Source of the DNA: Pseudovirgaria hyperparasitica
Taxonomy: Eukaryota
Assembly (NCBI GenBank): GCA_010093815.1
Contig: ML996577.1
Strand: one strand, 5' to 3'
Length of the DNA: 64,000 nucleotides
The position numbers were made by a program, and so were the translations under genes. The notes beneath the pieces are model-generated. The model had not been told where the DNA came from and did not search any database. It was given only the letters and a program-made list of their open reading frames with translations. Positions 1 through 64,000 of this stretch are shown here, piece after piece (positions within the stretch are counted from its first letter, which is position 1; every line of letters begins with the position of its first letter).

Positions 1-1177
1 TAAGGGTATTTCTATTACGTCTACTCTAGTATAGACGCGCTATTAGATAATACGGCGCCACTAGGTACGTTAACTAGTACCTACTAATTAAGAAATAAAC
101 ACGATTCTGTATCTACCGCGAGCCCCGGCCTAATAACGTAGGCTTCCTTTAGTTATCCCCTTTATACTTTTAAAACTACTTCTAGCCTTTATATCGGGAG
201 ATATTACTATCTAAAGAGAAAATATAAAAAAACATACGCCCTAATTAAAGCCTCTACCTTTAGACTTTAACCATGATATATACGGGATATAGTAAACCCA
301 AATATCGCGTACTTTAAAAGTATAGAAGAATACGACACTCGAATACAACGAAATATAGGCTCATGATACTCGGAGAGTACCTAGGGATAAGTATATAAAT
401 ATAAAATGGGATAAGACTAACGCGGCACCTCGTATATACGTGGCCATATACCGTTCTAGACGTAGTCGCCTACGATATAATATTACGAGATAAGAATTAT
501 AGCTATCTAATTCTATTAAGGGTATTAGACGATATAAAGTAAATAACTACACGCCCGACCACGCCACGCTAAGTTACGTATATATTATAAACGCGTGTTT
601 AAGGAATAATAAGGATATAAATAAGGTTTACCTAGTAGGTGCCTCGTTATTCCGGCTTCTACCTCTATCGTCCGACCTATACCTCCGTCTTCCTTACGCC
701 TACGATATACTATACGTATACTATATAATTAGTCTATAAATTATAAACACTATATTAACTACATACGTTAACTATATATAATTAATATATCGAATCCGAT
801 TCTATAATAAAGTAACCGTCCGAATATAGTAATTGCTATAGTACTACTTCGCATCTTAAGCCTAGATATATAAGTAAAGTATAAAGCTATAGAGGCGCGT
901 ATAAGGTAGCTATACATAGAAGTATATACGGCTACTCTACTTATAGACCATGGGTGTTAAACTAAGAACAAGCTCGGCGTAAAAAGAGCACGTAAGATTA
1001 TTAATAAGGTAGTAGGCGAATTCCTAGTAGTATAGGAAAGAGTAGTAGAGTGCATAGAGATAAAGGCGCTATACTATATCTACGACTAGGTACGCACTAT
1101 AGTATAGAAAACCGTATATTATAGAAAAACTATCTCCGAGTATAAGAAGAGGCGTATAATTATAGCCCTATATCTCA

Positions 1178-1295
1178 CGACCTTATAATCCCCGCCTATT
1201 ATAACCTTATAATCTCCGCCTATCGCGATCTTATAACCCTCGCCTATCACGACCTTATAGCTCTCGTATACCACGACCTTATAGCCTATACTCGC
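1178..1295 (+). repeat. ~24-bp tandem repeat, about 5 copies (cgaccttataatccccgcctatca-like)
   Basis: Visible periodic gaccttata units; the in-frame 8-codon period explains the repetitive 1119..1346 ORF. Confidence 0.7.
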
Positions 1296-2825
1296 AGCGG
1301 TCCTATAGCCCACTAATGTATATACTACGAGAAAAATTAAATTCACGATTAGATTTAACGATAACGCATTCCTTAAAATACTAGTATCTATATCTAACTA
1401 GTAGAAAGACCATAGCGACGCTTTATATATTAATTCGATAGTATTTATATAGCGAATTAGGGTCTAATACGCAACGAAGACTAGGAGGGCACTTAACTAG
1501 AGCCGTGCTACTATACATTCTATCGTGCTAGTAGTTAAGTATATAATAAGTAAAATAGAACTAGAGGTAGATATTAGATGGCTCCTATAGTTAGTAATCG
1601 AATATATCCTAGAATATAGTAATAGTGTAATACTCCTCGGCCTTAGATAGGATATAGATAGTATACCCGAAGTAAAATAAAATATAAACCAGCGACTAAT
1701 ACATGATAGTATAGACGGCTATATATAGGTTACGCTCGAATAAATCCGCCCCTCCGTCCCTAATACTATACTCGCTATAATTAGTATAATAATAGTAATA
1801 GAAAGCTACCGCCTATAACGGTAGAGATACCCACGGAGATAGTATTATAGATAGTAGATAGTATTACCTAAACGACTTAACCCTTCCTCTAGCGATACTA
1901 TATATACTACTATCGGCACCCGGGAAGTCGCGAGACCGACCTATAAGCTCTAAAGATAGTAACTTCGAAAGCCTTAAAAGCACCTTAGATATAGAGGATA
2001 TAGATATCGCTTTTAAAGACTAATAGAATAATAAAAAGGGTGCTAGAGGTAGTAAGGGTAGCGTGCGTGCTTAGCTAAGGCAATGCGATCCGACGTAAGA
2101 CGGCTTCTATCTACTATATATTAGTATATGCCCGATTCTACTAGCTATATAACTATAGCGCATATGTTCGGTTAAGACGTTACGATACCGGTATAAGCCG
2201 GCGTCTACCTAGTTCACGTCGGGATACGCCCGGTCCTACTAGCTACATTATTACTATGACTATAATCGTATAAGATCTACTCTAATAATTAAATATTTAC
2301 TTATATACTTTACTTCCTCTATACTTATCGAAATTACGTTATAATTACTAAACGCGGCGACTTAACTTCTACCGCCTAAATCTAGTTTTTATATCTTATT
2401 ACCATTAACGCCGTCTCACTATCTATGGCCTAAGTCGCATATAGAAATAGATAGGTATAACGAGAGTCACGACTATCCTAGTTCAACTACCGGCTATAGA
2501 ATAGCTAACCGTAATACGCACATACGACGTACGGAGGCCTTAAGTATTAGCGCCCTTCTACCTTATATCTAGTACCTCTAAGGCCTATACCTAATATCTA
2601 AAATAAGTTATAATATATATAGAGCTACTATTATTAAGATAGTAAGTAAAGAAGTAGTAATAGAGCTTAAAACTAGTAGTATAGATACTACTACACTCTA
2701 TAGGATAGTTAAGGAAACCGTTACTAGAGAATTTAATTAGTATATCGCGGCTATAAATGGTAAGTTAGTACCGACGGTTATAACCATAGATATAATAGAG
2801 GCTAAACTAGACATAGATACTATAG

Positions 2826-4432
2826 GCATAGGTACGTAGATATAGTTACCGCTAGAACATAAGGAGAAAGATAATATAGAAGATACTAAAATGGAAGACG
2901 ACGTAGCTAGTATACTTAGACATATATATATATATATACGGTCCTAGATACTAACATTAGAGTAGTATTAAATATAGGCGCGGTTATAACCACCGATATA
3001 GATAATCTATCTATGAATGTCGTCGTACCTAGCGAAGCTTATCCACGCGTAAATATACTAGCTATAGAGATATAGTTATAGTTACCGTTAGAATATACGG
3101 AGAAAGAGAATATAGAAGATACTAAAATAGAAGACGACGTAGCTAGTATACTTAGACATATATATATATACACGGTCCTAGATACTAACATTAGAGTAGT
3201 ATCGAAGATAGGTGCGCCTATAATCACCGATATAGATAATTCCCCTACGAATGCCGTCGTGCCTAGCGAAGCTTATCCACGCGTAAATATACTAGCTATA
3301 GAGATATAGTTATAGTTACCGTTAGAACATGCGGAGAAAGAGAACGTGGAAGATACTAAAATGGAAGATGACATAGCTAGTATACTTAGACACATATATA
3401 TATACACGGTTCTAGATACTAACATTAGAGTAGTATCGAAGATAGATGCGGCTATAACTACCGACATAGATAATCTACCTATAAATATCGCCGTACCTAG
3501 CGAAGCTTATCCACGCGTAAACACACTAGCTATAGAGATATAGTTATAGTTACCGCCGGAATATACGGAGAAAGAGAACGTAGAAGATACTAAAATAGAA
3601 GACGACGTAGCTAGTATACTTAGANNNNNNNNNNNNNNNNNNNNNNNNNNNNNNNNNNNNNNNNNNNNNNNNNNNNNNNNNNNNNNNNNNNNNNNNNNNN
3701 NNNNNNNNNNNNNNNNNNNNNNNNNNNNNNNNNNNNNNNNNNNNNNNNNNNNNNNNNNNNNNNNNNNNNNNNNNNNNNNNNNNNNNNNNNNNNNNNNNNN
3801 NNNNNNNNNNNNNNNNNNNNNNNNNNNNNNNNNNNNNNNNNNNNNNNNNNNNNNNNNNNNNNNNNNNNNNNNNNNNNNNNNNNNNNNNNNNNNNNNNNNN
3901 NNNNNNNNNNNNNNNNNNNNNNNNNNNNNNNNNNNNNNNNNNNNNNNNNNNNNNNNNNNNNNNNNNNNNNNNNNNNNNNNNNNNNNNNNNNNNNNNNNNN
4001 NNNNNNNNNNNNNNNNNNNNNNNNNNNNNNNNNNNNNNNNNNNNGTAGAAGATACTAAAATAGAAGACGACGTAGCTAGTATACTTAGACATATATATAT
4101 ATATACGGTCCTAGATACTAACATTAGAGTAGTATCGAATATAGACGCGGTTATAACTACCAATATAGATAATCTATCTACGAATGTCGTCGTGCCTAGC
4201 GAAGCTTATCCACGCGTAAATATACTAGCTATAGAGATATAGTTATAGTTACCGTCGGAATATACGGAGAAAGAGAACGTAGAAGATACTAAAATGGAAG
4301 ACGACGTAGCTAGTATACTTAGACATATATATATATACATAGTCCTAGATACTAACATTAGAGTAGTGTTAAAGATAGGTACGCCTATAATTACCGACAT
4401 AGATAATTCCCCTACGAATACCGTCGTGCCTC
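2826..4432 (+). repeat. 234-bp (78-codon) tandem repeat array, at least 5 units, containing an assembly gap
   Basis: Near-identical ORFs recur at 3039/3273/3507 (period 234) and at 4206; the unit includes gaagatactaaaatggaagacgacgtagctag. Confidence 0.9.
3625..4044. other. assembly gap (420 N)
   Basis: Run of N inside the tandem array. Confidence 1.
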
Positions 4433-4613
4433 TAGATACTAGTAAGACTTATCTATAGCTACTAGAAATAAAGAGGATACTCTCGGATAACATAGTAAAC
4501 CTAGTCGATTCTCCGAAACGCCTAAAACTAGAATATATTATACTACTAGATATCGACCGGTAGATACGTAAAAACCAGGAACTGTTCGGATTAGTAGATA
4601 ATTTATATAGTAG

Positions 4614-4937
4614 TATGGAAGGCCGCTCCTACAGCCCCATATGTATATATCCCTAGCTCGATTATATGGCTTCATTATATATTTAAGGAGGGCGTTTTCC
4701 TTGGTCATTCTGCTCGGCACGCTTCCCCCATCACTAATATTCGACGATTCGACCTTTCCTTACGTTTATAGGTCTCTATAGGTATTGATTATTAGGCTTA
4801 GCTATTGAAGAATTAATTAAGAGTATTATATAGACCCGTCCTATCGTAAAAGAGAACTAATAAGAAGTCGTGCGTTTAAAGAGAACTTATAATACCTAGG
4901 AGAGATACTTAGATACACGTAGTAATAGCTTACTATA
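4614..4937 (+). repeat. 5' LTR of Gypsy element 1
   Basis: tatggaaggccgctcc...cttactata (RIP-altered TG...CA), matches 15608-15931. Confidence 0.93.
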
Positions 4938-5399
4938 ATTTTAGAGGTTATACCTAGACTATAAACTTATAGAGGGAGATTAGGACTCCGAAACTAGCTT
5001 AGGGGAAGTATATGGCGTGCCTAATAAGGTAGTCTAGACTTACTAGATCGAAGCTACGAGTCCGGAAAACAGGGAGTCTAGAGTCGCTAGGGGCTAGCCT
5101 CTTAAAAGTAGCTGTAAAAAGCATGTACATGCTAACACGGGTAATAGCGCGACTCGAAAATGTCTTAGGGGAATAGGATATAAAATAGGGCTAGATAAAG
5201 CAGTAAAGAAGAGTTTAAAAACGATAAATATAACCTATTTAGTACTACTATAGCTGTTATTTATAAACACGGCTATACGAGTATACTACTTTAGGAACGC
5301 CTTATATAAAGATAATAATATAAGTAGAATACTATAAACCTTATATCGATAAAGACGATAGTAATAGTTTACCTTATAAAGGGATTAATTAATATAGAG

Positions 5400-8300
5400 A
5401 AGGGATGATAGGTGTTATAGGTAGACGCATTAGGCTAACCTTTAGTTAAGGTAATCCCTTAACTAATAACCTTACCCCTAGCGTCTCCACTAGTATAACT
5501 ACTACTAGTAATAGTGCGATAGGAGCTTAAAATAACGACCTAGTAACTTATAGAGAGATACTTAACTTCTTCGTAGTATTTACGCGATAAGGAAGAATAG
5601 TACCTCTATCTACCCTAGCCCCCGAGCGCTTTAAAGGAATAAACATTACGGCCTTCCTTCGGAAGTACGAGGATATATATATAAACTACGAAGTTCCGCC
5701 TAATAAGAAGATAACCTCTCTACCGTTATACTACGAGGACTATCTCCGTCCTACTATTAAAGGAATAAGTAGGTTTTAGAAATAGTAGTAGGCCACGCTA
5801 CGTAAAGAATTATTAAAGGAATTCTCTCTATTTAACTCCGCCCTTAAGGAAGGCACTATCTACTTTGTCCGAAAATACGTGGAAATGGTTAAAGTAGACC
5901 CATTCTACTCTCTCCCTATATACTACTCCCGGTATCGTGTTATTACGGAGAAACTTACGACTAAAGGAAGCCTAAGCTCGTATTCGCGAATAGAGCTCTT
6001 CCTAGAAGGGCTATCTAATAGTCTTGAGGCTCGGGCTATAGAGAAATGTTAACTTATAATAGAAGCACATAGTTATAACTAGGTAATTATCTATGGCTTC
6101 GTATTACGAAAGGCTAGAGTACTTAAGGAACTAGCTCGTATTAATAAGTACTTAGCCGTACAAGAGCTAGCCATAGCTATATACTATAAATTAAAGATAG
6201 AGAGTAAGAAGACTAGCTTAGAAGAGTAGTTATATAAAGAAAGAAGAACTAATAAATTTAGCTACCTCTCTCTAGTCGAAGTACACGTCGCGCTAGAATC
6301 GGATAAGTTTAATAAGATAGTAGAGAGATTTAGTAAACTAGACCTCACGTTAATTAAGATAAAGTTCTACTTTACCTCTAATCTCTTATTTCTATCCCTT
6401 AAGAAGTACGAACCTAAGCTACTTTCGGCTATTATTAACTAGTAGGCGCGAAGGCTAAATCTTTTAATATACCCCTAAGTATAAGGCATGCCTATAGAAC
6501 TAACGTAAGTTTATCTATAGAATTATATATAGAATAGAGAATATATCTCTACCCGAGACTCCTAAGAAGGCGTTATAGCCTAGAATAGACCTCGAAGACC
6601 AATTATATATATTACGTATAGAGGAGATTACCTAATATATAGATATCCGGAGATAGTAGAATACATTAGAGACGGATTACTAAATATTAACGGGGTGCGA
6701 GTATTCTAAGGGCGTTTCGGGGCGAACGAAGAAGAAATCCTATTACTACCCTCCTTAGTAGAGCTATAAGCTACTCTATAAGCTATCCGGAACTACGTAG
6801 TAACGGTTTAAAACGGCCTAAGCTAGTATAGAGGGGGAGTGAAGGTTTCTACGTCCGTAGTAAACATTAATGCTTTATAGGGAGTGCCGGTATATAGTAT
6901 TAGTATAAAACCTATAAAGGGTCCCTACTAGGCCTTAGCGGATAGTAATTCGGAAGAAGAAGTTATATCGCCCGAGAGTAAGAAAGATAGATATATAGAA
7001 TTCTACGAACGCTTCGATATAGCTAGTAATAGATATATCCACGAGGAAATAGTTCTAGAAGAGCCCGCTATACTCGTAATATCTAGAAGGGGGATTACGA
7101 AGAGTATACCTAATTATACTAAGGAAAGAAAGATCGTCTATCTCTACGGAATATATAAAGGGTAGTATATAAGGATTATTAAGGAATAGAAGGACGGCGA
7201 GAAGAGTAGCGACTAGAGAACGTCTAAATAAGAGCTAACGGCGTCTAAGGATAAGATAGATAAAGGGAATAGCCTAAATCCTAGTTAAAAGGCACGTATC
7301 CGAGGCGTTAAGCTTAATAACTATCTATGCGAGGGATAGCGGCTAAGTATAGAAGCTAGCGAGGCATGGCTAGTGCGCGTTCTAGAGATAACTATAAATA
7401 TTACTATTAGTAAACTATTAAGCCTTAATAGCGACTTATATCGTGCGGTATTCGAGAAGGGCGCCTCTAACTTTATAGCTAGAGAGGTCCGTAAGGCTCG
7501 AGAGGAGAGAGCCGAGAAGAAAGGAAGAAATGACTATACTATGGCTCCCGAGATAAATAAACTTAATATATTAGTACCCCTCTATACTATAGGGACGGCC
7601 ATTATATAACGAGATATTAATTAGCTTAAGGAAGGGATAGTAAGGCTAGTAGCCGAGTGTCCGAGGTACCCCGTAGAAGTTAGTTCTAAAAGGGCGACTA
7701 GTATAGTACTATTCAATAGTAGCGCGTAGGTAAATAGTATTTGACTAGATACTACGAGGCGTCTCGGGCTAGCGATATCTTCGCTTCTACCATATATAAA
7801 GAACTTAAGTTTAGTTAGCGCTACTTAGTATAGCACTCCATTCGTAGGAATAGTATAGTAATACCCTATCTATATAGGTTGGATTGTTACGGCCACTTCG
7901 ATATTCGTGTATAGCGAACTTAATTATAACCTTATCCTAGGGGAGCTATATACTAGATAGGCCTTACTTATAGTATAGAGGTTAGCCTCCGGGTAAGTAC
8001 TCTTAATAGTCTACTCCATATATAGATAAGAACGTATAACCTTCGAAACTAGTCCAAACAAGTATATTCTAGTCTTAGAGAAGGAGGGTAACTCCGTAGC
8101 TAGAGACTAACTATATAGTAGAGTATATCGCTAGAAGCCGGAGTTAAGCCGGATTATTAGTTAAGGGCTACCCTTAACTAATAATCTATACTAAATAGAG
8201 TCTAGTAAACCTACTAATAAAGGGGATAGGATATATTTTTATACGGATATAGAAATAAGTTATATAGAGTTACTTTCCGAGAAAATCCGGCCTAAAAATG

Positions 8301-11300
8301 TTACTCGGTTATCGAGAAAAGATAACTTAGCCGCCCTAGTTATAGCGGTAAGGTACGCTACCTTCGTATATAAATAAGGCACGATAATAGAACGGCTTAT
8401 AGTAGGCTCCACCGGCCTCTAAAGACGGTATTCATCCGGGGTATTAAAGGGATTTAGTATGGCTACCATATATAAAAGAAAGGGAGTTAAAGTATACTCT
8501 ATAGATGACTCCGAAGCCCACCGAAAGGTCCCTAGAAATCTATTAGGGTATCTAGACTAGCGTAAACGAGTAATCGTATAGTAGATACTTCTTCCGGCCG
8601 TCCATCTAGGCCTTAACGCGTTTAATAGGCTAATAGAGCCTCGAAGGGTAACTATCCCGCTAGGAATATATCTAACGCCTCTATATATAAGTTAGCTAAA
8701 GATTAGAATAGAGCTACGTCCTACGGAACTTAAGTTACTATATATAATCTTATTATATCGCGAGGAAGTACTAGTATAGGAATTCTTATACCTTAGTAAA
8801 TTTAATAAAGAGGTAGCACCTCCGTAGGAGATCCGAACGGTAGAATATAAGGTATAGTAGACTAAGAACTTTAATATTTCTAGAGCCCTTTATAGGAAGG
8901 TACTCACGATTCTAAAAGAGCGTCTTAATAGCGGAAGGCTCGAGCCCTATAGTAGTTCTTATCGAAACGCCTATTTTCTCGTGGAAAAGAAGAAGGAAGC
9001 TAATAAGGAACGAGATTATAGGTTAATTAATTCGGCGATAGAAATTAACCGAGTTACTATTCGTAATGCGGCCACGCCGCCCTTATATAAAGAATTCTCG
9101 GAGTACTTCACGGGGATAGCCGTCTTAACGTTTACCGACTTCTTCTTAGAATATAATTAGATTCTATTAGTAGAGTATTACCGAGACTTAACGGGGTTTA
9201 TAACGCCCCTAGAATTACTATACGGGATAATATTACCTTAAGGGGCCACTAATTTAGTAGCTTAGTTCGTTAGAATTATATTAACTATTATATAAGAATA
9301 TATCCCGGAGAGGGCTCTACTATTTCTAGATAACTTAGGTATTAAAGAACCTATAACGAAATATAACTCTAAGGAGGCCCTACCTAGAATTCGTAGGTAT
9401 ATTCTAGAATATTTAATTAACGTGGATAAGGTTCTCACGGATATAGAGCGCGCCGGATACGCCCTAAGTAGTAAGAAGACTTAGTAGTATATTAAAGCCG
9501 CTAACGTTATAGGATACGTCTACGGTATTAAAGGGAGGCGACCGAGTAATAAAAAGGTTACTACTATTAGGGACTAGAAACCCTATAAAAACACGACGAA
9601 TGTACGGGCCTTCCTTAGCGTTTATATATATTTCCGGATATAGATCCCCGGGTACGCTATTATTACATCGCCGCTATTTATACTATTAAAGAATAAATCG
9701 GCCTAGTAGTAGATAGCTAAGGAGTAGACCTCGATGGACGCGCTAAAGATAGCTCTAACTACTACTCCCGCACTAATAACGTTACGGTACGGGATAGGTA
9801 TAGGAGATATAATTTTAGTAGTAGACTCTAGTAACGTTAGATAGGGGGCTATATTAATATAGGAGAACGAGAATTATAAATATTAGCTATCGCGGTATAA
9901 TAGAGGAATATAGTTAAAAGCTAAGAGAAACTACGATACCGTGAAACTAGAGTACCGAGCCCTCCTCCACGCGTTATAGAAGTTCCGGTAATACCTCTAT
10001 AGCACGTACTTTATTATAGAAATAGACGCGAATACTCTAGTCGCTTAAATTAACCGCACCGTAACTAACTTACTAGGGGCGCTCGTTACTAGGTAGCTCG
10101 CGTAGATTTAGCTATAGAACTTTATAGTTAGGTATGTACCTAGAAAGCGTAACGTAGTCGCCGACGGTATCTTATAGATATACGAAGGAGAAGAACCACT
10201 AGACGTCTCTACCTTTAACCTAGACGAGTTCGTGGATATAGCTCTATATATAGACATGCTAGAGACGTCGTTAATTAAGCCTATTAGCGGAAGAGATTAC
10301 ACGATAGAGATACTCGACTATACCGCTATTAAGTCTCTCTTAATAGATAAATATAGTAATAAATAGTAGAGGATTATAAAGTACCTTACTATACTCGAGA
10401 GGCTAACTAACCTAACCGACCGAGCGTATAAGGCCTTTATAACTAACTATCTAAAGTTCCTCGTACGTAACTAAATACTCTAGTAGAGAGGAGATAGGCA
10501 TCGCTAATATACACGAGTAATTAAGGATCTAAATACTAGGGCGTGTATAATTACTACTACTTATAATAAGATAGATTATAGAGGTAGCGAAGGGACCCTC
10601 GGAAGGATTAAGGATAAGTATTAGTAGGTAGGTATATATAGAGACGTGCGATAGTATATAAAAACCTATAATAAATATTAACGACGAAGTAAGCTCCTTA
10701 GAGGTCTTAATAAAGGGCTCTACTATATTATAACGCCTATTCTTTAGTAAAGAATATACTTAGACGTAACGATACTACTACCTTCTATAGGGTATAGTAA
10801 AGTAGTATCTATACGAGAATAGCTAAGTAGATAGACTAAGGCGGAGGCATGTATAGCGGCCACGTCCATAGTCATCGTAAAGTTCCTCTTTAAGAACGTA
10901 ATCTATAGATATAGAATTATTTCTAAAATTACCTATAACGGTAGTAGAGAAAATATAGATACTATAGAGGAGCTCCTCTAACTCTATGGAATTTATTAGA
11001 AGGTTACGTCTATATATAATTCCCGAGTAAATAGAATTATCGAGAGAAGTTTTATACTACTCGCTAATACTCTCGCGAAGATAACTAATGGCGGATTTAA
11101 GAACTAGCCCGACTACCTCTATACGGTTATCTAGGTAGATAGAATAATAACACGTACTAGTATAGGGTATAGTACTATATACCTCGTGCTTAGCTATAAA
11201 CTAATCATGCCTATCGAAGTTGAATTCGAGTCGCTCCGAATGCTCCCTTAGAACGAGGTACGATTAACGTCTAACTTACTCGCTCTTTAAGCTAGATAAC

Positions 11301-11820
11301 TTAAGAGAAGATCTAAGGATCTTAAGGAGGCCTATGCCTACGCGACACGAACGCGTGAGGAATCGAGAGAGACATAGAATAACGACTATTACCTTTATTA
11401 AGAGTCGTTACTAGTTAACACGATTATCCTTCTATACAACTCGTAGTAATAGAAGAATATAGGGTGGAAGCTAAGGTAGTATTAGAGGGGGCCATATAGA
11501 ATCTAGTCCGTGTTTAATTATACTTATAAGCTCGCGGAGCTTAATAGAGCTATACTTAGAGGGACGTTTCCTAGCCATAGGTTAAAGAAATATTTTATAA
11601 GAAATGTGAGTAACGAGAGTTACGATAAGCCCTCGCGGCTACTAATCGGAAGAATTACTAAGGAAAATAAGGAGAGTAGCGATAAGAAAAACTATTATAA
11701 ATAACTTACGGAATACCTCGACGACGCTATACGAACCCAGGTAGAAGTAGTAATTTCTACTCCGTAAGACTTTAATAGAGAGGAGTATTTACGTTTCTCT
11801 AGAATCGATATCTCCTTCTA
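5400..11820 (+). pseudogene. Degenerate gag-pol of Gypsy element 1 (boundaries approximate)
   Basis: After reversing RIP changes: Zn knuckle ~6605-6650; protease VLF(D)S(G)A ~7706; RT FLD(D)LGI ~9323; RNase H VDSS ~9820; integrase YNSRxNxIIER ~11015; C-terminal LAEL(DG)..GTF..HRLKKY ~11530-11595. No chromodomain recognised. Confidence 0.85.
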
Positions 11821-12475
11821 GAGGATAGAAGTTTTTTTTAAGGAGGGAAGGGATGCTTATAAAAGTAGTCTTATAATGATAAACTCTATTATCGAAAGAG
11901 GATAATAAACCCTATTATTACTATAAAATAATAAAACTTATTATTAAAGTAAGTAATGCTTAAAAGAAGACATAATGGCGTTTACGCGAATTCCATCTAC
12001 TATATATTAAAGCCGGTCGTGTAATCGAAGTCTACCCATCGAAGGCCCATTTCGTTACTATAGAACGGGCCCCGTTAGGAACTAATAAGGAAGAAAAGAA
12101 GGAGAAGGTATAGGAGAAAAAGATACTTATAGAAAGTCTTATAAGGATAAGAATATACCCGGTATCTATTCATTTATAGATTCCGCTATATACCCGGTAG
12201 ACACATTCATTCATAGATTTCCTATATACCTAGTATATATTTATTTATAGATTTGACACGTATACGGGCCTACGGCCGTTAGTAAGAATTATTTATAAAA
12301 ATTACTATATACCCGGTATTCGAGGAGGTATAAAAAGAGAACTTAAGATAGTATATAACTCTTCCCTCTTACACCTCTCTATATCTCCTTAATTAATAAA
12401 ACCTTCTCCTCCATTTCCGCCTTACTTAACTATCTCTTCTTAGAACATAACTCGCTAATAGAACTAATAATAATA

Positions 12476-15403
12476 ATAGCCCCGCCGAAAAAGAAAACGC
12501 CTACCCGTAAAGAGTTATAAGATCGTTAAGTACTAATAAGATAGACGCGGTCCTAGTTAAGAGTCATGAGTACTAAAGTAGGGCCATTAACGGCTATTAT
12601 AGTATCGAGGCTATCTACTACTCTATATAGATAGGCTATAGAAGCTACGGAAGTAAATAAGTCTACTATTAACCGAATTATCGCTATCTAGGACCCGTAA
12701 GAGTAATAGGACTATATTCTAGACACGTTTAATAATCTCCTTTATATTACTAGCCTTATAGAATAGCTCTTAAGTAGTATAGTTAACCTCTTCTAGAAAG
12801 TAGGAGCCGTAATAGGGTATAGTAAGGTAAAGATTAACTCCTTTATTCCGAAAGAAGTCCACGAGATAATTCGTTATAGAAGAGATACTAACTCCTATAT
12901 TCTAAAAGCTAAAAATATAATCCTATAAAACTAGTGAAAAGACCTCCCTAATAACGATAGCTAGTTACTCTAATCCGCCCTCGGATAGCTCTAGTAAATA
13001 TAGAACTTTATAGAAAAGCTAGTAGCGCTCTTACGAGTGCGGACATAGGTAAGAGCGAGGAACTAGTTAAACGTATCTCTATAGTCCCGAATCGGCTAGG
13101 GATAGAAGGGAAGGGGAATTAAGGTATATCTTTAGAGCTCTAATATTAATACCGCCCTAGCTAGTAATAGTAATAAGAACGGTCTATCTCTCTAGTAACT
13201 CTCGAACTACCCTAGCCGATAAAATAAACTAACGTTCTATAATAAGACGGGACTTATTATCCCCGCTAGTTAATAGTTACGGATAAGTAGAATGGTTCAT
13301 AGGCCTATTAAATACTACCTATAAATCAAAGAGATAAGTATATCGCCTCCGCCTTAGACCTTACCGTCGCTAAAACTAGCGTAGGTAACGCCCGCGGTAA
13401 AGTCCCCTCTACAAAGTACGCCTTCTAGTTTAGTAGTATATTATCTCTTCGAAGCTAGTTATCCGTTTAAAGTAAGTATTCCTTCTACTACTACTAGTAA
13501 ACGTCCCTTACCGGGCCATGCAAGAACCTCTTTAGTACCCGTTATAGCTACGCCGATAAAACCTACTCGCGGACGTACCTTATCTACCGGCCCTTAGTAA
13601 TTACTAGGGGCGCCTATACGATAATCCCCGGTTATTCTTAGTTCGCACCCTAAGATAATAGTATTAGTCGAGGAAGAGGACGAGCCTAAGAAGTATCGAT
13701 ACGCGCCTTTAGTAACGAAGACTTTTAAGGTAGCTATATTATTAAAGAAGAATTTCACGAGCATTAAGGGAATGGCCCTACTAGTACGCTAGAAAGCGTA
13801 GATAGGTAACATAGCTATTCCGTATAAAGTCTACTATAAGCATTACTAAGACATAGCTAGAAAGAATAATATACTCGTTAGCGTGTCCTACTTAAACCTA
13901 GTAGTAAGACTTAAAATAGTATATAAGTTTAGAGATAACGTGGGGGCCCTTAAAGTTTATAAGGACTACTATATCTAGTTCGCGAAGTACGCGTGGCCAC
14001 CTTATCCGATAGAGGCATTAGATGTCTATCGTTACTAGGCCCTAGAGACCCCAAAGTAAGTTATTAATATTAAAACCATCCTTACTAGTATTATATTTAT
14101 AATTTAGAAGGAGGATAGTAGGATAGATAGGTAACTCTTCGACGAGTAGGAACGTACCGGAAGTATTAATATTAAAGGGCTCTTTGAGCTACTTAAAAAG
14201 ACGACCTCTATACTTAATAAGAGTATCCTAGAACTCGCGAGGGATGAATTTAATATATATAAGTACTACTAGCGTATGTTTAATAAGAAATCGAACTACG
14301 GCTAGCTACGAACTATATACCACTCCTACATCTAATAGTTTATTAGGTAATACCTACTTTACTAGCTTACCTATATCGCTCTTCGGCCCGATCTTAACTA
14401 CTATCTAATCTCGTACCTATACTATACGAAGTCCTAGAATAGGGGCGATAAGACGGGTTTTAAGTATCTCGATAACGCTATTAATCGAATCCTTAATCCT
14501 AGTAATAGATACGGGTTTAATATAATCTAGGGGAGTATTAGTCTCGACGACGAACGAAGTGACGACTATACTATAATCGTTCCCCGCTTCTATAAGTTCT
14601 TAAATAAATAGTAGTCGAAGGCTAAGCTCCGCAAGGGGGTTAATCGAAACGGTATAATCACGGCTATTAATGATAAGATCTATAATACGGACGATAGGAA
14701 ACGATTTAGTCCCTTCGTCCCGGTCCCCTACTAGTCCCTTAAAGTGCGTATCTCTAGCCTACTAATAATACACGGCGCCTAGGGTCCCGCAAAGGGTGGA
14801 AGACGTACGATACTTCCATAGTATATTACGATTAGCCCTAATTACATAATAATAGAAGTGCCTAAAATAGATACATAGGAATAACTCGTAGTAGCTTATA
14901 GGAATTTAACTCTAGGACCTATGTCTCCGTCGGGATTTTCTAATAAATATAGCGCGATTCCTTTTACCTTCCTAGCCGTAGTTTAACTCCCGAGTTTTAA
15001 CGCCGTTAGTAACGTATTAGTCGGCCGTAAAAGATAGGATAGCTAGAAGGTAAAAGAAGAGGTAGCTACGTAGCTTAACGTAAGTCCTTAATAACTTAAA
15101 GCTAAGGTAGACGCCTAGTTTAAGGAGGGCTCGAGGGTATTCGTAGAGACCTTTAAGAAAATAGTAAGGTAGAAAAGGCTAGTCTATAGGGATAGGTCGT
15201 TCTAGAAGGAATTTAACGAGGCACGCGCCGCTAAGCGGCTAATTAATTTTAAGAAATTTAAGCCCGACGCGGGCCTAGATAATATTATAGAGAACTTCTA
15301 TAGATAGGAGAGACCTAACGAACTATCCGACGAGGAGGAATCTAACCTCTCTAAGATAAGTAATACGATTCTTTAGGAGCTGGCTCGCGACCTCGAGTAC
15401 TAA
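12476..15403 (+). pseudogene. Extra ORF of Gypsy element 1 (~975 codons) with a C-terminal PhyH-like 2OG-Fe(II) dioxygenase domain
   Basis: Start, motifs and stop all lie in frame +2, beginning (M)APPKKKTPTRKE. Reconstructed motifs: GFK(H)LD 14456-14473, I(Q)GSISLDDE, (C)TIIVPRF(H), VRISS(P)LIIHGA (intact CAC at 14771), RRTILP(W). Confidence 0.7.
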
Positions 15404-15607
15404 GATTAGGCGCCTAAAAACCTACCTAATTATTAGTTAAGGGCTGCCCTTAACTAATAATCCGGGCTAAGGTTTACCCGCGCCGAGAGGTTTACTAGGG
15501 GCGCATTTTATTCGTATTAAGGTCTTTCTTTTAGGCGTTCTTTACACGGTTTCTTACACGGTTACTATACTACTAAGGGTAGTAGTTCTATGGGCCGGGG
15601 AGGTATA

Positions 15608-15931
15608 TGTAGAAGGCCGCTCCTATAGCCCTATATGTATATGTCCCTAGCTCGATTATATAGCTTTATTATATATTTAAGGAGGGCGTTTTCCTTGGTC
15701 ATTCTACTCGGCACGCTTCCCCCATTACTAATATTCGATAATTTAACCTTTTCTTACGTTTATAGGCCTCTATGGGTATTAATTATTAGGCTTAGCTATT
15801 AAAGAATTAATTAAGAGTATTATATAGACCCGTCCTATTATAAAAGAGAACTAATAAGAAGTCGTACGTTTAAAGAGAACTTATAATACCTAGGAGAGAT
15901 ACTTAGACATACGTGGCGATAGCTTACCATA
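15608..15931 (+). repeat. 3' LTR of Gypsy element 1
   Basis: tgtagaaggccgctcc...cttaccata, followed by the TSD gtag. Confidence 0.93.
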
Positions 15932-15935
15932 GTAG

Positions 15936-18600
15936 ATATATATCGGATAGTACATTAGCGAACGGCCTTAACTTTAAAATTCTTTCTATAGACGACGACT
16001 CTAACGGAGATGAAGTAAAGCTAGATATAGAGGACTTAATACCGGTAGATAACGATGTTAGTATAAAACTATAGGAAGCGTAAGTTATACTAAGAAGTAA
16101 GTAGGAATATATACTACTATACTAATGTACCTATAGAATATTCGCCGTTAATAACTCCGATAAAGTAGTCTAAGCTATCTCTTATTATATAGAAGAGATA
16201 CGGTTACTTACTATAAGTATATTTAGGCTTACGCTAGACGACCTAATAAAGGAGTTCGGCCATATACCCACTCTATATCTAGCCTTTAGTATAAGTAGGT
16301 TATATAGGCTATAGGCCGGCTAGTTACTCGCGGTAGTTACTATATTTAAGTAGCGGGTGGGTCCGTGAAAGTACTAGATCTTAGTAGATAGCCTAGGGCT
16401 AGAGAAGATAATCGTACTTATAACGTTTATCCGCCTCGCGTTTTATTAGAACTTTCTACGCGATAATATAGAACTTAATCTAGGAAATTATCTATAACCG
16501 ACTTAAGACTCGGGCATAGATAGGAAGTGCCCGATATAATCTCTATATCCGATTAAATGTCCGTATAGCTAGACCGATAATTTCGTCTATATGCCCCGCC
16601 TTTAAGGACTATTTATACTATACTACCTAAGGTCCCTTCTAATAGTGTATTAGCTATAGCGCTTTAAATAGATATATAACGATATGGATAGTATGTTTAC
16701 CGATTAAATCGATAAACGGAACCTAATAAAGATAATAGTGCGGCTAGTATACTCGAAAACCCTTACCGACGCCTCTAGTATCCGATAATTCTCGTATATA
16801 GACCGATAATACTTAGCTAAGAGATACCTACACCCCGAATAGAAACATAGCGTCGATATTAGTAATGCTACTAAATTCGAGACCGACAAGGAGTATATCG
16901 TTAGAGTATAGTCGATTCCCGTTAATAGAACCGCTACCACCGAATTTCCGTCGCGATACGCGAAGAACCATATAATCTATAGTACTATCTAGAGTATAGA
17001 ACCCTAATATCTTAAATCTTTTAAGGGATATATAGTTATAAGAGTAAAGAGGGCGAAATAATTTGGTACTAAAAATACTTAAACTCGCGAAGTAGCATTC
17101 CTCGGTATATTAATAGTAGACGAGTTCTATTCTATAAAGAACCCCGATATAAAATAGTATAAATATATAATATATAATACCCTTATATTTAGTATATGGG
17201 TTAGTATAACGCCCCTCTCGAATAGTCTAGTAGATATTCTAGCGGCTATCGAGGTAGATACTCCGGATAAGTTACCCGACTACGTTAACGATAATACTAC
17301 TAAAAGAGTATTCGAGAGCCTATAGAATAAAACTATAAGAAAGATTATTATAACGTAGTCGAATAAACTTCTTAGTTTAATAAAAGGTAAGCCGGCGGAC
17401 ATGATGGCCGCGATAGTCCGTAGGGCATTAGAAACTATAGAAGGTAAGCGTATACTACGTATAGTAGCCGATTAGTATTTACTATTCATTCTATAACGGG
17501 GACTACTAACTAAATGGTTTAATAGAGAGGCATGTCTATCTACGATATTAAAGCTAGTAGTAGAGTTTATATCCGTCCCGGCTATAGAACTAGAGAAGAT
17601 AATTATATAGTTATACGAGAATAGAGGTAGATAGTTTAATAATCTATAGCCTAACGGAACGCCGCGGGACTCGTAGATATAATCTACCGCCTAGAGTAAA
17701 TCGAAAGGGGGTACTAGGTCTAGGCTTAACGCATACTACCATTAGGCTAGGCTAGCTACTACGTGTATACTACTTATATACCTTACTAATAAAAAGATAG
17801 AAGATAAGTAAATTAATATCACGCTCACGCGTCGGAGGGATAGTAATAATAGTATACCGAGTAAGATAATTACTAATCCTATACGCGAAGTACTTCTATA
17901 GCTAGATAAGGCTATACGAAAGAAGATAGTATCGCTAGCTAATAAACACGCTTTAAAGGTAAACTAGATCTATAACTTCATTAATAATAATATTTATAAT
18001 AAAAGTACTAGACGCGCGCGACGAACATCCGCTAACCGCCTAGAGAAAATTATACTCGCATATACTATACCGGTAAGCTTAATGTTCCTATACTTAGTAA
18101 GTGTTTATACTACCTACTAGTAACGTAATTTACTAATATATATAGGTACTACGTCCATATATATAAGCGAAAATATTAGTATATTTACTAGCCGGCCTAA
18201 GTACGTCCGAATTAAATAAGGTATATAGATTATTTAGATCGACTAAGTCGGATTCTCCGTGTATTCTACTAGTATTAGCTTCGTAGGTCTACGAAGGATA
18301 AGATCTAATAGTTACTAGTTTTATAGTATTAGTAGACTAATGCTTACGTAAGGAGACGTGGCCGTAGGCAAGTATAAGATATTATCGCCATGGATAATAT
18401 CGGCCTATAGTATATGCATATACTTTAATTTTAGACTATTTAGAGGTCGAGGCTAGACTTACCGCGTTAGGCAAGGTAATCGAAAGCACGAGAATATAAG
18501 CCTTAGACCTAGAAAAAGGAGATGCAGCTACGGTAGAGATAGCTATATCTAATATACTAGTAATAGGCGTACGCTTTAATCCTATAGAGATATAGTAGTA
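15936..18600 (+). pseudogene. Degenerate SNF2-family (SF2) helicase/ATPase domain; its N-terminal part probably lies at ~2500-4613
   Basis: Frame +1, RIP-reversed: L(A)DxxGL(G)K(T) at 16381; LLIV motif Ia ~16635; ILIVDEF(H) at 17107-17130; WVSxTPLSNS ~17200; possible YRV(G)Q motif VI ~18460; intron-like gtaagt...ctaa...tag ~18097-18145. Confidence 0.72.
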
Positions 18601-18736
18601 TAGAAGTAAGTAAGGTAGTCGGTTAATTAGCTTCTAAGAGACTAGATAGTATAGTAGTATAAATACGAACCACTATTTACTCGTAATTATATATCTATAT
18701 ATATCTATACGTGAAGAGAAATAAGATATTTATTCT

Positions 18737-19270
18737 ATACCGTTATATAGTAGAACGTTACTATATATGCCGGCATATAACGGAATATTCCGACATACGC
18801 CGGTATATTATAGGATATTTCTAGATACTCGAAGTATAGTCGTAGTATAAAGTAGTATTACTATTATATACCGGCATATAGTAGGACGTTACTATATATA
18901 CCGGTATATAATAGGATTATGTTCCGACATACTATACGCCGCTAGTATATTATAGAATATTCCTAGATACTTAAAGTATAGTCGTAATATAAAGTAGTAT
19001 CGCTATACTATACTAGTATTTAGTAGGACGTTACTATATATACCGGCATATAACGGGATTAAACGTTTTCTTAACGTTCGATAGAACGATTCTAAAAGAA
19101 CCGGGACGGCTCTAGGAGAACTAGGACGACTCCGGGAGGACTAGGACGACTCTAGAAGGATTAGGATAACTCTAGAAGTACCGGGACGACTCTAGGAGGA
19201 TTAGGATAACTCTAGAAGTACCGGGACCCATTTGGGATAACTTTAGAAGTACCGGGAGACCTAGAAGCAT
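18737..19270. repeat. Subterminal tandem repeats: 3 units of ~130-140 bp, then ~8 units of 20 bp (ccgggacgactctaggagga-like)
   Basis: gtaggacgttactatatataccgg-like sequence recurs at ~18749, 18880 and 19022; 20-bp periodicity at 19100-19270. Confidence 0.8.
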
Positions 19271-19294
19271 TGGGAGCGCCGTATCTTTCCTAAT

Positions 19295-19521
19295 GGACGG
19301 GTCTATATAATACTCTTAATTAATTCTTTAATAGTTAAGCCTAATAATTAATATCTATAGAAGCCTATAAACATAAGGAAAAGTCGAATAGTCGAATATT
19401 AGTGATAGGGAAGCGTCCCGAGTAGAATAACCAAGGAAAACGCCCTCCTTAAATATACAATGAAGCCATGTAATCGAGCTAGGGACATATACATGTAGGG
19501 CTGTAGGAGCGGCCTTCCACA
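19295..19521 (-). mobile_element. Truncated inverted copy of the Gypsy-1 LTR (first ~227 nt)
   Basis: Reverse complement of 4614-4841; retains the TGTGGAAGG terminus at 19521. Confidence 0.92.
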
Positions 19522-19529
19522 CTATACAA

Positions 19530-20619
19530 TCTTAATCTAGGCCCTCGGTTTGTATCCAATTCTATATGCCGAAGTCTAACACGGGCTAGTGGAGGCATGG
19601 CATGTTAGCGTCTTTAGCGGTCTTCGCATTAATTAACTAGCTTACTTATACTCATCTAAGCAAGGTATTCCTTGACGTGTATACCTGATCTAAGAACGTT
19701 GTCGGGCATAGGACGCCGGGTTGCGATTTCCGTCTCACAGGCGCTAGCATCAAAGATATATATCTCCTTAGTTCCGGCCTTAGTAATAATATTACATTCC
19801 TATAAGTCGTGTTACTTAGATATTAGCATGTAAAGAGGCTTCTCGGAGGGCAACGTACCGCCATGAATCAAAGATAGCTTGACTTCACGCCCGCCAGATT
19901 CCAAAGGACCTAACACGGCTAGTATAACACGTACTATAACTTCCTCTACTAATTAGCTATCTAATATCCTTTCTCGTACCATGCGCTTGTTCGTCCATAA
20001 GTAGACTACCACGAAGTAGTTAAACGAAAAAGCTTACCTAACTTGGTTTCCATGTTTTATCTAGCTAAACGTTGCCCCTCGATGGCTTAACATGAAATCC
20101 AAACATATTTATGGGAGATATATTAGAGTTGTGCAGAGCAACAAGCTTTTCGCAACGTTTTGTTGGGTCTGGTTCTTGATCTACTGCTGTTATAAAGTCG
20201 CAAAGAAGAAAATTTGTCTCCGGTTCAGTCGAACTAAGCTTGCCCTAAGGGTGCGGTTTTAGAATAAGTTTTAGGGTACCTTTTGTACAACTCGTTCATG
20301 AACTCGAATTCTCCCTCTAGCATTGCTCGACCGCGATCATTTTTAGCGCACCTATTTTGGTAAGTAGTCTTTGTAGTCGATATGTCATTGAACATGCCGT
20401 TTAAGAAGAGCGACTTCGTTCCGTAATCTATTTTCGTAGCTGTAGTCTATTCTAAATCTACAAGGCCATGGTAGGACTAGAAAGTTACTCCGGAGGGCAA
20501 TTCTAAACATGTTAGTGGCTAGCCCATGAATTTGTACTTTTAAGCTTACTAGCAATCATAGCTTGATCGAGAGGGAAGTCGCCCTAAGTGTTCTCACTGT
20601 TTGCGGTGGGTGCAGCCAT
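19530..20619 (-). pseudogene. Fructosamine-3-kinase / protein-ribulosamine kinase-like pseudogene
   Basis: Minus-strand translation gives GDFPLDQ, GRAMLEGEFEFMNELYK, FLLCDF..EPDP..LVALH..SP.NMFGFHV, VLGPLESGGREVKLSLIHG and IYIFDASA, with many TAG/TAA stops at Gln/Trp positions. Confidence 0.75.
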
Positions 20620-21621
20620 GTCTACCATATTGGCGAGCCCTGCATAAAGGGTTGCAATGAACTTAAACTACTCTAGTCCACTTTTCAGTCTCTTTCTTAT
20701 TACGATGGCTTTCTATCAAGTAGCTTTCTTCTGTAAATAATAGATGATAGTAGTGTGGCTGTAAATGTACACGACTGAAAGAGCTTTGCGAAATTTGCTT
20801 GCGCAGGCGGTTTTCCAATGTAAAAACAGTTGTGTAAGAGCGCATTAGCACTAGAAACATCCATAGACTCGCTCTTCGTAGGGTAGAAATGGATGATATC
20901 TCTTAGTCAGTGCGAACTGTGCGCTCGTTCCACGACTGTACATGTCCCCGACCGCAGCCACTCCCAGTCTATGGAAATATAGACGAAATGATTAGTAAGT
21001 ATTAATATATAGTTTATTCAGCCTCTTATCATGTAACAAAATTAGTTTAAACCTAGGCTAATAAAAATATTAATTCTTCTCTATCTCTCATACTTCGCCC
21101 TGAAACACGAGCGAATTACCTCGAATAGTAAACTAGTTCTGGATTTCTTTTTGGATCTCTCATTACCTGATAGCAATAGGTAAGGAGATATAGTGAAGGC
21201 GATTTGCTCTCATTCATGATGTAATGAATGTATATAACGAGCCCCAAACTTTGGACCTATACGATGTGACGTCTGCCACTCGATGGCTACAAGCCATGAA
21301 GCAGTCCCCGATATCACGGACGGAGTACCTGGAAGATCAAAGAAGCGAAGACGCCTAGCAAAGACATGAATTGTCGACAGTCTCTTATTCCAATGGTGTT
21401 AGATCCATCTGAGATTTCGACTGTTCAGAAACGGCGTTTGGGTATGGAAATGGCCGCCGCTCCTTGGTACATCCACGAAACCCACTCACAAAATTCTGGA
21501 CGGGAACAAGGTACTAGATCAGGTTGTAGAAGCGCCATACGTCCTTGCACGGGACAGGCTTTTTTAAACAGACATTATCATATCATGTTCACCCTGCGTA
21601 CAGAATGGTGAGAGACTGAAA

Positions 21622-23237
21622 TCAGTGAAACCCCTTATTACAATCATCCATGTATCGTGTATCTTTCACCACTGCTCGCACGCCCTTGGAGTCAAGCCGC
21701 GGCTGCGCTGTCATGTACTCGTGCAGGAATATCACATCTCGGGCGTCAGTCTGGTATAGATCGAGGTTGTAAGTTGAGACCTTAGCTATCGTCTTGTACA
21801 TGATCATGTGAGCTAGGTTGACCCCGAGGCATCTTCGAGCGCCTTTCCCAAAAGACATCATGAATTTACGTCTTTCGTTCGCCACTCCATCGAGCCAGCG
21901 CTCCGGCCTAAACGTCCACGGGTCCGGGTAAAGTTCCTCGTTACAATTTACAAACATGCTCATTGTGGACATAGGAGTGCCTGCTGGAATGACATACTCT
22001 CCGTACTTGAGATCCTCGTGCGGGGCATTCCTGGAGTTCCGACCGGTCAGACCAAAGTTCAAGCGGTTTCCCTCTGCTATAACAGCAGTTAGGTACGGTA
22101 GACGTTCCAGGTCATTCCATGACGCATCTATAGCAACAAGGCGTAGCTCAGCTCGAAGCTTGCGCAAAACATCTGGATTGTCCAAAAGATGATAATGGAT
22201 AATGAACAACGACTTGTGCAAAGATTCAGATCCAGCAGTCACGATGAGAATGGCCTCGTTGAGGAGCCGTGTAGCAGTCTTGTCCCCCGCTGGGAGAAGA
22301 TTAGAGTCACGTAGCTCATGGAAGAGTGTCGGAATCGCGTGCCCATCAGACCTATTAGCTGTCGTCTTGTTTTGTTCATCGAGAACGAGCAAAATGAGTC
22401 CGAAGAGCTTCTTCGCAAATGATTGAAACTCGTAGAGTCCCGGGCTGGCGAACTTTAGCATAGCGGCGGGTAGTTTGCGCAACGTGCGATTGATCCACCC
22501 GAAATGGACGTTGATGTGAGAATGCATCATGAAAGTTGTCAGCTGGTTACGCGCTTGCTTCGCTCTTCCCATGTCGCTAATAAGTTCTTCGTCGTGTCCA
22601 AAGCAGTAATTCTTCACAATGTCCTGTGTAAAGCCAAAATAGAGATCGCAGAGATTGATCGGTCTTCCTTCAAATTTGTACACATCAAACACATCGTGAA
22701 GACTGTAAAGCTTCTGTTTGATGACCCTCTCGATCTTACTCACAGCGGGCTTACTGAAGAAAGGGACTAACGACGCTCTTCGCCTTCGGTGAAGCTCATG
22801 ATCAGCGGAGTCGCCGACAGACTGCGCGACGTCGAGGGTTTTAACGCGCCAGGGGTCCTTGTTCCGTGCCTTCGACGAGGAGTAGATAGTGTCAAGAAAT
22901 TCTAGATCTACAATATGGACTTCGTGTGGAGAGACTCTAATGATAGGTCCTATGGTTACGTTAGAGGAGGAGCAAGGGCATTAGTCACGGGTGGTATACC
23001 ATAGATCTTGTGTAGGCGCTCAACTTCCCAAATAAACATTCCATCTTTCCAGATGTTGAAATAAATCTCATACCAGTACGTTGCCGCGAGCAGTTTTGGT
23101 CCGGGAATTCGTGAGAGAGGATGAAGGTACACTCGATACACGAACAAGCACAACGACCAGCACAGAAGCGGTACGATAAATAGCCATAGTGATATGGACA
23201 GATGGACATCAAATAACAGGTGGGTGAACGAAAGCAT
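21622..23237 (-). CDS. Cytochrome P450 monooxygenase, 521 aa (exons 23237-23000, 22949-21622)
   Basis: N-terminal membrane anchor, HPLSRIPGP, YG|PIIRVSPHEVHI across a 50-bp intron, I-helix AGSES, EGNR, PERW, heme motif FGKGARRCLG; spliced length 1566 nt is in frame. Confidence 0.95.
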
Positions 23238-23670
23238 GACTGCAGGTCAAAGTGAGACAGAGGTAGTTCAGCATATTTAAAGGGCCATTATTGACCTAAA
23301 TCTTTTGTTCCACCTTGACCCGGCCGGCAAACATTGGTGATTGGATGATCGGTTGGCGGCCAAAATGCTGATCCATCCTACGGCTGATGATCCACAATCA
23401 CGCTTCACGCTATTCCTTACATCTCATGCTGTGCTCTTTCGACCATGGCCCTCTTGCTAGGGATATGTTTGACAGATATGCTATTAAGAAGGCATTTATG
23501 GCCACTACATTTCATGGAGCTTTAGAGTCATATGATTCATATTCAAAGATGGCTATAAACAGGAAATCAGCAGGTCAGACTGATTCTATCACTTCATCTA
23601 GTCAGAGCTCTCGACGTAATTCCCCTCGGCGGCAAGCGCCCAAGGTGCGAAAACTTAAGCAATACATACG

Positions 23671-25032
23671 TCAAGAAGGAATGTGAGCAGCTGGCATCCC
23701 CTTCAGTCCGATGCTTGCATCGTTCTGATGTGGTATACCCCAGCCGGTCTCAATATCTGTTTCCACAATGATGGTGTTCCCGGTATGGCTCTTATCCATT
23801 ACGAATGACTCGTCCCGGCTATATTTCCGATTGCCTTCACTAGCCTCTCCGCGCGAACGAAGAGAAGTCGTGGAGAATGTGCTCCTAATGCTCTGAATTA
23901 TCCTTCCTGCCGAAGCGTAGCGGATCAATGGTGACAAGGTCAGTAAGCTAGCTGCAATAAGGCCGACGCCCGTCTCTACGACCATCCAAGTTACAGCGAT
24001 AGTGGCAATATCTAGAAATGGTTAGGATTAGATCGTTATAGGGCTGGACAAGACTCGCATTCACCGTCCGGGAACGACCAGTGTCCATTCCATACTATAA
24101 CCCAGTTGACAAGTCGTACTAAGGAAGCGGCAGTAGCCCTAGTAGAATGAGTGAACATAGCACGGCGAATGGATCAGTGTAGCTCACAAGGACCCAATCA
24201 TAAACACCCCAACAATCGAGAACTTCTGACGAGTTCGCATGTGAAGACCCCAGATCTGTCAGAATTAGATTAGATGACCGTGACAGCAATTCTGTGAGGA
24301 TCCGCACCTTTGGAATTGGCATGACCAGTATGATCAGATCAGTCAAGAAGCTTGCTATGGATGCCGCAAAAGACAAATTGTCCGCCAGTGGACATTTTCT
24401 ATTGATGTTAACCACGGTGTCCCATCGAGTCGCAACACCAGAGCTGCCGCAGGCAAAGATCTGGCTGAAGATGTAGGCTACGGTCCAAATCAAGACAATG
24501 GCGACCATGGTATACACTAAATAAGTGAACTTCGGTCTACTTCGCGTGCAAAAGAGTCTTTTGTAGAAGAATAGAATGCTAAGTTTGACGAGACTTGTTG
24601 ATAGTGCATACAACGGATGCATAACAAACTGAATCTACGCCTGATTTAGCTGTTATCACGATGTACTGCATAGCGCTGCTCACCATCATGAAGTTTTTCT
24701 GCTCTGGAGACATAGAATACCTGAACCCTCCAGGGCCAGGTACATTGGGTGGAGGCGCAGGGTAGCCGAGTGAGTGTGAGAAAGTTCCTATCCTGCGTGA
24801 GCACGCTCACAGATATCTATTTTCAAACATGAATCTACTCACCCCATAATGCAATGCCAAAGACGCCATACGCGAAAATGAGTGCTGGCAAGATCAGCCA
24901 GTCTTCTAGGCCTGCCTTCGACTCGTGTGCTCGTCGTGACCAGAAACGGAGGCCGGTTGTGAGTGTTCCAATTGCTGCGAGGAGGAAACATACTGTCGTC
25001 AGCATATGTGCCTCATACGGTTGTTTATACAT
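23671..25032 (-). CDS. PTH11-like (rhodopsin-domain) integral membrane protein, 6 exons, no CFEM domain
   Basis: LRFWSR..GLEDWLILPAL, LVKLSILFFYKRLF, TDLIILVMPIPK|IWGLHMRTRQK, WMVVETGVGLIAASL.TL.PL; five short GT-AG introns. Confidence 0.88.
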
Positions 25033-25436
25033 ATTGAAGACACACGGTGAACATGAGAGGTTGAAGGTTGTGAACTGTGCCGCTGCTAGCGTGTGTCGAA
25101 AGAGCGTCTATTTGCTTCACAGACACCCAAAGCCAAGAAGAGGAGTGGCAGTAGAAGCCGTTTCCTCGTAATCTTTTCGGATGTGAACCAACGGTTTGGA
25201 AAATTTAGCGCGGGGATGGCGGTCTATCTTTGCCGGATGCGGCCAAGAGTCGTCTATCATGGCGCAGTGTATGGTGGTGCTATGGACACGCGAGATCGAC
25301 AGGCTGATGCAGACGGTGGCCCAACTAAACAACTCACAAGTCGTATATTTTGCTGAGTATCGTTCTGTAGTGCAAACTCCGTTGAGCTCTTGATGCAATT
25401 TCAAAGAATATCACCATCGATCAAATAACTGTCGTC

Positions 25437-26289
25437 ATGAAGTACTTCGCAGTACCACAATCCGATGAGACGTCCATAGCCCCGTCATCGCAGACTGAAC
25501 AAAGACGCGGATGGCGACTCGACAGCTTCTGGTGGAAGTGTACCTCGCTATTACTGCTAAGCATCAATACAATACTCACTGTTCAAATCCTTCGCTCGCC
25601 ACGATGCAGCCCAATAGACAGTTCTCTCGGACACCCCACAAGTTTTAGTAAGTATCATAGTCTCAGCACCGTTCCTGCAGCGTACTGATGCCGTGAAGCT
25701 GGGATACACGAAACGAGTAGAGAAGTGCGAAACTCCTGGTGGACACGCTACAGCGCCGAGAACGATGGCCAAAGACCCGCCGTTGACGAAGCTTGGAATG
25801 CATTACGTGCAGACCATGGCATCGTTGCATTGCCATATGAATGGTCAAAGAACAAGGGTTTGCCATCAAGTCTGATCCTTCCCTCCGACAGATCGAAGCG
25901 AGTTTATATCCTTGAGTCATACCATATGCTTCATTGCCTGGTAAGGGCAATACAATAGCATTCAGATGTCAGTATTAACGGTTGTTCAGCAATTGACCCG
26001 CAAGTCCATCTACCAGATGCGAGGCAACGAACCTCTGACGTACCACTTCGATCACGTAGAACATTGTATTGATGCGCTTCGGCAACATGTTATGTGTAAT
26101 GCTGACGATACACTGCTGTACATACCTGGGAACGGCACTGCTGGGCATGGACAAACAAGACAGTGCAAGGATTGGAATTATTTGAGTAAGTGGGCTACCA
26201 AGAATACTGCTTGCTTCGAAGATAAAACGCCAACGTCTGGGGTGTTTGGGTCTTGCGATGACGGCTCAGATGGACTGGTTTTGGACTGA
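25437..26289 (+). CDS. UstYa-like DUF3328 oxidase, 250 aa (exons 25437-25647, 25699-25940, 25990-26289)
   Basis: N-terminal TM segment, VDEAWNAL, YHMLHCL and HVEHCIDALRQHVMCNADDT (two HxxHC motifs), RQCKDW; spliced length 753 nt is in frame. Confidence 0.93.
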
Positions 26290-26474
26290 AAGTGGGATAT
26301 TCGCGATGTAACTATCTTCCTAATAGGATCAAGTGTTCATTTGGAGCGACAATATAAGCCCTTATCCACATTGGATGCATCTATGACCGCTCTACTTTCC
26401 CAGCTACATCCGCTGTAGGACATACTTCTAGTTCCTTATGCTTGCGTGCTAGCAATCCTGCTGTGGCAAAGGAT

Positions 26475-26685
26475 TCACCAAGCCCTGATCAAACATGGCC
26501 GCCCCTCCACATTATCACCAGTGCCTATGAAACGTAATTTTAGTAACGAGGGGCCAGGCCAGATGACGACAACACGCACATTTGGCTTCGTAGCCATCGA
26601 GCTCGCCTTCCGGACTCGTGGGAAGAGATGAGACTCCCATCGCAAGGGCAAGTAGAATTTGGTAGCAGATAGTGCTGAACTTCAT
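26475..26685 (-). CDS. Small secreted peptide, 51 aa, candidate RiPP precursor (exons 26685-26580, 26524-26475): MKFSTICYQILLALAMGVSSLPTSPEGELDGYEAKCTGDNVEGRPCLIRAW
   Basis: Strong start context caatcaccATG; MKF-hydrophobic-VSS|LP signal-peptide pattern; 55-bp intron gtgcgt...tactaaa...catag; convergent with the DUF3328 gene, stops 185 bp apart. Confidence 0.75.
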
Positions 26686-28135
26686 GGTGATTGACTGTCA
26701 ACTCGCTGTTGAATGCTGAGGTCGAAACAGTAGAGGTATATGGCTAATGAGCAACCAAGTGCAATGACAAACGGGTTGAAGGAATGGACGATTCAAGTTG
26801 TTAAGACGTGAACCAGGGAAGGGTCTTGGTCCCAACCGACTTGTCAGGCGGGTCCACTTGTCGGACACCTCTTTCGGACCGAATTTCGATTGCGGACACA
26901 GATCAATCGGCCCGAAAGCATTCCATAAACTAAGTAACCTTGAATTTGCAGATCGCCAGATCAAAGACTTGTGGACCTTATGCTCAGCGTCCAGCGTGAG
27001 AACAAAGAATTATAAAGGCCATCAGTAATGAGAGTTCGCATCGACTGACTTATGCTTGATTAGGTATATTAAAGAGACTACAAGAGAAATATGCAATCGT
27101 TCGTCCGGTCTTTGTACTGCCTTGGCCTGCTGAGCGTATAATACAAGCATGGCCGTACAAACGGGCTAAATGCCGAAGTGCCCACACCTCCTCAGCTTCA
27201 CAGCGATCATAGCATCATAATTTAGGGACTCCCGGACACCTGCCAGTAACGAAAGCCCAACACATCGGATCCGTAAGCACGAATGCGGCGGAGGGTTTTG
27301 CCAAGCGACTACTCACAGCGATCTTTCATTCGGCGCTTCGCACTGACCCATCGCCAAACGGGCGGGCCGCACTGCGGTTGGCTTGTGGAGGGTCCTTGTG
27401 GCTGGACCTTGTGGCGCCGTCCTTATGGGAACAGGAGTGTCAGAGTAAACAAGGTCTCATACATGTATGGCTTCTATATCTTCCCAAAATCACGGCTATC
27501 TCGCTCAAGGAACGCTTTGCGAGATTACAGTTTCATCTCAGCCCGTAGTGCATTCTCCATTTGCCCAAGATGGTGATAACACGATGCGCACCCTGGATGA
27601 ACAAACACGGTCCCGAGAGCCTCGAGTCGAGTTGGGCGTTATGGACACAACCCCTACAAGTTTCAAGCATGCGGTCCTCCTGCAATATCTTCAAGATATC
27701 ACACTGCCTATTTGTAGGAGATAAGAGTATATCCCACGCAACAGTTCCCCAGTTCGGACCGAAATGCTGTTTCATGCAGCAGAAGCCGCATGCATGCAGA
27801 CTTCCTATCAATCAGTTCAGTTCAACTTTGGGCATCTAGTTGAACTGGACTGAAGTACTTCAATCCTAGCCGTCGTAGAATTGGATTGAACTGTCAATCC
27901 TAGTAGTAGAATTGAAGTTGAACTGGACTGGACTGAAGAATATTAGTAAGATTAGCTAAAAGTCTTAAAGATAGAAAAAATTCATAGTATTTTGAGGCTA
28001 TATATCTATATTACCTATATAGTAATTCTTAATATAAGTAAGTAATAGGCTAAAAGGAGACTATTTAGGTTATTAATATATAGCTATTAGTAGAGAGACT
28101 CTATGTGGTTTTTTATATATGAGAGTGATGGATAA

Positions 28136-28290
28136 GTCACGTGATAGTCACGTGATTATCACGTGGCTTCACTTATTCCATCACATGATGGCTCACGTGA
28201 TATAGTCCATGATCGCTTACCTAGCAGGAGTCACATGCTTATCATGTAATCACGTCACATGACACATCACGTGACATTGAGTCACGTGAC
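28136..28290. repeat. Dense cluster of CACGTG (E-box) motifs inside the hAT-type element
   Basis: Six exact CACGTG (28138, 28149, 28160, 28194, 28268, 28283) plus CACATG variants in ~155 bp. Confidence 0.85.
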
Positions 28291-28306
28291 ATCTTCCTCA
28301 TGAATC

Positions 28307-31300
28307 TATGGGAACTTTGGTAAATTAGACGTGGCAAAATTGATTGACGTATCTACTAAGTCTATCTAAGTACTATATATACTAGCCTAACACTAAATAA
28401 GATCTAAGTAACGGGGATTACCTAATAGGAATCCTATATCTTCCCTCTTCTAATTATATAAGCTCCTATAAGACCGTTAAAGATAATTAACGGAGTTAGA
28501 ATATATAATATAGGGAGGTAGGCGTGTGAAATCTCTTCGGCGCTAGGCCGTATTAGCGACACGTCGCGTAAGGGCGGTGGTCTAAGCTTATTTTAGTGCT
28601 AAATAGTCACCTTTACTATTCCTATATTCTACCGTTCTTTAACCTTACATTTCTTAACTAATTTAACCCTTTCCTTAGTTTTTCCAGCGCTAATTCCTTT
28701 TAATAATATCTAATAACATAGCTGAAACTCCTGCGAACTTAGAAATTACTCTAATTAATGCTATAATTTCATGTATATAAACTTTAACTTCACCTTTTTC
28801 CCTTCTAACTTAAACTTCCTATAGCGGACATGGTTATAAATAAGGATCTTTGTCGTGCTTTCTTAGGTCCTCCATATAGAAATCCTAACTGGTTATTACT
28901 TAATAAAGTATTAGCGGCGAATAAAGGTGCTCTAGATAGTAGGTTAAGTTACCTTATTCCTTAAGTATAGGTTAACTATATAGTTCGTAAGAGTTACTTA
29001 AAGATGGCCCACGGCTATCTATATCCGAACGGGCCTTAGGGTTCGCCATTCTTTTAAGAACTAGACCTAGAAGATAAAGCTTTAGCTTAGTTAATCGAAG
29101 AAGGCGGTTAGAGCCTTAAACCTAAGGTCTCTAAGGCTGAAGTTAAGGCTCCGGCCTCTTAAGGATCGGTAATAGCTATTAATAAGCCTCTTTCTAAGGT
29201 GGAAGGTGATTCGTTTAATATACCCTTCTATAAGAATCCTACTAACCTATATAGATCTTCTAGATAAAGTTACGGGTCCGGAGTCTACGTTAATTACCCT
29301 TAATAAGCCCTTTGAAGTCTCTACGAAAGCTAGTCGGTTCGCGAACCTATCGGAAGACTCTAATAATGTTTTCTATCCTAAAAATAAAGATAGGGAAAGC
29401 TCTAGGTTATTAGACCTCGATAGTAATACGTTAATCGAAGTTAACGAGCTCGGCGATGTGGTTACTCCTAAGGCAACTAAGAAAGGTAAGTTACTAAGTC
29501 TTATATTAAGATTCTAGTTCCTAATTCTTATCTAGGCTCTCGTCCTAGAATACCTAGGACTCTAGTAAAGACCTGTAGTGCCGTAAGGACTCTATTAAAG
29601 GTGTTTAACAGCCCTAAAACTCGCTCCATAACTTCTAAGCTGGCTATTATAGACCTTAAAAGTCCTAATAAGGTCGTTAAGAAGACTCCCGTGAAGCGAA
29701 AGGGGTCTATAGCTTCTCGTAAGGTTAGTGCGATAGCGTAACCTATAGTAAATAAACTTAATAGCTATAGCGATACCGAGATCGAAGTGGTAGATTGTAT
29801 AGGCCTCCGAGTTCGATCTAATTACTACTTCTTTTTAGAGAAGTCTATCGAGTTTATATAGTAGTTGGCTTACTAGAGTAAGTCCTTATCTCGTTAATTA
29901 TCTTTAATAGTTAGCTAACTTATTCTAGGGTGGCTGTTCTCGGACCCTCCTATCGACGGAACGCTCTATAAGGAATTTATTAATGGCCTTATTAAGGCGT
30001 ACGCCAGTGGTTAGCACGCCTCGATTCCGAAGGATCTACTTCCATTCTATATAATAGATAAGTTCGGTAACTACTATTATCCTTAGGATATCGTAGTAGG
30101 AGGAGGGATCTTTCGGGATCCTTCGAAACGCCTAGATAGGTTGTATCCCTATACTATTCTAGCTATCCTAGGCATGATGGCTCGCGGCGCATACTAGTAC
30201 TTTAGCGATAGCGCCTATAGTTCTTATTCTACTAGCAAAGGCATCTTTAGGGAGTGTATGCAGCTTTTTCCTAACGGGTTCCTACTATTTAAAGGTACCT
30301 GTTTAAACTATTTCTACTAAGGGAATAGGAAATTCTATAGCATGTCGCGTTATAAGTTATTCCTTTATATCGTTAAAGGCTTTTAATAGATTTAACGCGT
30401 TCCTATAGTATACCGTAGCGAGCGTAACGTTATTAAAAAGCGCTAATATACCGAGTAGTCTTCGTTTATAGAGATAACTAAGGCCACTAGAAAGTATTCG
30501 GCTGCTAAACTTCGTTAAAAGAAGTTATTAGGTCTTAAGGAGACTAGGTTAAACTCTAAGGCTGGTCCTTCGCTCGTGAGTTAGATTTATATCTCGTGTG
30601 ATCTCTAGCTAATTAAAAGGTTACAGCTATAATAGAATGGATATATTACGGCGGTCCGGAGGTCCTCGTTCCTAGCTTTAATAATACTATACCTCCCGAC
30701 CCGAGCATTATCCCTATTCATTCTATATAGGACCTTAAAGATGAAGGACTTCCGCTTAACGAAGCCGTTGAAGATTGGTTTAGTCGTCCGATAAACGCGT
30801 TTAGCGAGGTTAGCCGCACGCCTTAAGGGCTACTATATAAGTTCTTAATTAACGATAGCATGCCCGAGGAGGGCGAGAAGGTGTTAGTATAATTTACGAA
30901 GAATCCACTGAATTCTACTCGTAAGGTCTAGGACTAAGTAGGCGGCTTCTATTTTATAATGATACCCCATCTTATTAAGCGTTAAAAGGCGTTAACGGCT
31001 TTCTTTTATCTCTGTTTGGTCTTACGGTTCTTAAATAGCGATTTTAGACTTATATAATATCATTATAAGTCCACGTCTTCTTTCTTTAACCTCCTAGTAA
31101 TTTCTAAGGCTCGTTAATCTTCTTTAATAGCCGTATATGTTCTAAATAAGTGAATGGGGGGTTAGTAGTACTATATATAAAGGAGATAATTAGGGAAAGA
31201 CTAAAGTTAGTTATATTCTAAGCTTTCCTATAATAGCTTTAAAGGTAATATCTTTTTCCGTAGGGAGTACCTCTCTCCCTCTAATCTATTAACTCGTCTT

Positions 31301-34300
31301 AACGCGCTGGCTATAGCCGCTTAGGTTTCTCTACTATATTCATCTATATAGGATCGCTTTCTCTTTCGCGTGTAAGGTTCGCTTTCTATAAGATCCCGTA
31401 TAGGGATATCCGAGTTAGTTAGGGGTTATTTATTCGCTTCGTTAACCTCCTTTAATACTTCTTCTATATCTAAGTCTATATCTATACTTATAGGATTCTT
31501 ATATTCTAGTTAGATATCCTTATCTAAGTCTATTCGTGTATCATTAAACTCGTCTCCTAAGCTTATTTCTTTAGGTAATTCTTCCTGTCTCGCTTCTATT
31601 ATGGCTTCCTCTACCGTGTTAATCTCGTTTAACGGGTTATCTATCGGTTTCTTAGTTATCGTTTAGGCTTCCTCTACCCTTAGAGCATCGTAGCTCTCTT
31701 TAATATTTATTATCGGCGGTTATATCGCTCTGCTATTCTCGTGTTATTCTTCTAGTATATTTTTTAGTTCGTTAATAATGATTAGCACTAGTACGATTAA
31801 CGTAGTTACGGTAGCTCTCCGTTTACGTCGATTTCTTATATTAGTAAGCCTGATTTAACGCGTAATATCTACGTCTATCGAGCTCTCCTCTACTAAGAAT
31901 AAACGTACGCCCTCGTACGTTAACTCTCGTTAACTCCATAGCTACTATAGCCGGTTCCACTCCTTCTTAGGAAGGGAGGATAGAGTCGTCTAATATAGGG
32001 TAGGTTTCTCTTTCTCTAAAACCTTCTTAATGTCTAGTAAGTAAGGTGCCACTTGATTCCTAATTTCCTTAGACATTTATAAGTTAATCTCCTATCTCGT
32101 CTAGAAGTCATCTAGCTTATTAATGCCTCTTGCCGTAATTAGCCTATTGCCATGTATAAGGTGTCGTAGAATACGTCCGTTAGGTGTTTCTAGCGCGTAT
32201 ATACCTAAGGGGTGTTATATATAAACCTTATAGGGACCTAAGTAGTTCGTTTTGAACTTCGTTTTCTATTTATTCTTTAGTAAAACGATTTAACTAATAG
32301 ATAGTCGCGCCTAGTCTTTAGGTTTAAGCCGAGTCGGATCTATAAGGTCTCGGTAAGCGGCTTCCATAAGTAGTTCGTTTAGCGCTAGCGTCCTAGCGTG
32401 TTATACTTTCTTAACTTGCTTAATAAGTTCGTTAAAGGATATTAACTTATCCTTTTCTCTAGGAATATTCCCTAGTAAGTTAGGGTACTATCTATATACT
32501 AGATAATATAGACTAACTTCTATACTCCTGTGTCGTCGGATCCTCGTGGCGAAAACGGCGGCTGGTAAGTATATATCCTAGTTAGTTACTAGTTCGCCTA
32601 TATACATGCGGGTAAGGATGCCTCCTAAGGTTCTATTAAGGCGTTCGACCTTTCCGTTTATACGAGGGTGATAAGGCGTAGTAAGTTTATATTCCGTCTT
32701 AAGGATACGTAGTAGTGCGCTAACCACTCTTAATAGGAACTACTAACTATTATCTAAGGTTAGTACGGCGGGGGGTCTAAAATCTATGAAGATTCGTTTA
32801 TAAATGAACCTCGTGATAGACTCTACGGTCGCCTCGGGGACTACCTATACGATAGGCTATCCCGTTGCGTAGTTAATTACTATTATTACCTAACTGTTAC
32901 CGTTATGCGTAGTGGGGAGTACGCCTATAAAGTCGATACCCTATTCTTTAAAGGGTGCTCGGCGTGTAACCCTATGAAACTATCTCTCGTGTTATGGATT
33001 TGGTGGCACTCGTTGCGCTAATTGGCATTGACGGTAATTGCGAGCGACCACCTCTACGTCTTTCTTCATTTTAAACTACCAGCCTTGTTTTTCTAGGGCT
33101 CCTAGTAGTCCGGGCCATATAAAGTGACCGAATTATTAATATATAGTTTCTACTAGCAACTTGCGGTATTATTCCGGGATGTAAGGCGCTGAATTTTCCG
33201 CTAAATCTTCTTAACTATTATTAAAATCCTATAGCTTATATCGAAGTTTACTCTCGGCGTCGAGGCGTAGTCGAGATAGGATTTCGGGAGAGACTTTTAG
33301 TACATGCTCTATTAGGTCGGCTCCTTTTAGGAACTCGATAATTTAGGCTATGAGAACGTGTTTATTAACTTTACTTAATGGTATTACGGAGATCTCGCCT
33401 TAGAAGTCTAGCCTTCTACTAATGGCGTTAGGTACCACCGCCTTAGATCCTAGGCGATATTTTATGTCGAGATCGAAGCTTCCGAACTTATCAATCCATC
33501 TATCTATACGGCCTCCTTATTCCTTTATAGACTTAAGGAACTATAGGCTATGGTAATCGGTTAGGATCGTCGTCTTCTTCGTTCCTAGTAGGTATCTCTA
33601 AGTGCGTAGGGCGTGTTTAATAGCGAGGAGTTCTTTTTCGTGAACCGGATAGTTAAGCTCGGCGCCATTAAGCTTTCGTCCGTTAAACGCGATTAGCTAA
33701 TACTACTTGCTAGGATCCTCCTAGTAGATTACTATACCGATCGCATAGTTACTTACATCCGTTTTAATGTAGAAGGGCTTAGTCTTATTAGGTTAAGCTA
33801 GAACCGGTTCGGAATACAGGGCATTCTTTAGGGTCTTAAAGGTAAACGCCGTTAATAGCGTCCATCGAATAGGCCTATATTTCTATTTACGGATAAGAGG
33901 GTCTACTTCCTTAAGGAGGTCTATTAGGGGTGCGGCGATACTCGCGAATCCCTGGATATACCTCCGATAATAATTCGCTAGGCCGAGGAACTATCGGACT
34001 TCGCTAACGTTCGTAGGCTCTAGCCATTCGCGAATTACCTTAATCTTATCCTTTATCGGGCGAAGTTATCCTTATAAGACGTGGTATCCATAGAAGTTAA
34101 CTTCGGTCTAGCTAAAACTATATTTCTCCGGATTGGTAAGCAAGCGGTATTCACGGAGTAGGGCAAGTACTTTTAATAGTACTCTAGCGTGTTCTTCTAT
34201 ATCTTCGGAAAAGATAATAATGTCGTTAAGGTATACAACTACAGATTTGTATAGTAGGGGTTAAAGGACTCGATTTATCATCTTTTAGAATGTGGTAGGT

Positions 34301-37300
34301 GCGTTTAATAGACCGAACGGCATTACCTTAAACTCGTATTTACCGTGAATTATATTAAAGGCGGTCTTAGGGACGTCTTCGTCGGCTACTCGTACTTGCT
34401 AAAACCCTAAGGTTAAGTCTATCTTGCTAAACACTATTAACTAGCCGAAGGCACGTAGGTATTCGTCTATACGCGGAAGAGGGGTCGTATCCTTACGCGT
34501 GAGTGTATTAAGTGCTCGATAATCAATATATATTCGTTATTTGCCTCCGGGTTTAGATACGAAAAGTACTAGGCTACCCTAGGTACTTTCTAATTCTTGG
34601 ATAAGCCCTCGCTCGATAAGCTCCTATATCTACTTCTACTATTTAGCGATTTGTTCTAGGGAGAGGCGGTAGGCGGCGTTATTAACGGGTCGGCCGTCTC
34701 CTATATCTATCTTATAGTCCTATTATCTCGAAGGTAGTAGTCCTTTAGGTAGCTTTTCTTTAAAGACGTCCTAGTACTCCGTTAAAACCGTTTATAGCAT
34801 TAGGTCGGGTGCCTATAGTATAGGAGGGTTGTCTTTCCTAATGAACTATATTACACCTTACTTACAGCCGTTTAGATATTGTTTCCGTGCTTGGCTGGCG
34901 GTAAGGACGTTTAGCACTTGTTCTCCTTATAAGTTAATGTCGATTAACGCGGGAATCCCCTTAAGGAGATACTCCTTAGTCCTTCCTCGAGCTACTAGCC
35001 TCCTAATTACTAGGGAATAGGATCTCCACGATATATTGGGATCCTATTTATAAAGCCATTCATAACCTAGAATTAGATTATAGCCCTTAAGGTCGAGTAC
35101 TCTCGCAGAGACTTCGTAAGTGAAGCTTTCTATACGAAGAGGGATTTTTATAACTTCTTAACTTGTTATTAGGGCTCCTAACGAAAGCTTAACACGTATT
35201 ACGGGGGTAGGTTACGGTACTAGCTTTAGACGCCTAGTAACCTTCGTTAACGTATACGTTCTATTAGCCCTATAGTTAATAAGGACTAAAACCCTCTAGG
35301 GGTGGACTTCCCCTACGTAAGCCTTAAGTTCTAGTAACTATCTACTAATAGAGTTTAGTTGATAGAGGCGATCGTCGATAACGTCCGTTAACTCCTCTTA
35401 ATAATAGTAGATACTCTCTAGCGATTTATAAAGCGCGTTAATATATTCGTAGTCCCATGTGTTTATCTTGTTTTCATCGGTATTATTAGTATAGAAGCTC
35501 TTATAGTCGCTCGTGGTGTCTTCTATGTCTACTATAGGCGACTAGCTTTTAGGGCCTCTTCGTTAAAGACGCTTAACGCGTTATCCTCGGTAGTAACGTA
35601 GGCTAGCTTACCTAGAGTCGGATTTTCGGGGTAGAATCTCGAGATATATCCTAACTTCTTATAGTTAAAGTATTCTCGGGTTTCGTTAAGAGCTCTTAAC
35701 GAGCCTCCTTAGTATTTACCACGGCCTCGGCCTCGGTTCTAGCCTCTACCACGGCCTCGGTTACTCTATTAACGCTTCACGAACGCGTGGAGCTTACCCT
35801 CGTCTCTAGAGTAGTCGCCTAATTTATCTTCACGTGTATATAAGTCCTTAGAAGGTTCGAATTCTTCCGGTTCCTCCTCTTCGTCTTAGTAATATATAGT
35901 ATTAATATAATGAGTAGCCTCCCGCCTATAGTATTCGTTTCTAGAGTAGATATATAAGGCTTCCTCTAGCCTCTTCACCCATAGGTACTACTCTTCTAAT
36001 TCTATAGGAGGAAAGGGCTGCTTTTCGATCTCACGTTAAACCTTAGACTTAAGGGCGCCTAGAATTCTACGCTATATCTTATATTTAGAAGGCATGGGTT
36101 ATAGGAGTCGTGCCTTTTTAACGATAGCGTCGATAAGCTTTAAGGTAGATCCGAAACGATATTAAGTAAGGTTCTCCTATTCCTTTCTACGCTATTTAGG
36201 GCGATTAGTAGAGATATACGTTCGACGTATAATATCTAGAAAGCCGTCTAGTATTTAAGGACTATCTAGGTTATTACGTCCACGGGCTTCTATAAGGCTA
36301 CGCTAGAGGGTGCGGATATGCTTTAATATATATATCCCGTAGATTTATAGTTTCTTAAACTTAGGTATAGCTTCCTAGCGCTCTACTAATTCCACGGTAT
36401 AAATCTATTCCTAGATTAATAAGTACTATTCCTCGTAGGCGTTATCTCTAGTTTCTCCCGAGTATATATCGGGTACTTAGAGTAGAATGCGGCCTCTTCT
36501 TACTAGTATAGCTAGGCTCGCCCGGTTAGGGTTATTAAGGAGGAGGTTATTAAAGTCTCTTACTAGTTCTTCTCGAGTGATATAGTCGTTTCTTATTTAT
36601 AACTCGAGTCGATTGGTATATATATTAATTAGTACTAACGTACGAGCGTCTCTAGTAAGGTCCCTTATAGCCGGGTTAGTATTAAGGAGCGCGGTAAGCG
36701 CGTTAATGGTGTTTAACGGCTTATTACGGGCGCGTCCTATATTTTAGGGAGCATTAGCTCCTCCTATAGGGACGTCGCCGTTACGATCGGGGTTCTATAA
36801 GGAAGATATCTTAATATAGCTTAGGTAAGGAAGGCGTTTCCTAGGGTGATAATTATCTTCCGAGTTAGAATTACGGCGTTAATTTATATTAACGAGTAGC
36901 TAGGATGTCTATCGCGGATATAGGGGGAGTTAATATATATTTTTCTTACGTGACTCTTTTAGCTTATTTTATAATATATTACTATCCGCTAGGACTATCG
37001 AATTTAGTCGTTAAGCTTTATTACCGTAATTTCTATCTCCGAAATTAGGATGTGTCGCTTTAGAGAAGGGTTTTTATATTAGACTCTAGGTTTATTCTTA
37101 TTATCGTCTAGTAAGTTATATAGTTCGTCGTAAGCGTTAAATGTTTTTAACGAGTTCCCTTATATAAGGGGTGAGATAACTACCCCTTAGGAGGCATCGC
37201 CGAAGCGATAGCCTCCCTAGGAGGATAAAAACCAGATTTTAGCTACTAGATGTGGGAACTTTAGTAAATTAGACGTGGTAAAATTGATTGACGTGTCTAC

Positions 37301-37382
37301 TAAGTCTATCTAAGTGCTATATATACCAGCCTAACGCTGAATAAGATCTAAGTAACGGGGATTACCTAATAGGAATCCCATA
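28307..37382 (-). mobile_element. Full-length RIP-inactivated Ty3/Gypsy LTR retrotransposon 2 (~9.1 kb)
   Basis: 132-bp LTRs at 28307-28438 and 37251-37382; TSD AATC; PPT (tcttccctcttc on +) at 28439; minus-strand protease ~35280, RT VYL(D)DI ~34225, RNase H ~33765, integrase ~33100-32200. Confidence 0.92.
29004..30900 (+). pseudogene. Antisense accessory ORF of Gypsy 2 with a DUF3716-like Cys-rich domain (boundaries approximate)
   Basis: 30177-30342 reads MARG...A(C)SS(C)ST(G)KGIFRECM...GTCLN(C)FY(Q)GN(G)KF(C)S after RIP reversal, matching the CxxC-G.F..C-CxNC-CS pattern. Confidence 0.6.
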
Positions 37383-38086
37383 AATCTACCCGAATCACCT
37401 AACCTCAAGAGGATATCTACTAATATACCTATCTATATATAACTTCAGTTCAACTCAACTATTAGCAACTCAATCCTACCCTAGAATTGAATTGGACTGA
37501 AGATCCAACCCTTGGCAAGAGGCCTCAGTTGAACTGGACTGAGTCAATTCTGGAGAGGCAGAATTGAAGTTGGACTGATTGATAGGAACTCTGCATGCAT
37601 GTTGGTTCCTCGTACCAAGATTGTCTCGGCATGGCTGTCTCACTGCTAGATCTGAGCATGCGATCGCTTGAAGGAAGCGAATTGAACAATCCATAAATTT
37701 TGCATTCACGTATCATGACAAGTACCGGGACTCGCATCGTACACCTGGCAAAGCGATGTAATTGAACCGCCTGGCTAGGCGCATGCAGTGTTGTACTGCT
37801 TCAGTAGTACAAGCTCAAGTCCAAAGCCTTCTTTTCCATCACATAATTGATAGCTGTTAAGTTAAAGTCGTCGTAGCATTCTAAGCAAACCAAATTGAGA
37901 TTTCAAGAATGACAAACATGTGGCGAGAAAAGAAGTCATCAAGAGTAAGTGGCTTTACCTACAGGCAATGGGTAGCTCAGGGATACATTCCAGATCTCCA
38001 AGACGACTGTGCAGCCCCATCTCAGATAGTATGTCTCTCGTCCGCTATAAACGTCCAAATCCATGTCTCAATCATTACCTCGCAAT

Positions 38087-39858
38087 CTACACACTAGCAG
38101 CTGCTTCAAGAGCCTTTGCAACCACTTCTTCAAGATATGCAGTACTCTCAACGCCAACGCTGATTCGCACCAAATGCTCCACGACACCAAACTTCGCCGC
38201 CCATTCAAGTTCGCGGTAATGAGCTAGCAACGTATACGGACAAGCCAGAGTGAAGTTCGTTCCCAGACTCGGGCCCTTTGCTACGTCCAGTGCATCGTGG
38301 AATGCTATGGCGGCTGCCGGCGAGACGAAGAGAATTGACAGCAGAAAGCCGTACCTCCCATCTGGGCGCCGTAACTCGTCGTACAGCGCCTTGGAAACGC
38401 TTTCTTTGGGGTAGAATACTTCAGAGACGGAGTCGTGCTGTTTAAGCTGTTGCACTATGATCTCAGCGTTCTGATTTGCGCACTCCACGCGCGAGGAGAA
38501 GTCGCGGCTGTTTTGTTCCATGACGAGAATGTCTAGCGGAAAGTATGGCTCCTTTGGTTGTTTAATGAGGTGTCCATGTAGAGCCGTGTACCAGCGTGAT
38601 TGCGGGTTAAGCGTTACAGAGCCGCCCATGACATTGCACGCGCCGCTGAACATTTTCGTGAGACTGGTACAGATAATATCGCAGTAGGGAAACAGTGAAG
38701 CGTTGATGGCAGTGACGACGGTATCATCAACTATCAAGACGAAATCATGCTCGAGGGACAGTCTATGGAGCTCTTTAAGGTCTGGGGCAACGAGAAGGGG
38801 GTTCCCGGGGAATTCAGTATAGAGCGCGTCAATCGTAAGGCCACGGTTCAAGTCCGCTATGAGTTTATCAAGGTCGGAGCTTGATGCGTGGCCATAGAGA
38901 GTACATTTGAAGTCGTGGATACGACTGAGCGTTTTGAAGGTGTCGACATATAGAAAGCTGTTTCGTCAACAGTAGGATGCATAAACGGGGAGCGGCTCAC
39001 CCAAAGACCGCAACATGTCCAACTCGAAGTTTCTTCTCTTGCATACTGCGCACCCCAAGTGCGATGTTAGTAATGGCAGACATGCCAGTCGGGAACAATA
39101 TAACATCCCTAGACAATACCTCAACCTGTTTAGTTGACATTTGTGATGCTATGCGTGATTGTAGCGCAGTGTAAGCGCAGCCCGCTTCTTTCAGAGGTAG
39201 CTTTGAGGGAAGCTCTCGACACGGCAGTTCAGGTTGAAGTTGGAATGCATGTTGTAGCCAGTAGACTGCACATCGTGATGTGATGCCGAACCCGGTGTGT
39301 TGCCAGAAGGCTTTCGCTTCATCAATAGAGCCTTCCGCGTAGGTAACGGCGTATATATCGGAGGTCGGAACGATGTGATCGGTCTCAACATCTGCATCTC
39401 CAACAATATGAATGACCCCGGGAAATCTAATTCTCAAAATTGGGCCGTACTGTGAATCATTCCGGGACAAAAACTGATGGCACATGCGGGCAGCTGTCAA
39501 AGACGACAGTAGCAGCACTGATGAAGATACGGCCAAGGAATCTCCACTCACTACAGTCTGAGCATCTGACCAAGCGGAACCTGAATGAATTTGTATCGAC
39601 GAAGAGGCAGCCTCTTCAAGTATTCGAGAGCCCAGCTGCAGAACCACGCGTGGTATGAAAAATCGTGGATAGCCTGTTTTCAACTTAAGAAGAAGTTTTG
39701 GGTCACGCTCAGCCCAAGCTACTGTGTCAGCCCATCTAGGCAAGTGGACGCTGACACCCTGATTCGTGGTTAGAGCACGTAATATTTTAGGATGTAAGAC
39801 AAACATAGATGTCACCATGCGGGAGTGCATCTCCAGCGCTGAGCCTTGAAATGTCCAT
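38087..39858 (-). CDS. Cystathionine gamma-synthase-like PLP-dependent enzyme (STR2/met-7 type), 560 aa (exons 39858-39805, 39758-39001, 38957-38087)
   Basis: GVSVHLPRW, GYPRFFI, FWQHTGFGITSR, FPTGMSAI, FG|FLYVDT, EFPGNPLL, PLP lysine SLTKMFSG, KGPSLGTNFTL; spliced length 1683 nt is in frame. Confidence 0.9.
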
Positions 39859-41499
39859 GGCTCAGACAAATTTTCAACTCTTCTGACTGTTAGATGAGGG
39901 CGTTCCTCGATCGAGCTGCGGTAGAGTTGAAGTCGACGCATAGGAAGGGGCGATCTGGCTTCAAGTCAGCTACAGATGTCACCTTAGGCGTTTATAGTGC
40001 GCGCCATTACAACCTTTTGAAACTGGTAGCTGCTTATGCATGCAGCTGAACAAGCGCCGGCGAGGTGTTTTATGGAGCCGGGGAACTTCGAATGATCCAC
40101 ATAAATATAGGTTCACCTACAGGGAGGACTCGAACTAGAGATATGAAGTATCACTGTGCGGATTATCTACCATGTGAGTAGACATGCTGTCCGAAAAAAT
40201 AGTAGCCCTTGTGCAATGAATATCATCGGGTGGACATCGAGTTGTACCAAACGATGGCTTCTCGATATGATGACTGTAGTGGGTTGCTCATGTGCACGCA
40301 GCGAAAAGCCAGGGGGTCAAGTGTCGTAATAATCATGCGGCCTTTCCAAGTTCCCAATCGGATTTATCTTAGACTTTGTATCGGACTTCATATACGTCAG
40401 GTTAAGCGCCATGTTATGATCAACAATTTAACAAGACAGGCGTGGATAAAATAAGATGAAAATGAACTGCCTAAAACATGCATAATAAGATGTACAGGCT
40501 CTGAAGAAAATGAGCGGTCAGCAGCATCAGGTAATTACCTAATTATTGGGAGTTCAGCCTCGGCGCTACTAGATCGGCTAAGTACCTCTAGATCCCACTT
40601 AAGCATCCGATTAGCCGATTTATTGTCACCGCAACTCCTCTCACAATGTTTCCATCAATCTGGGCGCGAACAGGCAGGGGCACAACGAGCCTCGGATGAG
40701 TCCTGTTCCCGGTCCCAGATATTTATATCCATCAGAAACATCGTATCATGTATGCAATTGCTGCCACATCATCGCACCGGTAACCGGTCTGGCGTAACGT
40801 ACCATGTCACTCATCTGTGACGTGTTCAATAGTTGGAATACTGAAGGGAATTACCGATTGTCATTGCACCCACAGCATTCATCACATATAAGAGCGGCAA
40901 CACCATCCCCAACTTTCCACTGGCAGTCTCCCCAACTCCAATTGGCACATTGCAAGGAGTGGCGTGAAACATCGTAATTTCTTCTTAGCAATGTGACATA
41001 TCTACCATGAAGCCAACCCTAGGTACCTACCGTCTCTACTATATGTCTCAACATTGATCCCGGCGTTGAGCTTTCTCGTATGCTCGTAATGGCCCTCTCA
41101 AAGGGTCACTCAGACCAAACAGTATTCAGGTGATCCACTTGAGCCCAGAAGCTCAGGCTGTTAACCTGAGGTCGATAGCGCAAAAAGCGATAACCCCGAG
41201 ATCAGTAGATGTCAAAAGTATGAATACATTACTTCTAAAAGGATGCTTATAACCTTAACCAACTGCTCCCCCTAAGCTCGCAATAGAGTAAAGCGACTCT
41301 CAAGGTATCCGATGATTCACTTTTCTTTGTTTTGCTAGTCTGTGATCAGTCTAATAGGGTATAGGTCCTGGATACAATCTTCTTGCGAGTCTAGAGAGTG
41401 TGTCGCTAGAGCGTCTAGAACGTAGGGCTATTTACATGCGATTTGCCGTCTCGAAAGAAGGACTAGAAGTGCAATACAATGTGACAGCATTATGGTGCC

Positions 41500-43700
41500 A
41501 TAGTTGATATGGGAGCAATGACTTCTTGGATGCGTTATTTTCATCGATGTTTAGACCATGAATACACCAGACCACTGTCAGATCCCTGAACAACGCGAAC
41601 ACTCGCATTAGCCCACCTCGATCTCATGGAATGGTTATCTTCAGTTGTTAGGAAGTTGGTAACGTGAGGAAATTTGCTGTTTTGAGCCATCAAAAAATCT
41701 CCGTATCGCCCAAATGCGCCAACAGACAGCAACTAATAGCACGTCACAGGACTTTCCCTGCCCGTAGTAATCGGTTTGCTAACAGTGTAGATGTATGCTT
41801 GATCAGTAGGTTTCACGTATGAATGCCAAAGTACCACTTCACGGCAGATCAAGCGGAACCTTATTAAGAGCTCGATTTTAGAAGACGCAAATAACGTTTC
41901 AGGAAAACCATGCGAAAACAATGCCAGCACCACTAATCACAGTCATAAGCATATGTTATGAGATAGATTACTGAGACGCATACTTGCCTATGCCCTATAC
42001 TCAATGTCCCACGCCAAGGTAGAAAGACGCCCCGACCTGTAATTGACTTAAAACCAGAACGTCATCAAGGACAGAGTGGATTTAACTTGGTGGTTACAAG
42101 GGATACTAGGTATTCTACTGTAGTAATGGGTATCTTTAGGTCTCTATGCAGAGAAGCATGTTCTTCGACTGTTATAAGAGACCATTGTCATCGCGACTGG
42201 AGGTCAATAATACTTGACCTGAGCAACAGTTCAAGCTAACTCTCTACTTTGACTTCGCCCAAGGCAGTACACAACTTACCACCTTTCCCACGTGTTACAA
42301 AATAACCAAGGTGGTATTCAAAGTGTCTTGGGATAGAACTGATCAAGATCCGTTTCGAAAGAGCATCCTATACATCACTCTATACTCCCCAAATACCACT
42401 GTTATCTTCTTACGCGTCCGATCTCACAGTACTGCCGTATTGAGCATAGAGACAATGGTTAGTATTCGTTCGATCATACAAGAATTATAAATTCTTTATG
42501 ACCTAACGGGAAGATGAGCAAGTCGGAGCTTCCCCGACACAAGACGACATAACGAAATAGTCAGCTCTGGCATCGACTAACGGTTATAGAAAGATCATTA
42601 GAGGACTATTCATTTATGATAAACTCGAGAAAAGTAAGGAAGTAGGTCTAGAAAAAGGAATGTGGTTTGAAAAGCGAGTCAGGGGCTTGAGCTATTTATG
42701 GAAGATCTGGTGCGAAACGTGCGAAACGTACGAAACGTACGAAATAATCCAGAATCTGTGAGACGACCAAAGGCGCGGACGGATTTGTTTTTTAAGATCA
42801 TTGCGCGAGAAGATACGCCCGAAACATATGGGGCGAAATCGTCCATAGAAAATCGAAGTTACTGCCACGGAGTGCATAGCTCCACTATAGCCCCCGGTCA
42901 CGATCGATACCTTCCACGAAACATTAAGAGCCGCTTTTGGGCATGGTATCGAGAATAGATCTCTTTTATGAAGGATTTATTTCTTTTCGATCTAGGATTG
43001 TAACCTAGATAGTAAGTCCAGGCGCTATTTGAGCGTTAAGTCGAAGTGAATTATATATTACAATGACTAGAGTGTCGACCCTGCTAACTTCCATCTTTTC
43101 ACAAGGTAAACATAATATTGTCGGAGTCTCGACAAAGTTATTAAGCCACTACAACGAAAGACAATACTATAATGAACTTGGTATTACTCACATCCTTCAT
43201 TAGCTCACTAGTAGCGTCATCCGTCCCAAACATCAACGGCAGACTACTAGATCTCGGCGTTATGATGACCATGTAGACCCTAGCCTACGTATAGCATATC
43301 AAGATTACAAGAGCCCTCTAGGCAGATGTGGTCAAAGAGTTTGCCATGGTAAACTTGCGAAGTTTGAATATAAGGAAGTAGTATATCTTGAAGCGTGAGC
43401 GATGAGCTCTTTCTAAAATTGATACACGATCTTTCAGCGATAATGATGGATGCCGAACGTTGCGCGTAAGGAACCTTATTGTCCATAATTTTACAGATAT
43501 GACAATGGCATGTAAAGTGTTTCGGTCCAACGGAATGCCTCGGTTGATTTCAAAAATCCAAGTCTGCCCTCTGCTAGATCTTAGGGTATCACAATTCACT
43601 AGCATTATATACCATGCTGATAGAAAGCAAGAGATAAAGCTGTAGGTAGTAGCATCGACCGTGTCGAGCGACGCCGATGATGTTAGGAAGCGGCTCCAAG
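41500..43700 (+). pseudogene. Possible degenerate ankyrin-repeat gene relic
   Basis: Scattered fragments SWNG(H)L ~41625, CSNG(H)L(Q)V ~42120, DPFxKSIL(H)I ~42347 and ASTNG(H)RKII ~42570; many stops and no continuous ORF. Confidence 0.3.
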
Positions 43701-44531
43701 TGGGGCGCCGGGCTGTTCTATTTATACACTGGGCTGAGCTTATTGTCACAAGTTATCACCTTCTAGCCGATAGAAAGTGTTTTTGACGTGCATATTTGGC
43801 TATGTATATAGCGCGGCGTAAGCGCAAATAACCTGGTTGAAACCATTCGAGAAATAGAGCACGAGGATCCCGTACGTCACTCGACACACAAGGTACAGCA
43901 GTATAGATCCAAATCGCATTTACATTTTGGACACTATTCCATTCTCTTTGCACGTTTTCCATCCACAGACAGCTCTACATCCGAACAGACCGCAGAGTCC
44001 ATTCAGAAGGAACCAAGCCCAAGGCTATCATACATTAACGAATAGAAACTAGAAAGCGAGGTAATAACCTGCAGGGGGTTAAGCTGATTCAAAGATAAAT
44101 AGTCGAATTGTTACCAGATAAGACCATTTGTGCGAATGATAGGCTTGCTGGGTATCCCGTAAAATTGTCCCCCCCCAAAAGAAGTGAAGTTGGCGGGTAG
44201 TAAAAAGCCGCTGGCGTAGACACACTAGTGTATCATTGTGCAGATGTTCCGGCAGTGATAAAACGGTGGTGATCAGGAAACCTTAGGCCCGATCTGGTAG
44301 AAGAAGAGTACAGGCGGAGAGCACAATGGGGGAATTCAGCAACTACCTGCAGCGGGCTGGATTGAAATCGTCATAAGAGCGAGAATCATAGCCAAGTGTG
44401 GCATATAGAACGTACGAATCGAGTCGATACGTTTTGGTTGAGAAGAGGAAATGAAAAGTCGTTGGGACATGGATGAGGAAGATGGCGGCACCAGATGACA
44501 TCGGCGCGCTCTAGAATTTCAGTACCGTCAA

Positions 44532-45080
44532 CTATACGGCAATATCCTTCTCTTTTAACCCTCCAATACGATCCAGGTCAAGAGACTGGAACCGATCTTG
44601 TGTATCCCGCTGGTATGGCGGCAGATCTTCTTGTAAGGGCTCGAGACCGATACTTGTCTCGCCGACGCGGACGACGACAACCCTTCCGGATTGTCTCTTG
44701 CCTGATTCATCGAATTCTTCTGGAAAGGTGATGCGAATCTCGGGGACAGGGCTGTCTGGTGTGTTGAGGGATTTCTCCATCAATTGTTGCTTTTCGTTGT
44801 ATATGAGCACGGAGTCGGGGCGTCCAGTCTCTGAAGTCGGCGTTGTGATTGTAAGGCCGCGGCTCGAGGCTGATGATCGTTTCTCGTTGTACATGGGAAG
44901 GGTTTCGGCTGCTTTTCTCGATCTGCGCAGGTGACGAAGCACAAATAGCGCACCGACGGCAATAAGTGCGACAACGACAAGGCACATAAGCGCGATAAGA
45001 AGGCTGGAAATGGTTGGATTCATTCCGTCCTTTTGTTCTTGTTCGTCGTCGCGACGGAGGAGATGATGTAAGTTAATCAT
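44532..45080 (-). CDS. Small single-pass membrane protein, 182 aa, function unknown
   Basis: Likely start MINLHHLLRR; one long hydrophobic helix followed by basic residues; SPVPEIRITFPEE...SGRVVVVRVG...LPPY tail. Confidence 0.8.
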   Translation of the reverse strand: MINLHHLLRRDDEQEQKDGMNPTISSLLIALMCLVVVALIAVGALFVLRHLRRSRKAAETLPMYNEKRSSASSRGLTITTPTSETGRPDSVLIYNEKQQLMEKSLNTPDSPVPEIRITFPEEFDESGKRQSGRVVVVRVGETSIGLEPLQEDLPPYQRDTQDRFQSLDLDRIGGLKEKDIAV

Positions 45081-48000
45081 GTTGATTGTTGAACGAAGGT
45101 AAAATTGTTTACGACGGTAGGTTCTGCGTAGAATGGTGATGCTTGCATGGACTGATGGATACCGATTGGTATTAGCGATTGAGACGAGTATGACGATACT
45201 ACTGGAGGGCGACTGATTGTGCGGAGGCAAACAATGTTTCGAAAGCGCGAGTGTGGAGCCGGGGACAAAGCTCACCTTGCAGAGGATACACCGGACAGCG
45301 AGTGTGTCGTGAGAAAGAACGTGGGTTGAGTAGGTGTTTGTGTAGCGGACTGAGGAAAGAATGGATTGCTCGAAACGGCTGAAAGAGTGAAGCCGTGACT
45401 GCGATGGAAAGAAGGAGCGGAGGTACAGGAAGACGTGAAGATGCAGGGAAGCAAGTGCTGCGATGAGGCGATGCAGAAGAAGAGAAAAGGGAAGAGAGAG
45501 ACGAGAAGAGAGAGGAGGAGAAGGGGAAACAGAGGGAGAGGGAGAGTGAATGTGAGGTTAGGGTGTTAGCTAGCGGGTTAGAGAGGCTTAGAGGCTTCCA
45601 AAGGGTCTCCAGGTGCGCAAATGGCACCGCACGGCCGGCTAAAACGCTCATTTGGCGCTTCCACCGGCGCGCTCAGGCACCAAAACGCACCAAAACGCAC
45701 CGTTTTTAGTCACCAGACCAATCACAGTCTTGTGCCTGGCCCGCCCTGCCCTAGCGCCCTGCAAGCGAAATTTGACGCCAAACCAAACAGAGATCCCCTC
45801 CTCATCGCTGTCTCGCTCACTCCAACACCAACTAGTCGCCAAAAGGAGAGCCGCGTTGAGACCGGTATAATGCGATATGTTGCTATACACCATGTCCTGT
45901 ATCTGCTTGGCTGATCAGTATTATACCACCAGACCTACCTCTGTAGTGACCTATTGGAAGCTTGTTGTGCTGGGCAGTTAACAGAGTGCCCTCAGCCTTG
46001 GCATACCATCACACACATGGATGAGGTGCCCCATCTACACTTCCCGGTCTGCACGTCACATTGCGGAGCATCATAATCATCCGAAATACTCAGCATTCAC
46101 CAATCTTCATCAAGGTTCCATGTATCGAAACGCGTCATCTAGGACTCCACGGTCTATAAGAAACTACAAGTAAGGTGAACCCTGTGTTCTCGAAAGAAAC
46201 GAAACCGAACTATACTCTACTAACCGTGCATACTGACTCTGTGTCTACGAATCAGTGACTGCGAAACCATGGCCAAATGACCGCAACACCACGACACCAC
46301 TAACACACGTCCTGTCATAACGTGGAATCCATTTCCACTCACAGCCTTGAAGTGGCATTAACACAACACTGGCAGTTAGACGGCCTTCACTCGAATTTCT
46401 CACTCACCAGCTGGAAGTGGAACTACATACCGAGATGTTGACCGTATTGCGTTCCAAACGGTCCAAGTTCTCCCAAATTGTTGCACCGGAATCTAACTCG
46501 CGAAGGCTCCGCTTATGAATCAGAATATTAAGGTACCTGGACATCTGTTATGTTCTGGATAGGTCTTCGAGTCGGTACTGACGAACACCTATTACACCAG
46601 CCAGGCTCTGAGCACTCAAGACTTTCCCAAACATGACCTTGTATGATACGGCGAAAAGTTCCATGATATCCAGTTTAGGTGACGTACCGACAGACAATAC
46701 AACCATTTCAACATTAATCAGAAGCCTCTTACTCAGCCTACCTACCTCTCATATGGTTAAATTTGAGCTGACTAAGAGCTACGCCTGAATGGTCTCCTTG
46801 CGATCGCAACGCCGATAATCCTACTGTTGCTACTAACTCTAATTATGTGCAGACAAGTCGACAGCTTATTACCAGCAGAGACAAAGTGTTGATATTCACG
46901 TGATATATCACACCCCTACTGAGTCAAGGACGGTATGGAAGCACCTGCAAAAAGTAGTATCAGCGGGCGTGCATGCCAGTCTATAGCGAACAGTAACTCG
47001 GCTGTTTTCGTTCGACTGTACAAACTTGAACATGAAGAATGCCAGAAGCACGATCCACCAGCAAGATTGAGTACTACTGTGCTGACATGGCCCCGTACGA
47101 GAGCAAGCAACGTGAAAACCTTACGGGTGACCCATCTGTACCAACTAGGTGTTGAAGATTGTGGCGCACAACGGAATGTGAGGCCGAAAAACAAGGCATC
47201 TATCTGGTGAGAGGGTGGCCTGTTGGCCGCACGACCAGGCTTGTGCGGCGACGCCCTAGCAAACTGTCTTGACATTTCCATTGTTCGTAACGTCAAACAG
47301 TCGTGTCCGAGGCTGTGCTCGCGATGGTACGAAGTGACAATCGTCTCGATTTGCGCGCTTCGAAATGCTATTGCTGGCCAAACCTGAGGAGCTGAGATAA
47401 TAATAGTCGCAGTTCAGAACAATGAATGAATGAATGAATCATGGTAACGAGCGACTCCACAGGATTCGATGAACCAAAGGCTTGGTTTTCCTGACCGCCA
47501 GAGCAAGGGACTGTGGGAATTTTGGATATACCAGGAAATGCTTGTGTCTTTGTATACATTCAGGGTCGTTGACTAGCTGCAAGGCTCGCCGTCGCTGGCG
47601 TTTGAAGACAGTGGAGGGTTTGGAGGAGCTGTAATTAATAACTGGAATGAAGACTGCAACGGCGTTTTCTCCCCCAGAGTCCCCACATCGTCAACCCCGG
47701 ACTTCCTTTTTTAAACCTCTTTCCTAGGTACTATACCAGTGCCAGCACCAGGCTGCCCAAGCCTATCGGCCTTGTCCCTGTCCTTGTCCTTGTCGGTACC
47801 CTTGTTTGCCGTCTAGGTGTGGTTTACAAAATCGATGAGTGACTGGATCCAGCTGTGCATTATGAGTATTTCTACATCCAACAGTCGCAACGCCGCACAG
47901 GAGCTCCAGCTACACCAAAGGATGTCGCAACGGCCGTTCTAGCGTGTTCGTGATACTGGTATCTGCTGTGAACAAGTCTTCTCTGCCCGGTCTTTCGCAT

Positions 48001-49040
48001 ATCTCGTGTGTTGCAGGGGCCACCAAACAAAGGCAAAGCAACAGGCACAGTAGAGCCGACCTGACAACCTGACAACGGCACCCAAGCACCAAGAAAGAAG
48101 TTATGATACCGTGGACCGTGATCTAGGTCTCCATAATATATGCGCTGACAACAAAGCCCTTTTTTAGAGTGATGTGGTTCAACTAACGTTACCTTAATTG
48201 TTGATTAGGTAGCCGTAGCCGTAGCCGTAGCCTGTTCTCCCGGCGCCGGTCTTGCCTGGCTCGCCCAACTATCACCTTCAGGGCTACCTACTTTGCTACT
48301 TTGCTACTTTGTTACTTGGACACAACCCTACGAACGATCCACGCCGTCGTCACTTCATCCATCCACCTCAACCTACCTAAGGTACTACCACCTCTCTCAT
48401 ACACAACAATCCTGTCGACTCTCGTCTCTTCGACTTTCTTGTTTATACTTATACCTACAGCTCTCGCCTCACACTCGCACACACGCTCCCTCTCACACTC
48501 TCTCTCCGTCCGCTCAGCCTGCCCCGCTCAGTTGTCACACCGAATTCCGCAATTATTTAGGCCACTGCGCCCTTGCGTCCCACACGACCTTTGGCCTCAG
48601 CAATCCACACGCTCGGTCCTTTCAGCGCATTCTGATGTGTTTCCTGGACACTGCGCGACTCTTCCGTTTGCAGCTCAGCAATGCACATTGCTGATATCCC
48701 TACACCTCGTTGAGATTGCGCGCTTCGCGACCTGCGCTCCCCATATCAGGCTTCAGCCCTCAGCTCGACTCGTTACCTTAGCTGTCCGCCTCGATCCCTT
48801 TGTATACATCTACTCTGTCCATCGGTCGTCCTATACTGTGCATGCTTGAGGCTGTCTACACCCCGCGATTTCAGAGCACGCAATTGTATGTTCTTCTTCA
48901 CTTTCACGTGTCGCTTCAGTGCTGACATATAGCCTTCAGCTGCTACATCATATCTCACCGGAAGTTCCCACGGCCCTGCTCAACACCGAATCTGTGCACC
49001 TTGAAGCACATAATAACACACATAGACACAGCCCCGAGCT

Positions 49041-52000
49041 ATGGTCCCCGCTGAACTCGGTTCACGCTGTTCCGCTACCATGCCCATCAATGTGAGGCCC
49101 TACTTTTCTCAGCCTACTTGCTCTAGCTAACCCATCATAGCGCACATCTCGCTTTGGCGAGATTGGTAGTGGTGCCTCACAACTCACCAGCGAAGACTTT
49201 CCTTCTCTCGGACTGGCAAAACCTTCCACATCGAGGCCTTGGGGTCCAAATATATGGGGGCCCGGAAATATTGGTTTGAGCTCGACCACAAATCAGCGGA
49301 ACGATGCGAGACCACGAGGTACTGTTCTCCTACTGATGGTTGCGTTCTCTTTACTGACCACTGACCTCTAGAAGACGGATTCTATGCTCCCTACAAACCG
49401 TCGAACGAGAACGAAGAGAAAAAGGGCTCTGGGTCTTTGCTTGAATCTTCCGAATCTGACGCCTGGGGCATGTCAAGAGTATGGGGTCCTAAAGAGTCAA
49501 AAAATCCAAATCTCCCTCACGGCCGCAGCGCAGGTATCTCGCCCTCTCGCCCGCTCACAACGCATGCGTCGCAAGCGTCGCAGTCTTACGTGGACATATC
49601 CCAGACAGCAGGATCCCAGATGTTCTCTTCTGCGCGTCAAAACTCCAATAACCTTTCATCCAGCAACGCGGTACAAGCTCAGCTCAACCCTACATCGAGT
49701 GCATTTCCCTTTGGCCGTCAGACCGACTCTAGTCAGAATGGCCACAGATCCTACCCCCGTTATACTGAACAAGACGGTCACAATCAAAGAGCTGTAGATT
49801 CATCGAGCGGACCCTGGGCCGAAGGTCCGACAATGCATTCTCCCACGGAAGAGAGAAGAAATGTAGCAAACGTGGACTATCATCCCACGCATAGCAACGC
49901 TCCGTCACGGAGTGGTAGCCTGCCACCATCTCGTCATGGGAATGGTGCAGATACTATGCATTTCATGAGACATTCCGAGACGTACCCCTTACCACAGCAG
50001 CAACCGCTACCACCATCATCTCGTGCCCAGCATGCTACCTTTCCGCAGTCCAAGCAAACGGATAAGCGCAGTGGATCAATCCAGAGTGAAGCTGCTTTGA
50101 TCAATCTCAGACATATTAGTATTGACGATGACGGGTCGGAATCTACATTGGGACTGTCAGGCCATCGCGCCTCAGTGAGCGTCAGTGGCATTTCAACAGC
50201 TTATGACAAGTCCAATACTCGTGATCCTGGAAGCATCTACAACCACGGGTACATCTTCGACACTTCGGAACGTGACCCTAGAGGCAACGAACACCATACT
50301 GCGACTCGTTCTGATTCACTGTCTATGAATGGCAACGGAACTATGACTCCAGAAGGATTCCCAAACGGCCAGCACAATGACCCCTCAACGCAGCTGCGCA
50401 ACTGGAATTTGAACAATGGTCGCGGAGCTAATACCCCTGGTAATAGTGGTATAGGAGATTTCCGTCCCAGTCCATATGGCTCTACGCCTCACTACTCTAC
50501 TGGCGCGACTCCACCAGCGTTCGATCACTTGTATCCCTCTAGAGGGGAGCCAGCGAGCAGACTGCCCGGAAGACATTCAAATAGTTTCAATACATCGATG
50601 TTGGATCAAAGGCTCCGCAACATCCAGCAACAACAGGATCCACGGTTCACACCCGGAAACTACAGCCAACCCATGCTTGGACACGCTGCTCAGTACCGTA
50701 CACAGTATTCATATCCTTATCAGGTACCACCCACTATGATGGTACCACCGAATATGCAGATTGCCGGTATGATACCAGGCATGGAGCCTCCCCGAGGTCC
50801 TCGAGAGCTACCGGCGGATAGTGGTCGAAGTAAGATACTGGAAGAGTTCCGAATGAATAACAAGTCCAATCGGCGTTTCGAGCTGAAAGATATTTTCTCT
50901 CACATTGTTGAGTTTAGCGGAGACCAACACGGCTCTCGATTCATTCAGCAAAAGCTTGAATCAGCGAATAGCGATGAGAAGGAACGAGTGTTCAAGGAAC
51001 TCCTCGGAAATTCTTTGCAATTGATGCAAGACGTTTTCGGAAACTACGTCATCCAGAAATTCTTCGAGCACGGAGATCAGACCCAGAAAAAGCAACTAGC
51101 TAACAAGATGAAAGGCCATATGATGACACTCTCTACGCAGATGTATGGCTGTCGTGTTGTTCAAAAGGCTCTAGAGCATATCTTGACTGATCAACAAGCG
51201 TCTCTAATCAAAGAGCTCGAAGGCAATGTCATCAAGTGTGTCAAGGACCAAAACGGTAATCATGTCATTCAGAAAGCCATTGAACGGATCCCGACTGAGC
51301 ATATACAATTCATCATCAATAGTTTCACCAACCTCGTCGGAACATTAGCCATACACCCTTACGGCTGTCGTGTTATACAGCGCATGCTGGAACATTGCGA
51401 GGAGCCTGCCAAGTCATCGATCCTCCAAGAGCTTCATGCACAGGGTACAATCCTGATGTCTGACCAATATGGCAATTACGTGACGCAGCATATCATTGAA
51501 CATGGTGGGGATCAAGACAAAGAAAGGGTTCTGAACATGATCAATGCTCAGCTCATCATGTATTCCAAACACAAGTTTGCGAGCAATGTGGTCGAGAAGG
51601 CGCTAGTCCATGGGACGGACCAACACCGCCGTGCTATCATGGAGAAGCTCTCTGAGAGGAATGAGCGTGGTGAAAGCCAACTACCTGGACTGATCAAGGA
51701 CCCATACGGCAACTACGTGATACGTATGTATAACGGCACTAGGCACTTGAGCTCGATACTGACTACTGGACAGAGAAAGTTCTCGGTACTTTGAACCTTA
51801 AAGACTACGCAGACTTCCTTGTTATCTTGACACCTGAAATGGATAGAGCCAAGAAGGTTATGGCTGGGAAACACGTGCAAGCTGTAAGAGTACATCGCAG
51901 GCACATCATAGCCAAACGTTAACACCAGAGCAGGTTGAGAAAATGATGCACAGACTGGACGACAGGTCCCAAAGCCCATCAGCCACCACCCCTCCGCCCC

Positions 52001-52149
52001 TCGTGGTTGACCCACAAAGCCCGATGAGCAATTCTGTACCAAGCACAAGCAACAACAGCACTGCAGGTGACAACCATGATACTGTACAAAACTCAGCACC
52101 AAAACCATTTAAATCTTCTCCGAAGGTGGACTTCCGCAATGGAGCTTAA
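49041..52149 (+). CDS. PUF3: Pumilio-family RNA-binding protein (Puf3-like); exons ~49041/49080-49091, 49141-49318, 49372-51723, 51774-51883, 51933-52149
   Basis: Eight PUF repeats with recognition residues SRxxQ, NYxxQ, CRxxQ, NHxxQ, CRxxQ, NYxxQ, SNxxE, NYxxQ (canonical UGUANAUA binder); long low-complexity N-terminus. Confidence 0.92.
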
Positions 52150-53076
52150 TACATACATCATCTTGGATTATCTGACGGATCTCCAGCCCTAATACGATAA
52201 TCCTAAAAGTTTCTTTACAAATTCTGTTTCGGCGAATATCTATGGCGACGGTCTCGGTAAAGACACAAAAGTTTAGCACTTAGTATACGACCGACGACGA
52301 CCATTCCTTACACGAATCGATTTGACATATTTATGCATTGGCGTGTGCGGCTTGAGTTTCGAGCACGCCCGAGTGCCCGGGATACCATTTACTTGTTCCA
52401 TATTGCTTTCCAATCCCCCTCAGCTTACACATGGAGGATTTCGTGGATCGACGAAGCTCATCCATATCTAGGGAATATTTCGGCGTCTCATGTGTGTATC
52501 GACTCGTGCTCTACCTCGGCACGGTCAATTTCCTGTATTATTGCCCACTGTAGGGGACTCAGATTGATGGGCATGGTATTTGGCGGCTTTATGAGAATGG
52601 AGTAACATCCAATTGCGGAGTCCAGCATGGCATATCGCGTCACTTTACCTTGAGTGTCAAGATAATGTTTTCTGGCGTAGCGCGTGTCTGCGCACACCCT
52701 TGGTGGAATCGCCTGTCTATAGCAGATAACTGCAGATACATGAGTAAAATCATTGCAGCTTCATACAATGGTACTATGTTCGTCTCTCTAGCCGTTGAAG
52801 AATAAGGTGGCAACCTGGTGATACAATATGCGGCCCGTGCGTCGTGCTATGTGCGGCCTAGTATGCACGAATCCGACATTCACTCGTGATGTAAAAGTCA
52901 ATTTTAGCATTTCACGTATCAACAACTTGGACAGCACTTAGAATTCGCAAATACTCAAGTCCACTCAAGAGGCAGCAGCTACTTTCCGGAGATACCCAGC
53001 AAGGCTTCAAGTTTGTCCGTACGCGTCAAACCCCTACATCCACGAGGATCACGGTTGCACACGAAGAGGAATTAAA

Positions 53077-54399
53077 ATGTCTACTTCGGACAGCGCAACA
53101 CTCACAAAGCTTCCCTTTCCGCCCATCACGAAGTCACATATCATGAACTGCTCGTTTCACTCATGGTACCCCAGGTGAGCACTAAACATTGCCCCGCCAT
53201 TATCCAAGTATCCAAGTTCTAACATAGACATTAGATATCGTTCAGTCACGCCCAAAACGCGTCTGATCGCGCTCCCACGCACTTTCATCGACTATCTCCG
53301 TGCCGATGGTATTTTCTTACCACCTGACGAATCCTCTCAGCAGCGAAATGCGTGGTCTGACACAGACAGCGGGATCTTTTCGTCTGCAGAGAATGACGAC
53401 GCGCAAACTGACGATGCCGCCGATGATGACGACCCATCAGTAGAATGGCCCCAGGTCCATGACGCCATCCGAAGTACTCTGCAAGAGTTTGCAGGGAAGG
53501 GTGTGATGCCGAAGCTCAACTGGTCTGCGCCCAAGGATGCGACATGGATTGCCGCAGACAATAGCATGAAGTGCACGACACCGAATGACGTCTATCTGCT
53601 GCTAAAGAGTAGTGATTTTGTAACGCATGATCTAGAGAATGTTTTTGATGACACTGATCCTGCTTCACCACCTACAGGCCATGAGACCACGGAGGACTTC
53701 ACTTACGATACCATTCCTTACCACCTTATACTCCGCAAGTACTTTCTGATCAACCCATCGCTTGAGTTCCGCTGTTTTGTACGCCGCCGCACGTTACTTT
53801 GTATGTGCCAGCGTGACCTCAACCACTTCGAACACCTCTTTCCCGACGTGCCAGCATTCACAGAAATTATTCAGAAGTTCTTCGACACAAAGCTACGCGA
53901 TTCATTTCCAGACGAGAATTTCGTTTTTGACGTGTATGTGCCCCCACCAAAGGACCGCGTATGGCTGATCGACGTGAATCCGTGGGCGCCCCGGACAGAT
54001 CCATTGTTATTCAGCTGGCTAGAGATCCTGACTATGCCGCAGCCGGAGGTAGAGCAGACAATATGGCTAAGTATTGGTCACGCGACTGCATCAATGGCAG
54101 GAACTTCCATCAATTCCAGAGGCACGCCAATCGAGCCCGGATCTGACGTCTCCTCTGACGAAGAGGACATTTTCACACCTGAACTTCGCCTCGTGCATAA
54201 AGACGACCCGGAAGCCTACGCCTTCTCCTCACCACAGTATAGCGCGCATAAATTGCCTCGTGATGTGGTCGATGCAGCGGCAACGGCACAGAGCGATGGT
54301 GGTGGATTGCGTGAGTTTGCTGCGCAGTGGAAGGATGCGCTGGAGCGAAAGCAGCGCGAGGAGGCACTGGGCGTCGAGAGCAGCGACGACGAGGTGTAG
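53077..54399 (+). CDS. CDC123: Cell division cycle protein 123 (D123 family, eIF2 assembly factor), 420 aa (exons 53077-53174, 53235-54399)
   Basis: CSFHSWYP, PKLNWSAPKDATWI, YLLLKSSDF, EFRCFV, FVFDVY, WLIDVNPW, TDPLLFSW. Confidence 0.93.
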
Positions 54400-55633
54400 G
54401 CTGACTGTATGATGTACCTAGTATTTGGGTAGCTCGTTTTATCGAAAGCTGCACTGACCTTTGCACTGGAGTGCTTATTGTGCGAGTGTGCTGATGAAGG
54501 TGAGGATACGTATACGTATCCTTTAAGAACTTGCGAATAGGTGGATCGAAGACATGCCTACTTCGACAAGTGTGAAGGCACATCCATCGTGATGGAATAA
54601 CGAGTGTACCATCGTGCCATCTTCAAGTCCCCATTTCCCTTACAGCCCTATTCGCAAGGATTCACGATGGTCAAGCGTTTTATATGGAACTCCCGTGTTG
54701 TGAACCAATGGATTAAGCCGCGATTTAGGAGCGCAAAATTGCAGAACTCTGTCTAGTGGAGTCTGCCTGGGTTCTTCTCAATGCCGACTTCGTTCCCACT
54801 CGATGAGAAACATATCACCAAAGCTTCAAGGTCTGGTTGAAAAGCTGAATCTGTATCTAAACTACGCCGTCATATGGGTCCTGCCGTCAACAAGCTCTTT
54901 TAGACGTTGCATATCATAGTCACCGCGATATGGGACAGAACCTCTAGTTTTATATGTTATCACCACCGCACCAGAAAGTTCCATCACATGGCCTAAGATT
55001 CTATGTCCGAAGTTCATCTCCCTATTTTGCATGCATGTATAGAGCCGTACGCGTCATACGAGCGGTTTCGTTGTCTCTCTGTACGGAGAACGACATTACA
55101 CTACGCCGCATATACCACAAAGCATGGCTGGAAAGTAACACTACGTACTTTTTGACCTACTTCCTTATTCCAACTCTCATGCTTCCATAGTAACGACCCA
55201 CACCAAAGTTGGAGACTTCTGCTGAGTCATCAGAGCCCCTTTTCTTTCGACGCTTCCCGGTACGTAAACACGCAAACAAGTGTGTATAGGACGCATTCAT
55301 ATCAATATGACGGCCCGCGTGCCTTTAATTCTGAGAAAACTGTTGGATAAAGGTTTAATTTCTCGAGATCGCCTCTAGACGGCTCAATACAGCTTTCTGG
55401 GTCGCGTTTTTTAACGTCTGGTTCCCTAGCTACGCTCGGAAGCATGGGTTCGGAAGCGTGCGGTTGAGAAGCACAGATTCTTATAAGTACAGACGCAATC
55501 CTGCCATTCTTTGATCTCGTCGCGGTTCTCACAATATCACTACCACACAATTTTGAAACTTGTTCGCACAAACACACTTTTTCCAACATCTCTTCCGTTG
55601 GTAGAATATCAATAACCAACACAAAACAACACT

Positions 55634-56266
55634 ATGCGACGCTCACTAAGCATCCGGTCATCTGCCTTTGCCAGAGCAGCGTCTACTCCCAGGCCCTCCA
55701 CGCCGCCACCCCTACCAGACCGCATCCAGCCTACACGGAAGTCATGCTTGAACTCTGCGCTACGTAATCTGACGATCAGTCCTCCCAAGAACGCCGAAAA
55801 CAAACCTCCAAACACAACCGCAAATCCAAACGCCTCAACTCTCGACTCCCCCAGACAAGCACCTGCCATCTCATTCTCGGACAGCGGGAAGGCACGGGCA
55901 CGCCACACCAAAACAACACTCAAACAGCCCACAACAGCACTTCCCGTGCCTCGCCCCCGATTTCCCCTGTCCCCAACACCGTCACTCCATGAAGATTTGC
56001 AGGACGTGCGGCCTATGTCTCCAGCGCCTCCTCCCTACGCCAGCATCCTTCCCCGCCAGAGCACTAGTCGGGCTGCCTATACGCCGGACCAGGACTCGGA
56101 TGAAGACACGGACGAGAGGATACTGCAGTGGCGAGGCGGGCTGCTAAGACGAGCACGTGCTTCGTCGTCGTCGTCATCGTCACCGAAAATTCAAGCCCCC
56201 TGGCGGCGACAGGGCCCGTTGCGGGTGGTGAATGCGGATCCGGGGAGCAGCGAGAGTGGAGATTGA
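55634..56266 (+). CDS. Hypothetical Pro/Ser-rich protein, 210 aa
   Basis: Open GC-rich ORF with plausible start context (acaacactATG) and a PPPY motif; no recognisable domain. Confidence 0.55.
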   Translation: MRRSLSIRSSAFARAASTPRPSTPPPLPDRIQPTRKSCLNSALRNLTISPPKNAENKPPNTTANPNASTLDSPRQAPAISFSDSGKARARHTKTTLKQPTTALPVPRPRFPLSPTPSLHEDLQDVRPMSPAPPPYASILPRQSTSRAAYTPDQDSDEDTDERILQWRGGLLRRARASSSSSSSPKIQAPWRRQGPLRVVNADPGSSESGD

Positions 56267-56457
56267 GAGCGAGCATGAGCGGCGCGAAGGCAGTGTGCAT
56301 CTATCTGAGCTCGGAAATCATTGACATGGAAACTGAGTAGAGCAGAGAGGAGGGGCGCCTGTGGTGCGTATTGCAAACTCCTAACATCTTCCTGTGTGTT
56401 CTTTCTGACCGTCATCTAAGCAGGTTTTGCCCCTTCCATACACGAACCACACATACA

Positions 56458-56461
<4 letters not shown>

Positions 56462-56549
<88 letters not shown>
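56462..56549. repeat. (GA)n microsatellite
   Basis: ~88 bp of GA dinucleotides with one interruption. Confidence 0.98.
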
Positions 56550-57867
56550 AAGATACTCCCTTATACCACGAACCGATACACGACCAAAGCATCCCGCCAA
56601 TCCCACCTTCGACTCACCTACTACAACAATCATCAAGGGAAGATATCACATCACTGAATCACGGCACGACAGTCAGTCAGACTAGCAAACTGTCTGCCGA
56701 CGACAAAGCACTCCCTACACAATATTCCTCATCCACTCTTCCTTTCACTGGTCGTTATGTTGAAGACACCTCATTTGGGGGGGGGAACTGCATGGCGTCA
56801 AGAGATAGATGGAGCCATGATGAGATGGCGAAACAATTAAGCGGGTCGGTCGAGTGCAGGCAGTCAGCACGAAATCACTTGTATCAACAGTTGCCCCTAT
56901 ACACACACACGCACACATACAGACATTGTCCATAGTCTTCATGTTTCCCAACCAATGTAATACCCCCATAATACTATACCCACAATCAATATTATCGCAA
57001 GCCCAAATGTCCAGAATCAAGCTCAAACTACATGCTCGTCTTGATCCGTGACCCTTTAGATGAGATATTCGCATATGTATATATATATAGTCATATCGGA
57101 CGACTTCATGCATGTCGATAAAGTAGTTTCAAGTTATTTTGTGACTACAGGTTAAAATTCTTTCTTACAAGTTCACGATTGACAAGATGTACAATTTTTG
57201 CAGTACTGCAAATACTTGGAAACAAAGGGCACTTAACCCAACTTCGTGGTGAGTAGCAATATATAGCGGCCCTTGCATGTATGCATTTATGCAAGCATAG
57301 AAACGCGTACCTAAGCTATGACTACCAATCCAACATTCATCACACAGCAGGTATATATTCACCTTATTTCAAATTGTCCTCTCAGCTAGTTACATCTTGG
57401 CTACGTAGCCTTTTCCATTCCACCCATACCCGGTTCACATCGAGTCCAAAAGTAAGGGTAGCATGTGAAATCAACGCCCTACCCTCATAAAGCCAATTTA
57501 GATGACATAATAGGTATATGAAGCGGATGAAAAGAATAAACCAGCTCATAAAGATCTACAGGGAAGAGTCCCGTTCTCCATGTACAATGTGCCCATCCAT
57601 AATCGTATAAGAGCCAACATATGAGCACAAAGGTCCATCGAATGCAGTCTTTCCGGGTATATGCATGCATGATACAAAGCAAGAGACGTCGCTATTCGGA
57701 AAAAAAAAATTCAAGGTATAAAGACGACGGTTTGAAAAAAGGCTCGTTCGGTCATCGCTATTGTCACATTCCTTCCTGAGTCGCAGATGCATCGCGTATT
57801 TATCGTTGAGCTGTACAAAAGGTGTGAATAATGTGCAGAAAGATTTCTGTAATTTCGAGTGGTTCGT

Positions 57868-58889
57868 TTAGGCGGCAGCTGTAATAAGCTCTTTGGGTGC
57901 TCCCTCAGCCTTCTTCAGAAGCTCGTACGGTGGGCGCTTCACGACACCGCCGGTCACAGGGAGTTGAGTTCCAACGCCGGTAAGGTACGTATCTACGTCT
58001 CGAGCGGCCATGCGACCTTCGTTGATGCCCCTGTGGAGTTTAGTGGGTGACATGAGAACAGAATCGAATTATAACATACCAGACAATCAGTGATTGACCT
58101 CGTCGGCAATCACCAGCGGCAAAGACACCCGGTAGGTTGGTGTTGTATTTTCCCTGGGGTGTCTTGACATTCTTGCGCGCATCTTTTTCGATTTTTTCTC
58201 CTAAGATACGGTCCTCCGGGCCCAAGAAACCCATGGATAGGAGTACAAGCTCAGCAGGGAAGAACTCTTCGCTTCCCTCTTTGTGTTTCATGTCCCAGCC
58301 ACCAGACGAGTTCTTAGTCCACTCAACACGAATGGTGTTGATACCCTTGACTTTGCCAGAGCCGTCATCGACGAACTCCTTGGACATGACGCAGTATTCG
58401 CGTGGATCCTTGCCCATGTGGGTCTTGACTTCTGTGTGGCCGTAGTCGACACGGTAGATACGTGGCCATTGCGGCCATGGGTTGTCGCGAGCACGTTCGT
58501 TTGGAGGCTGCGGAAGTAGCTCAAAATTGGTGACTGACTTAGCACCGTGTCGAACAGATGTACCAATACAGTCATTACCGGTATCACCACCACCGATAAC
58601 AACAACGTGCTTGTCCTTGGCGGAGATGTACTCTCCATCGGCCAGCTCAGAGTCGAGGAGAGACTTGGTGTTTTTGTGAAGGAACTGCATGGCATAGTGG
58701 ATGCCCTCAAGGTTTCGGTTTGGAATTGGGAGATCGCGGGCAACAGTCGCGCCAGTTGCAATGACGACTGCATCATTCTCCTCGCGCAACGAGTCAAGAG
58801 TGATATCTCCCTCACCTACAAAGACTCCAGTGACGAAAGTTACGCCTTCGTCGGCTAAGAAATCTACGCGGCGCTGCACAACCTTCTTG

Positions 58890-58921
<32 letters not shown>

Positions 58922-61900
58922 TAGGCCACCAACGCGGTCAGACCGCTCGTAAACGGTGACCAAATGGCCAGCTTTGTTGAGCTGGTCAGCGCAGGCAAGA
59001 CCGGCAGGACCGGAGCCAATAATTGCGACTTTCTGACCACTGCGGTATTTGGGGGGTGTAGGTACCATCCATCCCATTTCGAAACCTCGGTCGATGATGG
59101 CGCATTCGATAGACTTGATGCCGACTGGATCTTCGTTGATGCCAAGAACGCAAGCACCCTCGCAAGGAGCTGGACAAACACGACCAGTAAATTCCGGAAA
59201 GTTATTTGTCATAAGCAAACGATTGAGAGCATCCCTCCATTGGTTTTGGAACACTAATTCGTTCCATTTCGGAATGATGTTGCTAATGGGACAGCCGGAG
59301 TCAGACTGGCAGAACGGGACGCCACAGTCCATGCATCGGGCAGTCTGGTACTTGAGCTCATCCATATTTAGACGGCTTGAAAGCTCCTGCCAGTCGCGTG
59401 TCCGAGTCTTCGGGTTACGGTACTTCTCAGAGCGGCGGTGGTATTTCATAAAGCCACGCGTCTTGTCCAAGACGAGGGCCGATCGCTTCTTCTCCGCCTT
59501 GGCATCCCCAACGCTCTCTTCAATGTCCAAGAGGTCATTCTTCTTCTTCTCTTTTTCTTGAGCGGCGTGTTCCTTGTCACGAGATTCTTGATGAATCTCA
59601 CGTACCTTGTTACCAGGTAAGATTGGCAAAGGATAAGCGGCCTTTCTTGCCTCTTCAGCCTTCTTAGCCTCCTCTTCCATGACACGCTTGTAGTCGGTAG
59701 GCAACACCTTAACAAAGCGAGGTAGGGCTCTTGTGAAGTCAAGAAGGATGCGTGCAGCAAGCTCAGATCCAGTGTAGTGATGGTGATCCTCGACCAGACC
59801 ACGCAGAAATGCAATCTCCGTTGGATCCTCCAGACTTGAAAGCTCAACCATCTCCTGATTGACTTTGCCCTCGAAGTCGTGGTGCATGTCGAGAACATAG
59901 GCGATACCACCCGACATACCAGCAGCAAAGTTGCGTCCGGTAGAGCCAAGGACAAGTACGCGACCGCCGGTCATGTACTCGCAACCGTGATCACCAACTC
60001 CTTCAACGACCGCTGTCACGCCAGAGTTGCGCACGGCGAAACGCTCAGCCGCGACTCCGCGGAAGAAACACGTTCCGCTGGTCGCGCCGTATAGACACAC
60101 GTTTCCGATGAGTACATTCTCCTCAGCCTTGTACACAGCAGATCTGGGTGGGTAAACAATGAGCCTACCACCGGACAGGCCTTTGCCAACGTAGTCATTG
60201 GCGTCACCCTCTAGCTCTAGAGTCACACCAGGTGCCAAGTACGCACCGAACGACTGGCCGGCCGAGCCCCTGATGTTTGCATGAATAGTATCCTGCGGTA
60301 GACCAGCTTCACCATAGCGTCTGCTAATCTGGTAAGATAGAGTCGCCCCCAGGGCGCGGTCGGTGTTGACGACGTCACATTCGATGCGGACTGGTAAACC
60401 TTTCTCAAGTGCGAGCTCGGACTCGGCAATCAACTTGTTATCGAGGCGGATGTGTAGCTTGTGGTCCTGCTTGCGAACGTTGTACGTGGCAACACCTGGT
60501 CGGAGAGTGTGTGCAGGAGTGAGGATGAGAGAGAGATCAATGTTCTCGGTCTTGGCTGTGCGAAGGTCATCTCTGACGCGTAGCACGTCGCAGCGACCAA
60601 CCATCTCGTTGACGGTGCGAAAGCCAAGCTTAGCCATGATAGCTCGGAGTTCATTGGCAACGTAGTAGAAGAAGTTGATGACATGCTCCGGGGTACCAGT
60701 GAACTTCTTGCGCAGTTCAGGATCCTGAGTAGCAATACCAACGGGGCATGTGTTCAAATGGCTGTACTGTGTCAGTATTTATCAATGTGCACGCTCGTAT
60801 ACGAATCTTACCATTTACGCATCATGATACAGCCCATAGCGATCAATGGTGTAGTGGCAAAGCCCCATTCCTCGGCACCAAGCAGGCAGGCAAGAGCAAC
60901 GTCACGACCGGTGCGGAGCTGGCCGTCTGTCTGAACAATAACACGACCACGCAGATCGTTCAGCACAAGAGTTTGATGAGTTTCCGCAAGACCAAGCTCC
61001 CAAGGTAGACCGGCATACTTGATACCTGTCCATCTCGAAGCGCCGGTACCACCATCGTGACCAGAAATGAGAATGTGGTCGGCCTTGGCCTTGGCAACAC
61101 CCGATGCGACAATACCAACACCAGTCTCGGACACAAGCTTGACAGACACACGAGACCGGGGATTAGAGCACTTTAGGTCATAGATAAGCTGCTTCAGATC
61201 TTCAATCGAGTAGATGTCGTGATGTGGTGGCGGTGAGATCAGACCCACGCCAGGAGTGGAGTGACGCGTCTTCGCAATGGGACCGGAAACCTTATGGCCA
61301 GGAAGCTCACCACCCTCACCCGGTTTAGCGCCCTGTGCCATCTTGATTTGAAGTTCATCAGCATCGGCAAGATAGTTACTGGTAACACCGAAACGACCAG
61401 ACGCGATCTGCTTGATGGCCGAACGCATCGTGTCGCCATTCTCCATCCGCAAGCTACGTTCCGCGTCTTCACCACCCTCGCCGGTGTTGGATTTGCCTCC
61501 GAGACGGTTCATAGCCACAGCTAAGGTCGAATGGGACTCCATGGAGATTGAGCCGTATGACATGGCACCAGTGACGAACCGGCGAACAATTTCAGTCCAG
61601 GGTTCGACTTGCTCGATAGGTACAGCGGCACGATCTTCAAAGTCAAAGTCGAGAAGACCGCGAAGCGTACAGTCTTTGATTCGCTCGTACTCAGCGATCG
61701 AGTATGCCTCATATGACTTGTCGTTCTTGGAGCGTACGGCATCCTGTATGTTTGCAATGGCAGTTGGGTCGTTGACGTGAGGTTCACCGCCGTCTCTCCA
61801 GTGGTACTCGCCAGTCTCGGCCAGGCCCGGAATCTCAACGATAGACTTGGACGGATAGCCCTTCTCGTGGAGGGCGAATGCGTCTTGGGCAATGAGCTCG

Positions 61901-64000
61901 AAAGTCATACCCTTGATACGACTGGCGGTGCCGGTGAAGCATCGGTCGACGACCGAGTCATCGATACCCAGAGCCTCGAAGATCTGCGCTCCTTTATAAC
62001 TCTGGAGTGTAGAGATACCCATCTTACTCATGACCTTCAGGATCCCACCGTCACACGAGTGTTTGTAATTCTCAACGAGCTGCTCTGGTTCGAGCTTCTT
62101 GCGGATGAGGCCTTCTCGGTGCATCTTCAAAATACATTCGATGGCAAGATATGGACAGACAGCATCAGCTCCGTACCCAATAAGGACACACATGTGATGC
62201 ACCTCACGAGCTTCGGCAGTCTCGATAATGAGGGCTGCTTGAGATCGCCACCTGTTGCGCACGAGGTGATGGTGTACCATACCAGTAGCGAGAAGAGCGG
62301 AGACTGCCACACGATCGACAGAGGTGGCACGGTCAGAGAGCACGATAATACTCTTGTGGCTGTTGATGGCGTCAGTCACTCGGTCGCAGATGGTATCCAA
62401 GGCATCCATATATCCTTGTACACCCTGCTCTTTGGGGAATGTGATATCGATAGTCTGGACAGACCAGGCCGACTGGACCTTGGAGATGTTCGTGAGTGCA
62501 TTGAACTCTTCAAGTGAAAGCACAGGAGATGGCAACAGAAGACGCGAGCACTGGCTCTCGTTCATCTCAAGCAGATTGCCCTGAGGGCCGACGTATGCCT
62601 CTAGAGACATGACAATGGCTTCACGAATGGGATCGATAGGAGGGTTGGTGACCTGTGCGAATAGCTGACGGAAGTATTCGTAGAGAAGACGTGGCTGCGC
62701 AGCAAGGCAGGCCAAGGGGGCGTCATTACCCATAGAACCCAGAGCTTCCTTGGAGTCAGCAGCCATTGGACCAAGCAACAAACTGATCTGTTCAAGGGAG
62801 TAACCGAAAGCTCTTAGTCTCGGGTCTTCTTGGAGCTTGGTTTCAGTGATCTTGTGAGCAATAGATGTGCCGGATTTTGTGATGTCTGCAACTACGCCAT
62901 CCATTGAGATCAAGTTCTTTTCAACCCACGCACCAAAATTCTGGCGATTTGCAACAGATTCTTTCAGTTCAGCATCATCGACGATACGGCCAGCAACAGT
63001 ATCTACAAGCAACATCCTTCCAGGCTGAAGTCTGCCCTTCTGTACGATGCGTTCGGGGTCGACGGCGATTGTACCTACTTCAGAGGCACAAATGATGCGA
63101 TCATCATCAGTAACGTAGTAACGGCATGGACGTAGACCATTTCGATCAAGGTTAGCACCGCAGTAACGACCATCTGCAAAGGTGAACAGGGCAGGGCCAT
63201 CCCATGGCTCCATCATACACGAAGCCCACTCGTAGAAAGCTTGCTTAGCAGGGTCAATAGAATCATTACCTTGCCAGGCTTCTGGAACCATGAGCATGAC
63301 TGCTTCGGGTAGGGAAAGGACACCATTAATAACGAGGAGTTCGAGGACATTGTCGAAGGCGGCCGAATCAGAGCCACCGTCTTCAATGATAGGATAGAGG
63401 AGATCGAGCTCATCACCAAAGAGATCAGATTTCATGACACCTTCTCTTGCACGCATCCAATTCTTGTTACCTCGCAGGGTGTTGATCTCACCGTTGTGGG
63501 CCGCCCACCGGAGCGGTTGCGCTCTGTCCCAGCTAGGGAACGTGTTGGTGGAGAATCGGGAATGTACCAAGGCGAAGTGACCTTCATAATCTACGTTTAC
63601 CAAATCATGGTAATACTCGTAGACTTGCACGGGAGCCAGTTGGCCCTTGTAAACGATGTTCTTATTGCTCAAAGAACACAAGTAAAACCAGTTGTGCAGA
63701 CCAATGACATGCGTCGCCCGCTTTCGTAGAACGTACAGTTGCCTCTCAAAGTACGGCTCGTCATACTTTTCTTCAAAGCTCTCCAGTGGCGATTTTCCCT
63801 CGCCATAAGCAGTCTTGAGGACCACAAAAGGCTGCAGAACAATAGGCTCACGCGACAGAGCTGCCGGCCCCAGTAGCGTTGAGTCTCGTGGCACTTCTCG
63901 CCATCCTAGCACACGCAGATCTAGCGAGTCGGCCACATCCTCAAATGTAGCGATTGTGTCTTTCAGTATCTCTGTGTCCGGTTTGAAGAATAGATTGCCG
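57868..64000 (-). CDS. GLT1: NADH-dependent glutamate synthase, 5' end outside window (exons >64000-60812, 60761-58080, 58030-57868)
   Basis: [80 protein letters not shown]; fused alpha and beta subunits. Confidence 0.98.

Follow-up and report, generated by a model that had tools for sequence, protein, structure and literature searches.

A 51-codon gene that lies tail-to-tail with a UstYa/DUF3328 oxidase gene is real, spliced and expressed, and it encodes a putative secreted peptide, probably the starting point of a modified-peptide pathway of a kind that repeat-based searches miss. It is one of four genes in a 7-kb island, which encodes a cytochrome P450, a PTH11-like membrane protein, the UstYa oxidase and the peptide (Table 1). 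The island lies within the window, the whole 64-kb stretch of DNA that was analyzed. We put at about an even chance the reading in which the peptide is the precursor of a compact, single-core, dikaritin-like cluster formed by these four genes.

Table 1. Coordinates of the four-gene island, its parts and its boundaries in the window.
Feature	Position	Strand	Evidence or remarks
Left island boundary, AT-rich RIP-like degraded block	4300..20000	.	Base composition
Cytochrome P450 gene	21622..23237	-	PF00067, E 1.4e-38; coordinates from ORFs
PTH11-like/Fung_rhodopsin-domain multi-pass membrane protein gene	23671..25032	-	PF20684, E 7.2e-19; five splice joints
UstYa/DUF3328 gene, 250 aa	25437..26289	+	PF11807, spliced contigs, database protein P0001
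Tail-to-tail spacer, 185 bp between two stop codons	26290..26474	.	Unbroken RNA-type contig cover
Two-exon gene, 51-aa putative secreted peptide	26475..26685	-	Unannotated; sequence, ORFs, spliced translation
Peptide exon 2	26475-26524	-	15-16-residue C-terminal core ...GRPCLIRAW plus stop
Peptide intron	26525-26579	-	55 nt, phase 1, GTGCGT...ACTAAA...TAG
Peptide exon 1	26580-26685	-	Signal-peptide-like start plus acidic spacer
Right island boundary, AT-rich RIP-like degraded block	28000..37500	.	Base composition

The sequence and the spliced translation place the ATG of the peptide gene at 26685 on the minus strand. Its start context is ATCACCATGAAG, with A at -3, and no ATG occurs in the 236 nt upstream. 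The intron falls after residue 35. The sequence-only reading had proposed a hidden minus-strand gene of two exons, and the spliced translation returned the same 51-aa product with its three segments exactly as first written. The C-terminal segment indeed carries two Cys and a terminal Trp, and the 51 residues contain no repeat, no KR and no dibasic site. The sole Tyr is in the spacer and none is in the core. Both Cys36 and Cys46 follow the predicted cleavage site. The N-terminus has signal-peptide-like n-, h- and c-regions, a fit judged by hydropathy and the -3/-1 rule only.

The predicted 26525-26579 intron is removed exactly in spliced contigs of runs X3 and X4. The contigs join 26523/4 to 26579/80, skipping 55 nt, and the joint has CT..AC ends on the plus strand, equivalent to GT..AG on the minus strand. 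No contig in the DNA runs X1 and X2 has this joint. X3 and X4 come from one sample in one study, their run kind is recorded only as '?', and their contigs are unstranded. In these contigs both UstYa introns (25648-25698 and 25941-25989) are spliced out as well, and so are five introns of the membrane-protein gene. Because all eight canonical splice joints are absent from X1 and X2, the X3 and X4 contigs were taken as transcript assemblies.

A transcript need not be a coding one, and the minus-strand RNA could be non-coding, either convergent antisense or a 3'-overlapping UstYa RNA, with a 51-codon ORF that arose by chance. The ORF is short, and the unspliced form of the gene is itself a 56-codon, Trp-terminated ORF, a sign of how readily such ORFs arise. 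An X4 contig reaches as far as 27125, 440 nt before the ATG, and takes in four uATGs beyond 26921; the lack of strand information in the contigs also suits this reading. We nevertheless consider a non-coding transcript very improbable, since the intron preserves the frame, no other ATG precedes the start within at least 236 nt, the start context is strong, the N-terminus resembles a signal peptide, and the architecture is repeated in 11 other gene models described below.

The neighboring oxidase gene was modeled with three exons (25437-25647, 25699-25940 and 25990-26289). PF11807 matched exon 3 with E 2.4e-15 and 57.5 bits (cut-off 25), and exon 2 with E 3.1e-4. A 250-aa database protein carrying PF11807 (P0001) is 100% identical over the last exon, which was the query. 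The two HxxHC motifs, H146xxH149C150 and H173xxH176C177, are invariant in 6/6 aligned relatives. A hydrophobic stretch at approximately residues 37-59, seen in the sequence near the N-terminus, is a putative membrane anchor. The last base of the UstYa stop codon is 26289 and the lowest base of the peptide stop codon is 26475; these coordinates and the motif alignment agree with the earlier claim that 185 bp separate the peptide stop from that of an intact double-HxxHC gene. Two contig records each cover 25989-26523 and so span the spacer; they are unstranded, so the two 3' ends are not placed within it.

The membrane-protein gene is divergent from the UstYa gene and is covered by transcript contigs over 23523-25147. 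Of its five introns, the one at 24012-24058 has GC..AG ends. The island is sharply bounded by AT-rich blocks resembling RIP-degraded DNA. The left block has a GC content of 0.37, a TpA/ApT ratio of 1.70 and a (CpA+TpG)/(ApC+GpT) ratio of 0.22, and the corresponding values for the right block are 0.39, 1.67 and 0.35. Inside the island composition is normal, with ratios of 0.73 and 1.23. The 18-30 kb interval contains no plausible secreted-peptide ORF besides the 51-aa gene, no NRPS gene was found in the island or among the 28 ORFs scanned in the 64-kb window, and the island has neither a tyrosinase nor a methyltransferase gene.

The comparison set consisted of 80 metagenome UstYa loci, which form 40 groups. 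Membrane-protein homologues lie beside UstYa homologues in 12/40 groups. A P450 homologue with 47-50% identity was found in 5/80 loci, 1.2-1.8 kb from the closest UstYa relatives. One of the five is L001 and the other four belong to the L002-L007 group. These two groups are the closest by UstYa, and no other locus gave a match to the P450. In both of them a PTH11-like homologue precedes the UstYa gene and is encoded on the other strand, and the ORFs of L001 show that the two genes are divergent. L001 and the window also have in common the position of a UstYa intron, after HxLHCL.

L001 and L005 are the only loci sharing the P450, membrane-protein and UstYa trio that reach far enough to show the peptide region. 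Both contain a three-exon model of a secreted-peptide gene, encoding 54 and 51 aa respectively, with two mature Cys and a terminal Trp, and in both the last exon ends ...PISP[EK]CSW. These models, like all the Tyr-type models below, are predicted from the DNA sequence. Exons and splice sites were kept between L001 and L005 while the surrounding DNA diverged, and their last exons differ by 5 synonymous and 3 non-synonymous changes. The arrangement is not tail-to-tail, as ~3.8 kb separate the peptide gene from the UstYa match and the membrane-protein gene lies in between. L007, which shares 94% identity with L005 over the cluster core, yielded no peptide gene; its synteny with L005 breaks between the positions of the peptide gene and the membrane-protein gene. 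The proposed check for conserved Cys, Trp and Tyr beside related oxidases thus shows two Cys and a terminal Trp recurring in L001 and L005, but not in L007. A terminal Trp follows 8/161 signal-like starts (~5%), which is not very rare, and the C.{0,6}W-stop pattern often arises by chance, with 123 occurrences in 285 kb.

A second type of single-core gene was recognized by the C-terminal motif ...D.V[DN]...IG..Y-stop, present in 17/80 loci or 8/40 groups. It was found 0 times in the window, in the reversed loci and in 5 triplet shuffles. The stops of these Tyr-type genes are 0.3-1.8 kb from the UstYa match. L033 carries a multi-core form built like the classical precursors, with five Tyr-type cores and AR, KR or RR ahead of each repeat after the first, in a model of 82 aa or, in a fuller version, 107 aa. 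Repeats of the form ...PGSPDNLERR... were found in L028. A signal peptide with two or more KR-separated repeats defines the Kex2-processed repeat proteins (KEPs), to which L033 and L028 belong and the window peptide does not. Many of the metagenome loci contain two UstYa genes, a tyrosinase and an O-methyltransferase.

The single-core models encode 46-54 aa. In all 12 gene models, the window gene included, a phase-1 intron separates the exon for signal and spacer from that for the core, and the other 11 all end in Tyr or Trp as the window gene does. In size, intron phase, a short last exon with an aromatic end, and proximity to a UstYa gene, the window gene fits the group. Its core has no sequence similarity to either the Tyr-type (...IG..Y) or the Trp-type (...PISP.CSW) cores. 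The proposed check for co-occurrence of such peptides with DUF3328 genes in other fungi is therefore supported by architecture, in L001 and L005 and, with Tyr-ended peptides, in 8/40 groups, and is not supported by sequence similarity.

Direct searches for the peptide were negative. The 51-aa sequence was absent from the protein databases searched, and a word-index search gave no candidate. Exon 1, compared with 1.84 billion representatives using phmmer, gave just two matches, both to long proteins and with no alignable stretch. When the 80 loci were searched by tblastn with the spliced peptide, only chance-level matches resulted (best E 0.068, over 8 residues). Two tblastn leads were discarded, 'RPCL..LRGW' in L018 as it is not at an ORF end and 'ALAMGASS' in L048 as it is inside an MFS transporter. 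A match to the peptide region in another frame (E 5e-4) was judged to be chance among several hundred queries. The profile of 12 Tyr-type cores did not match the last-exon ORF of the window at E up to 1000, and ranked the last exons of L001 and L005 46th and 40th of 603. An alignment made by eye between the window core and the L033 repeat (D.V[DE]...[VL].RA[YW]) was unsupported by the profile search. No ORF tail in the 40 groups was similar to the C-terminal 13-mer of the window peptide, the best score being 26 with a rank of 87/423. A metagenome scan with a single UstYa exon gave 47 pattern matches, none of which is a relative. The literature search found no account of single-core UstYa precursors, of a UstYa/PTH11-like association or of the peptide; subscription journals or supplements may hold one.

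Fast-evolving secreted peptides typically lack sequence homologues, as this one does in the searches above. The gene could be an orphan that encodes a lineage-specific effector-like, antimicrobial or signaling peptide of this mycoparasite with a Cys36-Cys46 disulfide loop, placed next to the UstYa gene by chance, while the trio serves another, possibly non-ribosomal substrate. Small secreted-peptide genes often sit in RIP-affected, repeat-rich compartments, and this one is at the edge of such a compartment. Convergent short signal-like ORFs within 1.3 kb of UstYa genes are not in excess, occurring in 13/36 groups against 13.1 expected by a crude and lenient heuristic. A stricter signal-peptide heuristic returned 0 in the window, rejecting the window's own peptide owing to a Gln in the h-region, and is uninformative. 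The absence of an analogous peptide in synteny in L007 also suits an orphan. UstYa relatives also work in NRPS pathways according to the available text of PMC12048977, and P0004, one of the nearest annotated relatives (47% identity over 56% of the query), is automatically named 'Cyclochlorotine biosynthesis protein R'. We still felt that an orphan peptide was rather unlikely. Cys/Trp mini-peptide genes occur in the only two trio-sharing loci that reach far enough, single-core mini-precursors occur in 8/40 other groups and are tied to the multi-core form of L033, and the island offers no other possible substrate gene. Two Cys are also few for a cysteine-rich effector. By convention such effectors are secreted, shorter than ~200 aa and usually have at least four Cys forming several disulfides, and it is this conventional threshold that the window peptide misses.

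The context favors a functional link between the peptide and the oxidase without proving it. The proposal of a single-core DUF3328 substrate is partly supported, by the gene, its splicing and the recurrence of its architecture, while no homologue of the core was found. That the peptide is the substrate of the oxidase, where the two meet, which reaction follows and what the membrane protein does are inferred. In the preferred reading the signal peptide would lead the peptide into the ER and be removed near Ser20. The UstYa protein, membrane-anchored with its two HxxHC motifs lumenal, would oxidize the last-exon core. The likeliest reaction would be a side-chain cross-link through the C-terminal Trp, which occupies the same place as the C-terminal Tyr of the related single-core precursors. 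The P450 would act as a second tailoring oxidase. As the peptide has no KR site, the acidic spacer would be cut off by proteases other than Kex2, and the small product would be secreted.

The roles of the two oxidases could also be exchanged, so that the peptide is a ribosomal precursor in which the P450 makes the cross-link and UstYa performs other tailoring or nothing. Of the genes in the island, the P450 follows the UstYa clade of the window most specifically (five loci in the two closest groups), and the core has a Trp with a Cys close by. The microsomal P450s of fungi are exposed to the cytosol, whereas precursors with a signal peptide are lumenal. The Tyr-type clusters have UstYa, tyrosinase and O-methyltransferase genes, and a scan of their ORFs of 120 aa or more gave no P450, so that UstYa is what the clusters have in common. 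Bacterial P450s do make aryl cross-links on tiny precursors in the available accounts (PMC12150307, PMC13185096), and this reading would resemble the biarylitide and cyptide systems; on balance we regard a P450 cross-linker as improbable here.

The dikaritins (ustiloxin B, phomopsins, asperipin-2a and victorin) are the closest known parallel. In these a signal-peptide precursor adjoins a double-HxxHC UstYa gene and the core contains an aromatic residue, and the window has the same arrangement with a candidate precursor whose start is signal-peptide-like and whose presumed core ends in Trp. The dikaritin cross-link is an ether from Tyr-O to C-beta. Dikaritin precursors have 5-16 repeated cores of the Tyr-x-Ile type with KR sites, whereas the candidate precursor of the window is only 51 aa, with an intron just before a single core that ends in Trp, has two Cys in the mature peptide, no Tyr and no KR, and is encoded in an island without the tyrosinase or methyltransferase. 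The ustiloxin pathway includes a P450, as does the island (available text of PMC12048977). The mean distance between precursor and UstYa genes is about three genes in the available text of PMC7329392 and PMC12048977, compared with 185 bp in the window.

A 2025 lichen survey describes many UstY clusters without a precursor and guesses at single-core peptides, in the text available (PMC12048977). According to the same text, no repeat precursor was found in its Clan R1/R2 clusters, as in the window, and their gene content (two UstYa, tyrosinase and O-methyltransferase) matches many of the metagenome loci examined here. Candidate single-core ...IG..Y genes are present in 8 groups of such loci, which may belong to these clans. 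The window differs from these clans in that a P450 and a 7TM-like protein replace the tyrosinase and O-methyltransferase and in its Trp/Cys core.

UstYa-type RiPP mining seeks signal-peptide proteins with KR-flanked repeats, and because of this many UstYa clusters are without a known substrate. A broader reading, which we hold only tentatively, is that UstYa oxidases across the Pezizomycotina commonly act on hidden single-core mini-genes of 46-54 codons in two or three exons, the window representing a Trp/Cys subtype that gives a Trp-cross-linked cyclic peptide. The last exon would then be the core with Tyr or Trp at the stop, so that Kex2 sites and repeats are unneeded, a point to which we give less than even weight. 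It is similarly possible, though short of probable, that the window subtype pairs with a dedicated P450 and 7TM-like protein and links Trp to Cys or to an aliphatic C-beta. To our knowledge Trp cross-linking of this kind has not yet been ascribed to UstYa enzymes, and it would, if true, broaden the known UstYa chemistry. A hidden single-core class, if true, would explain why many UstYa clusters, lichen ones among them, are orphans. The genes suggest a search rule for the neighborhood of UstYa genes, namely a signal-peptide exon separated by a phase-1 intron from a last exon that has at most ~16 codons and closes with Tyr or Trp. This rule could give many orphan UstYa clusters their precursors. 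The window provides a minimal test system, with an expressed and spliced single-core candidate in a sharply bounded island.

Other systems share single features with the window. Cyclochlorotine CctO/P2/R are NRPS-tailoring DUF3328 proteins of the same family as the window UstYa; the window differs in having no NRPS gene nearby and a peptide gene 185 bp away. The MSDIN precursors of amatoxins and phallotoxins are, like the window peptide, very small and single-core with notable Trp and Cys, and their products have a Trp-Cys (tryptathionine) cross-link. MSDIN peptides are basidiomycete, have no signal peptide, and are cut and cyclized by POPB, whereas the window peptide has a signal-peptide-like start and no POP gene is present here. 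Bacterial biarylitides and cyptides resemble the window in a minimal precursor, an aromatic residue near the C-terminus and an adjoining P450, but in the available accounts they are cytosolic and leaderless, in contrast to the putative ER signal peptide and UstYa partner in the window. Acalitide AcaA is another fungal single-core, Cys-containing precursor outside the repeat paradigm; in the available text (PMC10840396) it has 81 aa and four Cys, is cyclized head-to-tail by a dedicated peptidase with no UstYa, and probably owes its disulfides, by the assumption made there, to general ER enzymes. The window peptide resembles small secreted effector candidates in being small, putatively secreted, lineage-specific and next to RIP-affected repeats. 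It differs from them in having only two mature Cys, in lying within a conserved enzyme cluster, and in the analogous peptides encoded beside orthologous clusters.

The minus-strand peptide gene has a spliced ORF of 51 codons. Its translation is exactly the signal peptide, spacer and C-terminal segment proposed in the sequence-only reading. Its ATG lies in the context ATCACCATGAAG, with the next ATG upstream on the minus strand 236 nt off. Since the peptide is missing from the protein database, the gene is unannotated. Retention of the intron would give an ORF of 56 codons (26515-26685, minus), also Trp-ended and with four further Cys/His-rich residues.

Four sequencing runs match the window DNA. 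X1 and X2 are DNA-type runs, from which the assembly may derive; X3 and X4, whose kind is unrecorded, come from one sample in one study separate from X1 and X2. Eight splice joints were identified in the X3 and X4 contigs aligned over 23500-27300, five in the membrane-protein gene, two at the UstYa introns and one at the peptide intron. None of the eight was present in X1 or X2 contigs over this interval, which identifies X3 and X4 as transcript assemblies. The peptide joint (26523/4 to 26579/80) skips 55 nt with CT..AC ends, as in a minus-strand intron. The intron previously predicted at 26525-26579 is thus real and is spliced out in the X3 and X4 contigs, which contain the spliced peptide form only, although contigs drop rare variants. 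Intron ends were canonical save in one case, membrane-protein intron 24012-24058, which is GC..AG on the minus strand (CT..GC on the plus) and is spliced in both X3 and X4.

The X3 and X4 contigs connect the UstYa gene with the peptide gene across the 185-bp spacer without a gap. Because the contigs are unstranded, no more follows from this than expression of the two genes in the sample, with transcripts that adjoin or overlap. The X3 contig ends at 26759; the X4 contig reaches 27125 and so covers 440 nt on the upstream side of the peptide ATG. This extension (26686-27125) has four upstream ATGs beyond 26921 and may represent an extended alternative 5' UTR or else an overlapping transcript of either strand.

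The neighbouring UstYa gene was described as an intact double-HxxHC gene, and this holds: both motifs are invariant in an alignment of six relatives, and 185 bp separate the two stop codons. A database entry from Pseudovirgaria hyperparasitica, named "hypothetical protein", has the identical sequence. The UstYa protein is divergent, with its best annotated relatives only 46-47% identical. Together with a P450 gene, a PTH11-like membrane-protein gene and the peptide gene, the UstYa gene forms a four-gene island of normal composition (GC 0.475, TpA/ApT 0.73) flanked by RIP-like AT-rich blocks. NRPS, PKS and repeat-peptide genes were absent among the 28 window ORFs scanned. The 18-30 kb interval of the window has no further plausible secreted-peptide ORF.

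Coordinates of features in the window and in metagenome loci (L) holding UstYa homologues
Feature	Position	Strand	Basis or comment
UstYa gene, 250 aa	exons 25437-25647, 25699-25940, 25990-26289	plus	Pfam PF11807, E 2.4e-15
Peptide gene, exon 1	ATG at 26685, 106 nt	minus	sequence and spliced translation
Peptide gene, intron	26525-26579, 55 nt	minus	GTGCGT donor, ACTAAA branch-like site, TAG acceptor
Peptide gene, last exon	50 nt, stop at 26475-26477	minus	sequence and spliced translation
P450 gene	21622-23237	minus	domain scan of ORFs
PTH11-like / Fung_rhodopsin membrane-protein gene	23671-25032	minus	domain scan; divergent from UstYa gene
RIP-like AT-rich flanking blocks	4300-20000 and 28000-37500		TpA/ApT 1.67-1.70; (CpA+TpG)/(ApC+GpT) 0.22-0.35
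Cys/Met-metabolism PLP enzyme	38090-38965	minus	
Pumilio-family protein	49365-51791	plus	
D123 protein	53179-54396	plus	
Glutamate synthase	58043-63999	minus	runs off window
L001 three-exon peptide gene	ATG 1207, stop 925	minus	54 aa; model
L005 three-exon peptide gene	ATG 1512, stop 1235	minus	51 aa; model
L016 Tyr-type gene	ATG 7266, stop 7477	plus	
L040 Tyr-type gene	ATG 3637, stop 3442	minus	
L047 Tyr-type gene	ATG 7296, stop 7494	plus	
L033 multi-core relative	3229-3605	minus	about 1.4 kb from UstYa homologue

The peptide is not detectably conserved at the sequence level. A word-index search of the protein database with the unspliced ORF yielded no candidate. Phmmer with exon 1 (35 residues) as query, run on 1.84 billion representatives, yielded two matches only (E up to 0.001); these lie in proteins 919 and 1424 aa long and offer no stretch that can be aligned. 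A metagenome scan with the single UstYa protein found no relatives; with the six-protein UstYa alignment it found 170, from which 80 loci comprising 40 distinct groups were kept. With the spliced peptide as tblastn query, the 80 loci yielded chance-level matches only, and an ORF tail similar to the C-terminal 13-mer was found in 0/40 groups.

The enzyme and membrane-protein genes are conserved. Homologues of the window P450 occur in only 5/80 loci (47-50% identity, C-terminal half), all in L001 or the L002-L007 group, whose UstYa proteins are nearest the window's (E 4e-44 to 3e-40). Both groups have a homologous PTH11-like gene upstream of UstYa on the opposite strand; in L001 the ORFs show a divergent arrangement of this pair like that of the window, and the UstYa intron that follows HxLHCL keeps its position. 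The L001 UstYa shares 78% identity with a protein of Lachnellula suecica, which makes its lineage remote from the Dothideomycete of the window. In 12/40 groups, a raw count for a large family, a PTH11-like gene is found no more than 5 kb from a UstYa homologue. These loci include L009, L010, L016, L022, L031, L041 and L045, and the gene is often upstream on the opposite strand. A literature search on this association found no paper.

Beside the trio of L001 and L005, just past the membrane-protein gene, is a three-exon peptide gene. Its product has a signal-peptide-like start, a variable one-Cys middle and a conserved last-exon segment ending ...PISP[EK]CSW. The cluster genes of L001 and L005 share ~78% DNA identity, and around the peptide gene the exons and splice sites alone are alignable amid diverged DNA. 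The last exon has five synonymous and three non-synonymous differences. The two Cys and terminal Trp had been named beforehand in the sequence-only reading and support its suggestion that a similar peptide would accompany related DUF3328 genes; a sequence homologue was not found. Gene-model enumeration gave Trp-ended products from 8/161 signal-like starts, and no peptide copy was found in L007, whose cluster core shares 94% identity with that of L005; for these two reasons the match falls short of proof. Synteny of L007 with L005 breaks at L005:2340, precisely between the peptide and membrane-protein genes.

A second kind of small gene was found near UstYa homologues. In these unannotated two-exon genes (46-54 aa), termed Tyr-type, a phase-1 intron separates a signal-peptide-like exon from a core exon ending ...D.V[DN]...IG..Y-stop. 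A search pattern written from three of them matched 17/80 loci, or 8/40 groups (L008, L014, L016, L040, L047, L050, L054, L058), each 0.3-1.8 kb from the UstYa match. It matched nothing in the window, the reversed loci or five triplet shuffles. Twelve Tyr-type cores align without gaps. Across the gene models of all kinds, the window's included, a phase-1 intron splits the signal/spacer exon from the core exon in 12/12. In L033 a signal peptide precedes five ...VD.ES[IV]GR[AV]Y cores, with AR, KR or RR before every repeat but the first. Judged by its predicted product, L033 is a classical Kex2-type multi-core precursor that links single-core forms to Kex2-processed ones. Several Tyr-type loci also contain a second UstYa, a tyrosinase and an O-methyltransferase, the gene set described for lichen UstY clusters in PMC12048977. 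No repeat precursor turned up in the lichen clusters, and the authors proposed a single core instead (PMC12048977). The Tyr-type genes are candidate single-core precursors for such clusters. The Tyr-type family, L033 and the lichen-like gene set together make the existence of single-core precursors in UstYa clusters very probable. Being small split genes, they are missed by annotation and by repeat-based mining alike. Among the same loci, L028 has a ...PGSPDNLERR...-type repeat precursor (about 1100-1488, minus; one one-intron model) convergent to its UstYa homologue, a classical KEP-like case.

The Tyr-type core profile did not match the window's last-exon ORF and ranked the L001 and L005 last exons only 46th and 40th of 603; these results do not establish homology among the three core types. 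A crude count put signal-like ORFs convergent with UstYa genes at background (13/36 groups versus 13.1 expected). We nevertheless put the chance that the window peptide is the substrate in a UstYa cluster at about one half, because the gene is real and expressed, it is extremely close to UstYa in a sharply bounded four-gene island, the other three genes are conserved, a Cys/Trp peptide gene of matching architecture occurs in the two related loci that reach far enough, and there is independent evidence of single-core mini-precursors in UstYa clusters. On this reading the gene would act in the manner of a dikaritin precursor. It lacks the KR-flanked repeats and also the Tyr core of dikaritins, so it was classed as a variant of such precursors and not as a member. 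In the literature searched, which included few subscription journals and no supplements, neither single-core UstYa precursors nor a UstYa/PTH11-like/P450 module was described.

From the gene set we infer a route from ER entry to secretion. The peptide would enter the ER and lose its signal peptide, and the UstYa, presumably lumenal and membrane-anchored, would oxidise the C-terminal core. Known dikaritins carry Tyr ether links; by analogy with these and with the Tyr that ends each Tyr-type core, the likeliest UstYa product would be a cross-link involving the terminal Trp. The P450 would contribute further oxidation, the spacer would be trimmed without Kex2 and the finished product would be secreted. 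The putative 7TM-like protein may serve in export, self-protection or sensing.

Pseudovirgaria hyperparasitica is described in PMC3317363 as a fungicolous hyphomycete of rust sori. A 420-N assembly gap (3625-4044) was assigned to the left AT-rich block, and housekeeping genes occupy the window from ~38 kb rightward (38000-64000).
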